Origin: an uncultured Caldilineales bacterium | GTDB taxonomy: Bacteria > Chloroflexota > Anaerolineae > JAAEKA01 | Assembly: GCA_937907455.1 (NCBI GenBank) | Contig: CALESQ010000079.1 | Span: forward strand, 1 to 64,000 | Direction: 5' to 3' | DNA length: 64,000 nucleotides | Shown here: piece after piece, positions 1 through 64,000 of the stretch | How the letters are laid out: the number at the start of each line of letters is the position of its first letter | Position numbering within the stretch: position 1 is the first letter of the stretch | Notes under the pieces: generated by a model | Database searches by the model: none | Seen by the model: the letters and a program-made list of their open reading frames with translations, nothing else | What the model was told of the DNA's origin: nothing | Program-made: the position numbers and the translations under genes

Positions 1-3000
1 GCCAGGTTGGTCCATGTCGGGCCACCGGCCACGTTGTTCACCACGCTCCAGCCCAGCGGCGGCACGCCTGCCTCGAAGTTCTCGATCGGATACTCGCACG
101 AGAAGGCGTACACATCCACGAAGGCCGTGGCAGTAGCTGATGCGCTCGGACCGCCCACCACTGCGGCGGTCCAAGTGGCCGTGTTGGTGGTAGGCGTGTT
201 GATCACAGCGGGCACACTCAGCCCCGCAGTCACGGTGTTGACCGATGCGCCCGGGTTGAGCACATAGGCCAAACCGCTGAAGATCGTGCCCAACTGGTCA
301 TCAACCAGATCGTGCACATTCAGCGCCACGTTGCCGGTGTTGGTGACGGTGTAGCAGTAGTACACGGTGGTACCTGCGGCCACCAGGATGCTGCTTTCGG
401 TGGCGCAGACGCCGGGCACTGTGCCCACCGTCTTGGTGACGATGATCGAAGGCTCCAGCGGCATACTTACCGTCAGGGTCACGGGCACGATCACGAAGTC
501 AGTGCCATTGCCGGGACCCATGTCAGGATCATCGCTGCTGATGCACAGGTTGCCGGTGTAGACACCGGGGGTCAGGCCCGTAGCGTCAAAGCCCAGAGTC
601 ACCGGAGTGGTGGCCCCAGGGGCAGTCACACCATTGAGAGGACTGACAGTCAGCCAGGGGATGTCAGAGGGCAACTGGCAGTTGCCAGCGACTGCGGGCG
701 TTCCTTCGACCAGGAAGGGGAAGTCCTGCGGATATGCGGCAGTGCCGCTGGCGCCGGTGTCCTCGACCGGAACCCAGGCGGCCCCGTCGAACTGCATGGC
801 ATTGGCGCCTGGCTTGCCGGTCTGACCGAGAATGCTGACCGGGGGAGCCCAGGGGCCGGAAGCCAGCGTGCCACCGGTCTGCCAGTCGAGCCAGTACGTG
901 CCTGCTGGCAACATCATATTCACCGTCACCACATCCGCCATGATGGGGCGGGTGTTGCCGGTGAGTGCGGTTTGCAGCACGCGGTAGTCGTTGCTCCAGG
1001 TGCTGGACGCCAGCCGGTTGGTGGTGGTGTCGCCGAAGACAACGTTGCTGCCAGGCTGGCCGGGCACGCCATCCCAGATGCGCAGGTTGACTGCGTTGAT
1101 CGTGGAGGTGGTGGTGGAGCCGGTCTGGTAAGCGAAGAAGGTGATCTGCGAGATATTCCAGCCGCCAGCGGGGACGGTGAAGTCGTCAGCCACGCGGAAG
1201 CCGGAGGAAACAGCGTGACCAAAGCCATAGGTACCGAGGATGGCGTCTTGCAGGGCGCTGGCATCGGCGCCACCCGCACCGCCACCAGGATGGGTGACCA
1301 GCGGGCCATTGTCATACAGCAAAGCTGCCGGCGCCTGCCAGTTGCCAAGCGGCGCTGCAACGCCACCTTCGCCTGGCTTGAAGTCAGATGCATCCACCCG
1401 TTCAGCCGCGAACAACGGATTGCCCGCCGTACCGGTATTCACCTGACCTGTCGGCGCAGGCAGATTCTCTTCCTCGATCATCCACGTCAGCGGCGCGCCG
1501 CCCACGTTGCTGATGTTCAAAGGTCGCGTGGTGGTCTCATCCGGGAACAACTTGAGCGCCACGTACTCAGGATCTACCATGATCTGCGGGTAGAGGACGT
1601 TCACTTCAGCGGTGTCGCTGTCGGAAGCGGTGTAGACCGTGGCCGGGCTGAAGAGGATCGCCTGCTGGGCACTGAGCGAGGGGGTGTTAAAGGAGACCTG
1701 CACGGCCGTGCTGGCGTCCTTGTTGATGCCGACGGTGGCGGAAGCGCCGTTGTTATAGAGCGGATCGCCGAAGTCTACATCAGCATACTGGAACTTGATC
1801 TGGTTGGTGGTTTCGTAGAGGATCACCTCGAAGGTGGCCGCACCGATATTGGAATAATGCGGGCGGTTGTACCATTCGATGATCGCCATACGGTTGGGGG
1901 CAACGCCTTGCACCTGCCAGTAAACATCGCCGGTATCGCTGTCAATGTCATCCCAGAAGGGGAAGATGGCATAGGCAGGGGAGGCGGTGGGGAGGGCGGC
2001 GTTGGTGAAGGAGAGATCGCCGGCGGCGGTGTTGAAGAGGATGCCGCCGTTGTTGCCGACGCGCAGGTTGCTTGAGGTGACGCCGAAGAAGGTGAAGGGG
2101 AAGGGCAGGGTGATGTTGGCTTCGCCGTCGTCACCGAGCGCCAGGGCAGCGCCGGAGGTCTGGATGGAGATGTAATTGTAGGGAGCGCCGGTGTTGACGG
2201 TGTAGCCGCCGAGAGCGCTGACCGCCGTCCAGGTGGCGGTGTTGGTGGTGGTGATGTCAATGGAGGCGTTAACGATGAAGGGATCGCTGACCGCACCGGG
2301 GGGAAGGACGTAGGCGGAGTTGGTGAGCAGCGTACCGAGTTGGTCGTCCACCAGCGAGTGGACGGTCATGGTGACGTTGCCGCTGTTCTCCACCTGGTAG
2401 CAGTAGTAGACCGTCGTGCCGGATGGCACGGTCACCTTGCTGGTGGTGGCGCAGACGCCCGGTACTGTCCCCACCGTCTTCGTCATCACGATGGCCGGGT
2501 CGGGTACAACCGGGTTACACTGCGGGTTGTTCGGATCAGACGCCGGCACGGTGATGGTGACAGCCGCCGCGGTGGCACTGGCCGTCATGCTGTCGTCGTC
2601 GGGAATAGTTGTTGCCGTCACCGTAACGGTGTTGGTCAGAACCACGGTGATGGGATCGCACAGCGCCGGGGTAATGTCCACATCGCAGGTCACAATTTGG
2701 CTGTCCGAGCTGTCTGCGTCCACGGTACCGCTGATCGGCACCGAACAGGACACAATGCCCGCGCTAATCGTGCCCGTGTCATCGAAGGTCATGACCTCGT
2801 CGGACATCGTGGGCGAGGTGTTCGTGTAAGATACGGTGAAACTGATTGTGCCCGTACCATCCGGCAGAGTCACTGCACTGGGACCATCTACCGTTTTTGT
2901 GATTTCCACACCGGCTACAGGCACGAGTTCGCAACCTGTCACCGATACATCGTCAATTGCCAGACCAGCGTATTGTGCGGTTGTATCGCTGTCCAAATGG

Positions 3001-4952
3001 AACAAGGCTTCAATGCTCTGCCCGGCGTAGCTGCTGATATCAGCCGACCACTCACCCCAGCCTGCGCTTTCCTGGATAGTGGTGCTGGGACTGCCAACCA
3101 AGTTTGTCATAGTGGCGTCCAGCCATTCCCACAACTTGGTGGGATTGGCACCGCCCGCCTGCTGCACCTGAACGTAGGCATGGTCGAAGCTGGCGCTTTC
3201 CATCTGATAGCGCTGTGCCCAGTTCAGAGTGATGGGGCCTGAGATATCAGTAAGATCAATGGCGGGCGATAAAAGGTCCTGACTGCTGCTGACGTTGTAC
3301 GTACCTGCAAGGTCCGTCTTCCAGCAGCTTGACCCGCTGTTGCAAGTGGTGATGGGCGCGGCGGTTGGCGTGCCGCGGGCCCATTCGTCCTCCGTACCAC
3401 TGTGGGTAAAGCCATCATCACCTGCTTCAAAATCGCTGCTGTACAGGGTGACCGGCGCATAGCCAGCGGGGCACACCGGCGGTGGCGGTGGTTCGCAGAT
3501 GGTAATGCTCCAGCCTTGCAGTACACCGCCGTCGCCGCTGGCATCGTCGTACAGCTTGAGCGTCCAGGTGCCACCGGCCTTTTCGTGATCAAACCACGAC
3601 AGGCGATAGCTAAGCTCCGGCTTGTAGTTCATTCCCTTCATCGCAGTAAACGCGGGAGGAATAGCGGCCTCGTCATCCCAGGTGACATCCATCTGGATCT
3701 GTGGGTTCGTTAGCGTGCCGCTCCCCACATCGGTAAACAAGCCGTTATCGTTGCCCGCCGGTGACACCAGGTGAACATCCAGATCTTGCATCCAGGTGTG
3801 CGTCAGTTGAATGCTGACATCAATATCGGCAATCACCGGGTTGCCCGGCACGGTCAAGGTGGATTGCACCATACCTGTGACAGTTGGAATGGTTACCGGC
3901 ACATCGGTGCTGGTGTAGGTCGTGCAGTTGATGCCTTCCGGGTTTGCCGGATAGATCGTCACGCTCAGGTGATAGGTGGCTGTCGGCCCCCCCACCGTTG
4001 CAGTAGCCGAGTCAACAAACGCATAGTACGTCCCGCCCGTCTTGATCGTCATGAACATGGCTTCCGAGAGCGGGTTGGTAGCGCTGCCGGTGCTGCCGTC
4101 ATTGGCCACCAGGATCTGGTTGCCGGCATCACCAAACAAAGCGATGCCCAGGCGACCGTTCCATTGCACATTGTCGCGCTCCGGGTCCAGGTCCAGGTTC
4201 AGGTACACGGTATCGCCAGCGTTGGCGGTAAAGCTGAACCAATCCTGCTCGGTGGCCGCGGCCGGGTCACGCGCTCCACTCACCCAGCCGTTGGCAGGCA
4301 GTGCATTGGCCGTAGCAGGTGTATCATTCGATTCGCTCTCAGGCGTCGGTGAGCCGCTCTGCACCCGCAGGTACAGGTAATACGGGCGAAGCTGACTGGT
4401 CGCCGAGTTGTGTCGAACTTGCAGGTAGTAGGTACCGGCGCTGGGGAGCGTGGCCCCGGCAATGGTTGATGCAGTGGTACCGAAACTACCATCGTCGTTA
4501 TCGGACTCAATCACTGTTGAGCCATCGCTGGCAAAAAGGGTGAGAAAACTGTCGGTGCTGCTACTGGCCGAGAAGCTGGTCATCGTGGCCGCGTAGACAC
4601 GGTCACCCGCGTTGCCGGTGAACGAGAAATAATCAAGATCGCCGTTGGGGTAAACATTCCCCACAGCCACCGTGTTATTTCCCGGCAGAGCCGTCGCGGT
4701 TGCGCTGGTGCCATTCGGTTCCACCTCGCTGAACATATTCATGCCAGCAATGCTGACCAGACCATCCACTGAGGAGGCTTCTGTGATTGTTTTGCCACTG
4801 GCAGTGTCTCCCAGCGGCTTGGTTAAGTCAAATTGAAATGGGCCGGGCTGGCTTTGCGGAGGTGTAGACACCTGCGCAGCCACAGCCGTGGGCAGCATCA
4901 ACACCAGAAGGGCAATAACCGCCAAAATATGGAGAATATACTTGCGTTGCAT
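1..4952 (-). CDS. Very large secreted multidomain protein. Signal peptide, 2x PPC (pre-peptidase C-terminal-like) domains, proprotein-convertase P-domain, multiple DUF11 'conserved repeat' domains. C-terminus lies outside the window.
   Basis: The minus-strand ATG at 4952 gives MQRKYILHILAVIALLVLMLPTAVAAQV (signal peptide). The frame then stays open to position 1, so the ORF is absent from the track because no stop falls inside the window. Motifs: NGDLDYFSFTGNAGDRVY and EQDWFSFTANAGDTVY (PPC-like); MQDLDVHLVSPAGN...GTWTLKLYDDASGDGGVLQGWSITI (P-domain-like); repeated TKTVGTVPGVCAT...TVYYCY.V.N.GNV (DUF11-like). Plus-strand ORFs 312..2075, 2340..3242 and 3771..4352 are antisense shadows. Confidence 0.75.
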   Translation of the reverse strand, partial: MQRKYILHILAVIALLVLMLPTAVAAQVSTPPQSQPGPFQFDLTKPLGDTASGKTITEASSVDGLVSIAGMNMFSEVEPNGTSATATALPGNNTVAVGNVYPNGDLDYFSFTGNAGDRVYAATMTSFSASSSTDSFLTLFASDGSTVIESDNDDGSFGTTASTIAGATLPSAGTYYLQVRHNSATSQLRPYYLYLRVQSGSPTPESESNDTPATANALPANGWVSGARDPAAATEQDWFSFTANAGDTVYLNLDLDPERDNVQWNGRLGIALFGDAGNQILVANDGSTGSATNPLSEAMFMTIKTGGTYYAFVDSATATVGGPTATYHLSVTIYPANPEGINCTTYTSTDVPVTIPTVTGMVQSTLTVPGNPVIADIDVSIQLTHTWMQDLDVHLVSPAGNDNGLFTDVGSGTLTNPQIQMDVTWDDEAAIPPAFTAMKGMNYKPELSYRLSWFDHEKAGGTWTLKLYDDASGDGGVLQGWSITICEPPPPPVCPAGYAPVTLYSSDFEAGDDGFTHSGTEDEWARGTPTAAPITTCNSGSSCWKTDLAGTYNVSSSQDLLSPAIDLTDISGPITLNWAQRYQMESASFDHAYVQVQQAGGANPTKLWEWLDATMTNLVGSPSTTIQESAGWGEWSADISSYAGQSIEALFHLDSDTTAQYAGLAIDDVSVTGCELVPVAGVEITKTVDGPSAVTLPDGTGTISFTVSYTNTSPTMSDEVMTFDDTGTISAGIVSCSVPISGTVDADSSDSQIVTCDVDITPALCDPITVVLTNTVTVTATTIPDDDSMTASATAAAVTITVPASDPNNPQCNPVVPDPAIVMTKTVGTVPGVCATTSKVTVPSGTTVYYCYQVENSGNVTMTVHSLVDDQLGTLLTNSAYVLPPGAVSDPFIVNASIDITTTNTATWTAVSALGGYTVNTGAPYNYISIQTSGAALALGDDGEANITLPFPFTFFGVTSSNLRVGNNGGILFNTAAGDLSFTNAALPTASPAYAIFPFWDDIDSDTGDVYWQVQGVAPNRMAIIEWYNRPHYSNIGAATFEVILYETTNQIKFQYADVDFGDPLYNNGASATVGINKDASTAVQVSFNTPSLSAQQAILFSPATVYTASDSDTAEVNVLYPQIMVDPEYVALKLFPDETTTRPLNISNVGGAPLTWMIEEENLPAPTGQVNTGTAGNPLFAAERVDASDFKPGEGGVAAPLGNWQAPAALLYDNGPLVTHPGGGAGGADASALQDAILGTYGFGHAVSSGFRVADDFTVPAGGWNISQITFFAYQTGSTTTSTINAVNLRIWDGVPGQPGSNVVFGDTTTNRLASSTWSNDYRVLQTALTGNTRPIMADVVTVNMMLPAGTYWLDWQTGGTLASGPWAPPVSILGQTGKPGANAMQFDGAAWVPVEDTGASGTAAYPQDFPFLVEGTPAVAGNCQLPSDIPWLTVSPLNGVTAPGATTPVTLGFDATGLTPGVYTGNLCISSDDPDMGPGNGTDFVIVPVTLTVSMPLEPSIIVTKTVGTVPGVCATESSILVAAGTTVYYCYTVTNTGNVALNVHDLVDDQLGTIFSGLAYVLNPGASVNTVTAGLSVPAVINTPTTNTATWTAAVVGGPSASATATAFVDVYAFSCEYPIENFEAGVPPLGWSVVNNVAGGPTWTNL

Positions 4953-5246
4953 ACGGTAAAACTCCTCTGTCAGGGAAGAAATGATGGAATAAAGAAAAAC
5001 TATCCTGATATACCTGGAAAACCCAGCGCGTCAGGACACCCTCAGAAGCACTGTCACCTCCTTAAATTTACTGATGCTACGGCATTTGCCGAACCATGCC
5101 GGTTGTTGATCAACACCAAAGCGAGCGAGGGGGTGATCCGTCACGAAGAGGCTAACTTGGGCTGAACGGATCAAATGGGAAAAAACTGCCAGAACCTTAT
5201 TCTACTCAGGTTACAGCCTGTCGTCAAATGGTTTTGCCACTGGCCG

Positions 5247-5274
5247 TTGCCACAATGCAGCTTTGCGGTATAAT
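5247..5274 (+). promoter_or_regulatory. Sigma70-like promoter (TTGCCA, 16-nt spacer, TATAAT) upstream of the 5332 gene.
   Basis: TTGCCA at 5247-5252 and TATAAT at 5269-5274, about 58 nt upstream of the start codon. Confidence 0.45.
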
Positions 5275-5331
5275 AGGCCCCGTTTACGTCGTGTTCCACC
5301 GCGATCCTGCTACACTGCCTGAGTTTACATC

Positions 5332-7122
5332 ATGCCTGACCCTGCTTCTACTCACAATACCGGCGCGCAAGCTGCCGACCGCATTGCTCAAATTCACTTT
5401 GCCCCGCCGCGCCCCAATGTCCAGCTCCGTTGTGCCAACGGTGCCATTCTGCAAGGTCCGCCCGGAGCCACGCTGGAAGAATTTGCCTGCGCAGCCAACA
5501 ATCAGCCCGGCGCAGCCCCCATTGTGGCAGCACTGGTCAACGGCGAGTTGCAAGACCTGAACACCACGGTCACCAACGACTGCGACGTGGTCTGGCTGGA
5601 TACCGGCAGCGACGACGGCATGCGCATCTACCGTCGCTCGTTGACCTTTCTACTGGCGGCCGCAGTCAGCGAGTTGTTTTCCGGCGCACGCCTGCACATT
5701 GACTATTCGATGACTTTTGGCGGGCTTTTTTGCCATGTCGCCGCACGTCCGCCCTTCTCGGCGCAGGAACTGGAAGCGCTGGAAGCACACATGCACACGC
5801 TGGTGGCCGCCAATCTACCCATCCTGCGCCAGGAAACCACCATCAGCCAGGCCATTGCCGAATTTCAGGCCAATGGGGACCCGGAAAAGGCTGATCTGCT
5901 GGCAGTGGCGGCAGATGGCGGCAAGCGCACAGTGGCGATTCACCAGTTGGGCACATACCGCAATCACTTCCACGGCTACATGACCCCCCGCACCGGCTAT
6001 CTGCGCTGGTTCAACCTGGTGCCCTACCCCGCGGGGCCTGGCTTTGTGCTGCATTATCCGCGACGACAGGCCCCCACGGTGCTCAGCCCATTTCGTGATG
6101 TGCCGCGGCTGGGGCAGGTATTTCAGGAATACCGCGGCTGGCTAGAGCGCATCGGCGTGGGCAACCTGCCTGCGCTCAACCGCACCATCGAGGATGGCCG
6201 CATCCGCGAGGTGATCTTGGTAGCCGAAGCCCTGCACGAACAGCGCATTGCAGCCATGGCCGGTGCTATTGCCCAAGGTCAAGGGCAAATGGGCATGGTG
6301 CTGATCGCCGGACCTTCCTCATCCGGCAAAACCACCTTTGCCCGCCGCCTAGCCGTGCAGTTGATGGCCCACGGCTTGCAGCCGGTGGCGCTGGGGTTGG
6401 ACAATTGGTTTGTCAACCGCGAGCAAACGCCGCTGGACGAGGATGGCCAACATGACTTTGAAGCGCTGGACGCAATTGACCTGGCACTGTTCAATGCCCA
6501 GTTGAGCCGCCTGCTGGCAGGCGAAACCGTAACCCTGCCTGCTTACAACTTCCTCACCGGCAAACGGGAAAGCGGCGAAACTCTGGCTATCACCCCAAAC
6601 CATGTCATTCTGGTAGAGGGTATCCACGGCCTGAACCCCCGCCTGGCCCATGATGTGTCGCAGGCGCGCATCTTTCGCATCTACATTTCAGCGCTCACCC
6701 AGCTTAACCTCGACCGGCACAACCGCGTGTCTACCACCGACACCCGCATTATCCGCCGCATCGTGCGCGATGCGGCGCGGCGCGGCTACTCGGCAGCCGA
6801 TACCATTGGCCGCTGGCCCAGCGTGCAGCGCGGCGAATGGCGCTGGATCTTCCCGCATCAGGAACACGCCGACGTGATGTTCAACTCGGCGTTGGTCTAT
6901 GAGCTGGCCGTGCTGCGCCCACTGGCCGAACCGCTGCTGCTGCGCGTAGCGCCCAACTCACCGCAGCGGGTAGAGGCTGACCGCCTGCTCAGCCTGCTGC
7001 GCTGGTTTACGCCCATCGCCTCGCACGACCTGATCCCCGACAACTCAATCCTGCGTGAGTTCATCGGTGGCTCGATCATGGAAGATTTTATGCCGTGGCA
7101 ACGGCATCCAGCGCCGCGCTAA
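5332..7122 (+). CDS. P-loop nucleoside kinase of the uridine kinase / phosphoribulokinase family, fused to an N-terminal ThrRS-like TGS plus second-additional-domain region.
   Basis: Walker A GPSSSGKTTFARRL. Udk-like C-terminal motifs VILVEGIHGLNPRL and TRIIRRIVRDAARRGYSAADTI. The N-terminal segments IYRRSLTFLLAAAVSELF...IDYSMTFGGLFCHV and LEALEAHMHTLVAAN resemble ThrRS N2/SAD (SLAHLLGHA...DNGFYYDV, VEALEKRMHEL). Confidence 0.7.
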   Translation: MPDPASTHNTGAQAADRIAQIHFAPPRPNVQLRCANGAILQGPPGATLEEFACAANNQPGAAPIVAALVNGELQDLNTTVTNDCDVVWLDTGSDDGMRIYRRSLTFLLAAAVSELFSGARLHIDYSMTFGGLFCHVAARPPFSAQELEALEAHMHTLVAANLPILRQETTISQAIAEFQANGDPEKADLLAVAADGGKRTVAIHQLGTYRNHFHGYMTPRTGYLRWFNLVPYPAGPGFVLHYPRRQAPTVLSPFRDVPRLGQVFQEYRGWLERIGVGNLPALNRTIEDGRIREVILVAEALHEQRIAAMAGAIAQGQGQMGMVLIAGPSSSGKTTFARRLAVQLMAHGLQPVALGLDNWFVNREQTPLDEDGQHDFEALDAIDLALFNAQLSRLLAGETVTLPAYNFLTGKRESGETLAITPNHVILVEGIHGLNPRLAHDVSQARIFRIYISALTQLNLDRHNRVSTTDTRIIRRIVRDAARRGYSAADTIGRWPSVQRGEWRWIFPHQEHADVMFNSALVYELAVLRPLAEPLLLRVAPNSPQRVEADRLLSLLRWFTPIASHDLIPDNSILREFIGGSIMEDFMPWQRHPAPR

Positions 7123-7522
7123 GCCTTGCTGTAGCTGCCGCGGCCATCTCAGCCAGCGCCGGGTTTGCCACCATCGCAATGGCCGCTTGCGGATTGAGCG
7201 CCGACACGGTAACTGTGCTATCATCGTTTTCGTAAACCACCACGGTGCAGGGCAACATCAAACCCACGCGCTTGTCGGTGGTGAGAGCCTGATGTGCCAG
7301 CGGCGGATTGCACACGCCCAAAATCATGTAGCGCGTGAATGCCACATCCAGCTTGGCCCGCAGCGTAGCCTGCACATCTACTTCAGTAAGCACGCCAAAA
7401 CCCTGATCCTTCAACGCGGCAATGGTGCGCGCCAATGCCTGCTCGTAGGGCAGTGTCAGCCCGATGGTAATATCCAACGATTGCGTCATTATAGCCTCAT
7501 AAACTCTGACAAGGTGTGCCAC
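7088..7522 (-). CDS. DUF302 domain protein. An alternative start at 7489 (MTQSL...) is possible.
   Basis: 144-aa ORF of typical DUF302 size and composition (GFGVLTEVDVQATL...LMLPCTVVVYEN). It overlaps the 3' end of the 5332 gene convergently by 35 nt. Confidence 0.55.
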   Translation of the reverse strand: MAHLVRVYEAIMTQSLDITIGLTLPYEQALARTIAALKDQGFGVLTEVDVQATLRAKLDVAFTRYMILGVCNPPLAHQALTTDKRVGLMLPCTVVVYENDDSTVTVSALNPQAAIAMVANPALAEMAAAATARLSAALDAVATA

Positions 7523-7590
7523 CGGCCGCGGCTATGCGGCCGACACATGAACATCTGTTATGTAACCTCTATGCCAGGAGCAACATCCAA

Positions 7591-8214
7591 ATGCCGGAAT
7601 TGGCAATTGATCTAACGCGCTACGCCGATGAAGATGCGCTGGTTAAGGCCCTGCTCGCTGGCGACAAACACGCCTGCGCCTGCCTGGTCAAAATCAACAG
7701 CAGCCAGATGTACGCGCTGGCCTTGCGCATGATGGGCGATGCCGCAGAAGCGGAAGATGTGGTGCAGGAAGCCTTCATCAGCGCTTGCAGCAAAGCTGCC
7801 AGCTTTGAGCGGCGCAGCAAGCTAAGTACATGGCTGTATCGCATCACCACCAACGCAGCGTTGATGCGCCTGCGCAAGCGGCGTGATGATACCGTATCTC
7901 TCGACGAGCCGCAAGTCAGCGAGGAAGGCGACAGCTTTCCCCGGCAACTGGGCGACTGGTCAGTGGATCCCAGCCGCGAAGCGCTGTCAGCCGAGTTGCG
8001 CGCAGTGCTAGAGGGCGCCATCGAAACCCTGCCCCCCACACTGCGCAGCGCCTTTGTCCTGCGCGACATTCAGGGCCTTAGCACGCTGGAAGCAGCCGAC
8101 GCCCTGGAGATCACCGAAAGCGCGCTGAAGGTACGTCTGCACCGTGCCCGCCTGCTGCTGCGCGAAAAGCTGGCAGGCTATCTGACCGATCACCCCACGG
8201 AGCGTATGGCATGA
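7591..8214 (+). CDS. ECF (sigma-70 family group 4) RNA polymerase sigma factor.
   Basis: Region 2 (DVVQEAFISACSKAASFERRSKLSTWLYRITTNAALMRLRKR) and region 4 (LPPTLRSAFVLRDIQGLSTLEAADALEITESALKVRLHRAR). Internal ATG at 7591 preceded by AGGAG. Its stop overlaps the start of the next gene (ATGA). Confidence 0.85.
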   Translation: MPELAIDLTRYADEDALVKALLAGDKHACACLVKINSSQMYALALRMMGDAAEAEDVVQEAFISACSKAASFERRSKLSTWLYRITTNAALMRLRKRRDDTVSLDEPQVSEEGDSFPRQLGDWSVDPSREALSAELRAVLEGAIETLPPTLRSAFVLRDIQGLSTLEAADALEITESALKVRLHRARLLLREKLAGYLTDHPTERMA

Positions 8215-8492
8215 GTTCATCTCAACACGGCCATTGCCGCGATTTGCTACAAGACCTGAACGATTATATTGACGGCGAGCTGGATGAAACTTTGTGCAGC
8301 GAGTTGGAACGCCACATGCGCGAATGCGAAAACTGCCGCGTGGTGGTAGACACTCTGCGCAAAACCGTGCTGCTCTACAACCATCTGCCCGCGCAGCCGG
8401 CGCCCGATGCTCTGGAGGCCCGGCTGTTCAAATGCCTCGATCTCGAAGCTTTTCTGGCTGCGCCCGCCGCCGGAGGCGCCACCAGCCTTTAA
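8211..8492 (+). CDS. Zinc-binding (ZAS-type) anti-sigma factor.
   Basis: HxxxCxxC motif (ERHMRECENCRVV) plus an upstream Cys. Small protein translationally coupled to the ECF sigma gene. Confidence 0.8.
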   Translation: MSSSQHGHCRDLLQDLNDYIDGELDETLCSELERHMRECENCRVVVDTLRKTVLLYNHLPAQPAPDALEARLFKCLDLEAFLAAPAAGGATSL

Positions 8493-8506
8493 CAAGGAGT
8501 AAAATT

Positions 8507-8923
8507 ATGACCCAGGTCAGTGTTACTTGGCAGCATGAAGACCTGTTGCTGCAAGCCGAAAACGACAGTGGCAACACCTTTTTGCTCGACTCATCGGCCG
8601 CGGTGGGCGGTAAAAACCGCGGTGCTCGCCCGCTGCAACTGCTGCTGATCGGTCTGGCAGGCTGCACAGCCATGGATGTGCTGAGTATTCTGCAACGCAA
8701 GCGCGAGCCGGTGAAGGACCTGCAGGTAACGGTGAGCGGCGAGCAGGCTGAAAGCCACCCGCGCGTCTTCACCTCGCTGCACATCGAATACATTGTCACC
8801 GGCAACGTCAGCGAAAAGGCCGTTGAGCGCGCTATTGCGCTTTCTGAAAACACCTATTGCCCCGCCCAAGCCATGTTGCGTTCTGGCACACCCATCACCA
8901 GCAGCTATCGCATCGTTTCCTAA
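8507..8923 (+). CDS. OsmC/Ohr-family peroxiredoxin-like protein.
   Basis: LLLIGLAGCTAMDV and ENTYCPAQAM show the two conserved Cys of the OsmC fold. RBS AAGGAGT 7 nt upstream of the ATG at 8507. Confidence 0.8.
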   Translation: MTQVSVTWQHEDLLLQAENDSGNTFLLDSSAAVGGKNRGARPLQLLLIGLAGCTAMDVLSILQRKREPVKDLQVTVSGEQAESHPRVFTSLHIEYIVTGNVSEKAVERAIALSENTYCPAQAMLRSGTPITSSYRIVS

Positions 8924-9059
8924 GCCCGGGACCAGAACGCGGCAATGCCCATCCTGGGTTGGGGGAGGAGGTCCAGGATAGGCATTGGTAAGCTCAGTTT
9001 ATCACAATCTGCTGAATTATGCAAGTCCTTTTTGGCTCTATTGGCGCGGCGGCAAGGCA

Positions 9060-9087
9060 TTGACAGCCAGCCGCGGTGGGATACAAT
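9060..9087 (+). promoter_or_regulatory. Near-consensus sigma70 promoter (TTGACA, 16 nt, TACAAT), flanked by the direct repeat GGCATTGACA / GGCATTGTCAACG.
   Basis: TTGACA at 9060-9065 and TACAAT at 9082-9087. Confidence 0.5.
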
Positions 9088-9128
9088 AGGCATTGTCAAC
9101 GCAGTTTGAGCCTTTTCAGCCGCTTTCG

Positions 9129-9140
9129 CCCCCCCCCCCC
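9129..9140 (+). repeat. C12 homopolymeric tract in the 5' leader of the AsnC-type gene.
   Basis: cgcc followed by cccccccccc at 9129-9140, lying between the promoter and the start codon at 9173. Confidence 0.9.
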
Positions 9141-9172
9141 GAAACGGCCTCATTTCCTCGCAGGAGCTTGTT

Positions 9173-9451
9173 ATGGTCAATGCCATTGTGCTGTTTAACG
9201 TCGAGCGCGGCCACGTCAACGCGGTGGCGCAGCAGTTGGTGGCGCTGGACGGCGTCACCGAGGTGTTTTCGGTGGCGGGACGCTACGATCTGGTGGCGGT
9301 GTTGCGCACGGCCAGCAACGAGCAGATCGCCGACCTGGTGACGCGCGCCATCATGCAGATCGAACACATCACGCACACGGAGACGCTGCTGGCCTTCCGC
9401 ATGTTTTCAAAGTACGACCTGGAGGCGATGTTCGCGGTGGGGATGGAGTGA
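9173..9451 (+). CDS. AsnC/Lrp-type ligand-binding (RAM) domain protein; stand-alone small regulator.
   Basis: 92 aa. VLFNVERGHVNAVAQQLVALDGVTEVFSVAGRYDLVAVLRT is typical of the AsnC C-terminal (RAM) domain. Confidence 0.65.
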   Translation: MVNAIVLFNVERGHVNAVAQQLVALDGVTEVFSVAGRYDLVAVLRTASNEQIADLVTRAIMQIEHITHTETLLAFRMFSKYDLEAMFAVGME

Positions 9452-9455
9452 GGAG

Positions 9456-9570
9456 GAGACAAGTACACAAGGTGACAGGTAGACAGGTAGACAGGTAGAC
9501 AAGTACACAAGGTGAGAAGGGCGGAGGCTTTGTTTCCTTGTCTACTTATTCCGTGTCTGCTTGTCTGCTC
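9456..9570. repeat. Intergenic micro-repeat. GACAAGTACACAAGGTGA flanks (CAGGTAGA)x3, followed by an inverted partial copy (cttgtctacttattccgtgtctgcttgtctgc).
   Basis: Direct reading of 9456-9570, which lies between the convergent AsnC-type and IMPase genes. Confidence 0.8.
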
Positions 9571-10349
9571 GTTATCCTCTGCAACAGCGGCTCGATCAGC
9601 GCGGCGCGCGCGGCGAGGATCGGTTCGGGCGCGGCGCGGCCATCCAACAGCGGGGTGATCTCCACGGCTGCGCCGGAGAGGTAGCGCAGTTCGATGCCCA
9701 AAGCACTCAGCAGCGGCCAAACACCAGCCAAATCCCATAGCCTGACCGGACGCAGCAGCGCGCCCACCGCCGCGCCGCGGCCTACATAGACCAGATGCGC
9801 CGCCGCGCTGCCCAAACTACGCAGCCGGGGGTAGTCAATAGTGTAAAGCTGATGCCAGTTCGACGGCACAGCCAGAAACGCGGTGCGATCCTCTAACCCG
9901 AGGGCGGGCGGCAGCAGACGGCGGCCATTCAGAAACGCACCGCGGGGGTGGCCGGTGTACAACTCGCCCACGGCAGGCAGATAAAACGCACCAGCGACGG
10001 GAACGCCCTGCTGCAAAATCCCCACGGAGATACCCCACACCGGCAAACCACTCAAGTAAGCGCGGCTGCCGTCCAGCGGATCGAGCACCCAGGTGACCGC
10101 GGGATCGTCGCCGCCCAGGTTGCCCTCCTCGGCCAGAATGCGCTCGGCGGGGAAACGGCTGCGGATGCGCGCAGCCAGCAACGCCTCAATCTGCTCATCC
10201 ACCGCGCTCACCGGCGTGTGATCGGCTTTGTCGCGCACGGCAAGATCGGCGCGACGCGCAGCCAGTGCCATGCGCCCGGCCTGCCTGAGCGTCGGCGTGA
10301 TCCAACGCAACAGCCCGCGGACAGGGAGGGACAAAGCGTTTGTTGGCAT
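9546..10349 (-). CDS. Inositol monophosphatase family protein (SuhB/CysQ-like phosphatase).
   Basis: WVLDPLDGS (compare W.IDPIDGT) and WDLAGVWPLL (compare WD.AAG). Its start lies 2 nt downstream of the stop of the AAA-wHTH gene. Confidence 0.8.
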   Translation of the reverse strand: MPTNALSLPVRGLLRWITPTLRQAGRMALAARRADLAVRDKADHTPVSAVDEQIEALLAARIRSRFPAERILAEEGNLGGDDPAVTWVLDPLDGSRAYLSGLPVWGISVGILQQGVPVAGAFYLPAVGELYTGHPRGAFLNGRRLLPPALGLEDRTAFLAVPSNWHQLYTIDYPRLRSLGSAAAHLVYVGRGAAVGALLRPVRLWDLAGVWPLLSALGIELRYLSGAAVEITPLLDGRAAPEPILAARAALIEPLLQRITSRQADTE

Positions 10350-10351
10350 CG

Positions 10352-11713
10352 TCAGGAGACGGCGTTCTCTGGCGTGTCCACCAGCCGGTAGCCATGCCCG
10401 CGCACGGTGAGCAGGTAGCGCGGTTGCGTCGCATCCGGCTCGATGGCGCGGCGCAGGTGGCGCATCAGCGAGTCAATGCGGTTTTCGCTGCCGGCCTTGT
10501 CAGGATCAAGCGCCTCGGTGGGGTATAACGCGGCCAAAATCTCATCACGGCTGCACACCTGGCCCAGCCGACGATAGAGCAGGCGCAGCAAGTCGTATTC
10601 CAGCTTGCTGAGATCGGCCAGGCGGCGGCCCTCCACCCACACCACGGCCGCGGCCTCGTCCAGCCACAGCCCGCGGTGGCTCAGCGTGCCTTTCTCCAGC
10701 ACGAAATGATGAAACACCGGCGAGAAAAAGGTCGGCTGCTCGCTGTTCTCGTCGCGAATTAAGCCTTTCAGCGCCAGCAATTCACGCGGGGTGTACGGCG
10801 CGCCGATGCCCTGGGCGAGGCGGCTCAAGGCCAGGCGCTCATCCTCGGCCAGGCCCTGCCACAGCTTGCGGTATTCTTCTGCGACCGCGGGCTGAGCCAG
10901 CGCCCAATGCACCTGCGCGTCTGCATCCGCGGGTAACTCGGTGCGCGCCAGCACATCAGACAACGCCACCAGCGAACCGGGGTGTCCACCGCTGAGACGC
11001 AGCATGGCGGCGATTTCGGCCTCGCTCCAGGCGCGGCCACGGCGCGCGGCGATCTGTGCAACCACCTGCCGCGCGTCCACATCGTTGTAGGGCTTCAAGC
11101 CAAGCACCGAGCGCGACAGCAACTCGTAGAAGCCTTCACTGTCCGCGCGGTCACGCAGGCGGCCCGGATGATCGCGCAGCATCAGCACAAAGCACACCTG
11201 ATAGCGGTCGTTGTCGCGCAGGGCGCGCAGATTGGCCAGCGCGGCCGCGGGCAAGGTGCGGTAGCTCTCGTCGAACTCGTCGAGGATGAAGCACAGGCGC
11301 AAACCATGCTCACGGCACAGGGTGCGCGTGGCCAGCTCCAAATGACGTTGCGCCAGCAGCGCGTCGCGGCGGGTAATTGCCTCTGCACGCAGCGCGTTCA
11401 GCCATTCGCGCGCGTCCGCGGGGACGCGGTTGCCCACGCCCTCGATCAGCGCGGTGAGCAGCAGCTCGTACAGGCCCCAGTCGCTTTTCTCGGCCAGGCG
11501 GTTGCAGTCCGCCAGCAGCAGCGCGGTGTGGAGCGCAGCCTCGCTCAGGTAGTGCTGCTGCACCTCCGCGCGCTGGAGGAAGAGCAGCAGCCGCGACTTG
11601 CCCATGCTGGCCGAGCCGATGATGGCCGCGGACTCGCCGCCGCGCAGGAGGTCAAAGAGGGGCGCGGCGATTTCGGCACGAAAAGAAAGGGGGTAATCGG
11701 TTAAAACAAGCAT
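10352..11713 (-). CDS. N-terminal AAA/STAND-like P-loop ATPase fused to a C-terminal OmpR/PhoB-type winged-helix DNA-binding domain.
   Basis: Walker A GSASMGKSRLL and Walker B LCFILDEFDE. C-terminus LSKLEYDLLRLLYRRLGQVCSRDEILAALYP...RIDSLMRHLRRAIEP...YLLTVRGHGYRL (trans_reg_C). Confidence 0.75.
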   Translation of the reverse strand: MLVLTDYPLSFRAEIAAPLFDLLRGGESAAIIGSASMGKSRLLLFLQRAEVQQHYLSEAALHTALLLADCNRLAEKSDWGLYELLLTALIEGVGNRVPADAREWLNALRAEAITRRDALLAQRHLELATRTLCREHGLRLCFILDEFDESYRTLPAAALANLRALRDNDRYQVCFVLMLRDHPGRLRDRADSEGFYELLSRSVLGLKPYNDVDARQVVAQIAARRGRAWSEAEIAAMLRLSGGHPGSLVALSDVLARTELPADADAQVHWALAQPAVAEEYRKLWQGLAEDERLALSRLAQGIGAPYTPRELLALKGLIRDENSEQPTFFSPVFHHFVLEKGTLSHRGLWLDEAAAVVWVEGRRLADLSKLEYDLLRLLYRRLGQVCSRDEILAALYPTEALDPDKAGSENRIDSLMRHLRRAIEPDATQPRYLLTVRGHGYRLVDTPENAVS

Positions 11714-11715
11714 GT

Positions 11716-13938
11716 TCAGGCAGGGGTTAGGTTAGGATCAGAAGGAGTTGATGCTTTTAGCAATTTTTCCCACGACAACTCAATGCCTTCCGGATCGGCA
11801 AAATCAACATAAACCAGATAGGCAATGCGCAGGGGAAGCTCAACTTTTTCCTTGCGCAAGGGGACAAAGCGCCGTTCTCGATTAGCAGAATCAAGTGTCT
11901 GTAACATCAAATTCTCGAATTCCGTCCAACCGCTATCCATGTAATTTTGTGTGAGTATAGCCACAGTTTTTCGGCTTGTCTTAATTGCACGTTCCATTTC
12001 AATGACACTAGGCGCGCCTGGCTCAAAGTCAATGAAGTCAATACAAACCTTGAGATTGGCAGCTTTCAACCGCGGCAATAACTCAGCAACCACCCAGGCG
12101 CGATCCTTTGAACTGTAAGAAATAAAAACATCATACTCAAAGGACGAAGTTGTCGAGACAGAAGGTGATGATTGAGATGGAAATGATGGCTTCTTTGGAT
12201 TGCTCCAACTCTTGGGGGGCCAAGCATCATTTTGCCCGCTGTCCAGACTGCGACAAGTTGTGCCGCCTAACAGAGCGCATCGCTCATCCAGTGGAAGATC
12301 ACCCTCTTCTATTGGGTTATCTTCCTTCCGCATAGGCAAGGTTAAACGAAATGCTGTATTCAGCAGCAACGCCCAACGGTAAGGCCTGGTATCATCACCG
12401 GTTGTTGCTTTAGCGTGTTTACGGATGGTTTTAATGGCCTCAAAAGCCTTCACTGTATCGGTGCTAGCTCCTGAAGGCAAATCTGGCTCCCAAAATTTTA
12501 CTGGGTCTGACGAAAGCAGGTTAACGACAAGATGCAGAAACTCTGAAACCTTCGTTGCAAGTACCCGAAGAAGACGGGTGAGTATATCTATTTCTAACTC
12601 AACCCAATCGGCAAAAATCGGACCTGGGCCGGAGCGTTCGAAATCAATCAACCAAAGCTGCTTGGTTGTTTCATCTATAAAACAGTTGTCGGCCTGGAGA
12701 TCGCCGTGGATAACACACATTGGAATTGACTTGGGGCTATAGTCTTGGGAAACTATATAACCATTGGTTTCGCTGGCTTGTTCTAAAGCAATTCGTTGTT
12801 TTAGCCACGTAATTGGATCTGGGAGTTTTAGTTGCTCGCTAAACCAGGCTTGAAACTCAGGCGATACCTTTTCTAAAGCGCCTGCTGATGCACCGAAACG
12901 GTTGTGCCAGTTGTTGCCCCATAATGCTCTGTAAGCTTGATAAAGAGTTACTTTATTGTCGCCTTTTTCCTTTTTTGCATCATAGTAACTCTTCCACCCG
13001 GATCCGAAGTTGTTTAATACAGTGCAGATGTCTTCTGCCTGCCTTTCTTGATAATAGATGCGAAACAGAGCACCCACATCCCCAACATTCAAATAGCGAG
13101 TACCTTGGACATCCCATAAAACAGCTTCTGATTTCAGAGTAGCATAATACCTCAATGGAAATTTATCTTCCACGTACTTCTTATAACGAGTTGATTCATC
13201 ACGCGTCGGATCTGTTCGCACGATCTTGACAATATCGGAAATTGCGTTCCCATCTCGGTTAATCCGAATAACTACTGAACGCGGACGAACGCTACCTGCA
13301 CTGGGAAAACGATCATCGCTTTCTAAAGAATGGACTGCTAGCTGCTGGGCATCAGGATATAATTTCCAGAGGAGATCTTCTATTTCATCCACAGGAACAT
13401 CATCTTGATCAGGGAAAAGGCGTTTAATTAACTGTTCCGAGCCACCAATACTAAATGGCCATTTAATAAGCTCTTTTGTAAAGCGCCCCCAGTACTGGAG
13501 CTTTACTTCTTCAATAGTTTTCTCAAGCTCCTCAGGACCACTTTCCTTACCAACAAAGTCATAAGCGCGTAGGGGTACATCAGGTGGTGATTTGATAGCT
13601 GCACGCACGGTATCTTTGTCACCGTATCCGCTCACAATAATAGACACTGTAGGAGCGAGATGAGAAACAAGTTCCAAGCCTGTCCGATCAGTGGGATCAC
13701 CATCGCTTCTGAGCCGCATATCCACAAGAGCAATATGACATCGGTAATCATGCGCCTTTTTGATAGCGTCATCCCAAAGCGCCTGAAACAGATTGTCAGC
13801 GTCTTCGGGCGCTTCAGCCGCGTACGCTTCGTAACCCCAATCAGCAAGATTTTTGAGATGATCTTGTCGCCATTGCGGATCGTTCTCCACCACCAGAACA
13901 CGCGGCAGGTTCTCTTTACCCTTAGTATTGTCACTCAT
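11716..13938 (-). CDS. Three-domain protein: response-regulator receiver (REC), protein-kinase-like (APH/choline-kinase-type) phosphotransferase domain, and a C-terminal TIR domain.
   Basis: REC: RVLVVENDPQ...HIALVDMRL...VSIIVSGYG...AYDFVGK. Kinase-like: IHGDLQADNCFID (HGDLhxxN catalytic loop) and LWLIDFERSG (DFG/IDWE equivalent). TIR: YDVFISYSSKD (beta-A), DFEPG (BB-loop P-G) and SGWTEFENLM (the W-x-x-x-E glutamate used by NADase TIRs). Confidence 0.8.
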   Translation of the reverse strand: MSDNTKGKENLPRVLVVENDPQWRQDHLKNLADWGYEAYAAEAPEDADNLFQALWDDAIKKAHDYRCHIALVDMRLRSDGDPTDRTGLELVSHLAPTVSIIVSGYGDKDTVRAAIKSPPDVPLRAYDFVGKESGPEELEKTIEEVKLQYWGRFTKELIKWPFSIGGSEQLIKRLFPDQDDVPVDEIEDLLWKLYPDAQQLAVHSLESDDRFPSAGSVRPRSVVIRINRDGNAISDIVKIVRTDPTRDESTRYKKYVEDKFPLRYYATLKSEAVLWDVQGTRYLNVGDVGALFRIYYQERQAEDICTVLNNFGSGWKSYYDAKKEKGDNKVTLYQAYRALWGNNWHNRFGASAGALEKVSPEFQAWFSEQLKLPDPITWLKQRIALEQASETNGYIVSQDYSPKSIPMCVIHGDLQADNCFIDETTKQLWLIDFERSGPGPIFADWVELEIDILTRLLRVLATKVSEFLHLVVNLLSSDPVKFWEPDLPSGASTDTVKAFEAIKTIRKHAKATTGDDTRPYRWALLLNTAFRLTLPMRKEDNPIEEGDLPLDERCALLGGTTCRSLDSGQNDAWPPKSWSNPKKPSFPSQSSPSVSTTSSFEYDVFISYSSKDRAWVVAELLPRLKAANLKVCIDFIDFEPGAPSVIEMERAIKTSRKTVAILTQNYMDSGWTEFENLMLQTLDSANRERRFVPLRKEKVELPLRIAYLVYVDFADPEGIELSWEKLLKASTPSDPNLTPA

Positions 13939-16900
13939 GATTTCGCTCCTGAATTACTTGGCTTAGATGGCAGGCGGATAGCGAACAAAGCCCCTTGACC
14001 TTCAACGGCTGGGTAGAGATGGATGCGCCCGTTCATTGTTTCGATCAATGATTGGGCAATCAGTAAGCCAAAACCACTGTTTTGCTGGGTGTCGTCATTC
14101 TTTTTGGTCGAAAAGGGTCCGCGCAAAAGGTGTCGCCGCGCTTCAAAATCAAGACCAGGGCCGTTGTCCTGAATTTGCAGTTCCACTTGCTCAGAGGAAA
14201 GACGGTGGACGCGCAACGTGATTTGCTTAACAAGGGTTGTCGCCAGCGCTTCGGCTGCATTGCGCAATAGATGGCGTACAGCGCGCCAGGTTTGTTCTTT
14301 GTAGGCATAAACGACATGATCTTCATCGTCGGCAAAGGTTATCTTTACGTCGGAAGCGTTCGTGATGCGCCAGTGACGCACTCGGGGTTCGAGGAATTCT
14401 TTCAAAAAAAATCCGACCGGATCATTTCGTTCTATGTGCGCGTCACGCACAGTGTCTGCCAATTGCCCTGCGCGTCCGTCAATCTCTTTAGCCCAATCCA
14501 CTTTTTGATCTGCGGTAGCCCTGGTATCTGTTTGCAGCCAGCCCGCACGATTGCGAATATAGCCCACCTCGCTGTTGATGTCATGAGCAATATCAGCCGC
14601 CCAGGCCATCGCGCCGGCCACTGAAACGCGACTCTGTGCCAATGCAGCATGGCCTAAGCGGTCAAGCGCCAAAGCAACTTGTTTGGCTGCCATTTCAAAA
14701 AGTCTCTCGTCGTCTTCACCAAAAGCATTCGGTGTGTCACTCTTGATCACCAAGACCCCGATCAGCTTATCGTTGCTGCCCAATAAGCCAGCGCATAGCT
14801 CAGACTGTGTGTTTGAGTTGACTTCAACATATATGCCCTTGTACTTCTCGTCATGAACGTTTTTGACGTTTTCTATGATGATTTTCTTCTCGTTAAGGGA
14901 ACGTCGGGCTACCTCGCAGGTGATCCCTTCGCCGTCAAGGGGTAAACGGACACGGTGCTGATATTCAGGTATTGTAGGCTGATAAAATTCCCTTGCCACC
15001 TTGGGAAGCTCTAACACATCCTCGCGATCCTCGTAGAGCATAATATAAGGCGTTGCTGTAGGATCTTTGCGGCTAAACTCCTCTTTTAAGACGTTTAATA
15101 CGCCGCGCAAAACAGTGTCAAGGTCCAGGCTGGCTCCTGCGGCGGTGGCAACCCTCAAGGCAGTCTCAAATCGTTGCTGTCGCTGCTGTGCCAATTCCAG
15201 CGTTTGCGCATTGTGGATGGCGGTGGCAGCAGCGTCGGCAAAGGCGGTGAACAAGGCCCGCTCAGTAGCCAAAAACTCATGACGTTTGCGATAATTTAAG
15301 AATAATGCTCCAATTGCAGCAGATTTGGTACCGAAGCGCAAGGAAAGTGCCGCAGTTGAGAAAATGCCCTCCTCGCGCGTAAAGTCTCCATCTAAGACGG
15401 AGCCGTTCTCTATAACCGAAGCAAACAAAGGATTAGGGCGCTCCATCACGGTTTTCACCAGGTGATCACTGGTTCTGCTGCCACGATGTTTTTCGTTTTG
15501 TACATTCCATTGCGGCCCTGAAATCAGCTTGTCTTTGTCTTCTGCATCGGTATACCACATGGTGATGCAATCCAGTTCCGGCGCCACCTTGCGGGCATAC
15601 GCGACGATGGCGTCGAGGGTTGTGGCTAAGTCCATAGATGCAGACACGGTAGCAATCGTCTGCGCCATGGTTTGCAGATCACTGCGGGTGCGTACGCTAT
15701 CCAACGCCAACTCGCAGGCCCGGCCCAAGCGCTGTAAGCTCTCTTCATCCAGAGTGCTGAAGGATGCTTTCTTGTCTGATTGGCGGACGGCCAATGCGCC
15801 GATGGCTTTTTCACCGGTGCGCAGCAGAACAATTAAATCATTCTTGTTGCGGTGTAAAGGCTTGTTTTGCTCCAAAACCTGGCCAATCGCTCCAGCATGG
15901 ATTTCGCTAGACAGCGAGCGCAGCTCGCCTTTTGGGGTGAGATGATAATCGCGGCGCATTTGCTTGCGCTGTTCCCCTTCTCCTTCCCAGTGAGCTATAG
16001 CCAGAGTAGTTTTGACTCGGTGATCGAACAGGTCTGCAGTATTCGATAGAATGGAGCGTCTTAACTTTTTCTCATCCACATCGGAGGCCAACGCTTGAGC
16101 TTGAATGTTCGCGATCAGTTGCATGCTAAGCCGTTGCCGTTCCATGCCATGCTCAGCTTGGACGCGCCCATGTTGTTCCTGCCCGAATTCACGCGCATAG
16201 CTAATGACCGTAGCGCCAATTGTCGCCAGATGTTCGGAGCGGGCAATGTCCTCTTCGGTGAAAGATCGCGGTGTACGATAGTCAAAATAAATCACACCCA
16301 GCGGTTCTGCTGTCAAGGCTTTGCGCATGGGAACGGCTATCATTGCTTTGACACCTTCACGCTTGACAAATGAATGTTCAGCGAGGCGCTTGCCCCCAAA
16401 CTTTAGCGTAGAATGATCAACGTCAGCTACCACCAGATTACCAGATTGCAAGACCGAAAAGGTGACGCCTTGTTGGCGCGGTTTGTTTTTAGAGATGAAA
16501 TCATCACCGTGGTTCAAGCCACGATGGACAACGTTGTTCAAGTCATAAGCGCCTGTTTCAGCCAGATAGGGATAAATCACAATACTGTTCGCTGACATGA
16601 TGGAATCAGCGGATTGGTCACACAGGTCTTGCAAGCTCTCTTTTAAGGGTCGCTGGGCTGCCCGCTCGGTGATGCGCCGGTTGAGTGCGAGGATGTTTTC
16701 ATACTTTTCGCCAAGCAGGCGACTTCGGTTTCTTTCCTGTGCCTGCTGCCATTCAGTCATGGCCTGCGCCAGCAATTCTTCCACCTTGCTCAGATCGCCA
16801 TGACGAAGGGGCTCGCCGTCAAAAGCGTTGTCTACCCACAAAACCCCGATGACTTTGCCACCCTGTTTGACCGGCAGCAAGGCGCAGTCGTAGTCTGTTG

Positions 16901-18809
16901 CCTTGTCCAGTAAATCAGATGGGTGGGGCAATGAACTTTCCGGCAGCGCATTTTCCAATGCCGAAGAAGCCATGGTTCTGCGTGCTGGACTACGCAAAAT
17001 ATCAACCTGCTCTGAGCTAAGTCGCCACTCAACGACTGCCTGTTGCAGAGGGGTTGGATCAGACAAGGCCAGATGAGGAGCGGCAAAGTAGTCTTGCAGG
17101 CTTTTTTTGCCATCGCGATCCTTTTCCCAGGACCCCCGCGCCTCTTTGCGCGTCCAGTGGCCAATGGCCATGCGTCCCATCCAGAGGCTATCTGCCACCG
17201 GCGATTGCAAAAACAGCAAGGCGCGGTTGAAACTGTTGCCCTCGCGATGGGTAATCGTAGTCAACACGGCATGCCAAAAGCCTTCTTCTGACTCCTCGAT
17301 CAAACGCGGCAGCACGGCCCGGAGTTGCTTGGCTGCTTCATCCTGGCGCTTCTTCTCTTCTTCGCGCTCGTGCTGATAGGCCGCATAAATCGCACCGGCA
17401 ATTTGATCAGCAATTTTGCCGAGTAGCTGCTGATGGCTAGGCGTATAGGATATTTTTTCATCATAACTTTGAACAGCTAGCACACCAATGACTTTTCCAC
17501 TATCTAATCGCAGTGGCACGCCCAGCCAACAAGCAGCCGGCCTGCCAAAATGGTCAATGCCATTATCTTGACAGAATTTTATCGCATCATGAAAAAGCAG
17601 AGATTGGTTTTTGGATATGAGATAACCACTCACTGCACTACCTGGTTTATGCCAGTGGCGATCTTGTAACACGTTGTCTTCATAGTGTCTTCGATAATCA
17701 AGATAGCCTGTTTCCAAATCGGACAAAACAACCATAAAGTTAGATACATCCAGCTTGACACGTTTTCCCACCAGGCGGCGTATCTCGTCCAGCAGTTCAT
17801 CGAGATTGCTGGTAGCGGCTTTGGTAATGATCTGCCTGCCAATGGTACTCAACAACTCCGCTTCCCGCGCCTGCTCTTGCGTTTGCTCATGCAGCCGCGC
17901 CCGCTCTAACGCCGCTGCGGCCTGATTGCCGAACAAAGCTAATACCGCCCCGATTTGATTGCGCTGTTGTGCGCTAAAAGCAGAATCCAGTTCATCGTTG
18001 TCCAGAGTGAGTGTACCAACTTTGTGGTTTCCGCTCGACAGCGGGATTTTTACCCATTCTCCGACCGGTGGTTGCATCCCTTGGGCTGCATAAAATTCAT
18101 CAGTTCCACCCTTACCTGCCTCACGCGCCTTGAAGATCATCGGCTTGCCAGCTTCAATTGCTTGCTTGGAATACATTAACTCCTTCAAAGGTGCGCGCAA
18201 ACCTGCAAACCCTTTCAAGCGAGCGGTGCCTGCCTGACTAACACCTACCATTTCAGGATCACCCTGTGCTTCCTGGCCTTGTTCTACCAAGAGGCGCAAG
18301 CGCGCGCGCTTAAAATCAAAGTGTAGAGCGCCCTGAACAATGGCATCGGCTACAGCTTGCACGGTCGAGGCGCTCTGCATGGCGGTGGTGACCTCGGTCA
18401 AAATTTGCAGCCAGTTGCGTTCATTGCGAATACCACGGCTTTTTTCAATGGACTTAAGCACGTAGACGAGTTCGCGCGTGTCAAAAGGCTTGGTCAGATA
18501 GCGATACGCCCCCAAATCAAAGGCAGCAATCCCCGCCTCAACCTCGTTGTAACCAGTCAGGATGATGGCATCGCTTTCCGGGCTGAGATCGCGCAGTTGC
18601 CCCATCAAGACAACACCGTTAACGTCCGACCCTTCCAGGCGTTGATCCAAAACAAAAGCAGCAAAAGGCGAGGCAGCCTCCTTCACCGCCAAACGCGCCT
18701 GTGCTGCGCTGTTGACGGCAACCACATCAAATCCTTTTTCGAGTCGCCTCAGTTGCTCACCGAGCATGTGAGCAAGTACTTCGTCGTCGTCTACAATTAA
18801 AATACGCAT
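13935..18809 (-). CDS. Giant hybrid sensor histidine kinase: N-terminal REC, at least 6 tandem GAF domains, HisKA and HATPase_c (about 1,625 aa).
   Basis: REC: MRILIVDDDEV...AFVLDQRLEG. GAF cores, for example ACWLGVPLRLDSGKVIGVLAVQS, LGVIYFDY, IGALAVRQS and LIGVLVIKS. H-box ADIAHDINSEV. HATPase_c: QDNGPGLDF...GFGLLIAQSLIETMNGRI. The start was placed at the internal ATG at 18809 (MRILIV), giving a 16-nt gap to the upstream gene. Confidence 0.8.
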   Translation of the reverse strand: MRILIVDDDEVLAHMLGEQLRRLEKGFDVVAVNSAAQARLAVKEAASPFAAFVLDQRLEGSDVNGVVLMGQLRDLSPESDAIILTGYNEVEAGIAAFDLGAYRYLTKPFDTRELVYVLKSIEKSRGIRNERNWLQILTEVTTAMQSASTVQAVADAIVQGALHFDFKRARLRLLVEQGQEAQGDPEMVGVSQAGTARLKGFAGLRAPLKELMYSKQAIEAGKPMIFKAREAGKGGTDEFYAAQGMQPPVGEWVKIPLSSGNHKVGTLTLDNDELDSAFSAQQRNQIGAVLALFGNQAAAALERARLHEQTQEQAREAELLSTIGRQIITKAATSNLDELLDEIRRLVGKRVKLDVSNFMVVLSDLETGYLDYRRHYEDNVLQDRHWHKPGSAVSGYLISKNQSLLFHDAIKFCQDNGIDHFGRPAACWLGVPLRLDSGKVIGVLAVQSYDEKISYTPSHQQLLGKIADQIAGAIYAAYQHEREEEKKRQDEAAKQLRAVLPRLIEESEEGFWHAVLTTITHREGNSFNRALLFLQSPVADSLWMGRMAIGHWTRKEARGSWEKDRDGKKSLQDYFAAPHLALSDPTPLQQAVVEWRLSSEQVDILRSPARRTMASSALENALPESSLPHPSDLLDKATDYDCALLPVKQGGKVIGVLWVDNAFDGEPLRHGDLSKVEELLAQAMTEWQQAQERNRSRLLGEKYENILALNRRITERAAQRPLKESLQDLCDQSADSIMSANSIVIYPYLAETGAYDLNNVVHRGLNHGDDFISKNKPRQQGVTFSVLQSGNLVVADVDHSTLKFGGKRLAEHSFVKREGVKAMIAVPMRKALTAEPLGVIYFDYRTPRSFTEEDIARSEHLATIGATVISYAREFGQEQHGRVQAEHGMERQRLSMQLIANIQAQALASDVDEKKLRRSILSNTADLFDHRVKTTLAIAHWEGEGEQRKQMRRDYHLTPKGELRSLSSEIHAGAIGQVLEQNKPLHRNKNDLIVLLRTGEKAIGALAVRQSDKKASFSTLDEESLQRLGRACELALDSVRTRSDLQTMAQTIATVSASMDLATTLDAIVAYARKVAPELDCITMWYTDAEDKDKLISGPQWNVQNEKHRGSRTSDHLVKTVMERPNPLFASVIENGSVLDGDFTREEGIFSTAALSLRFGTKSAAIGALFLNYRKRHEFLATERALFTAFADAAATAIHNAQTLELAQQRQQRFETALRVATAAGASLDLDTVLRGVLNVLKEEFSRKDPTATPYIMLYEDREDVLELPKVAREFYQPTIPEYQHRVRLPLDGEGITCEVARRSLNEKKIIIENVKNVHDEKYKGIYVEVNSNTQSELCAGLLGSNDKLIGVLVIKSDTPNAFGEDDERLFEMAAKQVALALDRLGHAALAQSRVSVAGAMAWAADIAHDINSEVGYIRNRAGWLQTDTRATADQKVDWAKEIDGRAGQLADTVRDAHIERNDPVGFFLKEFLEPRVRHWRITNASDVKITFADDEDHVVYAYKEQTWRAVRHLLRNAAEALATTLVKQITLRVHRLSSEQVELQIQDNGPGLDFEARRHLLRGPFSTKKNDDTQQNSGFGLLIAQSLIETMNGRIHLYPAVEGQGALFAIRLPSKPSNSGAKS

Positions 18810-18825
18810 CGTTTTTCCCTTCCCG

Positions 18826-21039
18826 TCAGATACGATAGGGCAGCTCCACCGCCATGGTGGTGCCCCAAAGGGTATGGCTGGACTCGATAAATACACGACC
18901 GCCCTGAGATTCGATCAGGCTGCGGGCAATGAACAACCCCAGACCGCTTCCATCTTCTCTGGTGGTATAGTCCATCTCAAAAATTCGTTCCCACAAGCGC
19001 TGATGAATGCCCGGGCCGTCATCCTGCACATATAAGCGCAGGATGTTTTTTCCTTCATGTTTGGTTTGTAGCATTTGAATTTCAACCCGGCCGCCACGCT
19101 CCGGTCTCGTTAACGCGATTTGCTGGATGGCATTTTGTACTACATTCACCAACACCTGTTGCAGGTAGGTAATCATCGCCCGCGTGAAATAAAGTTTGGG
19201 AGCTGGGCGGAGAATTAATTCAACTTTGTTTTCTTTGGCCGTTTCGCTCAGCAGGCTCACCACTTCATGGGCAACTTCGTCCAGACGAATTAATTCTTCC
19301 ACCCCTGAGCGTGTTATTTTGCCGAAAGAGTGCATCGTATGGGCCATGCTTTGTGTTTGTTGCGTCAGCTTTTGCAGTTCTTCTTTTGTCCGTGCTGTTT
19401 CCCTGATAACTTCCTCAGGAGAAGTAAGGGCACATTGCTCTACCCGCTTGCAGCCCTCTTCGAGATCCCGCAAGATAAGATTGAGTGGGCTAATACGTCC
19501 GCTGATTTCATGAATCACGGTGCGGCTCAACTGCCCCAGCAAAGCAACCCGTTGTAAATCCGCCGTTTGTTTAATCAATTGCTGGCGTTCCAGCCAGGAA
19601 GCAATGCGCGCCGCGCTTCCTTCGGCGCTGGCGATCAGCCCATTGGGGATGAAAGCGAGCGGGTGACTGAAAAACAGGAACAATGCGTAGCGTTTGCGCA
19701 GATGAGCCGGCACCGGCACGCCGCAGCACGCGCTGAAATCAAGCAAAGGCAGCACGTGTCTTAAGCGTCCGGCGGTTTGCTGCTGAACATGGTTAGCAGT
19801 AAAAACAGTCTGCTCTTCAGCCACGTTGCGTATCGGACTGTAGATTAGCTCCGGCCACGCCGTGTTGCGCAAAGAAACAGGCCCTTTGTGTTCAAACACC
19901 TTGATCTGCGCCTGATCTGTATCCAGCTCAAAGAGCACTGCCTTGTCAGCTTGCGCAGCACTGATAGCACGCAGCAGCATAACAGCCAGTTCGCTTTGTT
20001 CAGCCTTGGGTACGGTAAATACAGATTGTTCTAATGTCATACGGGTAGGCGAACTGGAAGGTGCTAGTGATTGGTCGGGCTTTTCCAGCAACATTTCAGC
20101 TAAATGGTTAGGCAGTAAAGGCTTGATCAAGAGCGATACTCCCTCTTTGCGCAGGGGCGTTAGCTCCTTGTCACGGCGTTCTGCCCTTCCCCAATCGGTC
20201 ATCAACACGCAGCGCAGCTCAGGCCATTGGAATCTGATCTGCCGGGCTGCGGCAATGCCATCCATGCCGGGCAGGCCAATATCCATCAACACCAAATCCG
20301 CCGATTGTGCTTCAAGAAAGGCAAGAGCCTCCTCTGCCTTCTCAGCCACATAAACGACACGTTGACCGACATTACGTAGCCAGTTCGCCAGCGACAGACG
20401 TTGATCCTCCTCATCTTCTACCACTACGATAGATTTAGGAACGCTGCTCAAGAGCTGTTGAATAGCGGTATTGTTAAGTCGGCTGGGAGACAATCCCTGT
20501 ACTGCACTCTTTGTCACAGTTTCAGGGTAGTGCCCGGCGCTATTCCATCGGTATTTTTCCAGTTGGCGCATGCTCAAAGCAACCCGTCTGCGCTTGCGGT
20601 CAACCGCGTCTATCGTTACTTTGACCAGATCACCGGGCCAGAAAACATCACCTATTGCCTCTTGTTTCCAATCGGGAAGATGAGAGATATGAACCAACCC
20701 AGAAAAGTCCTTTTCGAGCTTAACAAATACCCCATACGGCATGATGCCATCAACAACGCCACTAACTAAAGCGCCTACTGGAAAGCCATCAGCAGTGACA
20801 TTCCACAAATAAGCTTCAGCCAGCCAAATTTCCTCACTGTGTTGGCCCACAGCTTCGATTGGCTGTACAACGATTTCCAGCGAGTCTCCAGGCTTGTAAC
20901 GAGGAATTCTGGGGAACTTTGCCAGGATTTCAGGATTTGTGTCCCGCACCAACCCCTGCCGCCCATCCGGCAGCGCGACAATCAACCCGGCAGGGGTTGC
21001 GCGCACAACACGGGCATGGAGGGGCTGCGAGTAAAGCAT
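18826..21039 (-). CDS. Hybrid sensor histidine kinase with two N-terminal S1 RNA-binding domains, then REC, HisKA and HATPase_c.
   Basis: S1 domain: GALVSGVVDGIMPYGVFVKLEKDFSGLVHISHL...GDLVKVTIDAVDRKRRRVALSMRQL. REC: KSIVVVEDEEDQRL...DLVLMDIGLPGMDG. H-box VIHEISGRISPL. HATPase_c: YVQDDGPGIH...GSGLGLFIARSLIESQGGRV. Confidence 0.75.
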   Translation of the reverse strand: MLYSQPLHARVVRATPAGLIVALPDGRQGLVRDTNPEILAKFPRIPRYKPGDSLEIVVQPIEAVGQHSEEIWLAEAYLWNVTADGFPVGALVSGVVDGIMPYGVFVKLEKDFSGLVHISHLPDWKQEAIGDVFWPGDLVKVTIDAVDRKRRRVALSMRQLEKYRWNSAGHYPETVTKSAVQGLSPSRLNNTAIQQLLSSVPKSIVVVEDEEDQRLSLANWLRNVGQRVVYVAEKAEEALAFLEAQSADLVLMDIGLPGMDGIAAARQIRFQWPELRCVLMTDWGRAERRDKELTPLRKEGVSLLIKPLLPNHLAEMLLEKPDQSLAPSSSPTRMTLEQSVFTVPKAEQSELAVMLLRAISAAQADKAVLFELDTDQAQIKVFEHKGPVSLRNTAWPELIYSPIRNVAEEQTVFTANHVQQQTAGRLRHVLPLLDFSACCGVPVPAHLRKRYALFLFFSHPLAFIPNGLIASAEGSAARIASWLERQQLIKQTADLQRVALLGQLSRTVIHEISGRISPLNLILRDLEEGCKRVEQCALTSPEEVIRETARTKEELQKLTQQTQSMAHTMHSFGKITRSGVEELIRLDEVAHEVVSLLSETAKENKVELILRPAPKLYFTRAMITYLQQVLVNVVQNAIQQIALTRPERGGRVEIQMLQTKHEGKNILRLYVQDDGPGIHQRLWERIFEMDYTTREDGSGLGLFIARSLIESQGGRVFIESSHTLWGTTMAVELPYRI

Positions 21040-21157
21040 GGTCGGCAGCTTTCGTGAACAGAAAACAGCATACAGACGAGGACGATAACGCGGGGAAAGT
21101 TCACTCGCTATTATAACACAGCCACACTGCCCTGCTGCTATCAGATTTCTGGCAAAA

Positions 21158-21262
21158 TCCTGACAAAGCTGTCAAAGATTTCTGACATGCGCCTTTTGTC
21201 AGAAATTGCAGCCAGTTGTCAGCCGCCAGACAGCCTGGTGTCAGGTAGGAATTCCTGACCTG
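21158..21262. promoter_or_regulatory. Array of TGTCAG/CTGACA inverted repeats (candidate operator sites) in the promoter region of the S1-HK / TIR operon.
   Basis: CTGACAaagcTGTCA (21160-21174); TTCTGACAtgcgccttTTGTCAGAA (21180-21204); TTGTCAGccgcCAGACA (21216-21235); GGTGTCAGGtaggaattCCTGACC (21238-21260). Also a direct repeat AGATTTCTG x2. Confidence 0.55.
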
Positions 21263-21342
21263 TGATAACATGATAACAGAACGGAACCAAACAACACCCT
21301 CCGTTTTCACCACTGAATTCCCGAACGAAAGGAGTTGTCACC

Positions 21343-21567
21343 ATGGAAATCGCACTCGTGTTGCTGTTCATCATCGGTCTGATGGGTGTCTACATTCTTT
21401 ACCTGACCGTGCGCCTGAGCCTGTCGAGCCGCACCACGATGGTAGTGATGGCCCCAACTCCTGCTGGCGAGCAAGGTAACGGCTGCGGCGTGGCCGTGTT
21501 CCTGATCCTGACCATCATTGCAGCCATCATCCTCACCCTGGTCTTTGGACCGATCTTTCTCGGATAA
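21343..21567 (+). CDS. Small two-TM membrane protein (hypothetical).
   Basis: RBS AAAGGAG; two hydrophobic helices (LVLLFIIGLMGVYILYL and VFLILTIIAAIILTLVFG). Confidence 0.5.
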   Translation: MEIALVLLFIIGLMGVYILYLTVRLSLSSRTTMVVMAPTPAGEQGNGCGVAVFLILTIIAAIILTLVFGPIFLG

Positions 21568-21620
21568 ACTACCCCCACTCTATAATCACTCCGCAACCCC
21601 ATTTGCAAAGGAGTATCCCC

Positions 21621-21983
21621 ATGAACACCCTCACCGCCAAACTCTACGAGAAGAAACTGTTGGAAGAAAAAGCTTGGTGCACTGACATGATCGAACACCT
21701 GGCTGACCATGCCACCATGGACCCCCAGAACAACTACGCCGTAACAATGGCTCGGCACAAGCTGGTCAAGATCGAACGGGCTTTACGCCGGGTTGCTGCC
21801 GGCACCTATGATCAGTGCGACCAATGCGGCGACAAGATCGAGGCGGAGCGCCTTGAAATCCTGCTTGACAGCGAACACCATAGCTGCGCCCGTTGCGCCA
21901 CTGCCATTCGTCCCACCAACAAGCGAATGCCGGTGCGCCAACCAGCCTACGGCTACGGCCAGATGGCCCTGGCGCAGGCATAG
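21621..21983 (+). CDS. DksA/TraR-family C4 zinc-finger protein.
   Basis: CDQCGDKIEAERL...HHSCARCA four-Cys finger after an N-terminal coiled coil. RBS AAAGGAGT upstream of the ATG at 21621. Confidence 0.65.
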   Translation: MNTLTAKLYEKKLLEEKAWCTDMIEHLADHATMDPQNNYAVTMARHKLVKIERALRRVAAGTYDQCDQCGDKIEAERLEILLDSEHHSCARCATAIRPTNKRMPVRQPAYGYGQMALAQA

Positions 21984-22035
21984 CGCTAAACCCTCACCCT
22001 ACACGCGTTTCTGTTGAGGCACAGGAGGCAAGCCC

Positions 22036-22359
22036 ATGAACGTTCCCAACCTGCGCAACTCTGACACCGCCGGACTAGCCGCCATTCGTCGCTGGCAGCC
22101 ATGCGCCATAATCGCTGCTGATATGGCTGCAACCACCGGCGACTCGGTCCAGCCAATCTATTTTAACATCAGTTATGGCCTTGCTGCCCAAGCCCATTAC
22201 CCCTGGGCAGCCCGGATGTGGGAACTGAAAACTCCTCCCAAGCGTCCGGCAATTGACAAAATCGTACTCTCTGCAGAGGCTCTCACCTGCCTGCAGGATG
22301 TGCTAGATCTGCTAGAGGCAACGCTCATCCCATCAACCGACTATGTACTTATACAATAA
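22036..22359 (+). CDS. Hypothetical protein.
   Basis: ORF with RBS ACAGGAGG; followed by a terminator. Confidence 0.4.
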   Translation: MNVPNLRNSDTAGLAAIRRWQPCAIIAADMAATTGDSVQPIYFNISYGLAAQAHYPWAARMWELKTPPKRPAIDKIVLSAEALTCLQDVLDLLEATLIPSTDYVLIQ

Positions 22360-22377
22360 GTATGACCAACCGCACTG

Positions 22378-22412
22378 AACGCTGTTCTGGCCAACCAGAG
22401 CAGCGTTTTTGA
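22378..22412 (+). terminator. Rho-independent terminator.
   Basis: aacgctgttctgg cc aa ccagagcagcgtt followed by TTTTT. Confidence 0.6.
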
Positions 22413-22536
22413 TTCTCATCTCCGAACTCTACACACACGCTCTGCGCGGCGTTCACCGCGTCCCTGTGATTTGACAAGTTGCCCTACTGTAAATAGAATT
22501 AGAACATATTTTCTAATTCCCGAGAAACAATCAACC

Positions 22537-22797
22537 ATGGGTCAACTCGTCTGGCATCGGCACGACATCGAGAATATCCTGCGCGGCGTGGAGCTGGCAG
22601 GCCTGCAAACCGCGGGTCAGATGAATGACGCAGAGCTGGCCGGCTATCGCCGCGGCTTCCTGGCCGCGTTGGCGGCCACGGCTACCAGCTTCGGCATTGA
22701 GGTGAGACCCTTGCCTCTCGCCGCCCCCGCAGAAAGCCAACTCCCCCCCCTTACCCCCGCGCATCACCGCTATCCAAACCGAACGGGAGAGCGCTAA
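22537..22797 (+). CDS. Hypothetical small protein (weak call).
   Basis: ORF from the internal ATG MGQLVWHR. No recognisable domain. Confidence 0.3.
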   Translation: MGQLVWHRHDIENILRGVELAGLQTAGQMNDAELAGYRRGFLAALAATATSFGIEVRPLPLAAPAESQLPPLTPAHHRYPNRTGER

Positions 22798-24189
22798 CTT
22801 AGCGAATCAGGGCCTGCACCGCGGTTGCCCATGTTCCTCAGCAATTCCATCATCAGCAAACGCGTTACCATGTCCATTTCCTGACCGGTGGCGCTGGTGG
22901 CGGTATTACCGCTGCGCTGAATCTGCTCAATCATACTGAGCATCAGCAGATCGTTAGGGCTGGTATGGTAACTTCGCGCTTCACGCATAGCATCTGACAT
23001 TTTTTTTAGCGCTTCGCCGCGACCTTCAGCGACGTGAAAATCTATATCGCGCTGCAAATCAGCCTGCTCCCAGGCGAATTTTTGATCTTTATCAGCTACC
23101 CAGCGTTGCATAAGTCGCTGCGCGGCCAGGTCGGGGATGGTCACCGCGCCGATGCCGGTAATTGTCACTGTTACGCCCAAAAATTCATCGGTTACTTTGT
23201 TCACCAAATTACCCAGCTTCTTCTTGAATTCCGTTCGTCCTTCGCCATTCAACTTCAGAAACGTTTCCAGATCATAATCGGCAATGGCGTTGCGCGCTTC
23301 GCGTTCGGTAATGGCACGTACCGCGGTCCCCCAACTATTACCAGATGGCGACCAAACCTTGTTTGTGAGAAACATGTCCAGGTTCTTTTTCAGCTCCTGC
23401 GCAGAAATTCCCTTAAACTGTGGGGGGTTCACCTTGTGAAACACCGCCAGATTTAACTCTTCAATCACCAGAGGATCGCTGGTAGAGGCATTTCTCACCA
23501 CCACGGCTTCTCCTCTGCCAAAGAGCGGCACCACCATACAGATGCGCTCCATAGCTCCTAGCCAATGACTGCCTTCTTCTATAAAACGGGCGATACGGCC
23601 ACTTCGCTCGACAATCACCACATGATCGCGCTGCACTTCGATGGCTCCCGGCCCGGTGAGCACGGGATACGGAGGCGGAGCGGCCCGCAGCGTGACGATC
23701 TCGCCGTTGCGTATCTCCCATTCCGCCGGCACCCAGCCCAGGGCGCGCCGTAAGCCCAGCGTAAATGCATCGAACTTGCTCACACCCATCACTTGCGAGT
23801 CCGGCAGCAGGCGCAACAGCCTCACCGGCCCCAGCAGCAACGCGAACAACACCAGGGTGCCACCCATGCCCAGCAGCAAACCCCAGAAGTTTTGCAGCAG
23901 CGCTGTACCTGCAAAGACATGGATAAAGCGCGCCGCCGTGCCTTCGCTGAATACCTCATGCACACGGCCAAGTCCCCAGCGAAACAGCCAGGCAAGGGCC
24001 AATGCCTGCATAACAAACAGCCCACCATAGATGGCCGGGCGCTCTCGCCCCGGCGACCCGCGCAATAAAAGGAACATACACACGGCCAATGCCGCCGGCA
24101 CCAGGAAAATAATCCAGGGCCAGCCCAACTGAAGCGACCAAAAACCAGTAGCCACCATCACAAGGAGGATTAACAACGAACGCACCATG
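22794..24189 (-). CDS. Polytopic membrane protein (4 N-terminal TM helices) with a C-terminal soluble domain of possible SPFH/band-7 type (uncertain).
   Basis: N-terminal hydrophobic helices; C-terminal alpha-helical Lys/Glu-rich region. No diagnostic motif. Confidence 0.4.
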
Positions 24190-24433
24190 ACGCACCTCCA
24201 CTTGCCACCACCAAAAACCAAACCCGAAAGACGACAGCCACACAGTGCAAAATTTAGCAGCGTTGCACAGTCGCCGGCCCACTCCGAGCTTCCAACTCCA
24301 CTGTCTGGGCAATTTCTGCCGCAAGGGCAAAAACCCCCAAGTTAACAAGAAACAAAGCGTCACTATTGTCACACAAACAGATAACAAAAACCATGATTTA
24401 AATCATATTAGCCTTGCCAAAATCAGGGCGGCC

Positions 24434-25660
24434 ATGTTAGAATCGCAATACAGGTCCCTCATGCCCACCCTTCCCCCCATCCTCTTCTTCACCCCAGACC
24501 CTCCGAATGCGATCTGGCAGGACAAGCCGCAGATCGCGCGGCGGCTGGCGCGGCTGGCTCCGCTGCTGCTGGTGCCGGAGGAGCCGACGCTGCACGGCCA
24601 AACGCCAGGACACGACCAGCTGCGCGCCGCCCTGAGCCGCCAGCCCGACGGCCTCTGGTGGCTGCGCTGGTCGCCGCTGATGCCGCTCACCCCCGCGCCG
24701 CTGCTCGGCTCGTTCAGCGCGACCCTGCGCCTTCGCCGCCTACAACGCGCCCTGCAACGGGTGATCAATGACTTTGCCACAAAGGCACCCACCACCGCCC
24801 GGGCCTCGCAGCGCGACCCCATCCTCTGGTTCTTCCGCCCGGGTCAGCAGCATTGGATCGAACCGCTGCGCCCGCGCCTGGTGATCTACCATGTGGTGGA
24901 TGAGTACAGCGCCTACCCTGGCTTAACGCCTGCACAGGTGCAACGCCAGCGCGAGCTGGACGCGCAGCTCACCAAACGCGCCGATCTGGTGTTCTGCACC
25001 GCGCAAAGTCTGGTGGAGGCGCGCCGCCCCCTCAACCAACACACGTATTACCTGCCCAACGCCGTAGATTTTGCCGCCTTTGCCTCGCCCATCACCAGCG
25101 CGCCCGCATCGCCTGAGGCCGCAGCTTCCCAATCCCCCACCCTCGCCGTAGTGGGCGGCATCAATGCCAAGGTAGATCTGGCCCTGCTGGCCGAACTGGC
25201 CGCGCGCCGTCCGCACTGGCTGATCAAGCTGGCAGGGCCGGTGAATGCCAGTGCCGATGCCGCTGCGCTGGCGCGGCTGCGCAGCTTGCCCAACGTCGTT
25301 TTTGCAGGCACAGCCCCGCCGCACGAAGTGCCGGCCCTGCTGAGCCGCTGTGATGTAGGGCTGATCCCTTATCGCCTCACCGAGCAAACGCGGCACGTCA
25401 ACCCGCTGAAGGTGTACGAGTATCTGGCTGCTGGCCGCGCGGTGGTAGCCACGCCGCTGCCTGAGCTACACCAGTTCCAGCCGTTGGTGCGTCTGGCTGC
25501 TGATGCTGATAGCTTTGTGGCCGCGGTGGAAGCCGCGCTGGCCGAGGCGCACGCCCCGCAGGCCATTGCCGCGCGGCGCGCTGTAGCCGCGACCAACACC
25601 TGGGATCACCGCGTCGCACGCATGACCGAGCTGATTGAGCAACGCCTGGCCGTCGCGTAA
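24434..25660 (+). CDS. Glycosyltransferase family 1 (GT4-type) protein.
   Basis: C-terminal GT1 signature NVVFAGTAPPHEVPALLSRCDVGLIPYR...NPLKVYEYLAAGRAVVATPLPE. Start placed at the internal ATG MLESQ. Confidence 0.7.
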   Translation: MLESQYRSLMPTLPPILFFTPDPPNAIWQDKPQIARRLARLAPLLLVPEEPTLHGQTPGHDQLRAALSRQPDGLWWLRWSPLMPLTPAPLLGSFSATLRLRRLQRALQRVINDFATKAPTTARASQRDPILWFFRPGQQHWIEPLRPRLVIYHVVDEYSAYPGLTPAQVQRQRELDAQLTKRADLVFCTAQSLVEARRPLNQHTYYLPNAVDFAAFASPITSAPASPEAAASQSPTLAVVGGINAKVDLALLAELAARRPHWLIKLAGPVNASADAAALARLRSLPNVVFAGTAPPHEVPALLSRCDVGLIPYRLTEQTRHVNPLKVYEYLAAGRAVVATPLPELHQFQPLVRLAADADSFVAAVEAALAEAHAPQAIAARRAVAATNTWDHRVARMTELIEQRLAVA

Positions 25661-25895
25661 CCTGCCTGGCCCGGCGTGCATCTTAGGGCAGTGAATAGCA
25701 GGTAGTAAGCAGTAACCAGTTCAGAGCCGCAGGCTTCGAGCGTGTGACCTGAAAGGTTTCGATACAGCCGCAGACGGTCACCTCAACCGGCGGAAGCAAG
25801 AACCCGCTTACCCGCCTTCAGCGTACCAATTCCCAATTCTCCATTACTCACTTCTCAATTCTCACTTCCCAATTCTCAAGGAGTTTGATCACCCT

Positions 25896-26336
25896 ATGAA
25901 ACGTCGTTTTAGCCTCATCATGGTAGTGCTGATGCTGACACTTGCCGCGTTGAGCGCCTGCGGCGGCGCGGCTGCCCCGGTCGCGGCCCCTGCCACCGGC
26001 GACACTGCCGCAGCCGCGTCCCTTAATCTGCCCGAGCTGATTGATGTGAAGACAGCCAACAGCCTGCGCGGCAACCCCAATGTCTTTTTTGTTGATGTGC
26101 GCGAGCCAGACGAATACGCTGCCGGCCACATCGCCGAAGCGCAACTGATTCCCCTGGGCCAGTTGGCCTCGCGCCTGAATGAATTGCCCAAGGACAAAAC
26201 TATTGTGGCGGTGTGCCGCAGCGATAACCGCAGCGGGCAGGCTACCCAATACCTGCTGCAACAGGGCTTCAATGTCCACAACATGGATGGCGGCATGAAC
26301 GCCTGGCAAGCCGCTGGGTTTGAGATTGTACGCTAG
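25896..26336 (+). CDS. Rhodanese-domain lipoprotein (sulfurtransferase-like).
   Basis: Signal peptide with lipobox LSAC. Rhodanese motifs FFVDVREPDEYAAGHIAEA and active-site CRSDNRS. RBS AAGGAG. Confidence 0.8.
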   Translation: MKRRFSLIMVVLMLTLAALSACGGAAAPVAAPATGDTAAAASLNLPELIDVKTANSLRGNPNVFFVDVREPDEYAAGHIAEAQLIPLGQLASRLNELPKDKTIVAVCRSDNRSGQATQYLLQQGFNVHNMDGGMNAWQAAGFEIVR

Positions 26337-26370
26337 CAGCGACACAAGAGCCGCAAAAGCCGCTCTAAAT

Positions 26371-26406
26371 AAAAAGCCGGAAACGACTACGTTTCCGGCT
26401 TTTTAT
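26371..26406. terminator. Bidirectional rho-independent terminator between convergent genes.
   Basis: AAAAAGCCGGAAACgactacGTTTCCGGCTTTTTATTT: a perfect 10-bp stem flanked by an A-run and a T-run. Confidence 0.85.
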
Positions 26407-26435
26407 TTAGCACAACGATGAAGTTCAGACGCTGC

Positions 26436-27119
26436 CTACAGCACATCCTCCAGGCCCGATTTTGCCCTGTCAGCAACCTCTTCAGCCGTGGATTTGGCGT
26501 CGTCTGCGGCGTTTTTAGCTTTGTCGGCCAGCTTGTCGGCGCTGTCGTGCAGCGAATCGCCCGCATCGGCCAGACCTGATTTGGCGTCTTTCACTCCGCT
26601 TCGCGCCTCTTTTTTGAAGTCACGGGCGGCATCTTTCAGGCTGTCACGCGCATCCCTGGCCTTGTCCTGCACTGCCTCGGCAGCGCTGCCGGCCTTGCCT
26701 TTGGCGCTACCGGCGGCATCTTTCAGGCTGTCGCGTGCCTCTTTAGCCTTGTCCTGCACTGCTTCGGCAGCACTGCCCGCCTTGCCCTTCACAGCATCAG
26801 CAGCCTCTTTTGCTGCCTGCCTGATCTCTTCAGCCTGGCGAGCGGCGTCTTTTGAGGCGCTGCGCATGTCTTTGGCGAACTGTTGCGCCTGCTGCGCCGA
26901 AGCTTGAGCCTGCTGCCGTGCTTCAGGACTGTAGGTATAGGCCGGTGCAGGCTGCCATGTGGCCGCGCTGCTGCCAGACTGACCACCCAAACGATTGCTC
27001 ACTTGCAGCCATGCAGCACGGCCTGATTGCGGTGTGCGCAGCAGGGTATACACACCTGCACCCGCAGCACCGATTAAAAATCCTAAGGTAAACGCGCCGG
27101 ATCCTCGTTTTTCACTCAT
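26436..27119 (-). CDS. YtxH-like / LEA-like stress protein with an N-terminal TM helix and KDAA-type repeats.
   Basis: GFLIGAAGAGVYTLL TM helix followed by low-complexity repeats; contains an in-frame tandem duplication. Confidence 0.6.
   Translation of the reverse strand: MSEKRGSGAFTLGFLIGAAGAGVYTLLRTPQSGRAAWLQVSNRLGGQSGSSAATWQPAPAYTYSPEARQQAQASAQQAQQFAKDMRSASKDAARQAEEIRQAAKEAADAVKGKAGSAAEAVQDKAKEARDSLKDAAGSAKGKAGSAAEAVQDKARDARDSLKDAARDFKKEARSGVKDAKSGLADAGDSLHDSADKLADKAKNAADDAKSTAEEVADRAKSGLEDVL
26640..26795. repeat. In-frame tandem duplication of about 78 bp inside the YtxH-like gene.
   Basis: ggcatctttcaggctgtc(a/g)cg(c/t)gc...gtcctgcactgc(c/t)tcggcagc(g/a)ctgcc(g/c)gccttgcc occurs twice in tandem. 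The protein segment AVKGKAGSAAEAVQDKA(K/R)(E/D)ARDSLKDAA is repeated. Confidence 0.8.
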
Positions 27120-27130
27120 AGTCAGTCTCC

Positions 27131-27604
27131 TTACAGATCAGAATAGGGATCAGCGGGCGGCCAAACGGGAGGGCGCTGCCCGGAGGTGTTCCCGCGGCTT
27201 TGCCGCGCCGGGTTGAGAATAGTGTCCATGACAAAGCGTAGCGAGCCTTTCACGCCCGCGGCCTTGGCCGAAACATCAATAATGGGGTTGGTTACCTCTT
27301 CACCCACAAAGCCGGCCGTGCCGCGCACCGTGCTGCTGGTTTGTTGCAGGTTATCCATCACCGGCTTCAGCGCGCCCAGCAGAAAATCAACCAGCCGAAT
27401 CACCTGCCACAGCATGATGATCACAAAAATGTTCATCAGCATCAGCACCGAAGCCAGAATGATAATGGACAGGTTGCTGGCAACCGCGGTAAAATGAGGG
27501 TGGGTGAACAAAAACCATACCAGCAGCACCACCAGGGCGATCAGCACCACAGCCACCACAGCGATCAAAGCCTTGCGTTTAGGAGTAAGGAATTTATCAG
27601 GCAT
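27131..27604 (-). CDS. DUF948-like membrane protein, the usual partner of a YtxH-type protein.
   Basis: Start at the internal ATG MPDKFLTPKRK. Single TM helix (ALIAVVAVVLIALVVLLVWFLF), then a helical domain. Gene order matches the ytxG/ytxH pair. Confidence 0.5.
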   Translation of the reverse strand: MPDKFLTPKRKALIAVVAVVLIALVVLLVWFLFTHPHFTAVASNLSIIILASVLMLMNIFVIIMLWQVIRLVDFLLGALKPVMDNLQQTSSTVRGTAGFVGEEVTNPIIDVSAKAAGVKGSLRFVMDTILNPARQSRGNTSGQRPPVWPPADPYSDL

Positions 27605-27792
27605 ACACTTGCTCTTTCTTGAAGCACTTGGGCACAACAGTTGCCCCAGCGATTGTAACATAAAACAAAGGAACCAGCAACGATCACTACCCATCCGGCG
27701 TGATTTGTGTTATAATCCCGCCCATCGGTGCAGCCCTGCGCTGCTTGAAACCCGCCGACCCGTCAGGTTGGCGCTTGTTGCGGAAGGTAGCC

Positions 27793-30360
27793 ATGACACT
27801 CACTGAACGACTCGGCTCGTTTTATCTGGGTAAAGAATATGATCTCGTCGCCGGCACGTTGAGCGAAACGCCGGTGATGTACGACGCCCGCGACCTGACC
27901 ACCCATGCGGTCTGCGTGGGGATGACCGGCAGCGGCAAAACCGGACTGTGCATTGATCTGATGGAGGAAGCAGCAATAGATCAAGTGCCCATGATCATCA
28001 TTGATCCCAAGGGCGACATCACCAACTTGCTGCTAACCTTCCCCGAGCTGCTGCCGGCTGACTTCCAGCCCTGGGTGAACGTAGACGACGCCCGGCGCAA
28101 GGATATGACTGTAGAGCAGTATGCCGCCAACCAGGCTGAAACCTGGGCCAAAGGGCTGGCAAGCTGGGAACAAGGTCCCGAACGCATCCGTCTGTTAAAG
28201 GAAAGCTGCGACTTCGTCATCTACACACCCGGCTCCGATTCCGGCGTGCCGGTGAGCATTCTCAGTTCCTTTGCCGCCCCCGCTCTCAGTTGGGATGATG
28301 AACAGGAAGCCCTGCGCGAACGCATCAGCGGCACGGTGAGCGCGCTGCTGGGCCTGATCGGCGTCGAAGCTGACCCCGTGCGCAGCCGCGAGCATATTCT
28401 GCTGGCCACGTTGTTCGAGCATTACTGGCGCAACGGCCAAACCCTCGACCTGGCTACGCTGATCACCGCCATCCAAAACCCGCCCGTGCGTCAGCTTGGT
28501 GTGTTCGACATTGACACCTTCTACCCGCAACGTGAGCGGTTCAACCTGGCTATGGCACTTAACAACATCATCGCCGCACCCTCCTTTGCCAGTTGGATTC
28601 AGGGCGTGCCGCTCAACATTGACCAAATGCTCTATGGCGGCGATGCCAAGCCCAACGTCAGCATTTTCTACATTGCCCACCTTAGCGATGCCGAGCGCAT
28701 GTTCTTCGTCACCCTGCTGCTTGAGCAGGTGATCACCTGGATGCGGGCCCAAGGCGGCACTACCAGCCTGCGCGCCCTCGTCTACATGGATGAGGTATTC
28801 GGTTTCTTCCCACCCTCCAGCAATCCGCCCAGCAAGCGCCCCATGCTCACATTGATGAAACAGGCACGCGCCTTTGGGCTGGGGGTGATGCTCACCACAC
28901 AAAACCCGGTAGATCTGGACTACAAAGGGCTAACCAACGCCGGAACCTGGTTCATCGGCAAGCTACAGGCCGACCGCGACAAACAGCGCCTGCTGGATGG
29001 CCTGGAAGGGTTGGAAGGCAGCAATCGCCCCAGCCGCCAGCAACTGGACAAGATCATTTCGGCGCTGGGCAGCCGCGTGTTTCTGATGCACAACATCAAC
29101 CAGAAGCAGCCGGTGGTCTATCAAACGCGCTGGGCAATGAGCTATCTGCGCGGGCCGCTGACGCGCAGCCAGGTGCGCGGCTTGATGCAGACGCAGCGCA
29201 GCCAGCTGCAAGGGCAGGTCACCGCGGCAGTCGCACCGCCTGCGCCAGCGTCTGGCAGCGTGCCCCAGGCCGCGCCCGCAGTCGTGGCCCCCGCAGCCAG
29301 CGCGCCCAGCGTCTTGCCTGCAATTGCCTCCATGCCCCCGGCGTTGCCGCCCGATGTGCCGCAGGTATATCTGCCGGTGCAGCGCACGGTGCATCAGGCT
29401 CTGAGCGACCTGGAACAGCGTCTGCAAACGCGCGTAGAGGTATCCAGTTACCAACTGCGCTACGATGCCCGCCTGCTGGGCATGGGCAGCATTGCTTTTG
29501 TAGATGACCGCCGCGGCCTGCGCGAGCAACAAACGGTTTCCTTGCTGCTGCCCGGCCCCGACAATGCCGCGTTGGTGCGCTGGGATCAAGCAGCCTCAAT
29601 ACAGCTTGAGGCAAGCGATCTGACTGCCCAGGCGCAGGCTGATGCGCAGTTCAGCGAAGTACCGGCCACCATCAACAGCGCCCGAAAGCTCAAAACGCTG
29701 TCCAGCGACCTGCAAAACTATCTGTACAACAACTCCAGCTATTCGTTGTGGTACAGCCCGGCGCTAAAAGCCTATGCCCAGCCCGGCGAGGATGAGCGCA
29801 GCTTTAGAATTCGCTTGCAGCAATTGGCGCGCGAACAACGCGACGCCGAAGTAGACAAGCTGCGAGCGAAATACGAAAAGCAGGTGGAAACGCTGGAAAC
29901 CCGCCTGCGCCGCGCCCAGATCGAACTGGAAAAGGATGAAGCAGCCTACAGCGCACGCAAACAGCAGGAAATGCTCTCTGCAGGTGGATCGCTGCTCAGC
30001 CTGTTTGGCGGACGCAAGCGCGTCACCACGGCGCTCAGCTCGGCATCGCAAAAGCGCCAAATGACCGAACGCGCCAAGCGCGAGATTCAGCAAAGCCAGG
30101 ACACCATCAGCACGCTCAGCAGCGATATCGGGCAACTGCGTGCCGAGTTGGATGAGCAGAGCCGCACTATCACCGATCAATGGAATACGGCTATAACCAA
30201 TATTGAACAATCCCCCGTGCGCCCCCGCAAAAGCGATGTCGGTATTCAGCAAATGGCAGTAGCCTGGACGCCGCAATGGTTGATTACCTTCCGCGACGCT
30301 GGCGGGCACGCGCGCACAGAAGTTGTGAGTGCCCTACAGAATGACAACCCTAACCGCTAA
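27793..30360 (+). CDS. HerA/FtsK-like P-loop ATPase (DUF87/DUF853-type) with a C-terminal coiled-coil region.
   Basis: Walker A GMTGSGKTGL and Walker B LVYMDEVFGFF; C-terminal REQRDAEVDKLRAKYEKQVETLE coiled coil. Start at the internal ATG MTLTERL, with RBS GGAAGG. Confidence 0.65.
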   Translation: MTLTERLGSFYLGKEYDLVAGTLSETPVMYDARDLTTHAVCVGMTGSGKTGLCIDLMEEAAIDQVPMIIIDPKGDITNLLLTFPELLPADFQPWVNVDDARRKDMTVEQYAANQAETWAKGLASWEQGPERIRLLKESCDFVIYTPGSDSGVPVSILSSFAAPALSWDDEQEALRERISGTVSALLGLIGVEADPVRSREHILLATLFEHYWRNGQTLDLATLITAIQNPPVRQLGVFDIDTFYPQRERFNLAMALNNIIAAPSFASWIQGVPLNIDQMLYGGDAKPNVSIFYIAHLSDAERMFFVTLLLEQVITWMRAQGGTTSLRALVYMDEVFGFFPPSSNPPSKRPMLTLMKQARAFGLGVMLTTQNPVDLDYKGLTNAGTWFIGKLQADRDKQRLLDGLEGLEGSNRPSRQQLDKIISALGSRVFLMHNINQKQPVVYQTRWAMSYLRGPLTRSQVRGLMQTQRSQLQGQVTAAVAPPAPASGSVPQAAPAVVAPAASAPSVLPAIASMPPALPPDVPQVYLPVQRTVHQALSDLEQRLQTRVEVSSYQLRYDARLLGMGSIAFVDDRRGLREQQTVSLLLPGPDNAALVRWDQAASIQLEASDLTAQAQADAQFSEVPATINSARKLKTLSSDLQNYLYNNSSYSLWYSPALKAYAQPGEDERSFRIRLQQLAREQRDAEVDKLRAKYEKQVETLETRLRRAQIELEKDEAAYSARKQQEMLSAGGSLLSLFGGRKRVTTALSSASQKRQMTERAKREIQQSQDTISTLSSDIGQLRAELDEQSRTITDQWNTAITNIEQSPVRPRKSDVGIQQMAVAWTPQWLITFRDAGGHARTEVVSALQNDNPNR

Positions 30361-32305
30361 CACCCCCCCTGTTGCCCCGCCGCGCCGTGCAGTCGGCAAA
30401 CCGCGCCGCTCGCCGCTGCGCATCCTGCTGGCTCTGCTGGCGGTTCTGGTCTTTCTCGCCGCGCTGGCCGCCATCGGCGGAATCGTCTGGTATCAAACCA
30501 CCTATGCCAACCGCATTTTCCCCGGCGTATCGGTGCGCGGTATTGATCTGAGCGGCCTGACGCTGCCCGCAGCGCAGCAAACGCTCTCCACTGCGTTCGA
30601 TCCCTACCCCCTGGCGCCGGTGACGGTGCAGTACGGCGACCAACGTTGGACGCTCAGCACCAAAGACCTGGGAGTCAACTTCGATGCCGACAGCGCCGCG
30701 GCCGCGGCACTGCGGGTGGGCCGTAAGCCCATCACCGGCCCGGGCGTGCTGGTGCAGGCCGCGCAGCTTCAGGCCAACCTGCAAGAGCAGCTCGCGGCCT
30801 ATCGCTTTAGTCACGATGTGCTGGCCGACGAAGCCATTGACCGCTCTGCCGGTCTGAATTGGCTGGAGCAGCGCGCTCAGGAGATCAACCGTCCCACTGC
30901 CGAGGCCACGCTGCGCATCAACGGCTTGCAGGTCAGCTCAACCCCCAGCCAAACCGGCTATGCGTTGGATGTAGCTGCCAGTCTGGAGCAGATCTACACG
31001 GCGCTGGTGGCGAACCGGGGCGAAACCGTTGCGCTGACCGTGCGCACCACGCCGCCGCTGCTGGCCGAAGTGACCCAAGCCGAGGTGTTTGTGCGCCAGG
31101 CGCTGGCCGGGCCTGTGGTGCTGGTGGCCGACACCCCCGATATTGACGCCGGCGCACCGCCGCCCAGCTACACGGTTTCGGCAGACGATCTGGCACAATT
31201 GGTAAGCACCAAACTGTCCGCTCAGGCTGATGGCACGCTGCAAATGATTGCCCAGTTCGATGAAGAGCCACTGCGCGCCCGCGTAGCTGGCTGGGCTGCT
31301 GAGCTGGCGCGCGAGCCGCGCAATGCCACAGTGAACTTCAATCCACTGAACTATGTCATCAGTGTGGCGACGCCCAGCCAAACCGGGCGTATTCTGGATG
31401 TAGACGCCACGCTGGCGGCAATCCGCAGCGGCACACTCAGCCCGGTACGCCAGGTCACCCTGCCGCTAACGCTGATCGAACCCTCGGTCAACTCGCACAA
31501 GATCAACGAAATGGGCATTCGGGAGCTGGTAGCCGAAGGTTCCTCCACCTTCCGTGGCTCCAGCCCAGAGCGAATGCACAACATTGCCACCGCAGCAGCC
31601 GCAGTAGATAACGCCGTGGTAGCACCCGGTGAGGTATTCTCCTTCAACCAAACCATTGGTGATGTCAGCAAAGAATACGGCTATCAGGATGCATTGGTGA
31701 TCTGGGGTGACCGCACGGCAATCGGAATAGGGGGCGGCGTGTGTCAGGTAAGCACCACCGTGTTCCGCGCGGCTTTTTATGGCGGCTTTCCGATTGTAGA
31801 ACGCTGGAACCACGGCTATGTGGTAAGCTGGTACGGCACGCCCGGCCTGGATGCCACCATCTACACCCCAAGTGTGGACTTCAGGTTCCGCAACACCACC
31901 AACCACCACCTGATCATCAAGTCAGAGATGAACGCAGCCAAAGGCACGCTTGCCTTCAAATTCTACGGCACGAAACCTGCGTGGACAGTAAGTGTCACCG
32001 GCCCGGAAATCCTGAAAGAGATTCCGGCTCCGCCCGCGGTGTATGAAACTGATCTTACCCTGGCTGCCGGTCAGGTCAAACAGGTGGAATGGTCAAGCAA
32101 CGGCATGGATGTGATCTGGCGGCGGGTGATTCGCGACACCCAGGGGCAAGTGATCTCCAGCGAGGCGCTGAGCAGCAGCTACACCCCGTGGGCCGCCCAT
32201 TACCTGATCGGCCCGCAGCCGGTTTCGCAGGAAAGCAGTGGCGAAGGCAGCGGTGAAGGCGAGGCCGCTCCTGATCCTGCGGAAAGTCCTACGCCGTCAC
32301 CGTAA
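30329..32305 (+). CDS. VanW-family protein with an N-terminal TM anchor.
   Basis: VanW core GEVFSFNQTIGDVSKEYGYQDALVIWGDRTAIGIGGGVCQVSTTVFRAAFYGGFPIVERWNH. TM helix LRILLALLAVLVFLAALAAIGGIVWY. Confidence 0.7.
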   Translation: MPYRMTTLTANTPPVAPPRRAVGKPRRSPLRILLALLAVLVFLAALAAIGGIVWYQTTYANRIFPGVSVRGIDLSGLTLPAAQQTLSTAFDPYPLAPVTVQYGDQRWTLSTKDLGVNFDADSAAAAALRVGRKPITGPGVLVQAAQLQANLQEQLAAYRFSHDVLADEAIDRSAGLNWLEQRAQEINRPTAEATLRINGLQVSSTPSQTGYALDVAASLEQIYTALVANRGETVALTVRTTPPLLAEVTQAEVFVRQALAGPVVLVADTPDIDAGAPPPSYTVSADDLAQLVSTKLSAQADGTLQMIAQFDEEPLRARVAGWAAELAREPRNATVNFNPLNYVISVATPSQTGRILDVDATLAAIRSGTLSPVRQVTLPLTLIEPSVNSHKINEMGIRELVAEGSSTFRGSSPERMHNIATAAAAVDNAVVAPGEVFSFNQTIGDVSKEYGYQDALVIWGDRTAIGIGGGVCQVSTTVFRAAFYGGFPIVERWNHGYVVSWYGTPGLDATIYTPSVDFRFRNTTNHHLIIKSEMNAAKGTLAFKFYGTKPAWTVSVTGPEILKEIPAPPAVYETDLTLAAGQVKQVEWSSNGMDVIWRRVIRDTQGQVISSEALSSSYTPWAAHYLIGPQPVSQESSGEGSGEGEAAPDPAESPTPSP

Positions 32306-32415
32306 GGCATAGGGCAACACCTTGTCTGGCGCAGAATTGAACACCCTTAAAAAAGCCCGCGGCTTGGCTAAACCAGACCGCGAGCTATGTTATCTCAACC
32401 TTTTACCCAGTGTGG

Positions 32416-32826
32416 TTACTGCGCTCCCAGCCAAAGCAACGCTGGGATGATGATCTCGCTGCCGGTGGAAGCAGAGCGATCCACGATAAAAACCAACCAC
32501 AGGCACACCAGCGCGTAGATAACGTTGTCGCTGCGTGTGCCTTTGCCGCCGGTGTAGAGATAGGCCGCAGGCAAGGACAGCAGCACCGTGGCACCGTATA
32601 GCGCGTGGACAATGGGCCGGGCCAGTGCGTTCCAGTGAGACAGTCCCACCAGGCCGCCCACAATGACCTGCGCCACCATCAGCACCTGCAACAGCACCAG
32701 GCCGCCCCAATAGCTGCCGGTGACAGGCTGCTTGCGCAGGAAATTCAGCAGCCCCCAGGCCACACAAATAGCGCTAAACAGCAACGACGCGGTGGAAAGA
32801 CGGGCGTGGATAAACGTTAACGACAT
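32416..32826 (-). CDS. Hypothetical 4-TM membrane protein.
   Basis: Hydrophobicity pattern only. Start at the internal ATG MSLTFIH. Confidence 0.4.
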   Translation of the reverse strand: MSLTFIHARLSTASLLFSAICVAWGLLNFLRKQPVTGSYWGGLVLLQVLMVAQVIVGGLVGLSHWNALARPIVHALYGATVLLSLPAAYLYTGGKGTRSDNVIYALVCLWLVFIVDRSASTGSEIIIPALLWLGAQ

Positions 32827-33016
32827 GGTTAATTCCTTGTCCAAACAAGATCAGCGCCATGAGTGTTTGAAAGGCTCATGGTGCTATGAGTCTAACCCGA
32901 GGAGGAAGGGCTGTCAAGTTGCGAAGGCCGGTGCATTTGCCTGTGTCGCGCATCTGCGTTAAGATAGTGCATTGTTTGAACCCGTTCCTGTCTGCACAAC
33001 TTACTTGGAGGCCCTC

Positions 33017-34579
33017 ATGCTCAATCTGGCGATGTTGCTGGAATCCAGCACCCAATCTGCTCCCGGCCACACGGCGGTGATCTTCAACGAGACGCGGCTG
33101 AACTATGCTCAACTCAACGGCGCGGCCAACCAACTGGCTAACGGCCTGCGCAAACTGGGTGTTCAGCGCGGGGACAAGGTGGCCTTGTCGTGTCCCAACC
33201 TGCCCTTCTTCCCCATTGCCTACTATGCCATTCTGAAAACAGGGGCTACGGTGGTGCCTTTCAACGTCCTGTTCAAGGGCCGCGAGATCGCCTATCACCT
33301 GCAAGACAGCGATGCCGTGGCGATGATTGCCTTTCAGGGCACGCCCGACCTGCCCATTGCGCAGATGGCGTTGGAGGGCTTTCAGCAAGCGCCATCCTGC
33401 CGACATTTGATCATTGCCACGGTGGATCCGGCAGCCGCGCCGCCGGTAGAGGGCGAAGGCGTGACCACCATGGGGCGGGTAATGGCAGGACAGCCGCCGG
33501 TGTTTGATACCGCACAAACCATGCCTGATGAAACCGCGGTGATCCTCTACACCTCAGGCACTACGGGCAGTCCCAAGGGCGCAGAGTTGACACACGCCAA
33601 CATGGTGATGAACGCAATGGCTACGCGCGACATGATCGCCTTCAACGCCGACGACGTGGCTTTGGCTGTGTTGCCCTTGTTCCACTCTTTCGGTCAAACG
33701 GTGATCATGAACACCGCGTTTGCCTCAGGCGCGACCATCACCCTGCTGCCGCGCTTCGCGCCTGATGCAGCATTGGGCATTTTGCAGCGCGACCGCGTCA
33801 CCATCTTTGCAGCCGTGCCCACCATGTATTGGGCGCTGATGAGCTATCCCGATGCCGACAAGTTCGACCTGGCCCAGATCAAAGACACGTTGCGCGTGGC
33901 AGTCAGTGGCGGCTCGGCTTTACCGCTGGAGGTGATTAAGGGCTTCGAGGGCAAGTTCGAAGTGCCGATTCTGGAAGGCTATGGCCTGAGCGAAACCTCA
34001 CCGGTGGCCTGCTTCAACCAGTTGACCCGTGAGCGCAAGCCCGGCTCCATCGGTCACCCCATTTGGCTGACCCAAATGCGCATCGTGACTCCGGACGATG
34101 CCGCACATACTCCATTGCCCGCCGGTGAAGTAGGCGAAGTGATTATTCGCGGCCATCAGTTGATGAAGGGCTATTACAAAAAGCCACAAGCTACAGCCGA
34201 TGCAATCCGCGACGACTGGTTCCACAGCGGCGACATGGGCAAAACCGATGAAGATGGCTATTTCTACATCGTAGACCGCCTGAAGGAAATGATCATCCGC
34301 GGCGGTTTCAATGTCTACCCGCGCGAGCTGGAAGAGTATCTGATGACACATCCCAAGGTGTCGCTGGTAGCGGTAAAGGGCGTGCCGGATGCCAAGCTGG
34401 GCGAAGAAGTGAAGGCATTTATCGTACTCAAACCGGGCCAATCGGCCACGGTAGATGAGATCATGGAATTTGCCAAAGAAGGCTTGGCGGCTTATAAATA
34501 TCCGCGCTACATCGAATTTCGTACCGCCTTGCCGATGACCGCCACCGGCAAAATCCTCAAGCGCGAGCTGGAAGATTAA
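33017..34579 (+). CDS. AMP-dependent acyl-CoA synthetase/ligase (long-chain fatty acid-CoA ligase-like).
   Basis: LYTSGTTGSPKGAELTH (AMP-binding motif), GYGLSETSP, GDMGKTDEDGYFYIVDRLKEMIIRGGFNVYPRELEE. Confidence 0.85.
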   Translation: MLNLAMLLESSTQSAPGHTAVIFNETRLNYAQLNGAANQLANGLRKLGVQRGDKVALSCPNLPFFPIAYYAILKTGATVVPFNVLFKGREIAYHLQDSDAVAMIAFQGTPDLPIAQMALEGFQQAPSCRHLIIATVDPAAAPPVEGEGVTTMGRVMAGQPPVFDTAQTMPDETAVILYTSGTTGSPKGAELTHANMVMNAMATRDMIAFNADDVALAVLPLFHSFGQTVIMNTAFASGATITLLPRFAPDAALGILQRDRVTIFAAVPTMYWALMSYPDADKFDLAQIKDTLRVAVSGGSALPLEVIKGFEGKFEVPILEGYGLSETSPVACFNQLTRERKPGSIGHPIWLTQMRIVTPDDAAHTPLPAGEVGEVIIRGHQLMKGYYKKPQATADAIRDDWFHSGDMGKTDEDGYFYIVDRLKEMIIRGGFNVYPRELEEYLMTHPKVSLVAVKGVPDAKLGEEVKAFIVLKPGQSATVDEIMEFAKEGLAAYKYPRYIEFRTALPMTATGKILKRELED

Positions 34580-34600
34580 AGTTTCAAGATTTAAGGGGCT

Positions 34601-34671
34601 AAGTTTTAAGTTTTAAGCGCGAAACCATTCCTTGCTTATCATTAACCGTTAAAACTTAAAACTTAAAACTT
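34601..34671. repeat. AT-rich 17-20 bp inverted repeat built from tandem AAGTTTT heptamers: (AAGTTTT)2AAG ... CTT(AAAACTT)2.
   Basis: AAGTTTTAAGTTTTAAG at 34601-34617 and CTTAAAACTTAAAACTT at 34655-34671, between fadD-like and osmC-2. AT-rich in a GC-rich genome. Confidence 0.8.
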
Positions 34672-34687
34672 CCCCCAAGGACTTCCT

Positions 34688-35107
34688 ATGACAAAAAACG
34701 TTACAGTAACCTGGTTGCAAAAGAAGCAATTTGTCGGTGTTGGTGATAACAAGCGCTCGGTGGTGATGTCTGGACAGGACGAAGACAACCTGATTGGCGT
34801 GTCTCCCTCAGAAATGCTGCTGCTGGGGCTGGCTGGCTGCTCGGCCTATGACGTGGTTGGCATTCTGGAAAAGAAAAAATTCAAGCTAACCGGCTTCGAG
34901 GTACGCGTGCGCGGCGAGCAAGAGGCTGACCCGCCCTGGCCCTATCGCCAGATCCACATGGAATACATCCTGCGCGGCCGCGGCCTGACGGAAAAAGCCG
35001 TAAGCGATGCCATTCACCTTTCGGAAAGCAAGTATTGTTCGGTAGCTGCCACCATCCGCCCCACCGCCGAGATCACCACCAGTTTTCAGATCATCGAAGA
35101 CGAATAA
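34688..35107 (+). CDS. OsmC/Ohr-family protein, a paralog of the 8507 gene.
   Basis: LLLGLAGCSAYDV and ESKYCSVAAT, the same two-Cys layout as the first OsmC. RBS AAGGA. Confidence 0.8.
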   Translation: MTKNVTVTWLQKKQFVGVGDNKRSVVMSGQDEDNLIGVSPSEMLLLGLAGCSAYDVVGILEKKKFKLTGFEVRVRGEQEADPPWPYRQIHMEYILRGRGLTEKAVSDAIHLSESKYCSVAATIRPTAEITTSFQIIEDE

Positions 35108-35179
35108 CCTGCCCCGGTTAAGTGCTTCGGCAAGACCGCACGCAACCGGCTGAACCCCTCGCACCGGCACCATTCGGCT

Positions 35180-36856
35180 ATGCAAAACTCTCTTTCTTCT
35201 GATACCCTGCCCGTGCTGACAGTAGCCGATGACTGGCGCAGCCTGTTGCTGCCTGCCGGCCAAACCGCGCTAGAGACGGTTTTACCTGGCTATCTGGCAG
35301 CGCGGCGCTGGTTCGGTTCCAAAGCGCGCACCATCGAGGCAGTCCACCTGCTTGAGGTTATCCCTCTGGGTGCCGACGCCGTGCTGACCCTGGTGCAGGT
35401 GAGCTTTACCAGCGGACCGGCAGAAATCTATGTGCTGCCGCTGGCCTTTGCCGCGGGCGAGGCTGGCGACACCCTGCGCCATACGCGACCCAACGCATCC
35501 ATCGCCGAGTTGCACAGCGCAAAGGCCAGCGGCGTGCTGTACGATGCCATCTGGGACAAGCCTTTTGCCACCCTGTTGCTGGAGGCTATCAGCAGCGGCG
35601 GTGAGTTTGTCGGACGCACCGGCAAGCTGACCGCCTCCCCCACCATTGCCTATCCGTGGCTGCGCGGCGACCCGCGCGAACCGCTCACCCCGCATGTGTT
35701 GCGCGTGGAGCAGAGCAACACCAACGTGCGCTACGGCGAACGTATGATCCTGAAACTGTTCCGCCGATTAGAGGCAGGCCTCAACCCCGATCAGGAAATC
35801 GGTACCTTTCTGACCGAACGCGTGGCTTTTGGCCATGTCCCGGCAGTGGCCGGTGCGCTCACCTATTACCCAGCCGCGGGCGAGCAGGCCGGTGAGGCCA
35901 TATCGCTGGCCCTGCTGCAAGGCTTTGTAGCCAACCAGGGCGATGCCTGGCGCTACACCCTGGAGTCGCTGCAAAGCTATTTTGCCCAAGCCCTGAACAC
36001 CTACTCCCCTCCTGCCACAGTGCAGGCCTTGCCGCAAGAGCCATTGCTGCGGCTGGCGCAGGGGCAAATCCCTGCAGAAGCCGAGCAGTTCATCGGTGCT
36101 TACCTCGATTCGGCGCGGCTGCTGGGCCAACGCACGGCCGAGCTGCATCTGGCGCTGGCCTCAGCCCCCGACGATCCCGTGTTCGGGCTTGAGCCATTTA
36201 ACGCGGCCTATCGCAGCCAGCTACGCCAGGCCATGCAGCAATCCAGCGAAACGGTGTTTGCTTTGCTGCGCAGCCACCTGCACGATTTGCCCGCAGCCAC
36301 ACAGCCAGCCGCCACCCGCGCCCTCGATCTGCAAGACCAGATTGTCGCAAACTTCGACACGCTGATGCGGCGCGAAGTAGAGCTGCATCGCACCCGCATC
36401 CACGGCGACTATCACCTGGGGCAAGTGCTGTATACCGGCAGCGACTTCATGATCATTGATTTTGAGGGTGAACCGGCGCGTCCGTTACCCGAGCGCCGCA
36501 AAAAAGGCTCACCGTTACAGGATGTGGCCGGCATGTTACGTTCATTCCACTACGCTGCCTATGCCGCCTATTTCTACGCGATAGATCGGCCTGACCAATC
36601 GGCAGTGACGCAGCTCGACCTGGAAACCTGGACGCGCTATTGGCATGTGTGGGTATCGGTGGCCTATCTGCAAAGCTATTTGCAGGCCGCGCAGGGCGCA
36701 CCCTTCCTGCCCGCCGATGATGACACACTGCGCGCCTTGCTGGATGCCTATTTGCTTTCCAAAGCAGTGTATGAATTGGGTTATGAGTTGAACAACCGCC
36801 CGCATTGGGTAGCCATTCCACTGCAAGGGATTTTGCAAACGGCTCAAGCCGCTTAA
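35180..36856 (+). CDS. Maltokinase-like (Mak/Pep2 family) aminoglycoside-phosphotransferase-fold kinase.
   Basis: IHGDYHLGQVLYTGSDFMIIDFEGEPARPLPERRKKGSPLQDVAGMLRSFHYAAY matches the maltokinase catalytic region (HGDxHLGQVL...IIDFEGEP...RDVAGMLRSF). Confidence 0.7.
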   Translation: MQNSLSSDTLPVLTVADDWRSLLLPAGQTALETVLPGYLAARRWFGSKARTIEAVHLLEVIPLGADAVLTLVQVSFTSGPAEIYVLPLAFAAGEAGDTLRHTRPNASIAELHSAKASGVLYDAIWDKPFATLLLEAISSGGEFVGRTGKLTASPTIAYPWLRGDPREPLTPHVLRVEQSNTNVRYGERMILKLFRRLEAGLNPDQEIGTFLTERVAFGHVPAVAGALTYYPAAGEQAGEAISLALLQGFVANQGDAWRYTLESLQSYFAQALNTYSPPATVQALPQEPLLRLAQGQIPAEAEQFIGAYLDSARLLGQRTAELHLALASAPDDPVFGLEPFNAAYRSQLRQAMQQSSETVFALLRSHLHDLPAATQPAATRALDLQDQIVANFDTLMRREVELHRTRIHGDYHLGQVLYTGSDFMIIDFEGEPARPLPERRKKGSPLQDVAGMLRSFHYAAYAAYFYAIDRPDQSAVTQLDLETWTRYWHVWVSVAYLQSYLQAAQGAPFLPADDDTLRALLDAYLLSKAVYELGYELNNRPHWVAIPLQGILQTAQAA

Positions 36857-36863
36857 GGGGTAT

Positions 36864-37700
36864 ATGCACCGAATTCCATCTGCTTTGCCAGAGGACCAAA
36901 GCGGCGAAGATCGGCGGCGCCGCGTCACAGGCGCTATACTCGGTGCAGCGTTGGGTGTGGTCTACGCGTTTTCTACTCAGGCTGTAAATGTTGTTTTGTT
37001 GCGCGAAGTGCCGTTGTACCAAGCACCCTTTGGTTTTTGGGGCAACGTGTTGCTGGGCCTTGTGTGGGGTGCTATGGTGGGATTGGTGTGCGCCTGGCCG
37101 TATAGCACAGCCTGGGGTGTAGCACTGGGCAGCATTGCCAGTGTGATGATGGCCTTGCTGCGGGGCGCAGGTGGTCTGGAAATTGATTTGGTCTGGCTGG
37201 CGGTAGCTACTGTGACTCTCGGCACACCTGCTGCCGTCTTCATGCTGCCTGCCCTGTTTGCCCTGCGCTGGGCGATTAACGTGCAGGCTGATGTGCCGTT
37301 GTCCTCAAGTGGACGCAGCAACCGGCTGCGTGCGCCGTTGATTCTGCTGGCAGTGATCGCTGTGCTGGGAATCTTGTCGCTGTATCCGGCCAAAGCACGG
37401 GCGGTACTGCGTGCCGCCAACCGCAGCCTGGACGCGGGTCTGGCCGCAGGCAGCACGGCTGATCTGCCTTATGAATTGGCAACGTTGCGCGACGGCAGTG
37501 ATTTTCGCCGCAACGCCAGCCAACACGTTACCCTGGAGTGGACGGAAGCGAATCTGGACCGGTTTATCGAGCTGCGTCCGGCCAACAACTACGACGAACA
37601 TTCAGCAGTGCTTGCCCACTTCGACAACGGCAACACCCTGGTGTGTCTCTACCCCACGCGTGACAGTCGCCCCAACTGCGCTTTCCTGTCAGATGAATAA
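36864..37700 (+). CDS. Hypothetical polytopic membrane protein.
   Basis: Multiple hydrophobic helices; no motif recognised. Confidence 0.4.
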   Translation: MHRIPSALPEDQSGEDRRRRVTGAILGAALGVVYAFSTQAVNVVLLREVPLYQAPFGFWGNVLLGLVWGAMVGLVCAWPYSTAWGVALGSIASVMMALLRGAGGLEIDLVWLAVATVTLGTPAAVFMLPALFALRWAINVQADVPLSSSGRSNRLRAPLILLAVIAVLGILSLYPAKARAVLRAANRSLDAGLAAGSTADLPYELATLRDGSDFRRNASQHVTLEWTEANLDRFIELRPANNYDEHSAVLAHFDNGNTLVCLYPTRDSRPNCAFLSDE

Positions 37701-38815
37701 TGGCCTTTCCAGGCAGGCATCAAACTGTGCAACTAAGCATTTGCATTCCCACCTATAACCGCCGGGCGCTGCTGCAAGCTACGCTGGAAAGTCTGCGCGC
37801 CCAAACCTTCCACGACTACGAAATCATCGTGTGTGATGATTGTTCGCCCGATGACACCTGGGACTACCTGCAATCGCTGCGCTGGCCGAACCTACATGTG
37901 CTGCGCAACGAGCGCAACCTGCATTTAGCCGGCACAATGACGCGACTGTTCAACACAGCGCAGGGTGAGTTTGTAGGCATGCAGCATGACCACGATCTGT
38001 ACGGACCACACTTTGCCGAACGCATGGTGCGGCTGTTGCAGGATCATCCCAGCGCGGGCTTTGCCTGCTGCGCCTATCATCTGCTGGATAACGCTGGCCG
38101 GTTAAACGCTCCTGATCTGGCTGAATTTCGCCTGTTTCCTGACAACGGCATTATCCCCGGCCAGGCGTTGCTGCGCGTCATAGCGACTCACCTTTTTACG
38201 CCGATTCCAGCCATGAGTACTGTGTTTCGCCGCGCCGTGGTGGAGCAAGTCGGCGGCTATCGTTCCACCTGGCAATTGGCCGCCGATGAAGATCTGTATC
38301 GCCGCATAGCCGCTATCTCGGACATGGCCTATGTCCACGAGCGTCTGTTCACGCTGGCCGACCGTCCGCCGGAACGCCGTTCGGTGATGGGGAGCTGGCG
38401 CGGGCTGTACAACAATACGGAACTGCGCTACGACCTCATCGAAACGGAACTGCACGCGGCTGCCGCAGAAAAGCGCTCGCTAAAGGCGGGCATCACTTGG
38501 CTGGCTGCAAAAGATTGGCTGCTGGAGTCGCTGGCTGCATGGCTTTGTGGAGACCGTGCGACCTTACGCGGCGCCCTGGACTTCCAAACCGTGCGCCGCG
38601 CGCGTCCGGTGCTGCCGGGGATGTGGCGACTGGCGGCGCGCGGCTGGTTGACGAGCTTGCGCCTCACCGCGGGCATCGGACAGCGAATAGGTAGTTTTCG
38701 TCGCGCCAGACACAGCACGACGAAAACAGCACGACAAAAAGGGTTAAACAAAAAAGCCGCCGCCATGCATCTGGATTGGCATCCTTTTCGACCACCCAAG
38801 CTAAGTTGCCTGTAG
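37700..38815 (+). CDS. Glycosyltransferase family 2 protein.
   Basis: LSICIPTYNRRALLQATLESLRAQTFHDYEIIVCDDCSPDDT (GT2 N-terminal signature with DxD). Confidence 0.75.
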   Translation: MAFPGRHQTVQLSICIPTYNRRALLQATLESLRAQTFHDYEIIVCDDCSPDDTWDYLQSLRWPNLHVLRNERNLHLAGTMTRLFNTAQGEFVGMQHDHDLYGPHFAERMVRLLQDHPSAGFACCAYHLLDNAGRLNAPDLAEFRLFPDNGIIPGQALLRVIATHLFTPIPAMSTVFRRAVVEQVGGYRSTWQLAADEDLYRRIAAISDMAYVHERLFTLADRPPERRSVMGSWRGLYNNTELRYDLIETELHAAAAEKRSLKAGITWLAAKDWLLESLAAWLCGDRATLRGALDFQTVRRARPVLPGMWRLAARGWLTSLRLTAGIGQRIGSFRRARHSTTKTARQKGLNKKAAAMHLDWHPFRPPKLSCL

Positions 38816-39030
38816 ACACGGTCATTGCAGAGTAACGGTCTGATGCTACGCAACGAACCACCGGTTGGTGCGGTTGTGACGGCGCTAACCGCCAGGTACT
38901 CCTGCCAGACAGAGGTGAGTTCACACCCGATCACAGCCACAACCGTACCGAGACCCTTCCCGTCTGGTTTCGGTACGGGCAGGCAGGGTTCTGTCCAGGC
39001 AACATTGATTCATCCACCCGCTCCCGCAAC

Positions 39031-39074
39031 AAAAAAAAGCGTCAGTCGCCTGTGAGGCAACCGACGCTTTTTTG
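39031..39074. terminator. Bidirectional terminator between the GT2 gene and pgk.
   Basis: A8, then GCGTCAGTCG...CCGACGC, then T6. Confidence 0.6.
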
Positions 39075-39081
39075 CTATGTA

Positions 39082-40275
39082 CTATTTCTCATCCAGCGCA
39101 GCGACACCGGGCAGTACCTTGCCTTCGAGATACTCCAGGCTGGCACCGCCACCAGTACTAATGTGGCTCATTTTGGCTGCCAGACCAGCATCATTCACTG
39201 CGGCGGCCGAGTCGCCACCGCCGATGATAGTGGTGGCATCAAGGTGTGCCAGCACGTCAGCAATGGCAAAAGTACCTTTGGCAAAGGCGGGAAACTCGAA
39301 CACGCCCATGGGGCCGTTCCACACCACGGTTTTGGCAGCGGCCAACCGGTTGGCGTAGTGGGCCACAGTAGCCGGGCCGATATCCAGCACGCGCCAGCCC
39401 GCGGGGATTTCATCCACCCCCACCACGCGGTTGGCCGCGTCTGCGGCAAAAGCATCGGCGATCACCACATCCACGGGCAGCACCAGCTTGTCACCACCCT
39501 CAACCATAAGCGCTTTAGCCAGTTCCACGCTGCTCTCTTCGACCAGCGAATCGGCCATGTCATAGCCCTGCGCCTTCAGGAAGGTGTTGGCCATGCCGCC
39601 GCCGATCAACAGCGCATCTACTTTGCCCAGCAGGTTTTGGATCACAGCGATCTTGTCAGAGACCTTGGCGCCACCCAGAATAGCCACAAAGGGACGCACG
39701 GGATGTTCCACCGCCGAGCCGAGGAATTCGATCTCTTTTTCCAGCAGGAAACCGGCCACCACCGGCTTGCCCGCAGCGCGCATGATCTGCGGTACACCGG
39801 CCACGCTGATATCGGGGCGATGGGCTGTGCCAAAGGCGTCGTCTACGTAGACATCAATGCCACCGGCAAGCTGCTCAGCAAAGGCCATGTCGCCTTTCTG
39901 TTCGCCTGGATAGAAGCGCACGTTCTCTAACACCAGCACCTGGCCGGGCTGCAACGCCTGCTTCTGCGCATCCACCTCAGGGCCGATAGCATCACCGGCC
40001 ATGATTACCTGATTGTGAGGCAGCAGCTCCTGCAAACGGGCCGCAGTCGGGGACAGGCTGTATTTCGCTTCCGGTCCGCTTTTAGGGCGGCCCAGATGGG
40101 AAGCCAGCACCAACGCCGCGCCGTTATCCAGCAGATAGCGAATGGTAGGCAGCGCGCCCTGAATGCGGGTGTCATCGGTGATGGCGAGTTCTTTGTTGAG
40201 CGGCACGTTGAAGTCTACGCGCACAAAGACCCGCTTGCCGTTGACATCTACCTCGCGGATGGTTTTTTTGTTCAT
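39082..40275 (-). CDS. pgk: Phosphoglycerate kinase.
   Basis: [26 protein letters not shown]...ASHLGRPK and GGGAS...[10 protein letters not shown]. Confidence 0.95.
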
Positions 40276-40282
40276 CAGGGAA

Positions 40283-40390
40283 TCTCCTGAGTCATAATTC
40301 GTAACCCGTAACCCGTAACTCAGAGTGCTACGGGCTTTGCAGCCGCAGATGTCAATTCCGGGTTACGAATTACTCGTTACGAGTTACGTT
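40283..40390. repeat. Member of the GTAACCCGTAAC / CAATTCCGGGTTACG extragenic repeat family, between pgk and gap.
   Basis: ttcgtaacccgtaacccgtaactcag ... caattccgggttacgaattactcgttacgagttacg. Confidence 0.7.
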
Positions 40391-41416
<1,026 letters not shown>

Positions 41417-41629
41417 TTACGCGGAAATTTGAAACGTAGCACAGCAACGCATTAAAACGTTACTCGTGTTTAAAGTGTGAACTGTTGCACATTATACCAC
41501 ACACAAGGAAAATTACGCCAGCCGAACCGCTCGCTACACGTCGGAAAATCAACGGCAATGGCTGGGCGGGCGATTGGGAAACATGCCAAAACGACCGGCC
41601 ACGGCAAGAAGCAAGTGCTGAAAAGGCTC

Positions 41630-42925
41630 TTAGCCGATCGTTGGCTCTTGATAGATGGACATGAGCACCTGAGCCAACTTGGCCGAGTCGTGCCGCCACG
41701 GACGCTGCACGTCTATCACATCGCCAGTGAGCAGGGTGTAAGCGGTTGGCGGCTCTGCGGGTAGTGTCACCGGCTGAAGATGCGCCTGTTCGCCGTGGCT
41801 GGCGATGATGCAATCGTTAGCCAGCACCAGCGGGAACAAGTCACCAACATGACGCCGCAGCGCGCTTACATGCTTGTCCACATCAAATTCGCTGGTTTCG
41901 CCAGGCTGAGTAGCTACATTGCACACATACACCTTGCGCGCTTTAGCAGCACGGATAGCCGCAGCAATGCCCGGCACCAACAAGTTAGGCAGCACGCTAG
42001 TGAACAAACTGCCCGGCCCGGTGATAATCAGATCCGCTTGCAGGATCGCTTTAACGGCTTCGGGGTAGGCGGGGACCATTTCCGGCTCCAGAAAAACGCG
42101 CACAATATCGTGATCGGCCTGAGGAATAGCCGACTCGCCCACAATACGCCGCCAGCCATAGCCCGATGCCTCGTCGTGCACGCGCACATCCGCGGTCAAC
42201 GTCACCTGCTTCAACGTGGAAGGCACCACCTGCCCGCGCACCGCCAGCACACGACTCGACTCGATCACCCCCTGCTCGAAACTGCCGGCGATGTCGCTCA
42301 TGGCGGCAATGAAAAGATTGCCAAAGCTGTGCCCCTCCAGGCCGTATTCATCGCCGAAGCGATACTGAAAAAGCTGGCCGGTGACACCTTCTTCTTCGGA
42401 TAGGGCTACCAGGCATTGGCGAATGTCACCGGGCGGCAGAATGCCCGTGGCTTCACGCAGCTTGCCAGAGCTGCCGCCATCATCGGCCACCGACACGATG
42501 GCGGTGATGTTGTCGGAATAGCTTTTCAGCCCGCGCAGCAGGATGGAAAGGCCCGTGCCACCACCCAACACGACCACACGCGGGCCTCGCCGCCGCCGAT
42601 GGTGACGATAGATGCGCTCGGCTACATTGGCCGCGGGCTGACCCTCTGCTACAAATGGCTGAAGCAAGGAGCGGTTCAGTTGAAACAGAGCTATTGCCAG
42701 CACACCCAGGCCCGCGCTGCCCAGCACCAGGGCACGCAGCGGGCGGTTGATAAACTGCAAAGTAATGTAAAAGAAAAAGAAAGGCAGCGGCATGTCGGCG
42801 TACAGCTCGGTTAGCAGCAATGCCAAAGCCAGGCTGATCAGCACAACAGCGACCAACAACACCAGCAACCAACGTTTGACGTGCATGCCTGGGCGCAGCC
42901 ACAGCCATCGCGAAGTACTCATGGC
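41630..42925 (-). CDS. YvcK/CofD-family gluconeogenesis-factor-like protein (UPF0052) with an unusual N-terminal two-TM extension.
   Basis: VVVLGGGTGLSILLRGLK...ITAIVSVADDGGSSGKLR are the YvcK hallmarks. The N-terminal 120 aa contain two hydrophobic helices. The start is ambiguous (42925 or 42886). Confidence 0.7.
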   Translation of the reverse strand, partial: AMSTSRWLWLRPGMHVKRWLLVLLVAVVLISLALALLLTELYADMPLPFFFFYITLQFINRPLRALVLGSAGLGVLAIALFQLNRSLLQPFVAEGQPAANVAERIYRHHRRRRGPRVVVLGGGTGLSILLRGLKSYSDNITAIVSVADDGGSSGKLREATGILPPGDIRQCLVALSEEEGVTGQLFQYRFGDEYGLEGHSFGNLFIAAMSDIAGSFEQGVIESSRVLAVRGQVVPSTLKQVTLTADVRVHDEASGYGWRRIVGESAIPQADHDIVRVFLEPEMVPAYPEAVKAILQADLIITGPGSLFTSVLPNLLVPGIAAAIRAAKARKVYVCNVATQPGETSEFDVDKHVSALRRHVGDLFPLVLANDCIIASHGEQAHLQPVTLPAEPPTAYTLLTGDVIDVQRPWRHDSAKLAQVLMSIYQEPTIG

Positions 42926-43063
42926 CGAATTATAGCCAAAAACCAGCCGCGGGCTAAAAGTGTCATCTGGCAACGGCGCTGCGCAGCTTGACGCCGACCT
43001 GCAAGCGTGCTACTCTATACCTGACGATTGCAGACTGTCTGGTTATGTGAAAGGTGTTTTTAT

Positions 43064-43484
43064 GACTGAGTCTGTTGTTTCCCATGCGATGTTCCCCTGT
43101 CTTGTATTTGACGAAACCGGCCAACCGGCCGAAGTGGTTTTTGTCGGTAACGAAGCTCAATATGTCATTCTGGATGATGGCTTTCGCCGCCATGTGTCCG
43201 CAGCAGAGATAGACCGTCAGATACTGGCGCACTTGCAAAGCGCCATGGCACCATTTCGTGATCAGGCTGTGGCCGAAATGATGCGCATGATAGGACAGGA
43301 AGACCTGTTTACCAAAGCGATGATCGATTCATCCCTGAAAAACTGGCAGCAGGCGTTGGGCCGCCCCATTCCCGCTGAGACGCTGGCCTGGCTGGGTATG
43401 CTGGGCTTTGCAGCAGTGGTCAACGTTCACGGCGAAGTGACAACTATCAATCTGCCTGGAGCTGCAGACAACAACGAACCCTAA
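43064..43484 (+). CDS. Hypothetical protein.
   Basis: ORF from the internal ATG MTESVVSH; no motif recognised. Confidence 0.35.
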
Positions 43485-43498
43485 CCTCAGGTGATGCT

Positions 43499-45979
43499 AT
43501 GAAGAAGTTTGTGATGGCAGCTATGGCTGCTTTGGCGCTGGTGCTGGGCGCTGTCGCGGCACTGCGTGCTTTTTTGCTTCGCTTTTTGCCGCAAACCACG
43601 GGCGCACTGCGTCTGCACGGCCTGCACGGGCCGGTGGAAATTCTGCGCGATCGCTGGGGCGTGCCTCATCTCTACGCCGAGGACGAAGACGATCTTTTCT
43701 TCGCGCAGGGATATGTGCATGCGCAGGATCGGCTCTGGCAAATGGAGTTGCAGCGCCGCCTGGGCGCAGGCCGCTTGTCCGAAATTCTGGGTGAACCTAC
43801 ATTAGAAATGGACCGGCTGGTGCGCACGCTGGGGTTGAACCGTGCTGCCGAAGAGGACGTACACGCGCTATCTGCTGAATCACAAGCGGCGCTGAATGCC
43901 TATGCCGCCGGAGTGAATGCTTTCATCCGCACGCAGCAGGGACGTTGGTCGCTGGAATTTGAACTGCTGCGCTGCCGACCGCAACCGTGGCGACCGGTTG
44001 ATAGTTTGTACTGGGTAAAGTTCATGGGGGTGATCCTCAGCAGCAACTGGGCCAGCGAGACACTGCGCGCGCAACTGGCGCTGGCGCTGGGCGCTGAGTT
44101 AGCCGCCGATCTGGAGCCACCCTATCCGGCAGATAATCCGCCGATTGTGCATGGCTCCGGCCTGGCTGCGGGAACCGCTGCTGCGCCTAACGGCTGGGGC
44201 AGTCCGGCGCTGCGTCAGGCCCTGCAACTGGTGACAGATTTGCTGGGCGGCGAAACCCACAAAACCCCGCCCGCCGCCACGGCTGCCGGCCTGACCGGCA
44301 TCATCAACCTGACCCCAGGTGCGAGCAACCAATGGGCTGTCAGCAGCGCGCGCACCACTACCGGCAAGCCGCTGCTGGCTAACGACACGCACATGTCGGT
44401 AGCTGTGCCCGCGCTGTGGTATCAAGTGCATCTGGAAGGGGGCCGTTACCATGTGGCAGGCGTTTCTTTCCCCGGTGCGCCCGGTGTGATGGTAGGACAT
44501 AACCAGCGCTGCGCCTGGGGCCTGACTACGGCCTGGCAAGACGCTCAGGATCTTTTTATCGAACGCTTCAACCCTGCCAACTCTGCTGAATATGAGTTTC
44601 AGGGCGCATGGCTGCCAGTGGAGACGTTGCACGAGGTGATCACGGTCAAGGGGCGCGCCGAGGCGGTGGTGGAAGAGGTGCGCCTTACCCGGCATGGCCC
44701 GCTGATGAGCGCCTGGACCACTTTGGCCGCACCGGTGGCACTGCGCTGGACCGCATTGGAACGCAGCGATATGCTGGCCGCGGTGCTGGGCTATAACCGC
44801 GCCGCAAACTGGGCCGAGTTTCGTGCTGCACTAGCTCACTGGGCTGTACCTGCACACAATTTTGTCTATGCAGATGTGGACGACCATATTGCCTATCTGC
44901 AAGCCGGATGGATGCCCCGTCGCGCCGCGGGCTATGGCATGGCTCCAGTGCCCGGTTGGAGCGGCGACTATGAATGGCAGGGCTATCTGACACTGGATGA
45001 ACTGCCGCAGGCTATGGATCCGGCAGATGGCTGGCTGGGCGCGGCTAACAACCTGGTGACAGATGACCAATATCCGCACTTTCTGAGCAGTGATCTGGAA
45101 AACCCCAGCCGCGCCACACGGCTGGCAGCCCTGCTGGCGCAAAAGGAAAGGTTCACTGTTGCTGACTTTGCAACGATGCAGCAGGATACCTACAGCGATC
45201 AGGCACGGCGCTTTGTGCGCCACCTGCTGCCGATCCAGCCGACCAACCGGCGCGAGGCACGCGCTCTGGAACTGCTGCGTGCCTGGGATTTTCATATGCA
45301 CGCGGATAGTGTGGCGGCTACGTTGTATGAGGTGTGCCGCGTGTACGCCCTCCACGAGGTATTCGATGGTCATCTGGGCGATCTGGCCGCGGCCTATGTA
45401 GGGGTCAGTCCTACGCCGCTGGGCGACTCAGGGCCGTTTCACGGTCGCAGCATGGTGCGTTTGCTGGATTTGCTGGATAGCAAGCAGCCCTCGGTATGGC
45501 TGACGGACCCGGCTACCGGCATCCCGCGCGCCAAGACAGAGCTGATGCACCGCGCCCTGCGCATTGCCTTGAAGCAACTGCACGACCATTTAGGCGGCGA
45601 GGTGGACGAATGGCAATGGGGCCGGGTGAACACGGTGCATTTTGCTCATCCTCTGGGCGCGGTGAAGCCGCTGCATCTGCTGTTCAACCGCGGGCCTTAT
45701 CCCATGAGCGGTGATCAGGATACGTTGCTGCGGGCCAGCGGTACACCGGCCTTTCCCTTCAAGCCGGTAGGCGTGGTAGATGCCGTGCGCTTTATTGCGG
45801 ATTTGAGCGATTGGGACCGCTGCCAGATCATTGTGCCGGGAGGCCAGTCGGGCCATGTTGCCAGTGCTCACTACGCGGACCAAATTCCGCTGTGGCGCGA
45901 AGGGCTGATGATGTCGTTGCCCTTCAGCCGCGGCGAGGTGGAACGATTGGCTACAGAGCGGCTGACGCTGCATCCGTAA
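43499..45979 (+). CDS. Penicillin acylase family (Ntn-hydrolase S45) protein; possible AHL/penicillin amidase.
   Basis: Signal peptide; LYAEDEDDLFFAQGYVHAQDRLWQMELQRR; the SNQWAV beta-subunit N-terminal nucleophile motif; 826 aa. Confidence 0.85.
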   Translation: MKKFVMAAMAALALVLGAVAALRAFLLRFLPQTTGALRLHGLHGPVEILRDRWGVPHLYAEDEDDLFFAQGYVHAQDRLWQMELQRRLGAGRLSEILGEPTLEMDRLVRTLGLNRAAEEDVHALSAESQAALNAYAAGVNAFIRTQQGRWSLEFELLRCRPQPWRPVDSLYWVKFMGVILSSNWASETLRAQLALALGAELAADLEPPYPADNPPIVHGSGLAAGTAAAPNGWGSPALRQALQLVTDLLGGETHKTPPAATAAGLTGIINLTPGASNQWAVSSARTTTGKPLLANDTHMSVAVPALWYQVHLEGGRYHVAGVSFPGAPGVMVGHNQRCAWGLTTAWQDAQDLFIERFNPANSAEYEFQGAWLPVETLHEVITVKGRAEAVVEEVRLTRHGPLMSAWTTLAAPVALRWTALERSDMLAAVLGYNRAANWAEFRAALAHWAVPAHNFVYADVDDHIAYLQAGWMPRRAAGYGMAPVPGWSGDYEWQGYLTLDELPQAMDPADGWLGAANNLVTDDQYPHFLSSDLENPSRATRLAALLAQKERFTVADFATMQQDTYSDQARRFVRHLLPIQPTNRREARALELLRAWDFHMHADSVAATLYEVCRVYALHEVFDGHLGDLAAAYVGVSPTPLGDSGPFHGRSMVRLLDLLDSKQPSVWLTDPATGIPRAKTELMHRALRIALKQLHDHLGGEVDEWQWGRVNTVHFAHPLGAVKPLHLLFNRGPYPMSGDQDTLLRASGTPAFPFKPVGVVDAVRFIADLSDWDRCQIIVPGGQSGHVASAHYADQIPLWREGLMMSLPFSRGEVERLATERLTLHP

Positions 45980-46006
45980 CTATTCTCTGTTTTATCGGAT
46001 GACGCT

Positions 46007-46654
46007 ATGAAACGCAAGCTTTTTTTCGGCACGCTCTTGCTGGCGCTGGCTGCGGTGTTGTTTGCTCTGTGGGCCGATCGCCATGTGGAAACCAGCGCAG
46101 CAGGCCGGGTCTACAACGATCTGGACGCGCTGCCACCGCGCCGCGTGGCGCTGGTGCTGGGCACGGCGAAATACTACAACGGACGCATCAACGCGTTTTA
46201 CCTGGGGCGAATGCGTGCCGCAGCCCAGTTGTATCACGCCGGTAAAGTGCAAGGCATTCTGGTAAGCGGCGACAACGGCAGTACTGCCTACAACGAACCA
46301 GAGGAAATGCGTCGCGATCTGATAGCGTTGGGTGTGCCCGGCGAGTACATTACCGCAGACTATGCCGGATTTCGCACCCTCGATTCGATCTATCGCGCCG
46401 AGACAGTGTTCGGCTTGCAGGCTTACATCATCGTGTCACAACCCTTTCACATCGAACGTGCTTTGTATCTGGCTGATCAGCGCGGGCATGATGTGGTAGG
46501 CTATGCCGCGGCCGGGCCGGGTGGCTACTGGAATCGCCGCGTGCGTGTCCGCGAGGTACTGGCCCGCGCCAAAGCCGTGCTGGATGTGGAGCTACTCAAC
46601 CAGCAGCCGAAGTTTTTGGGCGATCCGGTTGAGGTGGTGACTCGTAACGAGTAA
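46007..46654 (+). CDS. SanA/YdcF (DUF218) family protein.
   Basis: N-terminal TM anchor and a DUF218 core (ALVLGTAKYYNGRIN...ILVSGDNG). The 3' end runs into a GTAAC repeat (C-terminal ...VVTRNE). Confidence 0.65.
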   Translation: MKRKLFFGTLLLALAAVLFALWADRHVETSAAGRVYNDLDALPPRRVALVLGTAKYYNGRINAFYLGRMRAAAQLYHAGKVQGILVSGDNGSTAYNEPEEMRRDLIALGVPGEYITADYAGFRTLDSIYRAETVFGLQAYIIVSQPFHIERALYLADQRGHDVVGYAAAGPGGYWNRRVRVREVLARAKAVLDVELLNQQPKFLGDPVEVVTRNE

Positions 46655-46700
46655 CTCGGAATTGACTTCTGCGGCTGCTAAGGTGTTAAACTCTGAGTTA
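46640..46700. repeat. Partial copy of the GTAAC-family extragenic repeat.
   Basis: cgtaacgagtaactcggaattgacttctgcggctgctaaggtgttaaactctgagttacgc. Confidence 0.6.
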
Positions 46701-46738
46701 CGCATTACTTCTTACTTCTTACTCTCCCCGCTCCTCCC

Positions 46739-47209
46739 ATGCTTCACGTCCTCTTCGTTTGTCTAGGTAATATTTGCCGCTCGCCGATGGCAGAAGCGGT
46801 GTTTCAGCAGTTGGTGGCCGAGGCCGGCCTGAGCGACCGCATTGCGGTTGACTCTGCGGGCACGGCGGGTTGGCACGAAGGCGAACGCGCAGATGCGCGC
46901 ACGCTGGCGGTGCTGCGCGCCCGCCACATCCCCTACGATGGCCGCTCACGCCCGATACGCGCGGCAGATCTGGCGCATTTCGACTATGTGGTAGCCATGG
47001 ACGGACAAAACCTGGCTGATCTGCGCCGCCTTGACCAAACAGGCGCGCTTGAGGGTAAATTGTTTCGCTTGCTGGATTTTGCGCCGCGTGGCACCGGCCA
47101 AGATGTGCCCGACCCCTACTACGACAACCGCTTTGAACACGTCTATCAACTGGTGGAGGCTGGCTGCCGCGGCCTGTTGAAAGCTATCCGCGCAGCTCAG
47201 GGGTGGTAA
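46739..47209 (+). CDS. Low-molecular-weight protein-tyrosine phosphatase.
   Basis: CLGNICRSP P-loop and DPYY motif. Confidence 0.9.
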   Translation: MLHVLFVCLGNICRSPMAEAVFQQLVAEAGLSDRIAVDSAGTAGWHEGERADARTLAVLRARHIPYDGRSRPIRAADLAHFDYVVAMDGQNLADLRRLDQTGALEGKLFRLLDFAPRGTGQDVPDPYYDNRFEHVYQLVEAGCRGLLKAIRAAQGW

Positions 47210-47289
47210 GTCTCTCGTTTTTAAACAAATCCCAAAACTTTCTTCACAGAATCACAACAAGTTGGGGGTATGCTGGGGGTATGAATAGT

Positions 47290-47560
47290 AACACGTAACC
47301 TGGAATTGAGCTGGCAGGCTTTAAGGATGTGGTTACGTGTAACTTCGTAACCCGTAACCCAGAATTAAGCTGGTAGGCTTTAGGTATGTAATTAGGCGTA
47401 ATGCGTAACCCGGAATTGAGCCTAGCAGGATCCAAATATGTGGTTAGTCGTATCTTGCAGCTCAGAACCTAACATCCATGCAGCCACAGATCTCAAATCC
47501 GAGTTACGGGTTACGAGTTACGGGTTACGAGTTAATCCCCACCTCAACACCGAAGGATTT
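47290..47560. repeat. Three tandem degenerate copies (about 55 nt each) of the GTAACC(C/T)GGAATTGAGCTGG... element, plus a conserved roughly 60-nt tail directly upstream of the 47566 gene.
   Basis: Copies begin near 47295, 47354 and 47405. The tail CAGAACCTAACATCCATGCAGCCACAGATCTCAAATCCGAGTTACGGGTTACGAG recurs at 49364-49425. Confidence 0.8.
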
Positions 47561-47565
47561 CCCCA

Positions 47566-48029
47566 TGTCACGCAACCAACTACGTTATATGTTTGGCGCT
47601 CTCACGATCACTGCAATGGCCTTGTTGCTGGTGCTGGCTTTTGGTCACAATGCCGGCCGCGTCACCGAATCGGCGGTTTCAGCCGATGTGGCAGCCCTGC
47701 AAACGGAAAATGTTCAACTCAACCAAACCTTGCAGGTGATGCAACAGCGCGAGGTCCAATATCAAGCTCAGATCCAGCAGGCCAACGACACCATCGAACA
47801 ACTGGTCAACGATCTGGACGCTGCTGAGACCAGGCAAGCTGACAATTCTTTCTTCTCAGACAATGCCCCATTGGCGCCCTCCTCTTTTCTCGACAATGCG
47901 CAATCGGCTTTGCAAAATCTGTTCGATGATGACAGTGATGACTTTACGCCGAACGGCAGCTCTGAAAGCGACGCTGCCGACCAGTTTGTCCGACCTTTTG
48001 ATCACACTCACGAAAGACGCCACCCATGA
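47566..48029 (+). CDS. Membrane-anchored coiled-coil protein (hypothetical).
   Basis: TM helix ALTITAMALLLVLAF, then Gln-rich coiled coil and an acidic tail. Start at the internal ATG MSRNQL. Confidence 0.5.
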
Positions 48030-48337
48030 CCTCTTCTTCTCATAGCAAACAACCGGCTCGATCCAACGGCTGGTTGAAGGTGGCGCTGGCCGGCAGTGGC
48101 ATTGCGCTCACGGTGTTGGGTACAGGGCTGATTGCCCGTGAAGCAGCCGGTCAAACTCAAACCAACGTCCGTACAGACAGCGCCTTGCAGGCCATCCCCA
48201 CGGTGATGCCTGTGCCCAGCCGCAGCCGCTCAAACCGCAGCAGTCGCGGCTCCCGACAACAACTGCAAGCACCCGGCCAATCCAGCCAGGGATTACAAAT
48301 GCCCGGCGGCTTCACTCAATCCCGCTCTTCACGTTAG
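48026..48337 (+). CDS. Small signal-anchored protein ending ...QSRSSR; paralog of the 50336 gene.
   Basis: LKVALAGSGIALTVLGTGLIAREAAGQT resembles [28 protein letters not shown] in the paralog. Both end MP.P.RSRS...RSSR. Start overlaps the upstream stop (ATGA). Confidence 0.5.
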   Translation: MTSSSHSKQPARSNGWLKVALAGSGIALTVLGTGLIAREAAGQTQTNVRTDSALQAIPTVMPVPSRSRSNRSSRGSRQQLQAPGQSSQGLQMPGGFTQSRSSR

Positions 48338-48350
48338 ATATCACCGTTTT

Positions 48351-49316
48351 ATGGATGCTCACCTACCCCTGCACCAACACCGCTTCCGCGCCATGGGCAG
48401 CCAAATCGTCATCTGGTTGCAACATACCGATGCGGATGAGGCTCGCGATGCCTGCACCCTGGCCGAGGATCTGTTCGCCGCAGCAGAACAGCGCATGAGC
48501 CGCTTCCTGCCGCACAGCGAGCTGTCGCAGCTCAATGCGCGCAGCGGCGAGTGGGTGACAGTATCACGCCTGCTTTGGCAGGTCATTTCCCACGCCCTGC
48601 TGCTGGCCCAGGAAACTGGCGGCCTGTTCGATCCAACCATCGGCAACGCGCTCTTGGCCGGTGGCTATACCGCATCGTTTAGCCCCACACAACGCCAACT
48701 CAACGGCTCTGACCAGGCAAACGCTGAACCGCTGATCGGCCGCTGGCGGCAGGTCGAATTGGATCCCTTGCGCCATGCAGTGCGCGTTCCAGCCGGTCTG
48801 CGCCTTGATCTGGGCGGCATTGGCAAGGGCTACACCGCGCAGATGGCCGTGGACCTGCTGGCGTTGTGGGGGCCATGCCTGGTGGATGCAGGCGGCGATG
48901 TCGTGGCCGGTGATGGCCCGGCCGGTCAACCCGGCTGGCTGGTGGGCGTGGCTCATCCCTCGGAACAAGACGCAGAGACAGCTCTGGAGCTATGGCTGAA
49001 CAACGCCACATTGGCTACCTCTGGGATAGATTATCGCTGGTGGTGGCAAAACGACCGGCGTCAGCATCATCTGATTGACCCGCGCACCGGCCAGGCCGCA
49101 CAAACCGACCTGCTGACGGCTACCGTGTTAGCCGCGGATGGCAGCGAGGCCGAAGCCTGGGCCACTGCATCGCTGGTAATGGGCCGGCAGCCCAGCCTGA
49201 CGCTGGCGGCTGAGCAGCATCGTGCTCTGATCGTGGCCGACGAGACCGGCGTCATGCAGCGCTCGGCGGCTGTTGAGCCGTTCGTGGCAGGGCGATACGT
49301 AACTCGTAACTCGTAA
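48351..49316 (+). CDS. apbE: FAD:protein FMN transferase (ApbE family).
   Basis: LRLDLGGIGKGY (ApbE signature), DPTIGN, LIDPRTG. Confidence 0.8.
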   Translation: MDAHLPLHQHRFRAMGSQIVIWLQHTDADEARDACTLAEDLFAAAEQRMSRFLPHSELSQLNARSGEWVTVSRLLWQVISHALLLAQETGGLFDPTIGNALLAGGYTASFSPTQRQLNGSDQANAEPLIGRWRQVELDPLRHAVRVPAGLRLDLGGIGKGYTAQMAVDLLALWGPCLVDAGGDVVAGDGPAGQPGWLVGVAHPSEQDAETALELWLNNATLATSGIDYRWWWQNDRRQHHLIDPRTGQAAQTDLLTATVLAADGSEAEAWATASLVMGRQPSLTLAAEQHRALIVADETGVMQRSAAVEPFVAGRYVTRNS

Positions 49317-49440
49317 CCCAGAATTGAGCTGGTAGACTTCGAGTACTTCATTAGGCGTAATTTGCAACTCAGAACCTAACATCCATGCAGCCACATATCT
49401 CAAATACCAGTTACAGGTTACGGGTTAATCCCCCATCCCA
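49298..49440. repeat. Second full copy of the GTAAC element plus the conserved roughly 60-nt tail, upstream of the 49510 gene. Overlaps the ApbE 3' end (C-terminal ...YVTRNS).
   Basis: cgtaactcgtaactcgtaacccagaattgagctggtag...CAGAACCTAACATCCATGCAGCCACATATCTCAAATACCAGTTACAGGTTACGGG. Confidence 0.8.
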
Positions 49441-49509
49441 ACCTGCAACCCTCTCATTCTCCGGATTACGCGTTAATCCCCCACCCACAAAATTCTCACT
49501 GGTTTTGCC

Positions 49510-50184
49510 ATGACATCATCCAACCTTTCATCTTCTTCTCTGTCGAGCCCCCTGCGTTGGGTAGCTTACACCTTAGTAATGGCGTTGCTGATAGCGGCCA
49601 GCGCCTGGTTGACGGCGCGTATGGCTCCCGACGTGCTAACGGTTTCCAACGAAACCATCTGGTACGCCATCCGCGCCAGTGGCAACGTGGCCTATTTGCT
49701 GCTGGCCGCTTCCACGGTTTGGGGTATCATGCTCAGCAGCAAAATCCTCAAGCGCTGGATTCCCACCGCAGTAGCCCTGGATTTGCACAACTATCTTTCA
49801 TGGCTGGCCATTGGCCTTTCTGCTCTGCACGCAGCGCTGCTGCTGGCTTCCAGCTATTTCGACTATCACCTGCTCAACCTGTTCGTACCGTTCACCGGGC
49901 CGTTTAAGCCGTTCTGGGTCGGCCTGGGCATCATTGGGCTGTATCTGATGATCCTGACCACGGTCACTTTCTATCTGATTGAGCGCATTGGCTACATCGC
50001 TTTCCATCGCATTCATGCGCTGGCGTATCTGGCCTTTGTTGGCAGCTTGCTGCACAGCATTGTAGCCGGTACCGACACACCGGCCATGGCCCCCGTCTAT
50101 CTCGCTACCGGGCTGATGGTACTGTTTGTCACCACCTATCGCATTCTCTCGATGGGACAGAGCCAGTCACGCAGCTCAAATTAA
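49510..50184 (+). CDS. Ferric-reductase-like transmembrane domain protein (MsrQ/YedZ-like, six TM helices).
   Basis: Six TM helices with conserved His pairs (LHNYLSWLAIGLSALH; FHRIHALAYLAFVGSLLH), typical of the heme-b-binding FRD/MsrQ fold. Confidence 0.6.
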   Translation: MTSSNLSSSSLSSPLRWVAYTLVMALLIAASAWLTARMAPDVLTVSNETIWYAIRASGNVAYLLLAASTVWGIMLSSKILKRWIPTAVALDLHNYLSWLAIGLSALHAALLLASSYFDYHLLNLFVPFTGPFKPFWVGLGIIGLYLMILTTVTFYLIERIGYIAFHRIHALAYLAFVGSLLHSIVAGTDTPAMAPVYLATGLMVLFVTTYRILSMGQSQSRSSN

Positions 50185-50204
50185 CCCGGAACGGATCCCC
50201 AGCA

Positions 50205-50238
50205 AGGCCGCAGAGCAAACGTCCTGCGGCCTTTTTAT
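50205..50238 (+). terminator. Rho-independent terminator after the MsrQ-like gene.
   Basis: GGCCGCAGagcaaacgtcCTGCGGCC followed by TTTTTATT. Confidence 0.7.
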
Positions 50239-50335
50239 TGGCAACAGTTTCCCTATAATTCCTTCATGCTTTCCAAACAGGTTTCCGGTAAGCTGTAGCC
50301 ATTCTGTCATTCATCATTAAACAAGGAAATCAACT

Positions 50336-50716
50336 ATGAATCTAAACCGAAATGCCCCCCGCAATGGAATGTTGAAAGCTACACTTACCGGCGGCAGCGT
50401 TGCCTTGACTTTACTGAGCATCGGCGTGCTGGCGCGCAACGAAGGACAAGCGGCCGCCGTGCAGCCGCAACTGGTTGCCTCGTTCACCCTTGCTGATCTG
50501 CCTGCCATTCCCACATTGATGCCGCTGCCCACTGCCTCACCCACCCCTGAACCGGTGCTGATGCAACCCACCTCGGCAGTGGCTGTGCCTGCGGCCACTC
50601 CGCTGGAAACCGATGTGCCCACCGCCACCGCAACGCCCACGCTCACGCCTGTGCCCACCGCCACGCCTGCACCGGTGCAGGTGATGCCACCGGTGCGCAG
50701 CCGCTCTTCACGCTAG
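50336..50716 (+). CDS. Small signal-anchored Pro/Thr/Ala-rich protein ending ...VRSRSSR; paralog of the 48026 gene.
   Basis: RBS AGGAAA. N-terminal anchor similar to the 48026 protein and the same RSRSSR tail. Confidence 0.5.
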
Positions 50717-50766
50717 CCCATCCATCGCCCGCAAACAAGACATCAATGCCGGTCAGGATGCTGAAT

Positions 50767-50795
50767 CTGACAAGCGCATCTGCCCGTGCTATAAT
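50767..50795 (+). promoter_or_regulatory. Sigma70-like promoter (CTGACA, 17 nt, TATAAT).
   Basis: CTGACA at 50767-50772 and TATAAT at 50790-50795, upstream of the carboxyltransferase gene. Confidence 0.5.
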
Positions 50796-50840
50796 GCGCC
50801 TGCCGATCCCCCAACCTCTTCTTTCAGACACAGGTGGACT

Positions 50841-52451
50841 ATGGAAGTCCTCGATTCGCATCTCGACCCGCGTGATCCTCAATTTCAAGCCAACGCTGCT
50901 CATAATCGCGACCTGGCCCAAGCCCTGCGCAATCGGCTGGCTGAAGTCCGCAGCGGCGGCGGCCAGCAGGCCCAGCAACGTCACCGCGAACAGGGCAAGC
51001 TGTTTGTCCGCGAGCGCATTGACAAGCTGCTCGACCCCGGCTCACCTTTTCTGGAGCTATCACCGCTGGCCGCGTGGGAATTGTACGAAGGTGACGCACC
51101 CAGCGCCGGCATTGTCACCGGCATTGGCCGCGTGGCCGGACGCGAATGCCTGATCGTAGCCAACGATGCCACCGTGAAGGGCGGAACTTACTATCCGATG
51201 ACCGTGAAAAAGCATCTGCGCGCTCAGCAGGTAGCTTTGGAAAACCGTCTGCCTTGCATCTACCTGGTAGATTCAGGCGGCGCCTTCCTGCCAATGCAGG
51301 ATGAAGTTTTCCCCGATGTAGACGATTTCGGGCGCATTTTCTACAACCAGGCCACCATGAGCGCGGCCGGCATCCCGCAAATCGCCGCGGTGATGGGTTC
51401 GTGTACGGCGGGCGGGGCTTACGTGCCGGCCATGAGCGATGAAACCGTGATTGTCAAAGGCACCGGCACGATTTTTCTGGGCGGGCCACCGCTGGTAAAA
51501 GCCGCCACCGGCGAAGAAGTCACCGCCGAGGAACTGGGCGGGGCCGATGTACACGCGCGCGTCTCTGGCGTGGCCGACCACCTGGCGCTGGACGATGACC
51601 ACGCGCTGGAGATTGTGCGCGGCATTGTAGCCACACTCAACACCCGCAAACAGCTAAACTTGGACCTGGCCCCGGTGGAAGAGCCGCTGCACGACCCGGC
51701 AGAGCTGTATGGCGTGATCCCTCAGACCTTTCGTGAAGTGTATGACGTGCGTGAGGTGATCGCCCGCCTGGTGGATGGCAGTCGTCTGCGTGAGTTCAAA
51801 GCGCTGTACGGCACAACCCTGGTGTGCGGCTTTGCCCGTATCTGGGGCTATCCCGTGGGAATCATAGCCAACAACGGCATTCTGTTCAGCGAATCTGCCT
51901 TGAAAGGGGCACACTTTGTAGAGCTATGCACTGCGCGGCACATCCCCCTGCTGTTCCTGCAAAACATCACCGGCTTCATGGTAGGCAAACAATACGAAAC
52001 CGGCGGCATTGCCCGCGACGGGGCCAAGATGGTACACGCCGTTGCCAACGCTCAGGTTCCCAAGCTCACCGTAGTGATTGGCGGTTCCTTCGGCGCCGGC
52101 AACTATGGCATGTGTGGCCGTGCTTATGGCCCGCGCTTTCTGTGGATGTGGCCCAACAGCCGTATCAGCGTAATGGGCGGCGAACAGGCTGCCAATGTGC
52201 TGCTCACAGTGAAACAGGAACAATTGGCGCGGCGCGGCCAACCGGCCATGAACACGCAAGAGCAGGAAACCTTCAAGCGCCCCACGCTGGAAAAATACGA
52301 ACGCGAGGGCAGTCCCTACTACGCCACGGCGCGACTGTGGGATGACGGCATTCTCGACCCCGCGGAAACGCGTCAAGTGCTGGGATTGGCGCTATCAGCT
52401 TGCCTCAACGCGCCCCTGAACGACACGCGCTACGGCGTTTTTCGCATGTAG
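50841..52451 (+). CDS. Acyl-CoA carboxylase carboxyltransferase subunit (methylcrotonyl-CoA / propionyl-CoA carboxylase beta-chain family).
   Basis: Carboxyl-transferase domain: [66 protein letters not shown]. Length 536 aa, typical of MCCB. Confidence 0.85.
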
Positions 52452-54449
52452 CAGCTCCCATACCCGCAACACTTCGGCCACTGTCCACGCCTGAGCCAGG
52501 CACGCGCGCGGCGTAAAGGGCGCATCACCGTCAAATACCTCACTCAGGCTGCCCACGCCGTGGCTGTTGAGCTGTTGCAGCAGCGGCAGCAAAAAACTGC
52601 GGGCCTGTGCCACATCACCGTAAACGCGGTAATGCGCTGCCGCAAATGGGCCGATCAGCCAGCCCCACACCGTGCCCTGATGATAGGCTGCGTCGCGAGT
52701 GCGTCGGTCACCGCCGTAGCGCCCTATGTAGCTGCTGTGGTCAGGAGTCAGGCTGCGCAAGCCATGTGCAGTGAGCAGACGCCGCGCGCAGACATCCACC
52801 ACCGCACGGGCCTGATCAGCCGGCAGCGGGCTGTGGTGCAGCGACACCGCAAACAACTGGTTGGGGCGCAGGCTGAGATCATCACCTTCCGGCCCATCAA
52901 GCACATCGTTACAATAGCCCAGGGTGGGGTTCCAGAAACGGGCAAAACCGACTTTGGCTTGCGCTGCCAATGCCGCGTAGCGGGCTGCATCCTCCGCATG
53001 GCCCAGCCTGCGGGCAAAACCAGCCATGCTGCCCAGCGCGTTGTACCACAGCGCGTTGATCTCCACCGGCTTGCCGCGGCGCGGCGTCACTACCCAATCA
53101 TCCAACTTGGCATCCATCCAGGTAAGTTGCACTCCCGCCGCACCGCCGGCCAGCAGCCCATCCGCAGGGTCAAGGTGGATGTGATAGCGCGTGCCGCGTT
53201 GATGCCAGGCCACAATCTCCTGCATCACCGGATACAAGTCAGCCAGCAGCACTTCGTCTCCTGTAGCCGCATGATAGGCGCGCAGAGCCTCGATGTACCA
53301 CAGGGTGGCATCCACGGTGTTGTATTCCGGCGTTTCCCCGGCATCAGGAAACCGGTTGGGAATCATGCCCTGATCCACCACCGTGGCGAAGGTTTGCAAG
53401 ATCTGGCGGGCAATTTGCGGCCTGCCCGTAGCCAGGGTCAGGCCCGGCAAGCTGATCATAGTATCGCGGCCCCAATCACCAAACCAGGGATAGCCTGCGA
53501 TTACTGAGCGCCCCATGCCACGGCGTACAATAAACTGATCTGCAGCCAGCAGCAGATGGCGAATAGCCGCATCTGACTGCGCACCCACGGCCACGAAATC
53601 CGCTTGATCCAACAACGCCTGCTCGTAAGCCTGACGCACAGCATAGGCGCGGCTGCCATCCAGGTTTGCTGCCAGCTCTGTGCTGGCAACCACAGTTGCC
53701 GCCTCACCGGCCTGCAGAGTCACATCAAGATCCGCCACATAGCAATAGCATTCCTGGTCCAATTGACCGCGGGAGCGCTCTATAGCCAAGTGATAGCCCT
53801 GCTGCCAGGCGCAAGACGCCGCCTGCACCGCAAATTCCGCGCTGCGCAGGTACAAGGGCGCTGTTTGATGAAAGGCAGCAACCCGCACCCCCGCTGCGTC
53901 TGGTGCGACATGGATGGGGAACACGCCGTGCCGCTGCACGTTGCCGTGGTGGTCGCGGCAGGTTGCCAACGCAGCCAGATGCAGGGCGAGCGGGCCATTG
54001 CCGCGCAACAAGGTATAGCGAATATAGGTGGTGTTGGCGTCGGGCTGCATCCATACGCGCTTCTCCAACAGCGCGTCGGCCACAGCATAGGTCCACACCG
54101 GCGTGGTTCCCTCCAGGTGAAAGCGTTGCAGGTGCAAATACCCTTTGGGCGTCGTCCACGGATCATCTGCCGCGGCGCGGTCGGCATATTGATCAGCAAA
54201 CAGCAAGCTGACTTGCCCATCGTAGCTGACGGTTTCATTTAATTTAGCCAGCAGCAGCGTGCGCGCCGCGGGCGGCAGGCCGGGCGCTTCGGGCGGTGAC
54301 ACCGCAGCTATCAGCAGGCCGTGATAGCTACGGCCAAGCAGGCCGGCCATGGTGCCCATGGCATAACCGCCCAGGCCGTTGGTAACCAACCATTCACGCC
54401 GCGCAGCCTGAGTGAGATCGCTGCAGATTTCGTGTCCGTAGGTGAGCAT
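52395..54449 (-). CDS. Glycogen-debranching-enzyme-like (amylo-alpha-1,6-glucosidase / GDE_C family) protein.
   Basis: GDE N-terminal beta-sandwich plus (alpha/alpha)6 C-terminal barrel features ([49 protein letters not shown]). Start at the internal ATG MLTYGH. Confidence 0.7.
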
Positions 54450-54759
54450 AGGCAGATAAAGAACGAAGTTTAAGGAAGGCGGTGCAAGCACTGACCAAAG
54501 AGAGTGACAACGGCTGAAGCGAATTGAAACAATGGCACAACCTGCTTTTCGCTGAAAGGCTAGTTCATGCCGGTTTGATTGTACTCACCTCAGTATAAAA
54601 GCGCAGCCAGCGTGTGTCAAACCGCGGCAGCAAGACCCGTGCGCAAGCTCTCTGCTTCGTGAGCCAGAGGCCGCCATACCCGGCGGGTTGCACCTGAACT
54701 GCAAAGTGCAGGCCGTAATCTACCCTACTGCCCGCCTGATCGGCTTGTGGTATGATTAG

Positions 54760-54788
54760 TTGACACGATCTGGCCCCTGTGCTAGACT
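54760..54788 (+). promoter_or_regulatory. Sigma70-like promoter (TTGACA, 17 nt, TAGACT) for ftsH.
   Basis: TTGACA at 54760-54765 and TAGACT at 54783-54788; RBS GAGGAG before the ATG at 54822. Confidence 0.5.
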
Positions 54789-54821
54789 GCCAACGATACG
54801 TTTACGCTATCGAGGAGATCA

Positions 54822-56645
54822 ATGGGACAAGGTTCTTTCAAGAGCGGATTTCTCTACATCATTTTACTGGCTGTGCTGGCGACCTTCCTGATGTCTACCA
54901 TGCGACAAGGACGCGAAACAGTACAAACCGCGCCGATCAGCCAGATAGCCGCCGATATCTCGGCGGACAAAGTCACTGAGATTTCGGAAAAGGATGGCTT
55001 GCTCACCGTCACCTATGCCGGTGAGGGAGAAACGCCGCCTCAGGTGCAATCGCGCATCGAGCCATCCGCTGATCTGGTAAAAACGCTCACCGAGCTGGGA
55101 GTCAGCACAGAAAGCCTGAGCAAGGTCAAACTGGAATTCCCCGGCACGAGCTTCTGGGAAAACTGGGCCCCTGTGCTGGGCACGCTGCTGCCAGTGATCC
55201 TGATCGGTGCTTTCTTCTTCTTTATTCTGCGCCAGGCTCAGGGCGCGGGCAACCAGGCTTTTTCCTTTGGCAAAAGCCGTGCCCGTATGTTCACCGGGGA
55301 TAAGCCCACCGTCACCTTCGACGATGTGGCCGGTGCGCGCGAATCAAAGGAAGAGCTGCGCGAGGTGGTGGAGTTTCTGAAGGAGCCACAGAAGTTTGCC
55401 GCGCTGGGGGCACGCATCCCCAAGGGCGTGCTGCTGGTTGGCCCTCCTGGCACCGGCAAAACGCTCATGGCTAAGGCCGTGTCGGGTGAGGCTGGCGTAC
55501 CCTTCTTCTCCATCTCCGGTTCGGAGTTCGTAGAGATGTTTGTGGGCGTGGGCGCCAGCCGCGTGCGCGACCTCTTCGAGCAGGCCAAACGCAACTCGCC
55601 CTGCATTATCTTCATTGATGAGATTGATGCAGTAGGCCGACACCGCGGTGCGGGCCTGGGCGGCAGCCACGACGAGCGCGAACAAACCCTGAACCAAATC
55701 CTGGTAGAGATGGATGGTTTCGACACCGACACCAACATCATCATTATTGCTGCCACCAACCGCCCCGACATTCTCGACCCGGCGCTGCTGCGCCCCGGCC
55801 GCTTCGACCGCCGCGTGGTGATGGATCAGCCCGACGTGAAGGGCCGCGAGGAGATCATGGCCGTGCATGTGCGCGGCAAGCCGCTGGCCGAAGATGTGGA
55901 CCTGGAGGTGTTGGCCCGCGCCACACCCGGCTTTGTCGGCGCCGATCTGGAAAACATGATCAACGAAGCAGCGATTCTGGCCGCGCGACGCAACCGGCGC
56001 AACATCACCATGACCGACGTCACCGAGGCGATTGAACGGGTAGCGATTGGGCCGGAACGCAAAAGCCGTGTCCTTTCCGAGCAGAAAAAGCGGGTAATCG
56101 CTTATCACGAAGCGGGCCACGCCCTGGTGCAGGAAAAGCTTTCGCATACCACACCAGTGCTGAAGGTGACGATTGCCGGTCGCGGCATGGCCGGTGGCTA
56201 CATGTGGCCGCTGGATAAGGACAGTCTGTTGCGCAGTCGCACCGAAATGGAGCAGGAAATCTCGGTGGCGCTGGCCGGTCGTGTCGCTGAGGAAGTTGTC
56301 TTCGGTCAGGTCACCACCGGGGCTTCCAGTGATTTAGAGCAAGTGACGCGCATCGCTCGTCGCATGGTGACCGTGCTGGGCATGAGCGATCGCATGGGGC
56401 CGCTGACCTACGGTCAGAAGGAAGAGATGATCTTCCTGGGCCGGGAAATCGGCGAACACCGCAACTACAGCGAAGAGGTAGCCGAGGCCATTGACCGCGA
56501 GGTGCAACGCATTGTCCGGGAAGCGCACGAGCGTACCCGTCAGGTCATTACCACCTACCGCGACCTGCTGAACACAATTGCGGAACGCCTGATGGAAGTG
56601 GAAACCCTGGATCAAACTGCCTTCAAGCAGCTTGTCACCGCATAA
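54822..56645 (+). CDS. ftsH: ATP-dependent zinc metalloprotease FtsH.
   Basis: N-terminal TM helices, AAA module [23 protein letters not shown], second region of homology (SRH), HEAGHAL zinc motif. Confidence 0.95.
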
Positions 56646-56669
56646 GCAGCCACTTTTCTACTGATTTTA

Positions 56670-56700
56670 CCATGCGCCGGAGATACACTCCGGCGCATGG
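56670..56700 (+). terminator. Perfect 13-bp-stem hairpin downstream of ftsH; a probable terminator although it lacks a T-run.
   Basis: CCATGCGCCGGAG atacA CTCCGGCGCATGG. Confidence 0.45.
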
Positions 56701-56717
56701 TGACTCTGGGTGACTCG

Positions 56718-57000
56718 CCATCAGGCATCACCGGCAGGCATCACCGGCAGGCATCACCGGCTCGGTCTGGAGACCGGCCGGAGCACGTTTCTGGCCGTGG
56801 CCGGTCCCTGCGGGATGGTTCCCAATCTCCAGACCGAGCCTTTCGCTGTGGCCGGTCTCCCAACCGAGCCTTTCGCTGTGGCCGGTCCCTGCGGGATGGT
56901 TCCCAATCTCCAGACCGAGCCACTGGGTAAGCCTTTCGCTGTGGCCGGTCCCTGCGGGATGGTTCCCAATCTCCAGACCGTGCCACCGGGTAAGCCTCTC
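56718..57000. repeat. Repeat block: (AGGCATCACCGGC)x3, then about 3.5 tandem copies of a 50-63-nt unit GTGGCCGGTCCCTGCGGGATGGTTCCCAATCTCCAGACCGAGCC..., with an inverted partial copy at 56760-56780.
   Basis: Units at 56797-56847, 56848-56877 (truncated), 56878-56940 and 56941-57000. One further copy lies at 57763-57810 downstream of the next gene. Confidence 0.85.
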
Positions 57001-57699
57001 ATGTTCTTCAAGCTCAGCTACCTGCTGCAACATTACCGCTTCTGGGGCATATCGCTACAACGCTGGCTGATGATCGGTCTGGCTCTGCTGGCCGTACTGA
57101 TGGCACTGCGCATCTTGCCCGGCGGTACAGCCGCGACTCTGCTTTGCCTGCTGCTCATCCCTGTGAGCATCATAGCCAATGCCGCAGCACGGCGCAGCCA
57201 GTATGTGCAGTTTCGCAGCGATTCGGCCGCGCCGCCGCGCCCAGCTAAACTCAACCCGACACAACGGCTGACGATACACGCCACCGGTTTGTTTGAGGTA
57301 CAAGACAAGCAGCGTCGCTACAGCGAAGTGTCTGCCCACTATCAAACCTTTGCCACCCGCGAACATGTGCTCACCGTCGCCGCGGTGGAGGAGACACACT
57401 GGCACGGCCTGCTGCGCGGGTCAGATGATGCACGCGGTCTGTGGTATCTGTTCTTCAAACCCGGCGAGCTGCACAGCGTGGAAGCGGGCATACTGCGCAA
57501 CGGTTTCAAGCAAAGGCCCGCGTTGCGACTGGAAATCGGGCAAGTGCTGCACCGGCAATCGCCTTCGGATGCCTGGGGAATTCCACCGAGCCGCGACGCC
57601 AAGGCCGAGCGCCGCCAACTTGTTTATCTTTCGTTTGCCACCCCCGAAGATCGTGATAAGGTTTGGGGAGATTTGCTGGCCGACCGCATTCAGGCATAA
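57001..57699 (+). CDS. Hypothetical membrane protein (two TM helices plus a soluble domain). The start was placed after the repeat block.
   Basis: The ORF is open from 56710 but its first 97 codons translate the nucleotide tandem repeat. The internal ATG at 57001 precedes the TM helices WLMIGLALLAVLMAL and LLCLLLIPVSIIA. Confidence 0.45.
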   Translation: MFFKLSYLLQHYRFWGISLQRWLMIGLALLAVLMALRILPGGTAATLLCLLLIPVSIIANAAARRSQYVQFRSDSAAPPRPAKLNPTQRLTIHATGLFEVQDKQRRYSEVSAHYQTFATREHVLTVAAVEETHWHGLLRGSDDARGLWYLFFKPGELHSVEAGILRNGFKQRPALRLEIGQVLHRQSPSDAWGIPPSRDAKAERRQLVYLSFATPEDRDKVWGDLLADRIQA

Positions 57700-57743
57700 A
57701 AAAAGAAGGAGCAAGAACGATCATTCTTGCTCCTTCTTTTTTA
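57698..57743. terminator. Bidirectional rho-independent terminator.
   Basis: A7, then GAAGGAGCAAGAAcgatcattCTTGCTCCTTC, then T6: a perfect 12-bp stem. Confidence 0.85.
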
Positions 57744-57762
57744 AACGGCTAACCTAAAAACT

Positions 57763-57810
57763 GCGATGGCTGGTTCCTGCGGGATGCTTCCCGATCTCCG
57801 ACCGAGCCAA
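57763..57810. repeat. Isolated copy of the GGTTCCTGCGGGATG(G/C)TTCCC(A/G)ATCTCC(A/G)GACCGAGCC element.
   Basis: gctggttcctgcgggatgcttcccgatctccgaccgagcc. Confidence 0.75.
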
Positions 57811-57819
57811 AGTGCGGAC

Positions 57820-59316
57820 TTAATCCTTGGCCGTCTCTTGCTTTTTTTCAGCCTTGCGGGATGCATCGCGAATGCCGGGCAGTTCCTGAAGTGCGGCAAT
57901 TAAATCCACACCGGTGAGCGCCTCTACTGTAGCCGGCACCTGCGCTACGATGTTGGTAATATCGCCGGTGATCTTGGATGCGCCCGCGCCGGACTGCCCA
58001 TCGCTGCCATTGCTGATCACCACAATGCGCTCGGTGCGCGCCAGCGGCTGAGCAATAGCCGTTGCCACCTGCGGCAGCGCCTCGATCAACTGCTGAATAA
58101 TGGCAGCCTGGTTGTACTGCTTCCACGCTTCAGCCTTTTTCTCCATCGCCTGCGCCTCAGAGAAGCCGGTAGCCTGAATGACGTCGGCCTCAGCCAAACC
58201 GCGTGCCTTGACGATTTCGGCATCGGCCAGACCGCGGGCACGGGTTGAAGCAGCCTCGCCCTCGCCGATGGACTGAGTAGCCGCAGATTGGCCCTGCGCT
58301 TCGGCCAGTCGCTTGAACTTTTCGGCATCGGCCAGCATTTCAATGCGATAGCGCTCGGCTTCAGCGGGCTTGCGCACGGTAGCCTCCAGCTCGCGCTCCT
58401 TGCGCAGCGCCTCTTGCTGCTGCACTTCGATCTGCTTTTGCTTGGCGACTACTTCGATCTGGATTTCCTGCTCTTTTACGGCCTGGCTGGTCTTGGTTTC
58501 CTGCAACTTATAGGCCAGATCTGCCTCGGCGCGTTTCTGGTTAACTTCCTGATCGTAAGCAGCCTTCTGCACCGCATAGTCCTTCTGCGACTCGGCAATG
58601 CGGGTTTCAGCCACAAACTTAGCCGTCTCGCCTTCCTGCCGTGCCTGGGCGCTTTTGATGGTGGCATCGCGGGCGGCCTCGGCCTGACCAATGGCTGCGT
58701 CGCGTTTGACCTCGGCAGTACGCTTCTGGCCCAGTGCATCCAGGTAGCCCTGGTCGTCCTGAATATCGCGAATGGTGAACGAAATGATGCGCAAGCCCAT
58801 CGCGGCCATGTCACCGGATGAGACTTCCTGCACCTGTTGCGCAAAGGCATCGCGGTCGCGATAAACCTCTTCCACAGTCAGGGTTCCCAAAATGGCGCGC
58901 AGGTGGCCTTCCAGCGTTTGCAGGGCTACGTTGCGGATTTCATCTTCGGTTTTAGAAAGAAAAAGCTGCGCCGCAGTGCGGATGGCGGTTTCAGCAGGGT
59001 CAATAGACACCTGCGCCACACCGTCCACGGTGATGGGCACGCCCTGTACCGTATAGACACGGTGCGTGACCACGTCAATGGTCATTACTTCCATTGAAAG
59101 CTTGTCTACCCGCTCAAGTGCCGGCAGCACAAAAGTACCGCCGCCACGCACCACGCGAAAAGCCTGACCGTCCTTGCGTCGGCGACCACCTGAGATCACC
59201 AACACTTCGTTGGGGCCGGCTTTGCGATAGCGATTGGCAAATACAATGCCGAAAGCTACCAGCACCACCACCAGGGCTATGGGCACACACGCCAACAACA
59301 CAGTACTTTCACCCAT
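57820..59316 (-). CDS. Flotillin-like SPFH/band-7 family protein.
   Basis: N-terminal TM helix, an SPFH domain, then a long Ala/Glu/Gln-rich coiled coil (EAxxQ repeats) typical of FloT/YuaG. Start at the internal ATG MGESTV. Confidence 0.8.
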   Translation of the reverse strand: MGESTVLLACVPIALVVVLVAFGIVFANRYRKAGPNEVLVISGGRRRKDGQAFRVVRGGGTFVLPALERVDKLSMEVMTIDVVTHRVYTVQGVPITVDGVAQVSIDPAETAIRTAAQLFLSKTEDEIRNVALQTLEGHLRAILGTLTVEEVYRDRDAFAQQVQEVSSGDMAAMGLRIISFTIRDIQDDQGYLDALGQKRTAEVKRDAAIGQAEAARDATIKSAQARQEGETAKFVAETRIAESQKDYAVQKAAYDQEVNQKRAEADLAYKLQETKTSQAVKEQEIQIEVVAKQKQIEVQQQEALRKERELEATVRKPAEAERYRIEMLADAEKFKRLAEAQGQSAATQSIGEGEAASTRARGLADAEIVKARGLAEADVIQATGFSEAQAMEKKAEAWKQYNQAAIIQQLIEALPQVATAIAQPLARTERIVVISNGSDGQSGAGASKITGDITNIVAQVPATVEALTGVDLIAALQELPGIRDASRKAEKKQETAKD

Positions 59317-59342
59317 CGTGTTTTCTCCTTGCTTCCATGCAA

Positions 59343-59918
59343 TCAACCAGCAGGCGGACGCTGCCGCACCAGCAGCACCCCTGCACCAATCACCTGCTCG
59401 ATGCGCACGGTGACGCCACGGGCAATAGCCACGCCCTCAATTGAGCGTGCCGGGCGGCTCATGCGCTCACCGTGTACTTCAAAACCCACCTCGCCCAAGC
59501 CGGTGGCTGGGATAGGGGTGGAGACCACACCCTCAACCCCCACCATTTCCTGCTCGGAAATAGTAGTGCTGCCGTGCAGAGCAATCAACAGACGGCTGTA
59601 AAGCGCAGCCACCAGCAAGCTGATCACTGCCGCGGCCAGGCCGGAAATAACCAGGCTCAGCCGGTCTTCTATGCGCAGCCCCAGCGTAGCGATCAGCCCG
59701 ACGCCGCCAAACACCGCCAGAAATGTGCCGATGGTCAGCGGGCTGAAAATGGTCAGATCGTGACCACCGCTTCCATCCAGGCTGAAGTCCGCATCTACAT
59801 CGCCGCCCAGGTCATTCAACAGCAGCGAAACCAATGCCAGCAGCAAGCCTGAAATCAGCGCTGAAAAGTAGATACAATTGACGGTACTGCCGTTAGCGAG
59901 TGTCAGAAGGCCCGACAA
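59343..59918 (-). CDS. NfeD-like membrane protein (flotillin partner, OB-fold C-terminus), with a TTG start.
   Basis: Strong RBS GAAGGAGGA 6 nt before the TTG at 59918. TM helices, then a C-terminal beta-rich domain. Its stop overlaps the flotillin start (ATGA), as in yuaF-yuaG. Confidence 0.55.
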   Translation of the reverse strand: MSGLLTLANGSTVNCIYFSALISGLLLALVSLLLNDLGGDVDADFSLDGSGGHDLTIFSPLTIGTFLAVFGGVGLIATLGLRIEDRLSLVISGLAAAVISLLVAALYSRLLIALHGSTTISEQEMVGVEGVVSTPIPATGLGEVGFEVHGERMSRPARSIEGVAIARGVTVRIEQVIGAGVLLVRQRPPAG

Positions 59919-60161
59919 GGTGGCTTCCTCCTTCTCCGGCGGGGGGTTCAACCAGATATCTATAAAACGAAATGCGGTGCATTTGCCGCACCGTTGAATT
60001 ATACCTGCGAAACGGTTTGGGGTCAATCGCACTATCTGATGACGCCAGGGCTCTGAAAAACCCTGAGCGGCGGGTGCATACGCTGGCAGGCAGCACCGAT
60101 GCTGTGGTATAATCGGCGCTGCCCGCTGCACGGGCTTTTTCATCTCTGGAGGTAATTTTTC

Positions 60162-60293
60162 ATGGCAAAATCAAGTAAATCACAGGCACGACGCGATTGG
60201 AGACGCACCCTCTTTCTGGTCGTCAGTGTACTGATCGTCATTACCATGTTGCTTTCGCTGGCGCTGACCTTTGCGCCTGCGCCCGGCTCCTGA
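60162..60293 (+). CDS. 43-aa single-TM peptide, too short for the ORF track, preceded by a leader hairpin.
   Basis: RBS GGAGG 8 nt upstream of the ATG. Sequence MAKSSKSQARRDWRRTLFLVVSVLIVITMLLSLALTFAPAPGS. Confidence 0.4.
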   Translation: MAKSSKSQARRDWRRTLFLVVSVLIVITMLLSLALTFAPAPGS

Positions 60294-60318
60294 TCGCGTC
60301 CGGTTTTTTGTCGCGCCC

Positions 60319-61179
60319 ATGACTTCACCTGCCGAACAACGTCGCGGCGTTTGGCTGGCCATGCTGGCTGTGCTGTTCTTCTCCACCTCACCGGTGCTGA
60401 TCCGCCTGGCTGATCCGTTAAGCCCCTACGAGAAGACTGCGGCACGGCTGGGCATCGCCGCGCTTGGGTTGTGGCTGCTGATGGCCGGACGCGGCGAACG
60501 CTTTCGCCCGTCACGCCGAGATCTGCCCCTGTTTGGGGGTATCGGTCTGGTAGCGGCGCTGCACTTTGGGGCCTATGTCGCCTCGCTGAACTTCACCACC
60601 ATTGCCCACGCTCTGGCGATTGTCTACACCGCGCCGATCTTTGTCACCCTGTTCTCTGCCTGGTGGCTGCACGAGCCGATTCGCCCGCGGCAATGGCTTG
60701 GGGTGCTGGTGACGGTACTGGGCATTGCACTGCTGGCCGGGCTGGAACCAAACTGGACGCGACGCATGGCGCTGGGCGATGGCCTGGCTTTGGTTTCGGC
60801 CATTACTTTTGGTATTTACTCAGTAGCCGGACGCAAACATCGGGAGCGCGTGTCATTGCTCACCTACACGGTGGCGGTGTACGGCCTGGCCGCGCTCTGG
60901 ATGCTGCCCGCTGCCCTGGCGAATTTCACGCCGTCCGGTTATACCCTCAAGCCGCTGCTGGCTGTGCTGGCGCTGGGCGTTTTTCCGCTGGGCATCGGCC
61001 ACACGCTGTACAACGCAGCCCTGCGCCGCACCCATGCCACCACGGTAAACCTGATCGCCACCCAGGAAGTGACGTTGGGCATTCTGCTGGGCGCGCTGCT
61101 GCTGCATGAGCTGCCGCGCAGCAACGAACTCATCGGCGCGCTCATCACGCTGCTGGGCATTGTCCTGGTGCTGGTGTAA
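60319..61179 (+). CDS. EamA/DMT-family transporter (10 TM helices).
   Basis: Two EamA repeats. Start at the internal ATG MTSPAEQ. Confidence 0.75.
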   Translation: MTSPAEQRRGVWLAMLAVLFFSTSPVLIRLADPLSPYEKTAARLGIAALGLWLLMAGRGERFRPSRRDLPLFGGIGLVAALHFGAYVASLNFTTIAHALAIVYTAPIFVTLFSAWWLHEPIRPRQWLGVLVTVLGIALLAGLEPNWTRRMALGDGLALVSAITFGIYSVAGRKHRERVSLLTYTVAVYGLAALWMLPAALANFTPSGYTLKPLLAVLALGVFPLGIGHTLYNAALRRTHATTVNLIATQEVTLGILLGALLLHELPRSNELIGALITLLGIVLVLV

Positions 61180-61188
61180 AGAAACGTT

Positions 61189-61512
61189 ATGGCTTCGCAA
61201 ACACCCCCTAACTGCCGTTTTTACTACGAAGACTATTACCGCGGCCAACAAACCAGCGAATGCCGTTTGCCTAAAAGCCGCGCCTCGGAACGCTGGCTGC
61301 GCAGTGTGTGCGACAGTTGTCCCACCCCGACTCTGTTGCGCGAAACCAATTGCGCGCATCTGGCGCTGGAAGGCACGATTCGCCGTCGGCGTCCCTTTGG
61401 CCTGCGCATGGAGTTGTTTGCCATCTGCACCCGTCATACTGCGCAATTGAAAGAGGCTGGCTATTGCGCAGCGTGCGCCGAAGAACAAGCCGCGCTGCTC
61501 AATGCCTCATAA
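61189..61512 (+). CDS. Cys-rich hypothetical protein (CxxC...CxxC pairs).
   Basis: CRLPKS...CDSCPTP...CAHL...CTRH...YCAACAEE suggests a zinc-ribbon-like protein. Confidence 0.4.
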   Translation: MASQTPPNCRFYYEDYYRGQQTSECRLPKSRASERWLRSVCDSCPTPTLLRETNCAHLALEGTIRRRRPFGLRMELFAICTRHTAQLKEAGYCAACAEEQAALLNAS

Positions 61513-61675
61513 ACCTGAGCTAAAAAAAAAACCACAAATGCCACAAAGAGCTTTTTGTGCTATAATAACAGCAAGCGACCGAGTGTAGAACCTATCTGCG
61601 CAGTTTGCGTGCCGGCCTTAAATTTCGGGCTTGCCGCTTGATGCAGGCAAGCGCAGTTTTAACGAGGTATCCATC

Positions 61676-61933
61676 ATGTCTCCGAAAATAGATACGCGTC
61701 TGCGAAATACCTTGCGGCGCTACCGCGAAAATGACTTTGACCTGCTGTTGCGGGTGGACGAGGTTGACAAGGAAAACGAAGAAAATCTTGCCGCCCGCGG
61801 CATTGCCATCCGCCACCGCCTGATTTTAACCCCCACCTACGCAGTCACTTGTACTGGCCAGGAGGGGCTGGGGCTGCTGGATGTGCCCTGGATCTGCCGT
61901 ATTGACGAAGATCAACGCGTGTTCACCCAATAG
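61676..61933 (+). CDS. Hypothetical small protein upstream of the S8 protease.
   Basis: RBS AACGAGG. Extended -10 TGcTATAAT at 61553-61562 upstream. Confidence 0.4.
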   Translation: MSPKIDTRLRNTLRRYRENDFDLLLRVDEVDKENEENLAARGIAIRHRLILTPTYAVTCTGQEGLGLLDVPWICRIDEDQRVFTQ

Positions 61934-62030
61934 GCACACCTGCGCCAGACAGAACTAACAAGCGGAGGAATGCGGAGCAACGTACATTACTCACAGTCTG
62001 CTTTTTGTTGCCCCACGCCAGGAGGATTTC

Positions 62031-63371
62031 ATGGCTGACACCATCTCTGCCTGGGCTGCTCAAGCCGCAGGTCAGACCATCCCCGTAATCGTTCAATTTT
62101 CCAGCGCCGAAACCATGCGCGCTTTTAGCGAGTCCAGCGTGGCTGCCGCCGCCACCGTAGACCCGGGGCATCGTTTCGGGTTGATCCCTGCCCAGGCAAT
62201 GAGCATTTCGGCCCAGGACCTGGAAAAGCTGCAAGCCCTGCCCTATGTAGAAAAAGTGTGGGAAGACAAGCCGGTTTACGTTTCGCTCGATGTTTCAGCA
62301 CCGCATGTTCATGCCCCTCAGATGTGGAACCTGGGCTTTGACGGCAGCGGCGTGAAGGTAGCCGTGGTGGATACGGGCATTGACCACAGCCATCCCGATT
62401 TCAGCGACCGCATTCTGAAGACCCGCGATTTCACCGGCAGCAAGCCAGACGCAGGCGATGGTCACGGTCATGGCACCCACGTTGCCGGCATCGTCGCAGG
62501 CAGCGGCGAGGCCTCCGGTGGGCGCTACATCGGCATGGCCCCGCAGGCACAATTGCTAATTGCCAAAGCGCTGGACGACACCGGCAACGGGATGACCAGC
62601 ACGGTGATGGCCGGGGTAGATTGGGCCGTGACCGAAGGCGCCCAGATCATCAACCTGTCACTGGGTTCACTCGGCCCCAGCGATGGCACTGACCCCCTTT
62701 CGGCTATTTGCAACGCGGCAGTAGATAACGGCGTGGTGGTGTGTGTGGCAGCAGGCAATGCCGGGCCAAATGCCAGCACCATTGGGTCACCCGGCTGCGC
62801 GGTCAAGGTGATCACCGTAGGCGCAACCAACGACAGCGACGAGATGATGGCATTCTCATCGCGTGGACCAACCGGCGATGGCCGTGCTAAACCCGATATT
62901 TGCTTCCCGGGCTTTGGCATCATTGCACCCCGCGCCCACGGCACCAGCATGGGCAGCGCGATTGATACGTTCTACACCTCGGTGTCGGGAACCAGCATGG
63001 CCACCCCACACGCCAGCGGCATTGCCGCGCAACTGCTGGAGGCCTTCCCCGGCACCTCGCCTGGCGAGATCAAGCGTCGTTTCACAGCTACGGCTTTATC
63101 GCTGGGGTTAGAGGCCAACACGCAAGGCGCCGGACGCGGTGATGCACGCTTAGCCTACGAAAATGTACCCGCTCAGCCCGATCCTACTCCCACCCCCACA
63201 CCAACACCACTGCCAGCGCCTGACGCGAGTGGCTGCTCGCCGCTGCGCGCCAGCGCCACCGGTGGCAGTGCCGGCGTTTTCTGGCTGTTCCTGGCTCTGT
63301 TCGTGCTGTTGTGCCTGTGCCTGGTCTGCCTGGCTGCCGGGCTGATTACCTTTGGCCTGACCACAGTGTAA
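62031..63371 (+). CDS. Subtilisin-like serine protease (peptidase S8) with an N-terminal propeptide-like region, a Pro/Thr linker and a C-terminal Gly-Gly plus hydrophobic tail.
   Basis: Catalytic triad motifs VAVVDTGID, HGTHVAGIVAG and GTSMATPHASGIAAQL. C-terminus PTPTPTPTPLPAPDASGCSPLRASATGGSAGVFWLFLALFVLLCLCLVCLAAGLITFGLTTV. Confidence 0.85.
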   Translation: MADTISAWAAQAAGQTIPVIVQFSSAETMRAFSESSVAAAATVDPGHRFGLIPAQAMSISAQDLEKLQALPYVEKVWEDKPVYVSLDVSAPHVHAPQMWNLGFDGSGVKVAVVDTGIDHSHPDFSDRILKTRDFTGSKPDAGDGHGHGTHVAGIVAGSGEASGGRYIGMAPQAQLLIAKALDDTGNGMTSTVMAGVDWAVTEGAQIINLSLGSLGPSDGTDPLSAICNAAVDNGVVVCVAAGNAGPNASTIGSPGCAVKVITVGATNDSDEMMAFSSRGPTGDGRAKPDICFPGFGIIAPRAHGTSMGSAIDTFYTSVSGTSMATPHASGIAAQLLEAFPGTSPGEIKRRFTATALSLGLEANTQGAGRGDARLAYENVPAQPDPTPTPTPTPLPAPDASGCSPLRASATGGSAGVFWLFLALFVLLCLCLVCLAAGLITFGLTTV

Positions 63372-63372
63372 G

Positions 63373-64000
63373 CTAGCTCATCAGCTCATCGGCCGCTTCC
63401 AGCAGCGCCGTGGCACGCTCAACCGGCACGCCCCGCGCGTTAAAATAGCGTTCCAGCAGCTCGCGCGGCGTCAGCGCCTCGACCGATACAGCTCCCAGGC
63501 GCTGGCGCTCGCGGCGTTCAACCTCTTTTTTCACACCGGCCACGTAATAGGCCTGGTTTTGCAGCGCGCGCAGTAACTCGCGTTCGTGCAGCGCGCTTTC
63601 CTGCTCTTCATCCAGGTCAATCACCATACGCACCACCGCATCCTGCAGATCATGGCGGGCAATGGCAGCCAATGCCGCAGCAGTGGGATCAGCCTCGCCG
63701 CGCACATCGGCTTTGATGGTGATAAAGGGGCGGGCGGGGTGACGATAATGGCCGACATAATGCCAGTCGGTATGGCCGCGGCGCAGAGTCACGTCAACCC
63801 AGCCCTTTGGCTCATGCTCTTCGCCAAAATCAATGCGCTCGATGCTGCCGCTGTAAAGAACAGGGGGATGAGCAGTGCCGTTCAGGCTTTGATGCTTGTG
63901 GATATGGCCCAACGCCACGTAGTCCCAGGCGGGGTTAGCCAGCACACTGCGCGGCGCGGCCACGTCGCGGCCGATCATAATGTTGCGCTCACTGCCTTGA
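63373..64000 (-). CDS. SbcD/Mre11-type nuclease, C-terminal part. The 5' end of the gene lies beyond the window end.
   Basis: Metallophosphoesterase C-terminal motif YVALGHIHKHQ, then an SbcD-like C-terminal domain. The minus-strand frame remains open through position 64000. Confidence 0.55.
   Translation of the reverse strand, partial: QGSERNIMIGRDVAAPRSVLANPAWDYVALGHIHKHQSLNGTAHPPVLYSGSIERIDFGEEHEPKGWVDVTLRRGHTDWHYVGHYRHPARPFITIKADVRGEADPTAAALAAIARHDLQDAVVRMVIDLDEEQESALHERELLRALQNQAYYVAGVKKEVERRERQRLGAVSVEALTPRELLERYFNARGVPVERATALLEAADELMS

Follow-up and report, generated by a model that had tools for sequence, protein, structure and literature searches.

The histidine kinase examined here, encoded on the minus strand of the window (the whole 64-kb stretch of DNA that was analysed), carries an N-terminal receiver (REC) and seven GAF domains and is part of a cassette of fixed gene order. 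The order is S1-S1-REC-HK, REC-7GAF-HK, REC-TCAD9 with a variable C-terminus and, usually, a STAND NTPase fused to an OmpR-type winged helix (wHTH). This arrangement is kept in all 19 other loci examined, in three classes of Chloroflexota and down to 27% identity. With a probability of about 0.5, we read the enzyme as a Rec-controlled, GAF-gated relay kinase that would work in a Detocs-like two-component switch for conflict or programmed death with an added Rec-HK tier. A wider proposal, which we make tentatively and at slightly less than even odds, is that the cassette represents an undescribed two-component class of immunity or programmed death in filamentous Chloroflexota. A tandem-S1 RNA-sensing kinase and a seven-GAF Rec-controlled kinase would relay to TCAD9, a REC-gated small-molecule kinase with interchangeable death domains, and the STAND-wHTH protein would regulate the cassette's own expression through TGNCA repeats. 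A multi-GAF kinase alone is routine in Chloroflexota, and the value of this one lies in its fixed partnership. We found no description of the four-gene cassette in the literature; it is apparently undescribed, and the kinds of domain it contains are already known. The five genes of the operon are the following.

18826 to 21039, minus strand: S1-S1-REC-(GAF-like)-DHp-CA kinase (S1-HK), 737 aa, upstream partner (Pfam S1, Response_reg, HATPase_c).
13935 to 18809, minus strand: REC-7xGAF-DHp-CA histidine kinase, whole gene, 1,624 aa plus stop (ORF, translation, Pfam).
11716 to 13938, minus strand: REC-TCAD9 (APH-like kinase)-TIR protein, 740 aa, downstream partner (TIR_2 E 1e-22, TCAD9 E 1e-15, APH).
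10352 to 11713, minus strand: STAND-type P-loop NTPase with an OmpR/PhoB-type winged helix, 453 aa (Trans_reg_C E 1e-16, AAA_16, nSTAND1).
9546 to 10349, minus strand: inositol-monophosphatase-family gene, possible accessory (Inositol_P E 5e-32).

ORF analysis shows a real gene in an open frame at 13935 to 18896 of the minus strand. The ATG of MRILIVDDDEV, at 18809, gives the 1,624-aa product and is preceded by GGGAAGGGAAAAACG. The same start was obtained in an independent gene call on an identical contig and is agreed on by all 22 aligned orthologues. Among 28 near-full-length relatives (84 to 100% query coverage), 26 are 1,594 to 1,643 aa long, and full-length orthologues with 27 to 54% identity occur in Anaerolineae, Caldilineae and Chloroflexia. 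The five genes follow each other with a 16-nt spacer (between the S1-HK stop and the kinase ATG), a 4-nt overlap (of the kinase stop with the TCAD9-TIR start) and two 2-nt gaps. The open reading frame and the kinase claimed in an earlier, sequence-only reading of this DNA are confirmed, with the minus strand added as a correction, and all phosphorylation and catalytic residues are intact.

Pfam searches with the whole protein gave Response_reg at aa 3 to 117 (E 1e-16), GAF_2 (E 7e-50), GAF (E 3e-45), GAF_3 (E 7e-28) and HATPase_c at aa 1509 to 1616 (E 8e-17). The domains, all on the minus strand, were delimited as follows.

18438 to 18809, minus strand: receiver REC, aa 1 to 124, phospho-acceptor D55 (Response_reg; NtrC-type REC structures, E 2e-12).
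17874 to 18428, minus strand: GAF1, aa 128 to 312 (GAF_2 over full length, E 6.5e-5, under the gathering score).
17340 to 17873, minus strand: GAF2, aa 313 to 490 (GAF_2 E 9e-13, GAF E 5e-12).
16716 to 17327, minus strand: GAF3, aa 495 to 698, divergent, with a helical insert and the signature FWHxxLT...FNRAxLFL.
16170 to 16712, minus strand: GAF4, aa 700 to 880 (GAF E 5e-7; hhalign 98.9% to GAF6).
15690 to 16148, minus strand: GAF5, aa 888 to 1040 (partial Pfam match; hhalign 96% to GAF2 over 135 columns).
15186 to 15686, minus strand: GAF6, aa 1042 to 1208 (GAF_2 and GAF, both E 2e-6).
14634 to 15182, minus strand: GAF7, aa 1210 to 1392 (GAF_2 E 4e-12).
14310 to 14633, minus strand: DHp region, aa 1393 to 1500, H-box AHDINSEV with H1409 as the phosphorylated His (FixL core alignment).
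13938 to 14309, minus strand: catalytic ATP-binding domain, aa 1501 to 1624 (HATPase_c E 8e-17).

The previously quoted GAF cores were all found (KVIGVLAVQS at aa 439, LGVIYFDY at 837, AIGALAVRQS at 1002 and LIGVLVIKS at 1349), and the earlier count of at least six GAF domains becomes exactly seven by Pfam fragment scans and profile-profile comparison. The fragment scans gave GAF matches in all seven units: clear in G2, G4, G6 and G7, full length yet below threshold in G1, and partial only in G3 and G5. Profile-profile comparison of orthologue sub-alignments linked G1, G2, G4, G5, G6 and G7 at 90 to 99% probability, with G1 at 97% to G2 and at 93% to G6 over 159 columns, and G2 gave a generic match to the N-terminal GAF of NifA. 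A phmmer search of the GAF region (aa 125 to 1396) against PDB sequences returned no match at E<=1, and the G3 profile found only weak GAF matches (best E 7e-4). Because these sequence searches gave little, the structures of G3 and G5 were predicted; G5 was modelled by AlphaFold with a pLDDT of 93, and its Foldseek neighbours are GAF domains at probability 1.00.

The kinase core is of the FixL kind. Residues 1381 to 1619 align with the FixL kinase core in 4gcz (E 5e-9), and the DHp region was recognised only through FixL and NCBIfam kinase alignments; Pfam gave no HisKA-type match to it, and a 116-aa fragment matched no family at E<=1. In the alignment of the kinase with 22 orthologues, H1409 and the receiver residues D7, D8, D55 and T85 are unchanged in 23 of 23 sequences, and the N, G1 and G2 boxes are present with N1517, G1550, G1579 and G1581 invariant. 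No hydrophobic segment was found in either kinase, in the TCAD9 protein or in the STAND protein, and the GAF kinase is predicted to be soluble and cytoplasmic. We suggest that this DHp-CA core would be gated jointly by the REC and by the seven GAF domains, which are ancient and non-equivalent and would form a rod. The enzyme had been called a hybrid kinase with an N-terminal REC. The REC stands, but the hybrid label has to be dropped: a classical hybrid has its REC C-terminal to the core and an Hpt domain, whereas the REC here is N-terminal and no Hpt was found among the Pfam matches of the five operon proteins. The position of the REC therefore indicates a Rec-controlled kinase.

The next question is what would phosphorylate this REC. 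In each of the 19 other loci examined, the gene immediately upstream of the GAF kinase codes for an S1-S1-REC-HK protein. The two S1 units of the S1-HK match each other (hhalign 95.5%), and its D253, H510, N632 and N636 are invariant in 17 orthologues. Its middle domain reached a probability of at most 11% against GAF profiles, though the alignments were near full length, and it is labelled GAF-like only because of a weak Pfam GAF_2 match in one orthologue. The relay from the S1-HK to the REC of the GAF kinase, which had been put forward from the sequence of this one stretch, gains comparative support from the constant adjacency of the two genes and from the 23 of 23 conservation of the REC residues. 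In a shorter cassette type the S1-HK gene is missing and the multi-GAF HK lacks the REC; the other members are a REC-TCAD9 gene, a Band_7-like gene and a P-loop NTPase that has no wHTH. The S1-HK and the N-terminal REC thus appear together, which makes the GAF kinase the direct partner of REC-TCAD9 and ties the S1-HK to the extra REC. Since the S1-HK has a REC of its own, the order of the kinases could also be reversed or reciprocal.

For activation of a REC-HK by another HK there is an experimental precedent in LvrA, LvrB and LvrC of Leptospira (PMC13269768). LvrB likewise has an N-terminal REC with an intact phospho-acceptor upstream of DHp-CA (PMC13269768). However, LvrB is REC-alphaS-DHp-CA with nothing between, whereas about 1,270 residues of seven GAF domains (aa 128 to 1392) separate REC and DHp here, and the Lvr output is an anti-sigma factor rather than a REC-gated APH-like kinase with TIR. 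An adjoining upstream kinase and a downstream REC protein make a kinase-to-kinase-to-REC cascade without Hpt plausible. We propose that the S1-S1-REC-HK, likely a cytoplasmic RNA sensor, would phosphorylate the REC of the GAF kinase. The GAF kinase would combine the relay signal with its GAF input and autophosphorylate on H1409, and the next to receive the phosphoryl group would be the REC on the TCAD9 (APH-like) kinase protein. The swappable C-terminal domain of that protein would carry out growth arrest or cell death.

The presumed receiving protein has the residues for this role. Across 35 relatives, D73, S103 and K131 of its REC are nearly invariant, and in the TCAD9 domain H411 and G412 are invariant and D413, N418 and D432 are kept in at least 90%. 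The TIR domain of the window protein retains the Glu of the W-x-x-x-E motif in alignment with TLR1 and TLR6 and is probably an NADase. Across loci, the C-terminus is TIR, CHAT, caspase (C14), trypsin or no added domain, and these types interleave on the kinase tree and differ even between sister kinases. A 1,367-aa fusion protein joins REC-GAF units directly with TCAD9-TIR. In four loci only (L002, L014, L015 and L021; none in the window), a stand-alone REC gene lies between the kinase and TCAD9 genes. These RECs keep the Asp and are paralogues of the TCAD9-type REC, with 34 to 37% identity to it versus 21 to 24% to the kinase RECs.

In its logic such a layout resembles Detocs, in which the HK of DtcA/DtcB/DtcC passes phosphate to a REC-effector with a swappable effector (bioRxiv 10.1101/2023.01.24.525353). 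The cassette shares with it a kinase and a REC-effector protein whose effector domains are exchanged (TIR, CHAT, C14, trypsin or none), and the stand-alone RECs resemble the DtcB phosphate buffer and could buffer stray phosphate. However, Detocs has a single kinase, a TPR sensor and mostly PNP effectors, whereas the cassette has S1 and GAF kinases, TCAD9 between REC and effector, and a STAND-wHTH protein; no TPR or PNP domain was found in the Pfam matches of the cassette proteins. The range, Chloroflexota, also differs from that of Detocs. The vWA-MoxR-VMAP systems share TCAD9 and the TIR, caspase and trypsin effectors with the cassette, and both are enriched in filamentous, multicellular bacteria (PMC7159879). 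Here, in contrast to these systems, TCAD9 always adjoins a multi-GAF kinase. Pfam annotation of the window cassette, and of called genes in the annotated loci, showed no vWA, MoxR or VMAP domain, and histidine kinase domains were not found among the vWA-associated effectors (PMC7159879). The cassette is not Thoeris either, in that its TIR gave only weak ThsB matches (E 3e-4 or worse) and the operon has no ThsA-like (SLOG/Macro) gene. To our knowledge, Detocs is the only defence system that has been shown experimentally to work by His-Asp phosphotransfer. If our reading is true, this principle would also cover a relay of two kinases with RNA-binding S1 domains at its input, and the TCAD9 kinase, so far seen only in predicted vWA-MoxR conflict systems, would be placed under two-component control.

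A defence role is not the only one that can be considered. The system might be a housekeeping regulator of stress or development in which both the STAND-wHTH factor and the small-molecule kinase TCAD9 are under the control of the two kinases, the TIR and protease domains being occasional add-ons; we think this possible but rather unlikely. In 9 of 17 loci, more than half, the REC-TCAD9 protein has no recognisable death domain, as would be expected of a regulator no less than of a defence system. A regulator would also be in keeping with the strong conservation of the STAND-wHTH protein and its candidate operator, the recurrence of phosphatase-family and Band_7 genes nearby, and the lack of a match to known defence-system models: no model of PADLOC-DB 2.0.0, a release that may not include Detocs models, matches either kinase or the STAND protein. 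The flanks of the window cassette are syntenic with those in the two nearest Anaerolineales genomes, which indicates that the cassette can be stably inherited. However, the genomic context differs beyond the closest relatives, and at two loci the copy is decayed, bearing IS insertions or frameshifts. Conflict systems, from which the TCAD9 and nSTAND1 families were themselves defined (PMC7159879, PMC8195603), are described as swapping domains in the repeated, tree-interleaved way seen here for TIR, CHAT, caspase and trypsin. The effector gene is also abruptly low in GC, and the cassette is a compositional mosaic (TCAD9-TIR 45.8%, the two kinases 52%, STAND-wHTH 66.5%).

The signal that the GAF array would contribute to the relay was considered next. 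Small-molecule sensing in general is possible for these domains. The sequence-only reading had gone further and proposed that they bind cyclic nucleotides or TIR-derived ADP-ribose isomers, by which the TIR enzyme encoded downstream would feed back on the kinase. We regard this model as very improbable, although some GAF domains do bind cAMP or cGMP and the same operon encodes a TIR with the conserved Glu. A conserved NKFDE motif marks the cNMP-binding GAF domains of the PDE/CyaB type. With the regular expression NK..[FY]...DE, such spacing turned up in a single unit of the window protein, G5, and in 0 of 22 orthologues, and G5 is the least conserved unit (20% mean identity to distant orthologues). 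The tandem GAF domains of PDE2/5/6 and CyaB1/CyaB2 share the fold and the joining by long helices, but the window domains have no conserved NKFDE, are 9 to 17% identical to them, number seven instead of two and serve a histidine kinase as output. The structural neighbours of the predicted G3 and G5 do include PDE and CyaB GAFs, but as part of a mixture (orphan, PtsP, phytochrome and PDE GAFs) in which cNMP-binding GAFs are not favoured over the others. We noted no nucleotide cyclase in the gene annotations of the loci examined. As for TIR products, their sensors known to us are SLOG and Macro domains, not GAFs. Among loci with a complete TCAD9 gene only 4 of 17 encode a TIR, as do 7 of 77 REC-TCAD9 relatives, while the seven GAFs are orthologous throughout and are kept by sister kinases that differ in effector. 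Since the killing domain can be swapped, the GAFs are unlikely to exist for sensing TIR products, and the feedback finds no support as a conserved role; lineage-specific sensing may occur in the TIR-bearing loci. It is the TCAD9 kinase, not TIR, that invariably accompanies the array, and ligand screens should therefore not stop at TIR products.

Bilin-binding GAF domains of phytochromes and cyanobacteriochromes hold their chromophore Cys in a CH or DxCF context. No CH or D.CF occurs anywhere in the kinase. The REC-GAF-HK dual-sensor kinase (PDB 6OAP and 6OAQ; Shin et al. 2019), a structure among the top Foldseek neighbours of G5, has the same order of REC, GAF and DHp-CA. It is reported to have one bilin-binding cyanobacteriochrome GAF, whereas the window kinase has seven GAFs without such a Cys. 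By analogy, this structure may serve as a model of how REC phosphorylation and a GAF signal could act jointly, and the window enzyme would be a natural Rec-controlled kinase with a long GAF integrator, bearing on how REC and sensor signals are combined.

The array might also bind no small molecule. It would then form a long dimeric helical spine, or a surface on which other proteins dock (the S1-HK, TCAD9 or one from an invader), and would tune the relay in gain or timing. GAF number, GAF order and protein length (1,594 to 1,643 aa) are all tightly fixed, G4 and G5 are the least conserved units (25% and 20%) with hardly any invariant polar residue, and the models of G3 and G5 end in helices of about 25 to 28 residues that would extend into the next domain. 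Even so, we judge a wholly ligand-free array unlikely, given that invariant residues (Arg, Trp, His, Thr, Asp and Tyr) cluster in G1, G3 and G6 across 27 to 54% overall identity, which suggests specific binding sites. G6 is the richest in invariant polar and aromatic residues (T1064, T1083, W1085, S1151, Y1173, R1174, H1177 and E1183).

The fourth gene of the cassette points to a transcriptional layer of the proposed relay switch. Of 15 loci whose sequence reaches far enough downstream, 13 have the STAND-wHTH gene, which encodes the best conserved cassette protein (63 to 69% identity in five loci). Two further features lie beyond the S1-HK gene.

21150 to 21174, minus strand: three direct repeats TGACAGCTTTGTCAGGATTTTGCCA ahead of the S1-HK gene, in its promoter region (pattern search).
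21343 to 22359, plus strand: three small divergent genes of 74 aa (membrane), 120 aa and 107 aa (gene calls).

The repeat pattern has a single match in 64 kb, with 0.07 expected by chance, and recurs in the corresponding position of 8 other distinct loci, with near-matches in 4 more. We suggest that these conserved TGNCA repeats are a candidate operator of the STAND-wHTH protein, which probably controls transcription of the cassette through them. A promoter and terminator scan of 9 to 22.5 kb gave counts no higher than chance. The inositol-monophosphatase-family gene, for which another gene caller placed the start later (241 aa), comes next after STAND-wHTH in L012, L016 and L025 and is located downstream of it in L011. 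In the viral contigs scanned there was no kinase orthologue and only a distant GAF match. Clear defence-island neighbours are only sporadic, with PIN, HicAB, BrnT or transposases in a few loci. Of the divergent genes, the 120-aa protein recurs in 6 loci (36 to 42% identity) and the 107-aa protein in 4, and the 74-aa protein has a hydrophobic segment.

The GAF kinase is encoded by a single long ORF (13935..18896, minus strand), and the multi-GAF kinase gene that the sequence-only reading had placed here was confirmed, together with every motif quoted for it. Translation from the ATG at 18809 yields 1,624 aa, with the N-terminus MRILIVDDDEV. This ATG lies 16 nt past the stop of the gene for the upstream partner kinase, S1-HK, and is preceded by the purine-rich GGGAAGGGAAAAACG. 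The same start was chosen by the gene caller on the identical public contig, and the N-terminal start is common to all 22 aligned orthologues.

Whole-protein Pfam analysis placed Response_reg at residues 3-117 and HATPase_c at residues 1509-1616, with strong cumulative scores for GAF, GAF_2, and GAF_3. The GAF units were delimited by cuts at the '...IGxL...' cores that recur along the protein, and each fragment was scanned singly with Pfam. GAF matches were found in all seven fragments (G1 to G7, from the N to the C terminus): clear for G2, G4, G6, and G7, full length and below the gathering score for G1, and only partial for G3 and G5. When sub-alignments of each unit from 23 orthologues were compared with hhalign, G1, G2, G4, G5, G6, and G7 were interlinked at 90-99% probability, mostly over 135-159 columns, and G3 was linked to G1 only (90%). 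The two weakest units, G3 and G5, were modelled from their orthologue alignments; the G5 model had a pLDDT of 93, and its Foldseek neighbours were GAF domains with a probability of 1.00. From the fragment matches, the hhalign links, and the modelling, we therefore conclude that the kinase has seven GAFs. Pairwise identity among them is 11-30%; the array is an ancient one and did not arise by recent tandem expansion.

The DHp region gave no Pfam HisKA match; residues 1381-1619 align to the FixL kinase core (E 5e-9). Invariant in 23 sequences are D7, D8, D55, and T85 of the REC, H1409 of the H-box, and N1517, G1550, G1579, and G1581 of the ATP-binding domain. Neither kinase, GAF kinase or S1-HK, contains a hydrophobic segment. 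Since the REC is N-terminal and Pfam detected no Hpt domain in the operon, the protein belongs with the Rec-controlled kinases and not with the classical hybrid kinases. The earlier description of a hybrid kinase with an N-terminal REC and at least six GAFs thus holds for the REC and for the GAFs, now seven, but not for the hybrid type. A Rec-controlled kinase is known in LvrB, the N-terminal REC of which is phosphorylated by LvrA; LvrB, activated in this way, then phosphorylates the REC of LvrC (PMC13269768). The GAF kinase differs from LvrB in having seven GAFs between REC and DHp. The dual-sensor REC-GAF-HK 6OAP, a structural neighbour of G5, is a precedent for combined REC and GAF inputs, although it contains a single bilin-binding GAF instead of seven.

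The protein search returned 28 near-full-length relatives (84-100% of the query covered, 30-54% identity), of which 26 are 1,594-1,643 aa long; beyond these, scores fall steeply, and the matches are generic multi-GAF proteins. In a genome scan, 12 loci were detected, 11 in Chloroflexota MAGs or isolates and one in an unclassified bacterial MAG, the named groups being Anaerolineales, Anaerolinea, Anaerolineaceae, Caldilineaceae, Chloroflexales, and Candidatus Viridilinea. The protein is not evenly conserved: distant orthologues are on average 44% identical in the REC and 35, 36, 28, 25, 20, 32, and 34% identical in G1 to G7, respectively. The invariant polar or aromatic residues lie mostly in G1, G3, and G6. 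A profile search with G3 matched 252 cluster representatives at E<=1e-30 and 1,388 at E<=1e-10, and more than 40 of the top 150 matches are proteins of 1.58-1.68 kaa that align at residues ~480-700, as the query does. The GAF3 subtype (16716-17327, in 14622-18437; signature FWHxxLT...FNRAxLFL) is widespread and also occurs in bigger multi-GAF proteins of 1.9-3.1 kaa, with up to 11 matching stretches.

The kinase gene is the second of five minus-strand genes, separated by a 16-nt spacer, a 4-nt overlap, and two 2-nt gaps:
Gene 1, S1-REC-HK (S1-HK), 737 aa
Gene 2, GAF kinase, 1,624 aa
Gene 3, REC-TCAD9-TIR, 740 aa
Gene 4, P-loop NTPase (AAA_16/nSTAND1) fused to Trans_reg_C (STAND-wHTH), 453 aa
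Gene 5, 9546-10349, minus strand, inositol-monophosphatase/CysQ family, 267 or 241 aa depending on the gene caller's start

We compared 19 other distinct loci (comparison loci carry handles in the L series), using precomputed gene calls or our own ORF calling with BLAST. In all 19, S1-HK is directly upstream of the GAF kinase, with IS110 copies inserted between them in one, and a REC-TCAD9 gene is downstream. Of the 15 loci in which the downstream sequence is long enough, 13 have STAND-wHTH. The S1-HK architecture is S1-S1-REC-(GAF-like)-DHp-CA, with D253 and H510 invariant. We put the probability that the architecture of the GAF kinase and its membership in this cassette are correct above 0.9. 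The kinase alone is ordinary; what makes it interesting is that it keeps a fixed position in a conserved two-kinase cassette whose effectors are swapped, and no description of this cassette was found in the literature searched.

Outside the cassette, only the two nearest Anaerolineales genomes have flanking genes in common with the window. Mean GC content over the window is 58%; STAND-wHTH reaches 66.5% (GC3 82%) and the phosphatase-family gene 66.4%, the two kinases have 52%, and REC-TCAD9-TIR has 45.8% (GC3 41%). This mosaic, with junctions of only 2-4 nt, suggests gene-level replacement within the cassette (9546-21039). The inositol-monophosphatase/CysQ-family gene also comes next after STAND-wHTH in L012, the distant L016, and L025, and lies ~3 kb farther downstream in L011; as a speculation, this enzyme might reverse a TCAD9-made phosphoester. 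Two cassettes are decayed: in L009 (4964-21018), the two kinase genes are separated by IS110 transposase genes, and the coding sequences of the kinase, TCAD9, and STAND proteins are fragmented; in L019 (9157-15642) the GAF kinase is broken into four ORFs.

The C-terminal part of REC-TCAD9 varies among the loci as follows:
TIR alone: window, L026
Caspase (Peptidase_C14) and TIR: L002
CHAT and TIR: L025
CHAT: L010, L011, L012
Trypsin_2: L008
None recognised: nine loci

When only the REC-TCAD9 part was used as the query, 77 relatives were retrieved, almost all with ~95% of the query covered; 7 have TIR, 11 CHAT, 10 Peptidase_C14, 1 DUF4062, and the others no further Pfam domain. On a neighbour-joining kinase tree, on which some kinase-effector pairings were assigned indirectly (one of these was checked directly and confirmed), the effector types interleave: TIR appears in three separate places, and the homologue P0027, with no added domain, is sister to P0028, with a caspase. 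TIR is a swappable module of the cassette. H411 and G412 of the TCAD9 domain are invariant, D413, N418, and D432 are kept in at least 90% of 35 relatives, and Asp, Ser, and Lys of the REC show almost no variation. The window TIR retains the Glu of the W-x-x-x-E motif, which aligns with WCHYE of TLR1 and TLR6; in NADase TIRs, this Glu is the catalytic residue.

It had been proposed that the GAFs sense cyclic nucleotides, possibly a TIR-derived one as feedback. However, no orthologue has the NK...F...DE spacing, which in the window protein is confined to G5; a motif search found no CH or DxCF cysteine motif in the kinase; and the structural neighbours of the modelled GAFs are of several kinds (orphan, PtsP, NifA/Nlh, phytochrome, DevS, and PDE GAFs). 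Neither motifs nor structural neighbours identified a ligand, and cyclic-nucleotide sensing is not supported. The seven-GAF array is retained domain for domain whether TIR is present or absent, and a conserved role in sensing a TIR product is therefore not supported either. Should there be feedback, we speculate that its signal would more parsimoniously come from the TCAD9 kinase, which is invariant, than from TIR.

The order of the relay can be approached from variant loci. A short cassette type is found beside the long type in L002 (1-6549) and L010 (1-6526) and alone in L023 (5690-13779) and L024 (5991-13742). It comprises a multi-GAF kinase without REC, a REC-TCAD9 of 513-546 aa, and a 336-375-aa P-loop NTPase, a STAND-domain homologue without wHTH; S1-HK is absent from all four. 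Three of them (L002, L010, and L023) carry a Band_7-like gene, and the L002 kinase has a weak AAA_35 match at its N-terminus. From the short type, REC-TCAD9 is probably the direct partner of the GAF kinase, and S1-HK and the N-terminal REC of the GAF kinase appear to have been gained together. The 1,367-aa fusion P0029 (L006, 2155-6258) joins REC, about four GAFs, TCAD9, and TIR in one polypeptide, with 28% identity to REC-G1-G2 of the query. A separate TIR_2 gene lies just upstream of the fusion gene. In four loci, an extra stand-alone REC with its Asp kept is encoded between the GAF kinase and TCAD9 genes; it is a paralogue of the TCAD9-type REC (34-37% identity, compared with 21-24% to kinase RECs) and might act as a competing phosphate sink. 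Taken together, the short type, the fusion, and the stand-alone RECs favour an order in which S1-HK would pass the signal to the REC of the GAF kinase and then on to REC-TCAD9, and we lean towards this order. They strengthen the earlier suggestion that the GAF kinase is a relay intermediate downstream of S1-HK, but because S1-HK has its own REC, reciprocal control between the two kinases is also possible.

Detocs likewise has a kinase to REC-effector relay, swappable effectors, and a stand-alone REC buffer, and can be an abortive-infection system (bioRxiv 10.1101/2023.01.24.525353). Pfam and PADLOC models, among which Detocs is perhaps not represented, gave no evidence that the cassette belongs to Detocs by sequence. 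The TCAD9 and nSTAND1 families derive from predicted conflict systems of multicellular bacteria (PMC7159879, PMC8195603), and no histidine kinase domains were reported among the effectors of the TCAD9-associated vWA-MoxR-VMAP ternary systems (PMC7159879). We give a defence or cell-death role slightly short of even odds.

Upstream of the S1-HK start by ~110-135 bp, three direct repeats, TGNCA-N4-TGNCA-N6-TGNCA, lie at 21150-21174 (minus strand). The pattern has no second match in the 64-kb window, where chance would give 0.07, and recurs at the same place in eight other distinct loci, with near-matches in four more. It is a candidate operator, to which the STAND protein would probably bind through its OmpR-type wHTH. 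Downstream of the repeats is an extended -10 (TGTTATAAT), and a second TGACA/CTGGCA cluster is found farther upstream (21180-21250). In L018 (Candidatus Viridilinea, ~7680-7930), a tandem repeat of a ~14-bp unit, AGCCTGTCGAAGCC, replaces the TGNCA operator upstream of S1-HK. Beyond S1-HK lie three small divergent genes and a Band_7/SPFH gene:
21343-21567, plus strand, 74-aa membrane protein
21621-21983, plus strand, 120-aa protein with a weak DksA/TraR zinc-finger match, recurring in six loci
22036-22359, plus strand, 107-aa protein
22794-24221, minus strand, Band_7/SPFH protein

Small divergent genes, alike by position, occur at the same place in L025 and L026, and L025 also has a Band_7 gene there.

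Follow-up and report, generated by a model that had tools for sequence, protein, structure and literature searches.

The locus lies in a window of 64,000 nucleotides, which is the whole stretch of DNA analysed here (positions 1 to 64,000 of the forward strand of contig CALESQ010000079.1, GenBank assembly GCA_937907455.1, from an uncultured Caldilineales bacterium of the Chloroflexota). Its features, from the region upstream of gene 1 to the last gene of the row, are as follows.

21140..21250, no strand: upstream control region and candidate operator, carrying a cluster of TGTCAG/CTGACA repeats and a 10-nt palindrome without mismatches
18826..21039, minus strand: gene 1, soluble S1-S1-REC-GAF-DHp-CA histidine kinase, ATG start, 737 aa
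20821..21021, minus strand: S1a of gene 1 (residues 7-73), degenerate S1/OB fold without the aromatic binding residues
20566..20781, minus strand: S1b of gene 1 (residues 87-158), canonical S1 domain
20092..20430, minus strand: REC domain of gene 1 (residues 204-316), phospho-acceptor D253 with T281 and K306
19669..20007, minus strand: divergent GAF of gene 1 (residues about 345-457), running straight into the DHp helix
18832..19644, minus strand: kinase core of gene 1, DHp (466-576, H510) and CA (583-736)
13935..18809, minus strand: gene 2, REC-GAF(x5)-kinase, ATG at 18809, about 1624 aa
11716..13938, minus strand: gene 3, REC (14-142), TCAD9/APH-like kinase (364-524) and TIR (602-718)
10352..11713, minus strand: gene 4, P-loop ATPase of the STAND type, whose C-terminal winged helix (366-444) is of the OmpR type
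9546..10349, minus strand: gene 5, inositol-monophosphatase family protein (Pfam Inositol_P, 111.9 bits)

The reading frame of gene 1 is present on the minus strand exactly as the first-pass annotation had it, and Pfam recognises three domains in it: S1 spans residues 87-158 and scores 57.4 bits (its cut-off is 22), Response_reg spans 204-316 with 65.6 bits, and HATPase_c reaches 62.3 bits over 625-736. The highest Kyte-Doolittle mean over 19 residues is 1.64 and falls within the strands of S1b, so that the protein has no membrane segment, in agreement with the earlier claim. Taken as a whole, the AlphaFold model (mean pLDDT 79) has its best Foldseek match in LvrB (PDB 8vc9, E 2e-17). The protein had been described as a REC-HisKA-HATPase_c hybrid kinase, of which the REC, a DHp with H510 and the HATPase_c hold; none of the Pfam HisKA models matched gene 1 at E up to 0.1, the GAF had been overlooked, and the word 'hybrid', which implies a C-terminal REC, is wrong because the only REC stands ahead of the kinase core and the CA domain forms the end of the protein. 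Gene 1 is therefore a Rec-controlled kinase like LvrB, and a classical hybrid kinase is ruled out. The catalytic residues of its kinase and REC are intact in the family alignment: D253 is kept in 41 of 42 sequences and K306 in all 42, T281 is conserved, and H510 is invariant in the H-box HEISGR (family motif HE(I/V)(S/N)), as are N632, N636, D673, G675, G677, G697, G699 and G701 of the N, G1 and G2 boxes across the 42 sequences.

Between REC and DHp the model places a disordered stretch (321-346) and the GAF. Pfam gave no match for residues 320-581 at E up to 10, HisKA included, and the GAF was assigned only through scans of orthologues and a profile search: GAF or GAF_2 is matched by 10 of 17 family members (best 1.5e-5), and the profile of the gene 1 GAF aligns over the full length of the PtsP GAF domain 3ci6 (E 0.03). 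The model gives this region (residues about 345-457) an alpha/beta fold, and from residue 466 an unbroken helix opens the predicted DHp hairpin (helices 466-539 and 541-576). The DHp is spanned by NCBIfam whole-kinase models alone, with an AtoS-like alignment over 484-736, and Foldseek matches the core with those of HK853, WalK and ZraS.

The S1-like repeat claimed in front of the kinase is real, since the quoted stretch GVFVKLEKDFSGLVHISHL...VALSMRQL falls within S1b, which Pfam recognises well above its cut-off. S1b is nearest to domain 4 of E. coli bS1 (PDB bS1, E 1.3e-31, best stretch bS1 residues 271-355), and the CvfD/GSP13 models also match it. Its binding face is conserved at Y102 (40/42), F105 (42/42), H117 (41/42), D147 (30/42) and R151 (35/42), the equivalents of F19, F22, H34, D64 and R68 in the PNPase S1 domain; R152, conserved in the same 42-sequence alignment, also belongs to this face. 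With a mean pairwise identity of 55%, S1b is the best-conserved domain of gene 1, and the five-stranded OB barrel of the S1 fold is found in the protein. At its binding face S1a has A or F at position 17, an aliphatic residue at 20, and R32 where His is expected; the window copy is degraded further, with T34 and N35 against R and E in the family. The HMM search for S1 domains that the first-pass annotation had proposed thus turns out differently for the two repeats: S1b passes, whereas Pfam on the first 86 residues of the window's gene 1 gives only a sub-threshold S1_RRP5 match, and S1a exceeds the Pfam S1 threshold in 19 of 25 orthologues. Because of this sub-threshold match, S1a was checked with family profiles and structure; its family profile matches bS1 (E 6e-23), and family profiles together with the predicted fold identify it as an S1 domain. 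The two repeats form a tandem with a DPW-type junction, like the repeats of bS1.

The linker from S1b to REC, about 40 residues long, shows 18% identity and low model confidence, and is predicted to be flexible; the modelled structure does not show how RNA binding would be coupled to kinase output. Because the linker is non-conserved and of low confidence, classical allosteric sensing by the S1 pair through a rigid transmitter is unlikely. The S1 repeats had also been taken for the input domain of the kinase, and as the sole input they do not hold up: gene 1 has REC and GAF as well, and only the GAF is helically coupled to DHp. Rfam at gathering thresholds matched no RNA family over the whole window, and so offers no known candidate for an RNA ligand near gene 1.

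The family of gene 1 comprises 348 clusters at 50% identity from at least 57 species, almost all of them Chloroflexota, and its architecture is kept down to 26% identity. Nearly all of the top 150 family matches are full length, and homology-driven searches with gene 1 return only this family and bS1. The family is sharply delimited and uncharacterised. One gene 1 locus was recovered per genome. Two database relatives are annotated without S1; they were rejected as S1-less members, being split genes whose S1 module is encoded directly upstream. The fusion of S1 and kinase is genuine; a large family shares it as a fixed trait, and it is under constraint. In one relative, gene 1 adjoins AbiEii, Fic and a transposase.

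Gene 1 heads a gene cluster that is conserved in filamentous Chloroflexota. Its order is S1 kinase, REC-GAFn-kinase and REC-TCAD9/APH-like kinase; a STAND ATPase, which may or may not bear a winged helix, often comes next, and the core of the first three genes is syntenic across at least 55 Chloroflexota species. Gene 2, in which Pfam finds Response_reg, five GAF stretches and HATPase_c, follows after a spacer of 16 nt with GGGAAGGGA ahead of its ATG, and its counterpart is the next gene after the S1 kinase in 50 of 51 related loci. A recent duplication as the origin of the two kinases was rejected, as the two can be aligned in the G2-box region only (31% over 75 residues). Gene 3 overlaps gene 2 by an ATGA junction (-4 nt), has a counterpart in 41 of 43 related loci and is matched by the Pfam models TCAD9, APH and TIR_2. 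Its REC stays below the Pfam threshold in the window copy (16.7 bits); among 28 family members, 22 match Response_reg, the family keeps D73 and K131 without exception, and its profile finds CheY-like REC domains at E 9e-10. Since this TCAD9 protein begins with a REC, the TIR-bearing product of gene 3 is, by its sequence, a response regulator and the putative phospho-acceptor within the operon for the kinases. Its APH-like kinase looks active from the motif HGDLHxDN and the invariant D432. Gene 4 (Pfam AAA_16, nSTAND1 and Trans_reg_C) comes 2 nt behind gene 3, with invariant G38/K39 in Walker A and D145/D148 in Walker B; 28 of 39 related loci have a counterpart downstream, and in half of these it carries the wHTH. 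Gene 5 is packed tightly behind gene 4 and has no adjacent counterpart in the related loci.

Upstream of gene 1, a stretch of 111 nt holds 5 TGTCAG/CTGACA sites where 0.06 would be expected, and no other cluster in the window is as dense; the repeats, at 21160-21244, include direct repeats spaced 20-22 nt, and there is an arrangement ATTTCTGACA-N9-TGTCAGAAAT. An extended -10 element, TGTGTTATAAT, also lies there, and promoter and terminator scans performed no better than on shuffled controls. The locus adjoins Band_7, DksA-like and glycosyltransferase genes, a position common to relatives. GC content forms a mosaic, suggesting module exchange, and the similarity of flanks and operon among relatives is discordant.

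The TIR domain is the C-terminus of gene 3, two genes downstream of gene 1, and is absent from gene 1 itself. It scores 80.9 bits with TIR_2; its SGWTEFE, the candidate stretch for the Glu of the catalytic W-x-x-x-E position, aligns to SEWCHYE of TLR1/6, and its best matches are animal TIR domains of the scaffolding type. No fused or downstream TIR was found among the loci of 57 related species; one locus (L061) has a separate TIR match just upstream of the S1 kinase and another (L005) a sub-threshold TIR_2 match. TIR as a conserved partner of the S1 kinase was therefore rejected, the fusion being unique to the window. The earlier description of a TIR locus is right in that the TIR of gene 3 is tied to the kinases by its own REC, and overstated in view of this uniqueness. 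What the loci share is a variable effector position after the TCAD9 kinase, which in the window's genome holds TIR. In about a quarter of the loci a CHAT, caspase, TIR, NUDIX or channel module is fused to the regulator or lies next to it (CHAT in L004, L005, L017, L018, L039, L040 and L053; caspase in L009; NUDIX in L018; a pentapeptide/ion-channel protein in L001). Most loci carry no toxic effector, about 27 of 46 being without a recognisable one. PADLOC gave no system-level match on the window, with weak REC matches in gene 1 and TIR-type matches in gene 3.

No account of a histidine kinase with S1 domains, or of such an operon, turned up in a search of open-access papers and bioRxiv, and known systems resemble the locus in parts. 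Detocs (DtcA/DtcB/DtcC) demonstrates that a relay from a kinase to a REC-effector can be antiphage and that its effectors are swappable (Rousset et al. 2023, bioRxiv 10.1101/2023.01.24.525353). The present locus is similar in that gene 3 joins an N-terminal REC to a C-terminal predicted toxic effector (REC-APH-like kinase-TIR), in its additional REC domains, which could buffer phosphate, and in the swaps of effector domains between loci. However, DtcA senses through TPR repeats, whereas here two soluble Rec-controlled kinases carry S1 and GAF; by Pfam the window operon has neither a TPR domain nor a stand-alone REC gene of the DtcB type; the APH-like TCAD9 kinase sits between REC and effector of the regulator; and the loci usually include a STAND-type ATPase, which may or may not bear a wHTH, while the majority have no toxic domain. 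PADLOC matched no Detocs-named model on the window, and its release may lack Detocs profiles. LvrB of Leptospira, the prototype Rec-controlled histidine kinase, supplies the mechanism (PMC13269768; PDB 8vc9), and like gene 1 it is a soluble kinase whose N-terminal REC, with an intact phospho-acceptor, precedes DHp-CA. The NCBIfam LvrB model aligns over residues 473-725 of gene 1 with 56.7 bits, far under its cut-off of 500; LvrB is without S1 and GAF, and its REC and DHp are joined by a single helix where gene 1 interposes the GAF. The S1 pair itself resembles the RNA-binding domains 3-5 of bS1 and the small S1 proteins GSP13/CvfD in its tandem repeats and binding-face residues, and differs in that gene 1 has two repeats only, the first without aromatics, fused to a signalling kinase off the ribosome.

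TCAD9, STAND, TIR and caspase modules characterise the conflict systems of multicellular bacteria (PMC7159879). The vWA-MoxR-VMAP ternary systems and their relatives (Kaur et al. 2020, PMC7159879; 2021, PMC8195603) share with the present loci a TCAD9/APH-like kinase, STAND-type ATPase, TIR, caspase/CHAT and REC, and also a bias to filamentous phyla including Chloroflexota. No vWA, MoxR or VMAP gene was found by Pfam in the operon or its neighbours, the related loci have the same kinase-centred order, and here two kinases are core components, whereas published surveys of TIR/caspase/STAND conflict systems report receiver domains and not kinases (PMC7159879; PMC8195603).

Considering these likenesses, we propose that the cluster serves filamentous Chloroflexota as a two-component system for defence or suicide, similar to Detocs, and that the RNA-binding module supplies or localises one input; we put the probability of this reading at about 0.4. 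Gene 1 would then be a cytoplasmic Rec-controlled kinase with three regulatory modules (tandem S1, receiver and GAF) before the catalytic core. S1b would bind single-stranded RNA, and because it hangs on a flexible linker, we propose that binding would tether or cluster the kinase or release an inhibitory contact, rather than act through a rigid helix. Phosphorylation of D253 in the REC would free the catalytic domains, as in LvrB, and the GAF may feed a small-molecule signal straight into the DHp helix. Phosphoryl groups could pass between the two kinases by way of their REC domains and end up on D73 of gene 3; this would switch on the APH-like kinase of gene 3 and, in the window's genome, the TIR. 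As a part of this scheme, RNA sensing by the S1 kinase, be the ligand foreign or cellular, and control of its activity by nucleic acid are plausible but unproven on the sequences at hand. The effector-poor loci and the window-unique TIR would fit equally well with a regulator that has occasional add-ons, and PADLOC finds no known defence system beyond the TIR domain.

The same relay may accordingly be a physiological regulator, in which S1 reads endogenous RNA or the translation state (free mRNA, ribosome status or RNA decay products), the GAF arrays read metabolites, and the outputs are the APH-like kinase and STAND-winged-helix transcription, with TIR, CHAT and caspase as lineage-specific additions. 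We regard this as possible, if on the unlikely side. The three-gene core, which at least 55 Chloroflexota species keep in synteny and which was recovered once per genome, the toxic effectors missing from most loci and the OmpR-type DNA-binding domain on half of the gene 4 proteins are consistent with such a regulator, but the effector slot holds only death-type modules (CHAT, caspase, TIR, NUDIX, channel), which are hard to explain for a housekeeping function. Likewise, the repeat cluster upstream of gene 1 would suit a regulator that binds direct repeats, and a PADLOC system match is absent, whereas the TCAD9 and STAND modules are otherwise known in conflict systems. The chromosomal position by Band_7, DksA-like and glycosyltransferase genes is common to relatives, yet the compositional mosaic and the discordant similarity of flanks and operon point to exchange between lineages, and one relative lies beside AbiEii, Fic and a transposase.

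It is more doubtful that the S1 pair does no sensing at all and serves as an anchor (to ribosomes, mRNA or an RNA-degrading complex), as a REC-controlled RNA-binding output, or as a protein-protein adaptor like domains 1-2 of bS1. The protein-binding domains of bS1 have lost the aromatic binding residues, as S1a has, and the tandem with its DPW-type junction is also bS1-like; the binding face of S1b, however, is conserved as expected of a working RNA binder. The flexible, unconserved linker with no helical transmitter would suit an anchor, and REC and GAF already give conventional inputs, but anchoring and sensing are compatible with each other. The output domain of response regulators is normally C-terminal of REC, whereas here S1 precedes it, which argues against an output. 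Finally, the S1 region as a non-functional relic, chance fusion or annotation artefact, suggested by the sub-threshold S1a of the window and the two relatives annotated without S1, has a negligible probability and is effectively refuted by S1b being the best-conserved domain, by the architecture fixed to 26% identity across 348 clusters, and by the split genes in which the S1 ORF is still adjacent.

Eukaryotic PKR carries double-stranded-RNA-binding domains on a flexible linker before a protein kinase and triggers a shut-down response. Gene 1 resembles it, by analogy only, in having nucleic-acid-binding domains, a flexible linker and a kinase behind them; dsRBD and Ser/Thr kinase stand against S1 and His kinase, and folds and chemistry are unrelated. 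A stronger form of the defence reading would make the S1 kinase PKR-like in logic, sensing foreign or aberrant single-stranded RNA (phage transcripts, or mRNA uncovered after translation arrest) and arming a receiver-gated TIR/caspase/CHAT suicide effector by His-Asp relay in filamentous, multicellular Chloroflexota, and in this full form we consider it improbable.

The known inputs of histidine kinases are small molecules, light, the states of redox and membrane, and proteins; a family in which an RNA-binding module is both obligate and conserved would extend them to nucleic acids. The gene cluster joins classical two-component phosphotransfer with TIR/caspase/STAND conflict systems, fields hitherto separate, and gene 3 as a putative response regulator makes the pathway directly testable at H510 and D253 of gene 1 and D73 of gene 3. 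If it is regulatory, it would represent the sensing of RNA state or translation state by a phosphorelay in a poorly studied phylum. If it is defensive, it would be a second, independent immunity of the Detocs type with another sensor, and, should the PKR-like logic hold, a previously undescribed class of nucleic-acid-triggered two-component immunity.

The S1 kinase is the first of five closely packed minus-strand genes, in which REC denotes a receiver domain and TCAD9 an APH-like kinase.

Features of the S1-kinase operon
18826..21039, minus: gene 1, the S1 kinase, ATG start, 737 residues
Gene 1, residues 87-158: second S1 domain (S1b), Pfam S1, 57.4 bits against a cut-off of 22
Gene 1, residues 204-316: REC, Pfam
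Gene 1, residues about 345-457: divergent GAF, from Pfam scans of orthologues, the family profile and the model
Gene 1, residues 625-736: HATPase_c, Pfam
13935..18809, minus: gene 2, REC, five GAF stretches and HATPase_c
11716..13938, minus: gene 3, TCAD9/APH-like kinase domain and C-terminal TIR
10352..11713, minus: gene 4, STAND/AAA_16-type ATPase with C-terminal OmpR-type winged helix
9546..10349, minus: gene 5, inositol monophosphatase family

Between the stop of gene 1 (18826) and the start codon of gene 2 (ATG, 18809) lie 16 nt with GGGAAGGGA; the next junction is an ATGA overlap of genes 2 and 3, and 2 nt separate genes 3 and 4. In total, the operon encodes two kinase cores and three REC domains. 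As the first-pass annotation had read it, the gene 1 ORF carries S1, REC and HATPase_c domains in Pfam, the motif it quoted falls in S1b, and no membrane segment was found in the sequence. Its domain list overlooked the divergent GAF, however. Pfam GAF models are matched by 10 of 17 orthologues (best 1.5e-5), the GAF family profile aligns the PtsP GAF (3ci6) over its full length (E 0.03), and in the AlphaFold model the long DHp helix from residue 466 continues directly from the last GAF strand. The description as a REC-HisKA-HATPase_c hybrid kinase holds for the first and last of these domains, but no Pfam HisKA model matched gene 1, and with its REC ahead of the catalytic core it belongs with the Rec-controlled kinases and not with the classical hybrid kinases. 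The order of domains is S1a-S1b-REC-GAF-DHp-CA, the last two forming the kinase core. H510 is invariant in an HE(I/V)(S/N) box on the DHp hairpin, the N, G1 and G2 boxes do not vary among the 42 aligned sequences, and the REC conserves the phospho-acceptor D253 together with T281 and K306. The structure closest to the model (Foldseek) is LvrB of Leptospira (E 2e-17), for which it has already been worked out how REC phosphorylation activates the kinase (PMC13269768).

For the N-terminal 86 residues, Pfam gave a sub-threshold S1_RRP5 match alone (14.7 bits, E 0.045), and the first S1 domain (S1a, residues 7-73) was therefore checked at the family level and by structure. Pfam S1 is matched individually by 19 of the 25 members of an S1a alignment from orthologues, with a best value of 4.3e-9, and the profile of this alignment matches ribosomal protein bS1 (E 6e-23) along its successive repeats. 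Moreover, AlphaFold predicts a five-stranded barrel both in the whole protein (mean pLDDT 79) and for residues 1-83 alone (pLDDT 71). Thus, gene 1 has two S1-type domains, as had been claimed; the Pfam HMM recognises S1b directly, and S1a in most orthologues but not in the window's copy, which the family profile and the barrel models identify. By its residues S1a is degenerate in the window's lineage, which has lost a nearly invariant Trp and carries T34 and N35 instead of the family's R and E. Since its binding-face positions hold A or F, an aliphatic residue and an invariant Arg, canonical nucleic-acid binding by S1a is probably not to be expected. S1b, closest to domain 4 of E. coli bS1, keeps the canonical binding-face residues Y102, F105, H117, D147 and R151/R152, and is the most conserved domain of gene 1 (mean pairwise identity 0.55, followed by CA 0.52, S1a 0.48, REC 0.47, GAF 0.41 and DHp 0.39). 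The S1b-REC linker (residues 161-200) is poorly conserved (identity 18 %) and has pLDDT 32-40, so the S1 pair is not rigidly coupled to the remainder of the protein.

About 45 full-length relatives of gene 1 (32-99 % identity) came from a word-indexed search, all with S1, REC and HATPase_c and, where the source is named, from Chloroflexota MAGs only; below them the score drops from 367 bits to 118 bits, where ribosomal protein S1 and generic kinases begin. The 99 % match is labelled 'MAG: response regulator [Caldilineales bacterium]'. A JGI label on the family, 'signal transduction histidine kinase/predicted RNA-binding protein with RPS1 domain', names both parts, which shows that automated annotation pipelines can see the architecture and already record the combination; no description of an S1-domain histidine kinase or of an S1-kinase operon was found in the open-access papers and bioRxiv preprints searched. 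An exhaustive representative search gave 348 clusters (50 % identity) with E up to 1e-30, and the best 150 of them are nearly all full length (about 730-780 residues), with identity down to 26 %. Furthermore, a scan of one genome per species found full-length or near full-length relatives in 57 distinct species, from Anaerolineales, Caldilineaceae, Chloroflexales, Roseilinea, Thermoflexales and Ardenticatenaceae, with one MAG labelled Nitrospirae. The fusion first noted in a single protein is thus shared by a large family, whose named carriers are nearly all Chloroflexota. Two relatives that appeared to lack S1, starting at REC, proved to be split genes with an S1 ORF (198 or 216 residues) directly upstream, overlapping the REC-kinase ORF by 11-38 nt, and no true S1-less member of the family was found. 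The break falls within the variable linker in both (L084, 5415-7638; L085, 5388-7629). The downstream kinase region of L084 is fragmented too, so its split may be a frameshift or pseudogenisation; L085 adjoins AbiEii, Fic and an IS66-type transposase.

Synteny was assessed by tblastn of the 57 species loci with proteins of the window as queries, the ratios referring to loci with enough flank. The gene right after the S1 kinase codes for a REC-GAFn-kinase in 50/51 loci, a TCAD9 protein is present in 41/43, and a STAND-type ATPase lies downstream in 28/39, half of these with a winged helix. The gene 5 phosphatase is not conserved across the 57 loci. The same gene order occurs on two metagenome contigs with independent gene calls. 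The ATPase family has two about equally frequent forms, of about 450 residues with the C-terminal OmpR-type winged helix and about 350 without. One locus (L061, 6917-9816) is rearranged, its ATPase preceding rather than following the S1 kinase, and a separate TIR-domain match just upstream of the kinase is a second, independent TIR association.

In an alignment of 28 TCAD9 proteins, the N-terminal consensus is RVLVVEND...LALVDMRL...VSGY...FVGK with invariant D73 and K131, 22 members match Pfam Response_reg (best 1.5e-10; the window's gene 3 reaches only 16.7 bits), and receiver domains of the CheY-like and NtrC kinds are matched by the family profile at about 1e-9. On these grounds the gene 3 family is, as judged from sequence, a response regulator of the form REC-APH-like kinase with an optional effector. 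D432 and the kinase motif HGDLHxDN do not vary in the alignment, which gives the APH-like domain the look of an active kinase. The position after it varies between loci. In about 27/46 loci the protein stops there; elsewhere CHAT (L004, L005, L017, L039, L040 and L053) or a caspase domain (L009) is fused, L018 has CHAT and NUDIX as separate genes, and L001 has a pentapeptide/ion-channel gene in the variable position. In L005, TIR_2 is weakly matched besides CHAT, and directly behind this CHAT(-TIR-like) extension an inserted IS element (13392-15062, DUF4277 and DDE transposase) parts the TCAD9 gene from the ATPase gene. In the window TIR fills this position, and the Glu of its SGWTEFE aligns with the W-x-x-x-E position of TLR TIR domains. 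The nearest solved structures to this TIR (11785-12135) are animal TLR6, TLR1, TLR2 and MyD88 (up to 46 bits), and bacterial TIR NADases such as AbTIR score lower (23 bits). The locus had been called a TIR locus; the link is real, as TIR sits on the gene 3 regulator, but it is lineage-specific, a downstream TIR being found in 0/57 species loci.

Features upstream of gene 1
21343-21567, plus: 74-residue ORF with two hydrophobic segments and an AAGGAG ribosome-binding site
21603-21983, plus: DksA/TraR-type zinc-finger ORF, next after the 74-residue ORF
22794-24221: Band_7 gene
24245-25660: glycosyltransferase gene

The first two ORFs are divergent from the S1 kinase. Between them and the gene 1 start at 21039 lies the densest TGTCAG/CTGACA cluster of the whole window (21160-21244; 5 sites/111 nt against 0.06 expected), in which GCCnnnTGTCAG occurs three times as a direct repeat at 20-22 nt spacing and ATTTCTGACA-N9-TGTCAGAAAT forms a perfect palindrome; an extended -10 element, TGTGTTATAAT, is at about 21111-21121. 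As a candidate operator, the cluster might be bound by the gene 4 protein through its winged helix. The DksA-like, Band_7 and glycosyltransferase genes are syntenic with L004, L005 and L056. The window's Band_7 is closer to L056 (555 bits) than to L004 (291 bits), whereas its S1 kinase is closer to L004 (703 bits) than to L056 (418 bits), which fits replacement of the operon by another lineage's version at a conserved chromosomal site. In addition, a sharp GC mosaic across 9700-24500 suggests separate donors for different operon modules: the gene 5 and gene 4 genes have 66-68 % GC, the value falls abruptly at about 11.7 kb to 43-47 % over the REC-TCAD9-TIR gene, is about 49-54 % in both kinase genes and returns to 66-68 % beyond 24.5 kb. 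Farther off, 5332-7122 (plus) encodes a 596-residue protein with weak TGS, a phosphoribulokinase/uridine kinase domain and weak nSTAND3, followed by ECF sigma factor and OsmC genes.

Starting from what is directly observed, namely the architecture, residues, synteny, gene 3 REC and variable effector slot, we propose a Detocs-like relay with RNA input, to which we give a probability of roughly 0.40. S1b probably binds single-stranded RNA; in our rough judgement this is quite probable, and likelier than any of the three readings of the whole system. Because the S1-REC linker is flexible, RNA binding would more likely tether or cluster the kinase, or relieve an inhibitory contact, than act along a transmitter helix. 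The gene 1 core would be activated by phosphorylation of its REC, as in LvrB, and the GAF may add a ligand input on the DHp helix. Phosphate would then pass between the REC domains of the two kinases and reach D73 of gene 3, which would activate the APH-like kinase and the TIR of that protein. In Detocs, a defensive two-component system, the kinase has a REC-effector protein as its target, leakage is buffered by an additional REC, and one effector can be swapped for another (bioRxiv 10.1101/2023.01.24.525353). The relay logic matches, but the S1-kinase operon has no TPR kinase and no stand-alone REC gene, and a PADLOC scan gave no Detocs match in it; thus it does not belong to Detocs. A further resemblance is to the conflict systems of multicellular bacteria, which likewise use TCAD9, STAND, TIR and caspase modules; they have a vWA-MoxR-VMAP base, and among their effectors the authors found no histidine kinases (PMC7159879; PMC8195603).

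The same relay could instead be a physiological regulator reading endogenous RNA or the translation state, a somewhat unlikely reading favoured by the many loci without an effector, the DNA-binding form of gene 4 and the strong repeat cluster upstream of gene 1. More doubtful still is that the S1 pair is an anchor, output or protein adaptor and not a sensor. A relic or artefact is excluded by conservation, considering the identity of S1b, the 348 clusters and the S1 kept by the split genes. The first-pass annotation is thus confirmed in its observation and partly supported in its interpretation, because the TIR link is lineage-specific, S1, although a regulatory module, is one of three and not the sole input, and foreign nucleic acid is a putative signal. 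Read from its sequences, the S1-kinase operon is a two-component relay whose RNA-binding module is unusual and whose kinase/TIR regulator is gated by a receiver.

Follow-up and report, generated by a model that had tools for sequence, protein, structure and literature searches.

A probable dispersed hairpin repeat and a separate ApbE/MsrQ-like gene cluster with SRSSR-tailed paralogues in a Caldilineales genome

Introduction

The intergenic repeats described as REPs, BIMEs and REPINs are short hairpin-forming palindromes, mostly located between co-directional genes, that occur as single, tandem or inverted-doublet units, are present or absent at orthologous sites and break short-read assemblies. 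REPs are 20–40 nt long and retain a short terminal tag (GTAG/CGTC) that is recognised by their RAYT, an IS200/IS605-like Y1 transposase (PMC3733652). Heptameric STRRs (e.g., those of Calothrix/Nostoc, or GGGAATC in Xanthomonas) consist of 7-nt units repeated in tandem, are restricted to intergenic DNA, occupy the same gene spacers in relatives with widely varying length and sequence and show strain-level copy-number variation; heptamer SSRs are over-represented in bacterial intergenic DNA generally, and slippage explains them (PMC4692102). MITEs, pneumococcal BOX elements and Neisseria Correia elements carry terminal inverted repeats around a core, have a modular copy number, and insert in 5′ UTRs and between operon genes, remodelling some ORF ends. 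At the gene level, the MsrQ-like flavinylation-associated clusters (Méheust et al. 2021, PMC8238504) contain an apbE gene adjoining that of a PF01794 six-helix, His-rich membrane protein, a pair conserved across the lineage.

The window analysed here is a 64,000-nt stretch of DNA from an uncultured Caldilineales bacterium (GCA_937907455.1, CALESQ010000079.1:1–64000). A preliminary description of it proposed a duplicated module flanking apbE, in which a conserved upstream element of ~60 nt precedes a membrane-protein gene and a gene for a small protein ending in RSRSSR. We consider it likely that two separate things were merged in that module, i.e., a dispersed hairpin repeat and a conserved ApbE/MsrQ-like gene cluster with SRSSR paralogues, in which "dispersed" is based on ~74 kb of the Caldilineales genome (five intergenic loci) and on other Chloroflexota.

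Results

The reported near-identity of a core in two intergenic regions was borne out: 47444–47520 and 49351–49427 align over 77 nt with 88% identity, and an exact 28-mer (CTCAGAACCTAACATCCATGCAGCCACA) occurs twice in the 64,000-nt window vs. zero times in 100 shuffles. Also as reported, the copies lie shortly before membrane-protein genes, ending 45 nt before the ATG at 47565 and 85 nt before the ATG at 49510. The ~60-nt limit did not stand, as the full similarity extends over ~140 nt (47397–47540 vs. 49296–49434), with the 60-nt core forming the right half of an inverted doublet of composite structure. While the exact core subfamily (the 88% pair) is found at these two sites only, eight units at four intergenic loci of the window, in both orientations, make up one alignable family:

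40297–40390, + strand: repeat unit in the gap/pgk spacer, composed of (CGTAACC)3, core and (GTTACGN)4; nhmmer E = 3e-16, fold z = −3.73
46637–46725, − strand: repeat unit in the DUF218/LMW-PTP spacer; nhmmer E = 5.5e-16
47286–47346, − strand: repeat unit with perfect 14-bp inverted arms (AGTAACACGTAACC / GGTTACGTGTAACT); fold z = −3.7
47345–47405, − strand: repeat unit, member of a tandem run
47397–47457, − strand: repeat unit, in an inverted doublet with 47457–47540
47457–47540, + strand: repeat unit, copy 1 of the matching pair, with core CTCAGAACCTAACATCCATGCAGCCACAGATCTCAAATCC, then 4–5 GTTACGN heptamers and the end GTTAATCCCC; nhmmer E = 1.6e-17
49296–49364, − strand: repeat unit, in a doublet with 49364–49434
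49364–49434, + strand: repeat unit, copy 2 of the matching pair, 88% identical to copy 1

A complete unit consists of a (CGTAACN)n array, a core of ~45 nt (pattern …CTAACATCC..GCAGCCRCAGA..TCAAWTCCG) and an inverted (NGTTACG)n array, an arrangement that makes a long hairpin possible in ssDNA or RNA; GTTACGN arrays in the window hold 3–5 heptamers each. Units are arranged singly, in tandem or as inverted doublets, with 40297–40390 being a complete single unit flanked by gap and pgk, both on the − strand. What the two sites share over ~60 nt corresponds to the core and right arm of this dispersed, REP/BIME/MITE-like intergenic palindromic repeat. With six further units of the family in the window, the element is not peculiar to the proposed module, and the four loci (gap/pgk, DUF218/LMW-PTP, LMW-PTP/cc154 and apbE/msrQ-like) have unrelated neighbours. 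A fifth locus lies just beyond the window, in the DUF4442/adenine deaminase spacer (L006, 16592–16740), and the several repeat-bearing spacers of this genome are co-directional and located between unrelated genes. Some units reach into coding DNA: CGTAACT heptamers of 49296–49364 cover the final codons and stop of apbE (…VTRNS*), and the stop codon of the DUF218 gene lies inside 46637–46725, its protein ending in …VTRNE*.

Like REPs, BIMEs and REPINs, the repeat is palindromic, hairpin-forming and intergenic (five loci in ~74 kb), lies mostly between co-directional genes as single, tandem or inverted-doublet units, varies in presence at orthologous sites and interrupts short-read assemblies, but its units measure 60–95 nt and its arms are tandem heptamers instead of a unique stem. 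Moreover, the terminal tag of REPs is absent in 8/8 units, whose ends are CGTAAC/GTTACG heptamers, and the ~74 kb revealed no RAYT gene. With heptameric SSRs and STRRs it shares head-to-tail 7-nt units, intergenic location, recurrence in the same spacers of relatives with varying length and sequence, and copy-number polymorphism, an array having 12 heptamers in L006 (JGI contig) vs. 4 in the near-identical strain L007. In contrast to STRRs, however, its arrays stand in inverted pairs around a conserved non-repetitive core, in a hairpin/MITE-like fashion; the repeat is also not G-rich, and therefore no quadruplex former. Terminal inverted repeats as in MITEs were found in 40297–40390, 46637–46725, 47286–47346 and both doublets, and the modular copy number, the positions in a 5′ UTR and between operon genes, and the remodelled ORF ends likewise recall MITEs, BOX and Correia elements. 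They differ in that the terminal inverted repeats are microsatellite-like here, no target-site duplication was identified and no parent IS was found.

Among relatives, the gap between apbE and msrQ measures 27–76 nt in the repeat-free L004, L140, L138 and L139 and 193–197 nt where the repeat is present (193 nt in the window). The 5′ UTR from a conserved upstream block (see below) to the ATG is 77 nt long in L140, 152 nt in L010, where a single unit is built on another heptamer (CGTACTG), and 290 nt in the window, where there are four units. Two short-read contigs, one of the Caldilineales genome and one of a related genome, start within the array, as would be expected if a multi-copy repeat interrupted the assembly. 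When the filled site in the window was compared with the empty site in L004, no clear target-site duplication was apparent, and the empty site carries a 31-nt stretch faintly resembling arm junctions (AACCCAGA…GGGTTAA), so that insertion is not separable from in-situ expansion or decay.

In species-representative genomes, GTTACGN ×3 arrays matched at least 120 stretches; among the matches listed, 29 belonged to Chloroflexota MAGs, a single MAG often contributing several, and the inverted-array hairpin layout was present in 10/29 Chloroflexota stretches vs. 2/91 others. The heptamer and the junction recur in Caldilineales, Anaerolinea and Chloroflexia MAGs despite differing cores, and the arms stay complementary, variable positions included. 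Together with the precedent of the RAYT-recognised REP tag (PMC3733652), this would fit (GTTACGN)n arrays and the junction GTAACCCGGAAT…ATTCCGGGTTAC being recognition sites of a conserved Chloroflexota protein, such as a RAYT-like single-strand transposase, nucleoid protein or RNA-binding protein, and the elements being host-maintained and not junk. We nevertheless regard this as unlikely: Pfam assignment of neighbouring genes yielded no transposase or candidate binding protein in the ~74 kb, intergenic heptamer SSRs are over-represented across bacteria through slippage (PMC4692102), and the Chloroflexota enrichment is one seen among the matches listed.

The preliminary description also offered a regulatory role for the shared sequence. 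The presence on the coding strand of two 88%-identical copies, 45 and 85 nt ahead of start codons, could indeed suggest that both membrane/small-protein modules are co-regulated through a dedicated operator, promoter or leader RNA, and heptamer-armed palindromes are present at both orthologous intergenic positions in L012/L013 and L010. Still, such a function appears very improbable, since the repeat family adjoins unrelated genes in both orientations and the element is absent at the orthologous sites of L004, L140, L138 and L139, where gaps are short. Copy 2 moreover lies inside an operon, between genes only 27–76 nt apart in repeat-free relatives. An operator or promoter dedicated to the cluster genes was rejected on the grounds of the unrelated neighbours, the double orientation and these absences. 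A riboswitch or leader RNA was rejected as well, with the element absent or replaced at orthologous loci and present in both orientations, the core alone showing no folding advantage over shuffled sequences (z = −0.25 and +0.52) and Rfam returning no match to the element at E ≤ 1. Complete units did have such an advantage, and a significant one (z = −3.7), and no sigma-70-like site was found within the element. The palindromes of L012/L013 and L010 differ from those of the window in core and even in heptamer; their recurrence at the same positions could point to a position-specific selected hairpin rather than a neutral repeat.

Judging from conservation, the shared promoter/operator-like sequence appears to be a block of ~55 nt that is distinct from the repeat. 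The following features surround the gene cluster:

47222–47276, + strand: promoter/operator-like block that precedes the cc154-small1-apbE-msrQ unit and lies 5′ of the repeats
50204–50240, + strand: intrinsic terminator after the msrQ-like gene, with a 10-bp G+C stem and a U-run
50243–50296, + strand: second copy of the promoter/operator-like block, upstream of small2

The window contains two matches to the block (expected number, 0). Orthologous sites in relatives carry it as well, the alignment of seven sequences from five genomes having 23 invariant columns. The terminator structure is kept with a different sequence in L004 and L140 (z = −4.4, −3.4 and −2.2).

The genes themselves stand in a conserved order, i.e., cc154, small1, apbE without a signal peptide, msrQ-like, terminator and small2:

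47565–48029, + strand: cc154, a single-pass membrane protein of 154 aa that has a coiled coil and an acidic tail and belongs to no Pfam family
48026–48337, + strand: small protein 1 (small1), 103 aa, with an N-terminal anchor helix, IPTVMP, an Arg/Ser-rich disordered region and C-terminal SRSSR
48351–49316, + strand: ApbE-family FAD:protein FMN transferase, 321 aa; Pfam E = 4.5e-55
49510–50184, + strand: MsrQ-like/ferric-reductase-like transmembrane protein, 224 aa, multi-pass
50336–50716, + strand: small protein 2 (small2), 126 aa, a paralogue of small1 whose linker is rich in Pro/Thr/Ala and whose C-terminus is PPVRSRSSR

ApbE has intact GGIGKGY, ATSG and HHLIDPRTG motifs; it shows no signal peptide or lipobox, the domain beginning at residue 15, and six orthologous N-termini start directly with the …FRAMGS first strand. 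The MsrQ-like protein has histidines at positions 93, 107, 120, 166, 169 and 182, and matches PF01794 (Ferric_reduct) at E = 1.2e-4, below Pfam's cut-off, with homologues carrying a precomputed PF01794 assignment. Orthologues of cc154 precede small1 in relatives, and cc154-small1-ApbE synteny persists down to 45% identity (L017); the apbE/msrQ-like adjacency is kept in L012, L138, L139 and L140, and that of MsrQ-like and small2 in L004, L012, L016 and L140.

The twofold order of element, membrane gene and small paralogue had been read as a segmental duplication of the whole unit, with the repeat marking the end of a duplicated or mobile unit. The small proteins are indeed paralogous with a similar anchor, as the preliminary description stated (BLASTP E = 1e-10, 46% identity over 59 residues covering the N-terminal anchor and IPT(V/L)MP). 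The membrane genes at 47565–48029 and 49510–50184, however, show no homology (BLASTP E = 0.19), one encoding a single-pass coiled-coil and the other a multi-pass PF01794-type protein, and hence do not form a duplicated pair. Furthermore, ~46% identity of the small proteins, over 59 residues only, vs. 88% of the DNA element implies incompatible ages. Distant relatives, whether they carry repeats or not, already possess both small paralogues with their differing partners, and the terminator and promoter-like block part msrQ-like from small2, while cc154 overlaps small1. Duplication of the unit is thus extremely unlikely: the sequence is repeat or mobile-like DNA, to which this reading comes closer than the regulatory ones, but the module was not duplicated as a unit.

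The small-protein family is tiny and uncharacterised, and sits in a conserved ApbE/MsrQ-like cluster. When 1.84 billion proteins were searched exhaustively with a profile, only 12 matches emerged. All 12 aligned members (10 database relatives plus the two proteins of the window) have an N-terminal basic segment, (G)WLK with invariant LK, one hydrophobic anchor helix, IPT with the PT motif and a disordered linker, and their C-terminus is invariably SRSSR. L004 uses different codons for RSRSSR, a Caldilinea genome holds an uncalled ORF ending in RSRSSR before apbE, and an Ardenticatenaceae homologue ends in RGRSSG. In the AlphaFold2 model, residues 15–40 form a single helix and the remaining chain is unstructured. 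The conserved C-terminus was therefore correctly observed in the preliminary description, and the shared SRSSR end holds; the small1 stretch that it had aligned (MPVPSRSRSNRSSR, residues 61–74) is internal and unconserved in orthologues, the true SRSSR lying at the extreme C-terminus, 29 residues beyond it. As proposed there, SRSSR may act as a signal or binding motif. As to the findings that the preliminary description had named as evidence against its module, the element does in part occur regardless of gene context, and motif-sharing homologues of the small proteins do exist.

Discussion

These data are best explained by a hairpin repeat and a gene cluster that are separate from each other. 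The repeat units would have been spread or homogenised by a repeat-specific process, such as transposition or gene conversion, with arms lengthening and shortening through replication slippage. Where transcribed, the units in the 5′ UTR of the cc154 operon and in the apbE/msrQ-like spacer would give hairpins that at most may modulate mRNA stability or read-through generically, as REPs do. The cluster would comprise one transcription unit with block, cc154, small1, apbE, msrQ-like and terminator, and a second one with block and small2.

Like the flavinylation-associated clusters of Méheust et al. (2021, PMC8238504), the locus pairs apbE with a PF01794-like His-rich membrane protein in a lineage-wide manner. 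It differs from them in having neither an FMN-binding domain gene nor a NAD-binding domain, in an ApbE that lacks a signal peptide, and in having, instead, a single-pass protein with a coiled coil plus one or two mini-proteins with an SRSSR tail. In none of the five cluster proteins could an FMN-binding, DUF2271 or DUF3570 substrate domain, or the known ApbE target motif [ST]GA[ST], be found.

The small proteins are probably products of an ancient duplication, each a single-helix membrane protein whose disordered tail ends in the invariant SRSSR, and may serve as accessory subunits or partners of an MsrQ-like haem-b/ApbE membrane redox module, with SRSSR as a docking or modification motif. A partnership with ApbE is at odds with the predicted location of the tail outside the cell (positive-inside rule), since ApbE has no signal peptide, and a role as ApbE substrate with the missing [ST]GA[ST]. 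We think it distinctly unlikely that SRSSR is a new recognition or modification site, e.g., for non-canonical serine flavinylation or for docking of the adjacent signal-peptide-less ApbE; the same low credence is given to a second idea, in which the heptamer-armed hairpins are a phylum-wide Chloroflexota repeat class kept by a dedicated enzyme. If the first idea is true, the SRSSR mini-proteins would supply the redox partner that the MsrQ-like cytochrome is missing, and Caldilineales and Ardenticatenales would have an "orphan apbE" system.

Two near-identical intergenic stretches belong to a dispersed repeat family

The preliminary description had singled out two intergenic stretches (47456-47520 and 49364-49425) as a common upstream element of two membrane-protein genes, and their likeness was borne out by a repeat search, which returned a 77-nt direct repeat of 88% identity (47444-47520 vs. 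49351-49427). The 28-mer CTCAGAACCTAACATCCATGCAGCCACA occurred exactly twice in the 64 kb and in none of 100 shuffles, and start codons were located 45 and 85 nt downstream of the two copies. Alignment of both intergenic regions showed the similarity to run further left, to ~140 nt, with CGTAAC/GTTACG heptamers building up both regions. Moreover, a hexamer census revealed additional heptamer clusters at 40300-40390 and 46640-46700, and eight segments could be aligned as one family of repeat units:

40297-40390, + strand, repeat unit
46637-46725, - strand, repeat unit
47286-47346, - strand, repeat unit
47345-47405, - strand, repeat unit
47397-47457, - strand, repeat unit
47457-47540, + strand, repeat unit
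49296-49364, - strand, repeat unit
49364-49434, + strand, repeat unit

An nhmmer profile of these 8 units recovered the same 8 from the window (E 1e-13 to 1e-17), the rest being at noise level. A complete unit consists of (CGTAACN)n, a ~45-nt core (…CTAACATCC..GCAGCCRCAGA..TCAAWTCCG) and (NGTTACG)n, and the element as initially delimited covers the core and right arm of those two units that are most alike, both of them right halves of inverted doublets.

Complete units gave markedly more stable folds than shuffles (z=-3.73 for 40294-40392 and z=-3.70 for 47283-47348), and the spacer 47275-47566 as a whole reached z=-3.3 with its opposed heptamer arrays pairing. A cis-regulatory RNA, as had been suggested, was not supported, in that the 60-nt core alone folded no better than shuffles (z=-0.25 and +0.52) and a scan of 46000-51500 against Rfam at E<=1 came back empty. 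Likewise, a sigma-70 scan placed no site within either copy, which speaks against a promoter in the element. Three occurrences of GTTAATCCCC(C)A(Y)C were noted 3′ of heptamer arrays (47531-47545, 49424-49440 and 49472-49488), and sequences like …AACTATCCCA… occur near the RBS in the related loci L004, L010 and L012; the motif may belong either to the end of the repeat or to the native 5′UTR.

Within the window, the units occupy the gap/pgk spacer (both genes on the - strand), the spacer between the DUF218 and LMW phosphotyrosine phosphatase genes, that between the latter and cc154 (encoding a 154-aa coiled-coil protein), and the apbE/msrQ-like spacer. A fifth locus, just outside the window, is the DUF4442/adenine deaminase spacer (16592-16740 of L006, the overlapping JGI contig), and orientation relative to transcription varies. 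Two genes, apbE (49296-49316) and the DUF218 gene (46640-46654), also take their final codons and stop codon from the heptamers. The DUF218 protein thus ends in …VVTRNE-stop within a repeat unit, and the ApbE C-termini …VTRNS-stop (window and related contigs L012/L013) and …VTRDP-stop (L010) are translated from heptamers; ApbE C-termini in repeat-free genomes are unrelated to these ends.

The arms further display a microsatellite-type, VNTR-like polymorphism, since the CGTAACT(T) array of the fifth locus, ~4.6 kb past the window's right end, counts 12 copies in L006 (16592-16680) vs. 4 in the near-identical strain L007 (10910-10937). Two short-read contigs (L002 and L012) begin within a heptamer array, which commonly happens when multi-copy repeats interrupt an assembly. 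The family is therefore dispersed, polymorphic and hairpin-capable. Such repeats would be selfish or slippage-driven, and might at most modulate mRNA stability in a generic way.

A conserved block distinct from the repeat precedes both transcription units

A different sequence recurs ahead of both the cc154 operon and small2, the gene for small protein 2, and was located, together with a terminator, as follows:

47222-47276, conserved ~55-nt block upstream of the cc154 operon (pattern match and orthologous sites)
50243-50296, conserved ~55-nt block upstream of small2 (pattern match and orthologous sites)
50204-50240, intrinsic terminator (G+C-rich hairpin and U-run, fold z=-4.4) 3′ of the msrQ-like gene

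The block (TTAA..TTCCCAA..CTTCAY..TCMnAACA..GGTAWGCTGGG) ends in a -10-like hexamer (TATGCT/TAAGCT). Its consensus, CCCAA-N6-CTTCAY-N4-TCM-N-AACA-N2-T-N5-GTAWGCT, lies at 47231-47274 and 50251-50294 with identical 44-nt spacing, and with two mismatches allowed these were the only 2 matches in the window (0 expected). Four related genomes share the block at orthologous positions (L010, L140 at both sites, L016 and L004), yielding 23 invariant columns among n=7 aligned sequences. It is probably the block, and not the repeat, that forms the shared promoter/operator-like element of both units. In L004 and L140 the terminator hairpin keeps its structure although the stems differ in sequence, and it puts small2 in a separate transcription unit.

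Upstream of cc154, the repeats come after the block and before the ribosome-binding region CCGAAGGA.TTCCCCATG, and thus probably lie in the 5′UTR. The idea of a shared regulatory element in the near-identical stretches was abandoned: this DNA is a repeat family found in unrelated spacers in variable orientation, and the conserved control-like block lies elsewhere. A mis-annotation was thereby averted, the eye-catching "upstream element" being repeat DNA.

Repeat content varies among orthologous spacers and genomes

The apbE/msrQ-like spacer measures 193-197 nt where the repeat is present (window and L012/L013), vs. 70 nt in the repeat-free L004, 48 nt in L140, 27 nt in Caldilinea sp. (L138) and 76 nt in an Ardenticatenaceae genome (L139). 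Similarly, the distance from the block to the cc154 ATG is 77 nt in L140 (repeat-free), 152 nt in L010 (one palindromic unit of a different heptamer, CGTACTG) and 290 nt in the window (four units). These lengths and contents indicate that palindromic heptamer elements specific to a lineage are gained or expanded in the spacers; their sequence is not conserved, yet, notably, some relatives carry such an element in the same two spacers. Comparison of the filled window site with the empty L004 site revealed no clear target-site duplication, and the empty site faintly resembles arm junctions, so that the difference may reflect either insertion or growth or decay in situ.

Degenerate patterns built on the core gave no match in the species-representative genomes or the metagenome collection, both evidently without the source genome. 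The arm pattern GTTACGNGTTACGNGTTACG was found in at least 120 stretches of the species-representative genomes. Among the matches listed, 29 stem from Chloroflexota MAGs, frequently with several contigs per MAG (sources include Caldilineales DTUCFX11, Chloroflexota PEA bin13, USDE_maxbin.019, Chloroflexia SMAG_U3335 and Anaerolinea spp.), and 10/29 Chloroflexota vs. 2/91 other stretches had a GTTACG array at most 200 nt after a CGTAAC array. Since the phylum accounts for just a few percent of GTDB species, this looks like an enrichment of arm arrays in Chloroflexota, although figures from the matches listed are indicative only. Repeat cores vary from genome to genome, but the junction GTAACCCGGAAT…ATTCCGGGTTAC is common to examples such as L134 (…CGTAACTCGTAACCCGGAATGGGGAGAAGCGGTTGCCCAATCCGGGTTACGAGTTACG…), L096, L042 and L027, the last with three tandem units and one inverted, exactly the arrangement of 47286-47540.

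REPs are 20-40 bp long, bear a GTAG or CGTC tag and are tied to RAYT transposases (PMC3733652), whereas heptameric SSRs are unusually frequent in the intergenic DNA of some bacteria, residing between the same gene pairs in related species with highly variable length and sequence (PMC4692102). A literature search with the heptamer strings found no paper, and the literature searched contained no description of a heptamer-armed palindromic repeat class of Chloroflexota. The repeat is therefore classed as of the REP/MITE/STRR kind, an ordinary sort of element in an undescribed Chloroflexota variant. This documents in Chloroflexota a heptamer-armed repeat class that remodels gene ends, lengthens 5′UTRs, is strain-variable and breaks assemblies.

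A conserved cluster with ApbE and an MsrQ-like protein

The two membrane proteins flanking ApbE had been taken for parts of a duplicated module, a view that was rejected because they are unrelated. The cc154 protein (47565-48029) combines a single N-terminal hydrophobic helix with a Gln-rich coiled coil (Pfam matches below threshold only) and an acidic tail. The other, of 224 aa, is ferric-reductase/MsrQ-like: its own PF01794 match (E=1.2e-4) is under the Pfam cut-off, and 546 homologues, mostly from Anaerolineae, have a precomputed PF01794 assignment; a PDB sequence search gave no match. Between their genes lies apbE, whose product has an ApbE domain (E=4.5e-55) with the motifs GGIGKGY, ATSG and HHLIDPRTG intact; a signal peptide is absent in all six orthologues examined. 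Synteny of cc154, small1 (encoding small protein 1) and apbE is kept in L010, L012, L013, L017 (45% identity) and L140, and that of the msrQ-like gene and small2 in L004, L012, L016 and L140. The five genes thus form a conserved cluster of two transcription units with a common upstream block.

The pairing of apbE with a PF01794 gene recalls the flavinylation systems of MsrQ-like type described by Méheust et al. (PMC8238504). In contrast to those, however, the present cluster has no FMN-binding, DUF2271 or DUF3570 gene and no exported ApbE, and the canonical flavinylation motif [ST]GA[ST] is missing in all five proteins, so the cluster was not filed in that class. Among the window's long ORFs, the only D..[ST]GA[ST] was found in an unrelated TIR-domain gene.

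Elsewhere in the window, a low-GC island (~10350-21040, - strand; GC 0.46-0.55 vs. ~0.60 elsewhere) encodes four proteins:

10352-11713, - strand, Trans_reg_C protein
11716-13938, - strand, TIR + TCAD9 + kinase-like protein
13935-18896, - strand, receiver/multi-GAF/HATPase protein (1653 aa)
18826-21039, - strand, S1/receiver/HATPase protein

Together these appear to resemble the "ternary" NTP-dependent conflict systems reportedly found in multicellular bacteria.

A narrow family of SRSSR-tailed small proteins

Small proteins 1 (103 aa) and 2 (126 aa) are true paralogues, as had been proposed, without a family in Pfam or NCBIfam. An identical small protein 1 is encoded on the 99.8-kb JGI metagenome contig 3300014348|Ga0181821_1001461, whose coordinates run 62 ahead of those of the window, and small protein 2 on an NCBI Caldilineales bacterium MAG, which places the organism among uncultured Chloroflexota of the class Anaerolineae. 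Word-indexed searches returned 3 and 4 relatives, and an exhaustive profile search against 1.84 billion representatives returned 12; a related-locus search with the small-protein alignment found none. In an alignment of 12 sequences (the two window proteins plus ten relatives from the profile search), the invariant columns were M1, L-K of (G)WLK, helix residues, P-T of IPT and the final S-R-S-S-R. Of the shared C-terminal tail claimed earlier, the terminal SRSSR therefore stands, but the internal SRSRSNRSSR of small protein 1 that had been aligned with it is not conserved in orthologues. Selection acts on the peptide, as RSRSSR is written in different codons in L004 (CGC TCA CGC TCC TCG CGT) and the window (CGC AGC CGC TCT TCA CGC). 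The MsrQ-like protein also has a similar C-terminus (…SQSRSSN-stop, 50150-50184); this tail is not conserved in the orthologues of L140, L138 and L139, and the likeness is probably coincidental.

AlphaFold2 modelled small protein 1 as a helix at residues 15-40 only, the rest being disordered (pLDDT 54), and, by the positive-inside rule, the basic N-terminus would place the chain N-in, C-out. The family is wider than protein databases show, since Caldilinea sp. GCA_963852835.1 contains an uncalled ORF directly upstream of apbE (L138 ~3540-3995) ending in …QAQPLTRSRSSR-stop (…LTRSRSSR-stop), and the Ardenticatenaceae genome a 95-aa homologue (L139 3643-3930) with IPTV kept and the C-terminus ARGRSSG-stop. 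SRSSR proteins are thus under-called in genome annotations.

The small proteins would act as accessory partners in a membrane redox module formed by the MsrQ-like protein and ApbE. Sequence motifs and AlphaFold models have been used to predict flavinylation of unstructured C-terminal extensions, albeit with the canonical motif (PMC11334425), which makes a non-canonical role of the SRSSR tail conceivable, though unsupported and in our estimation improbable.

It is this small-protein family and its orphan-ApbE cluster that merit follow-up. The family is very narrow and partly unannotated, has an invariant C-terminal pentapeptide, and is tied to a conserved cluster in which it accompanies a cytoplasmic-type ApbE and an MsrQ-like membrane protein. 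Genomes with orphan apbE genes imply undiscovered substrates (Méheust et al., PMC8238504), and this cluster, devoid of any known flavinylation substrate, is a concrete candidate for harboring one.
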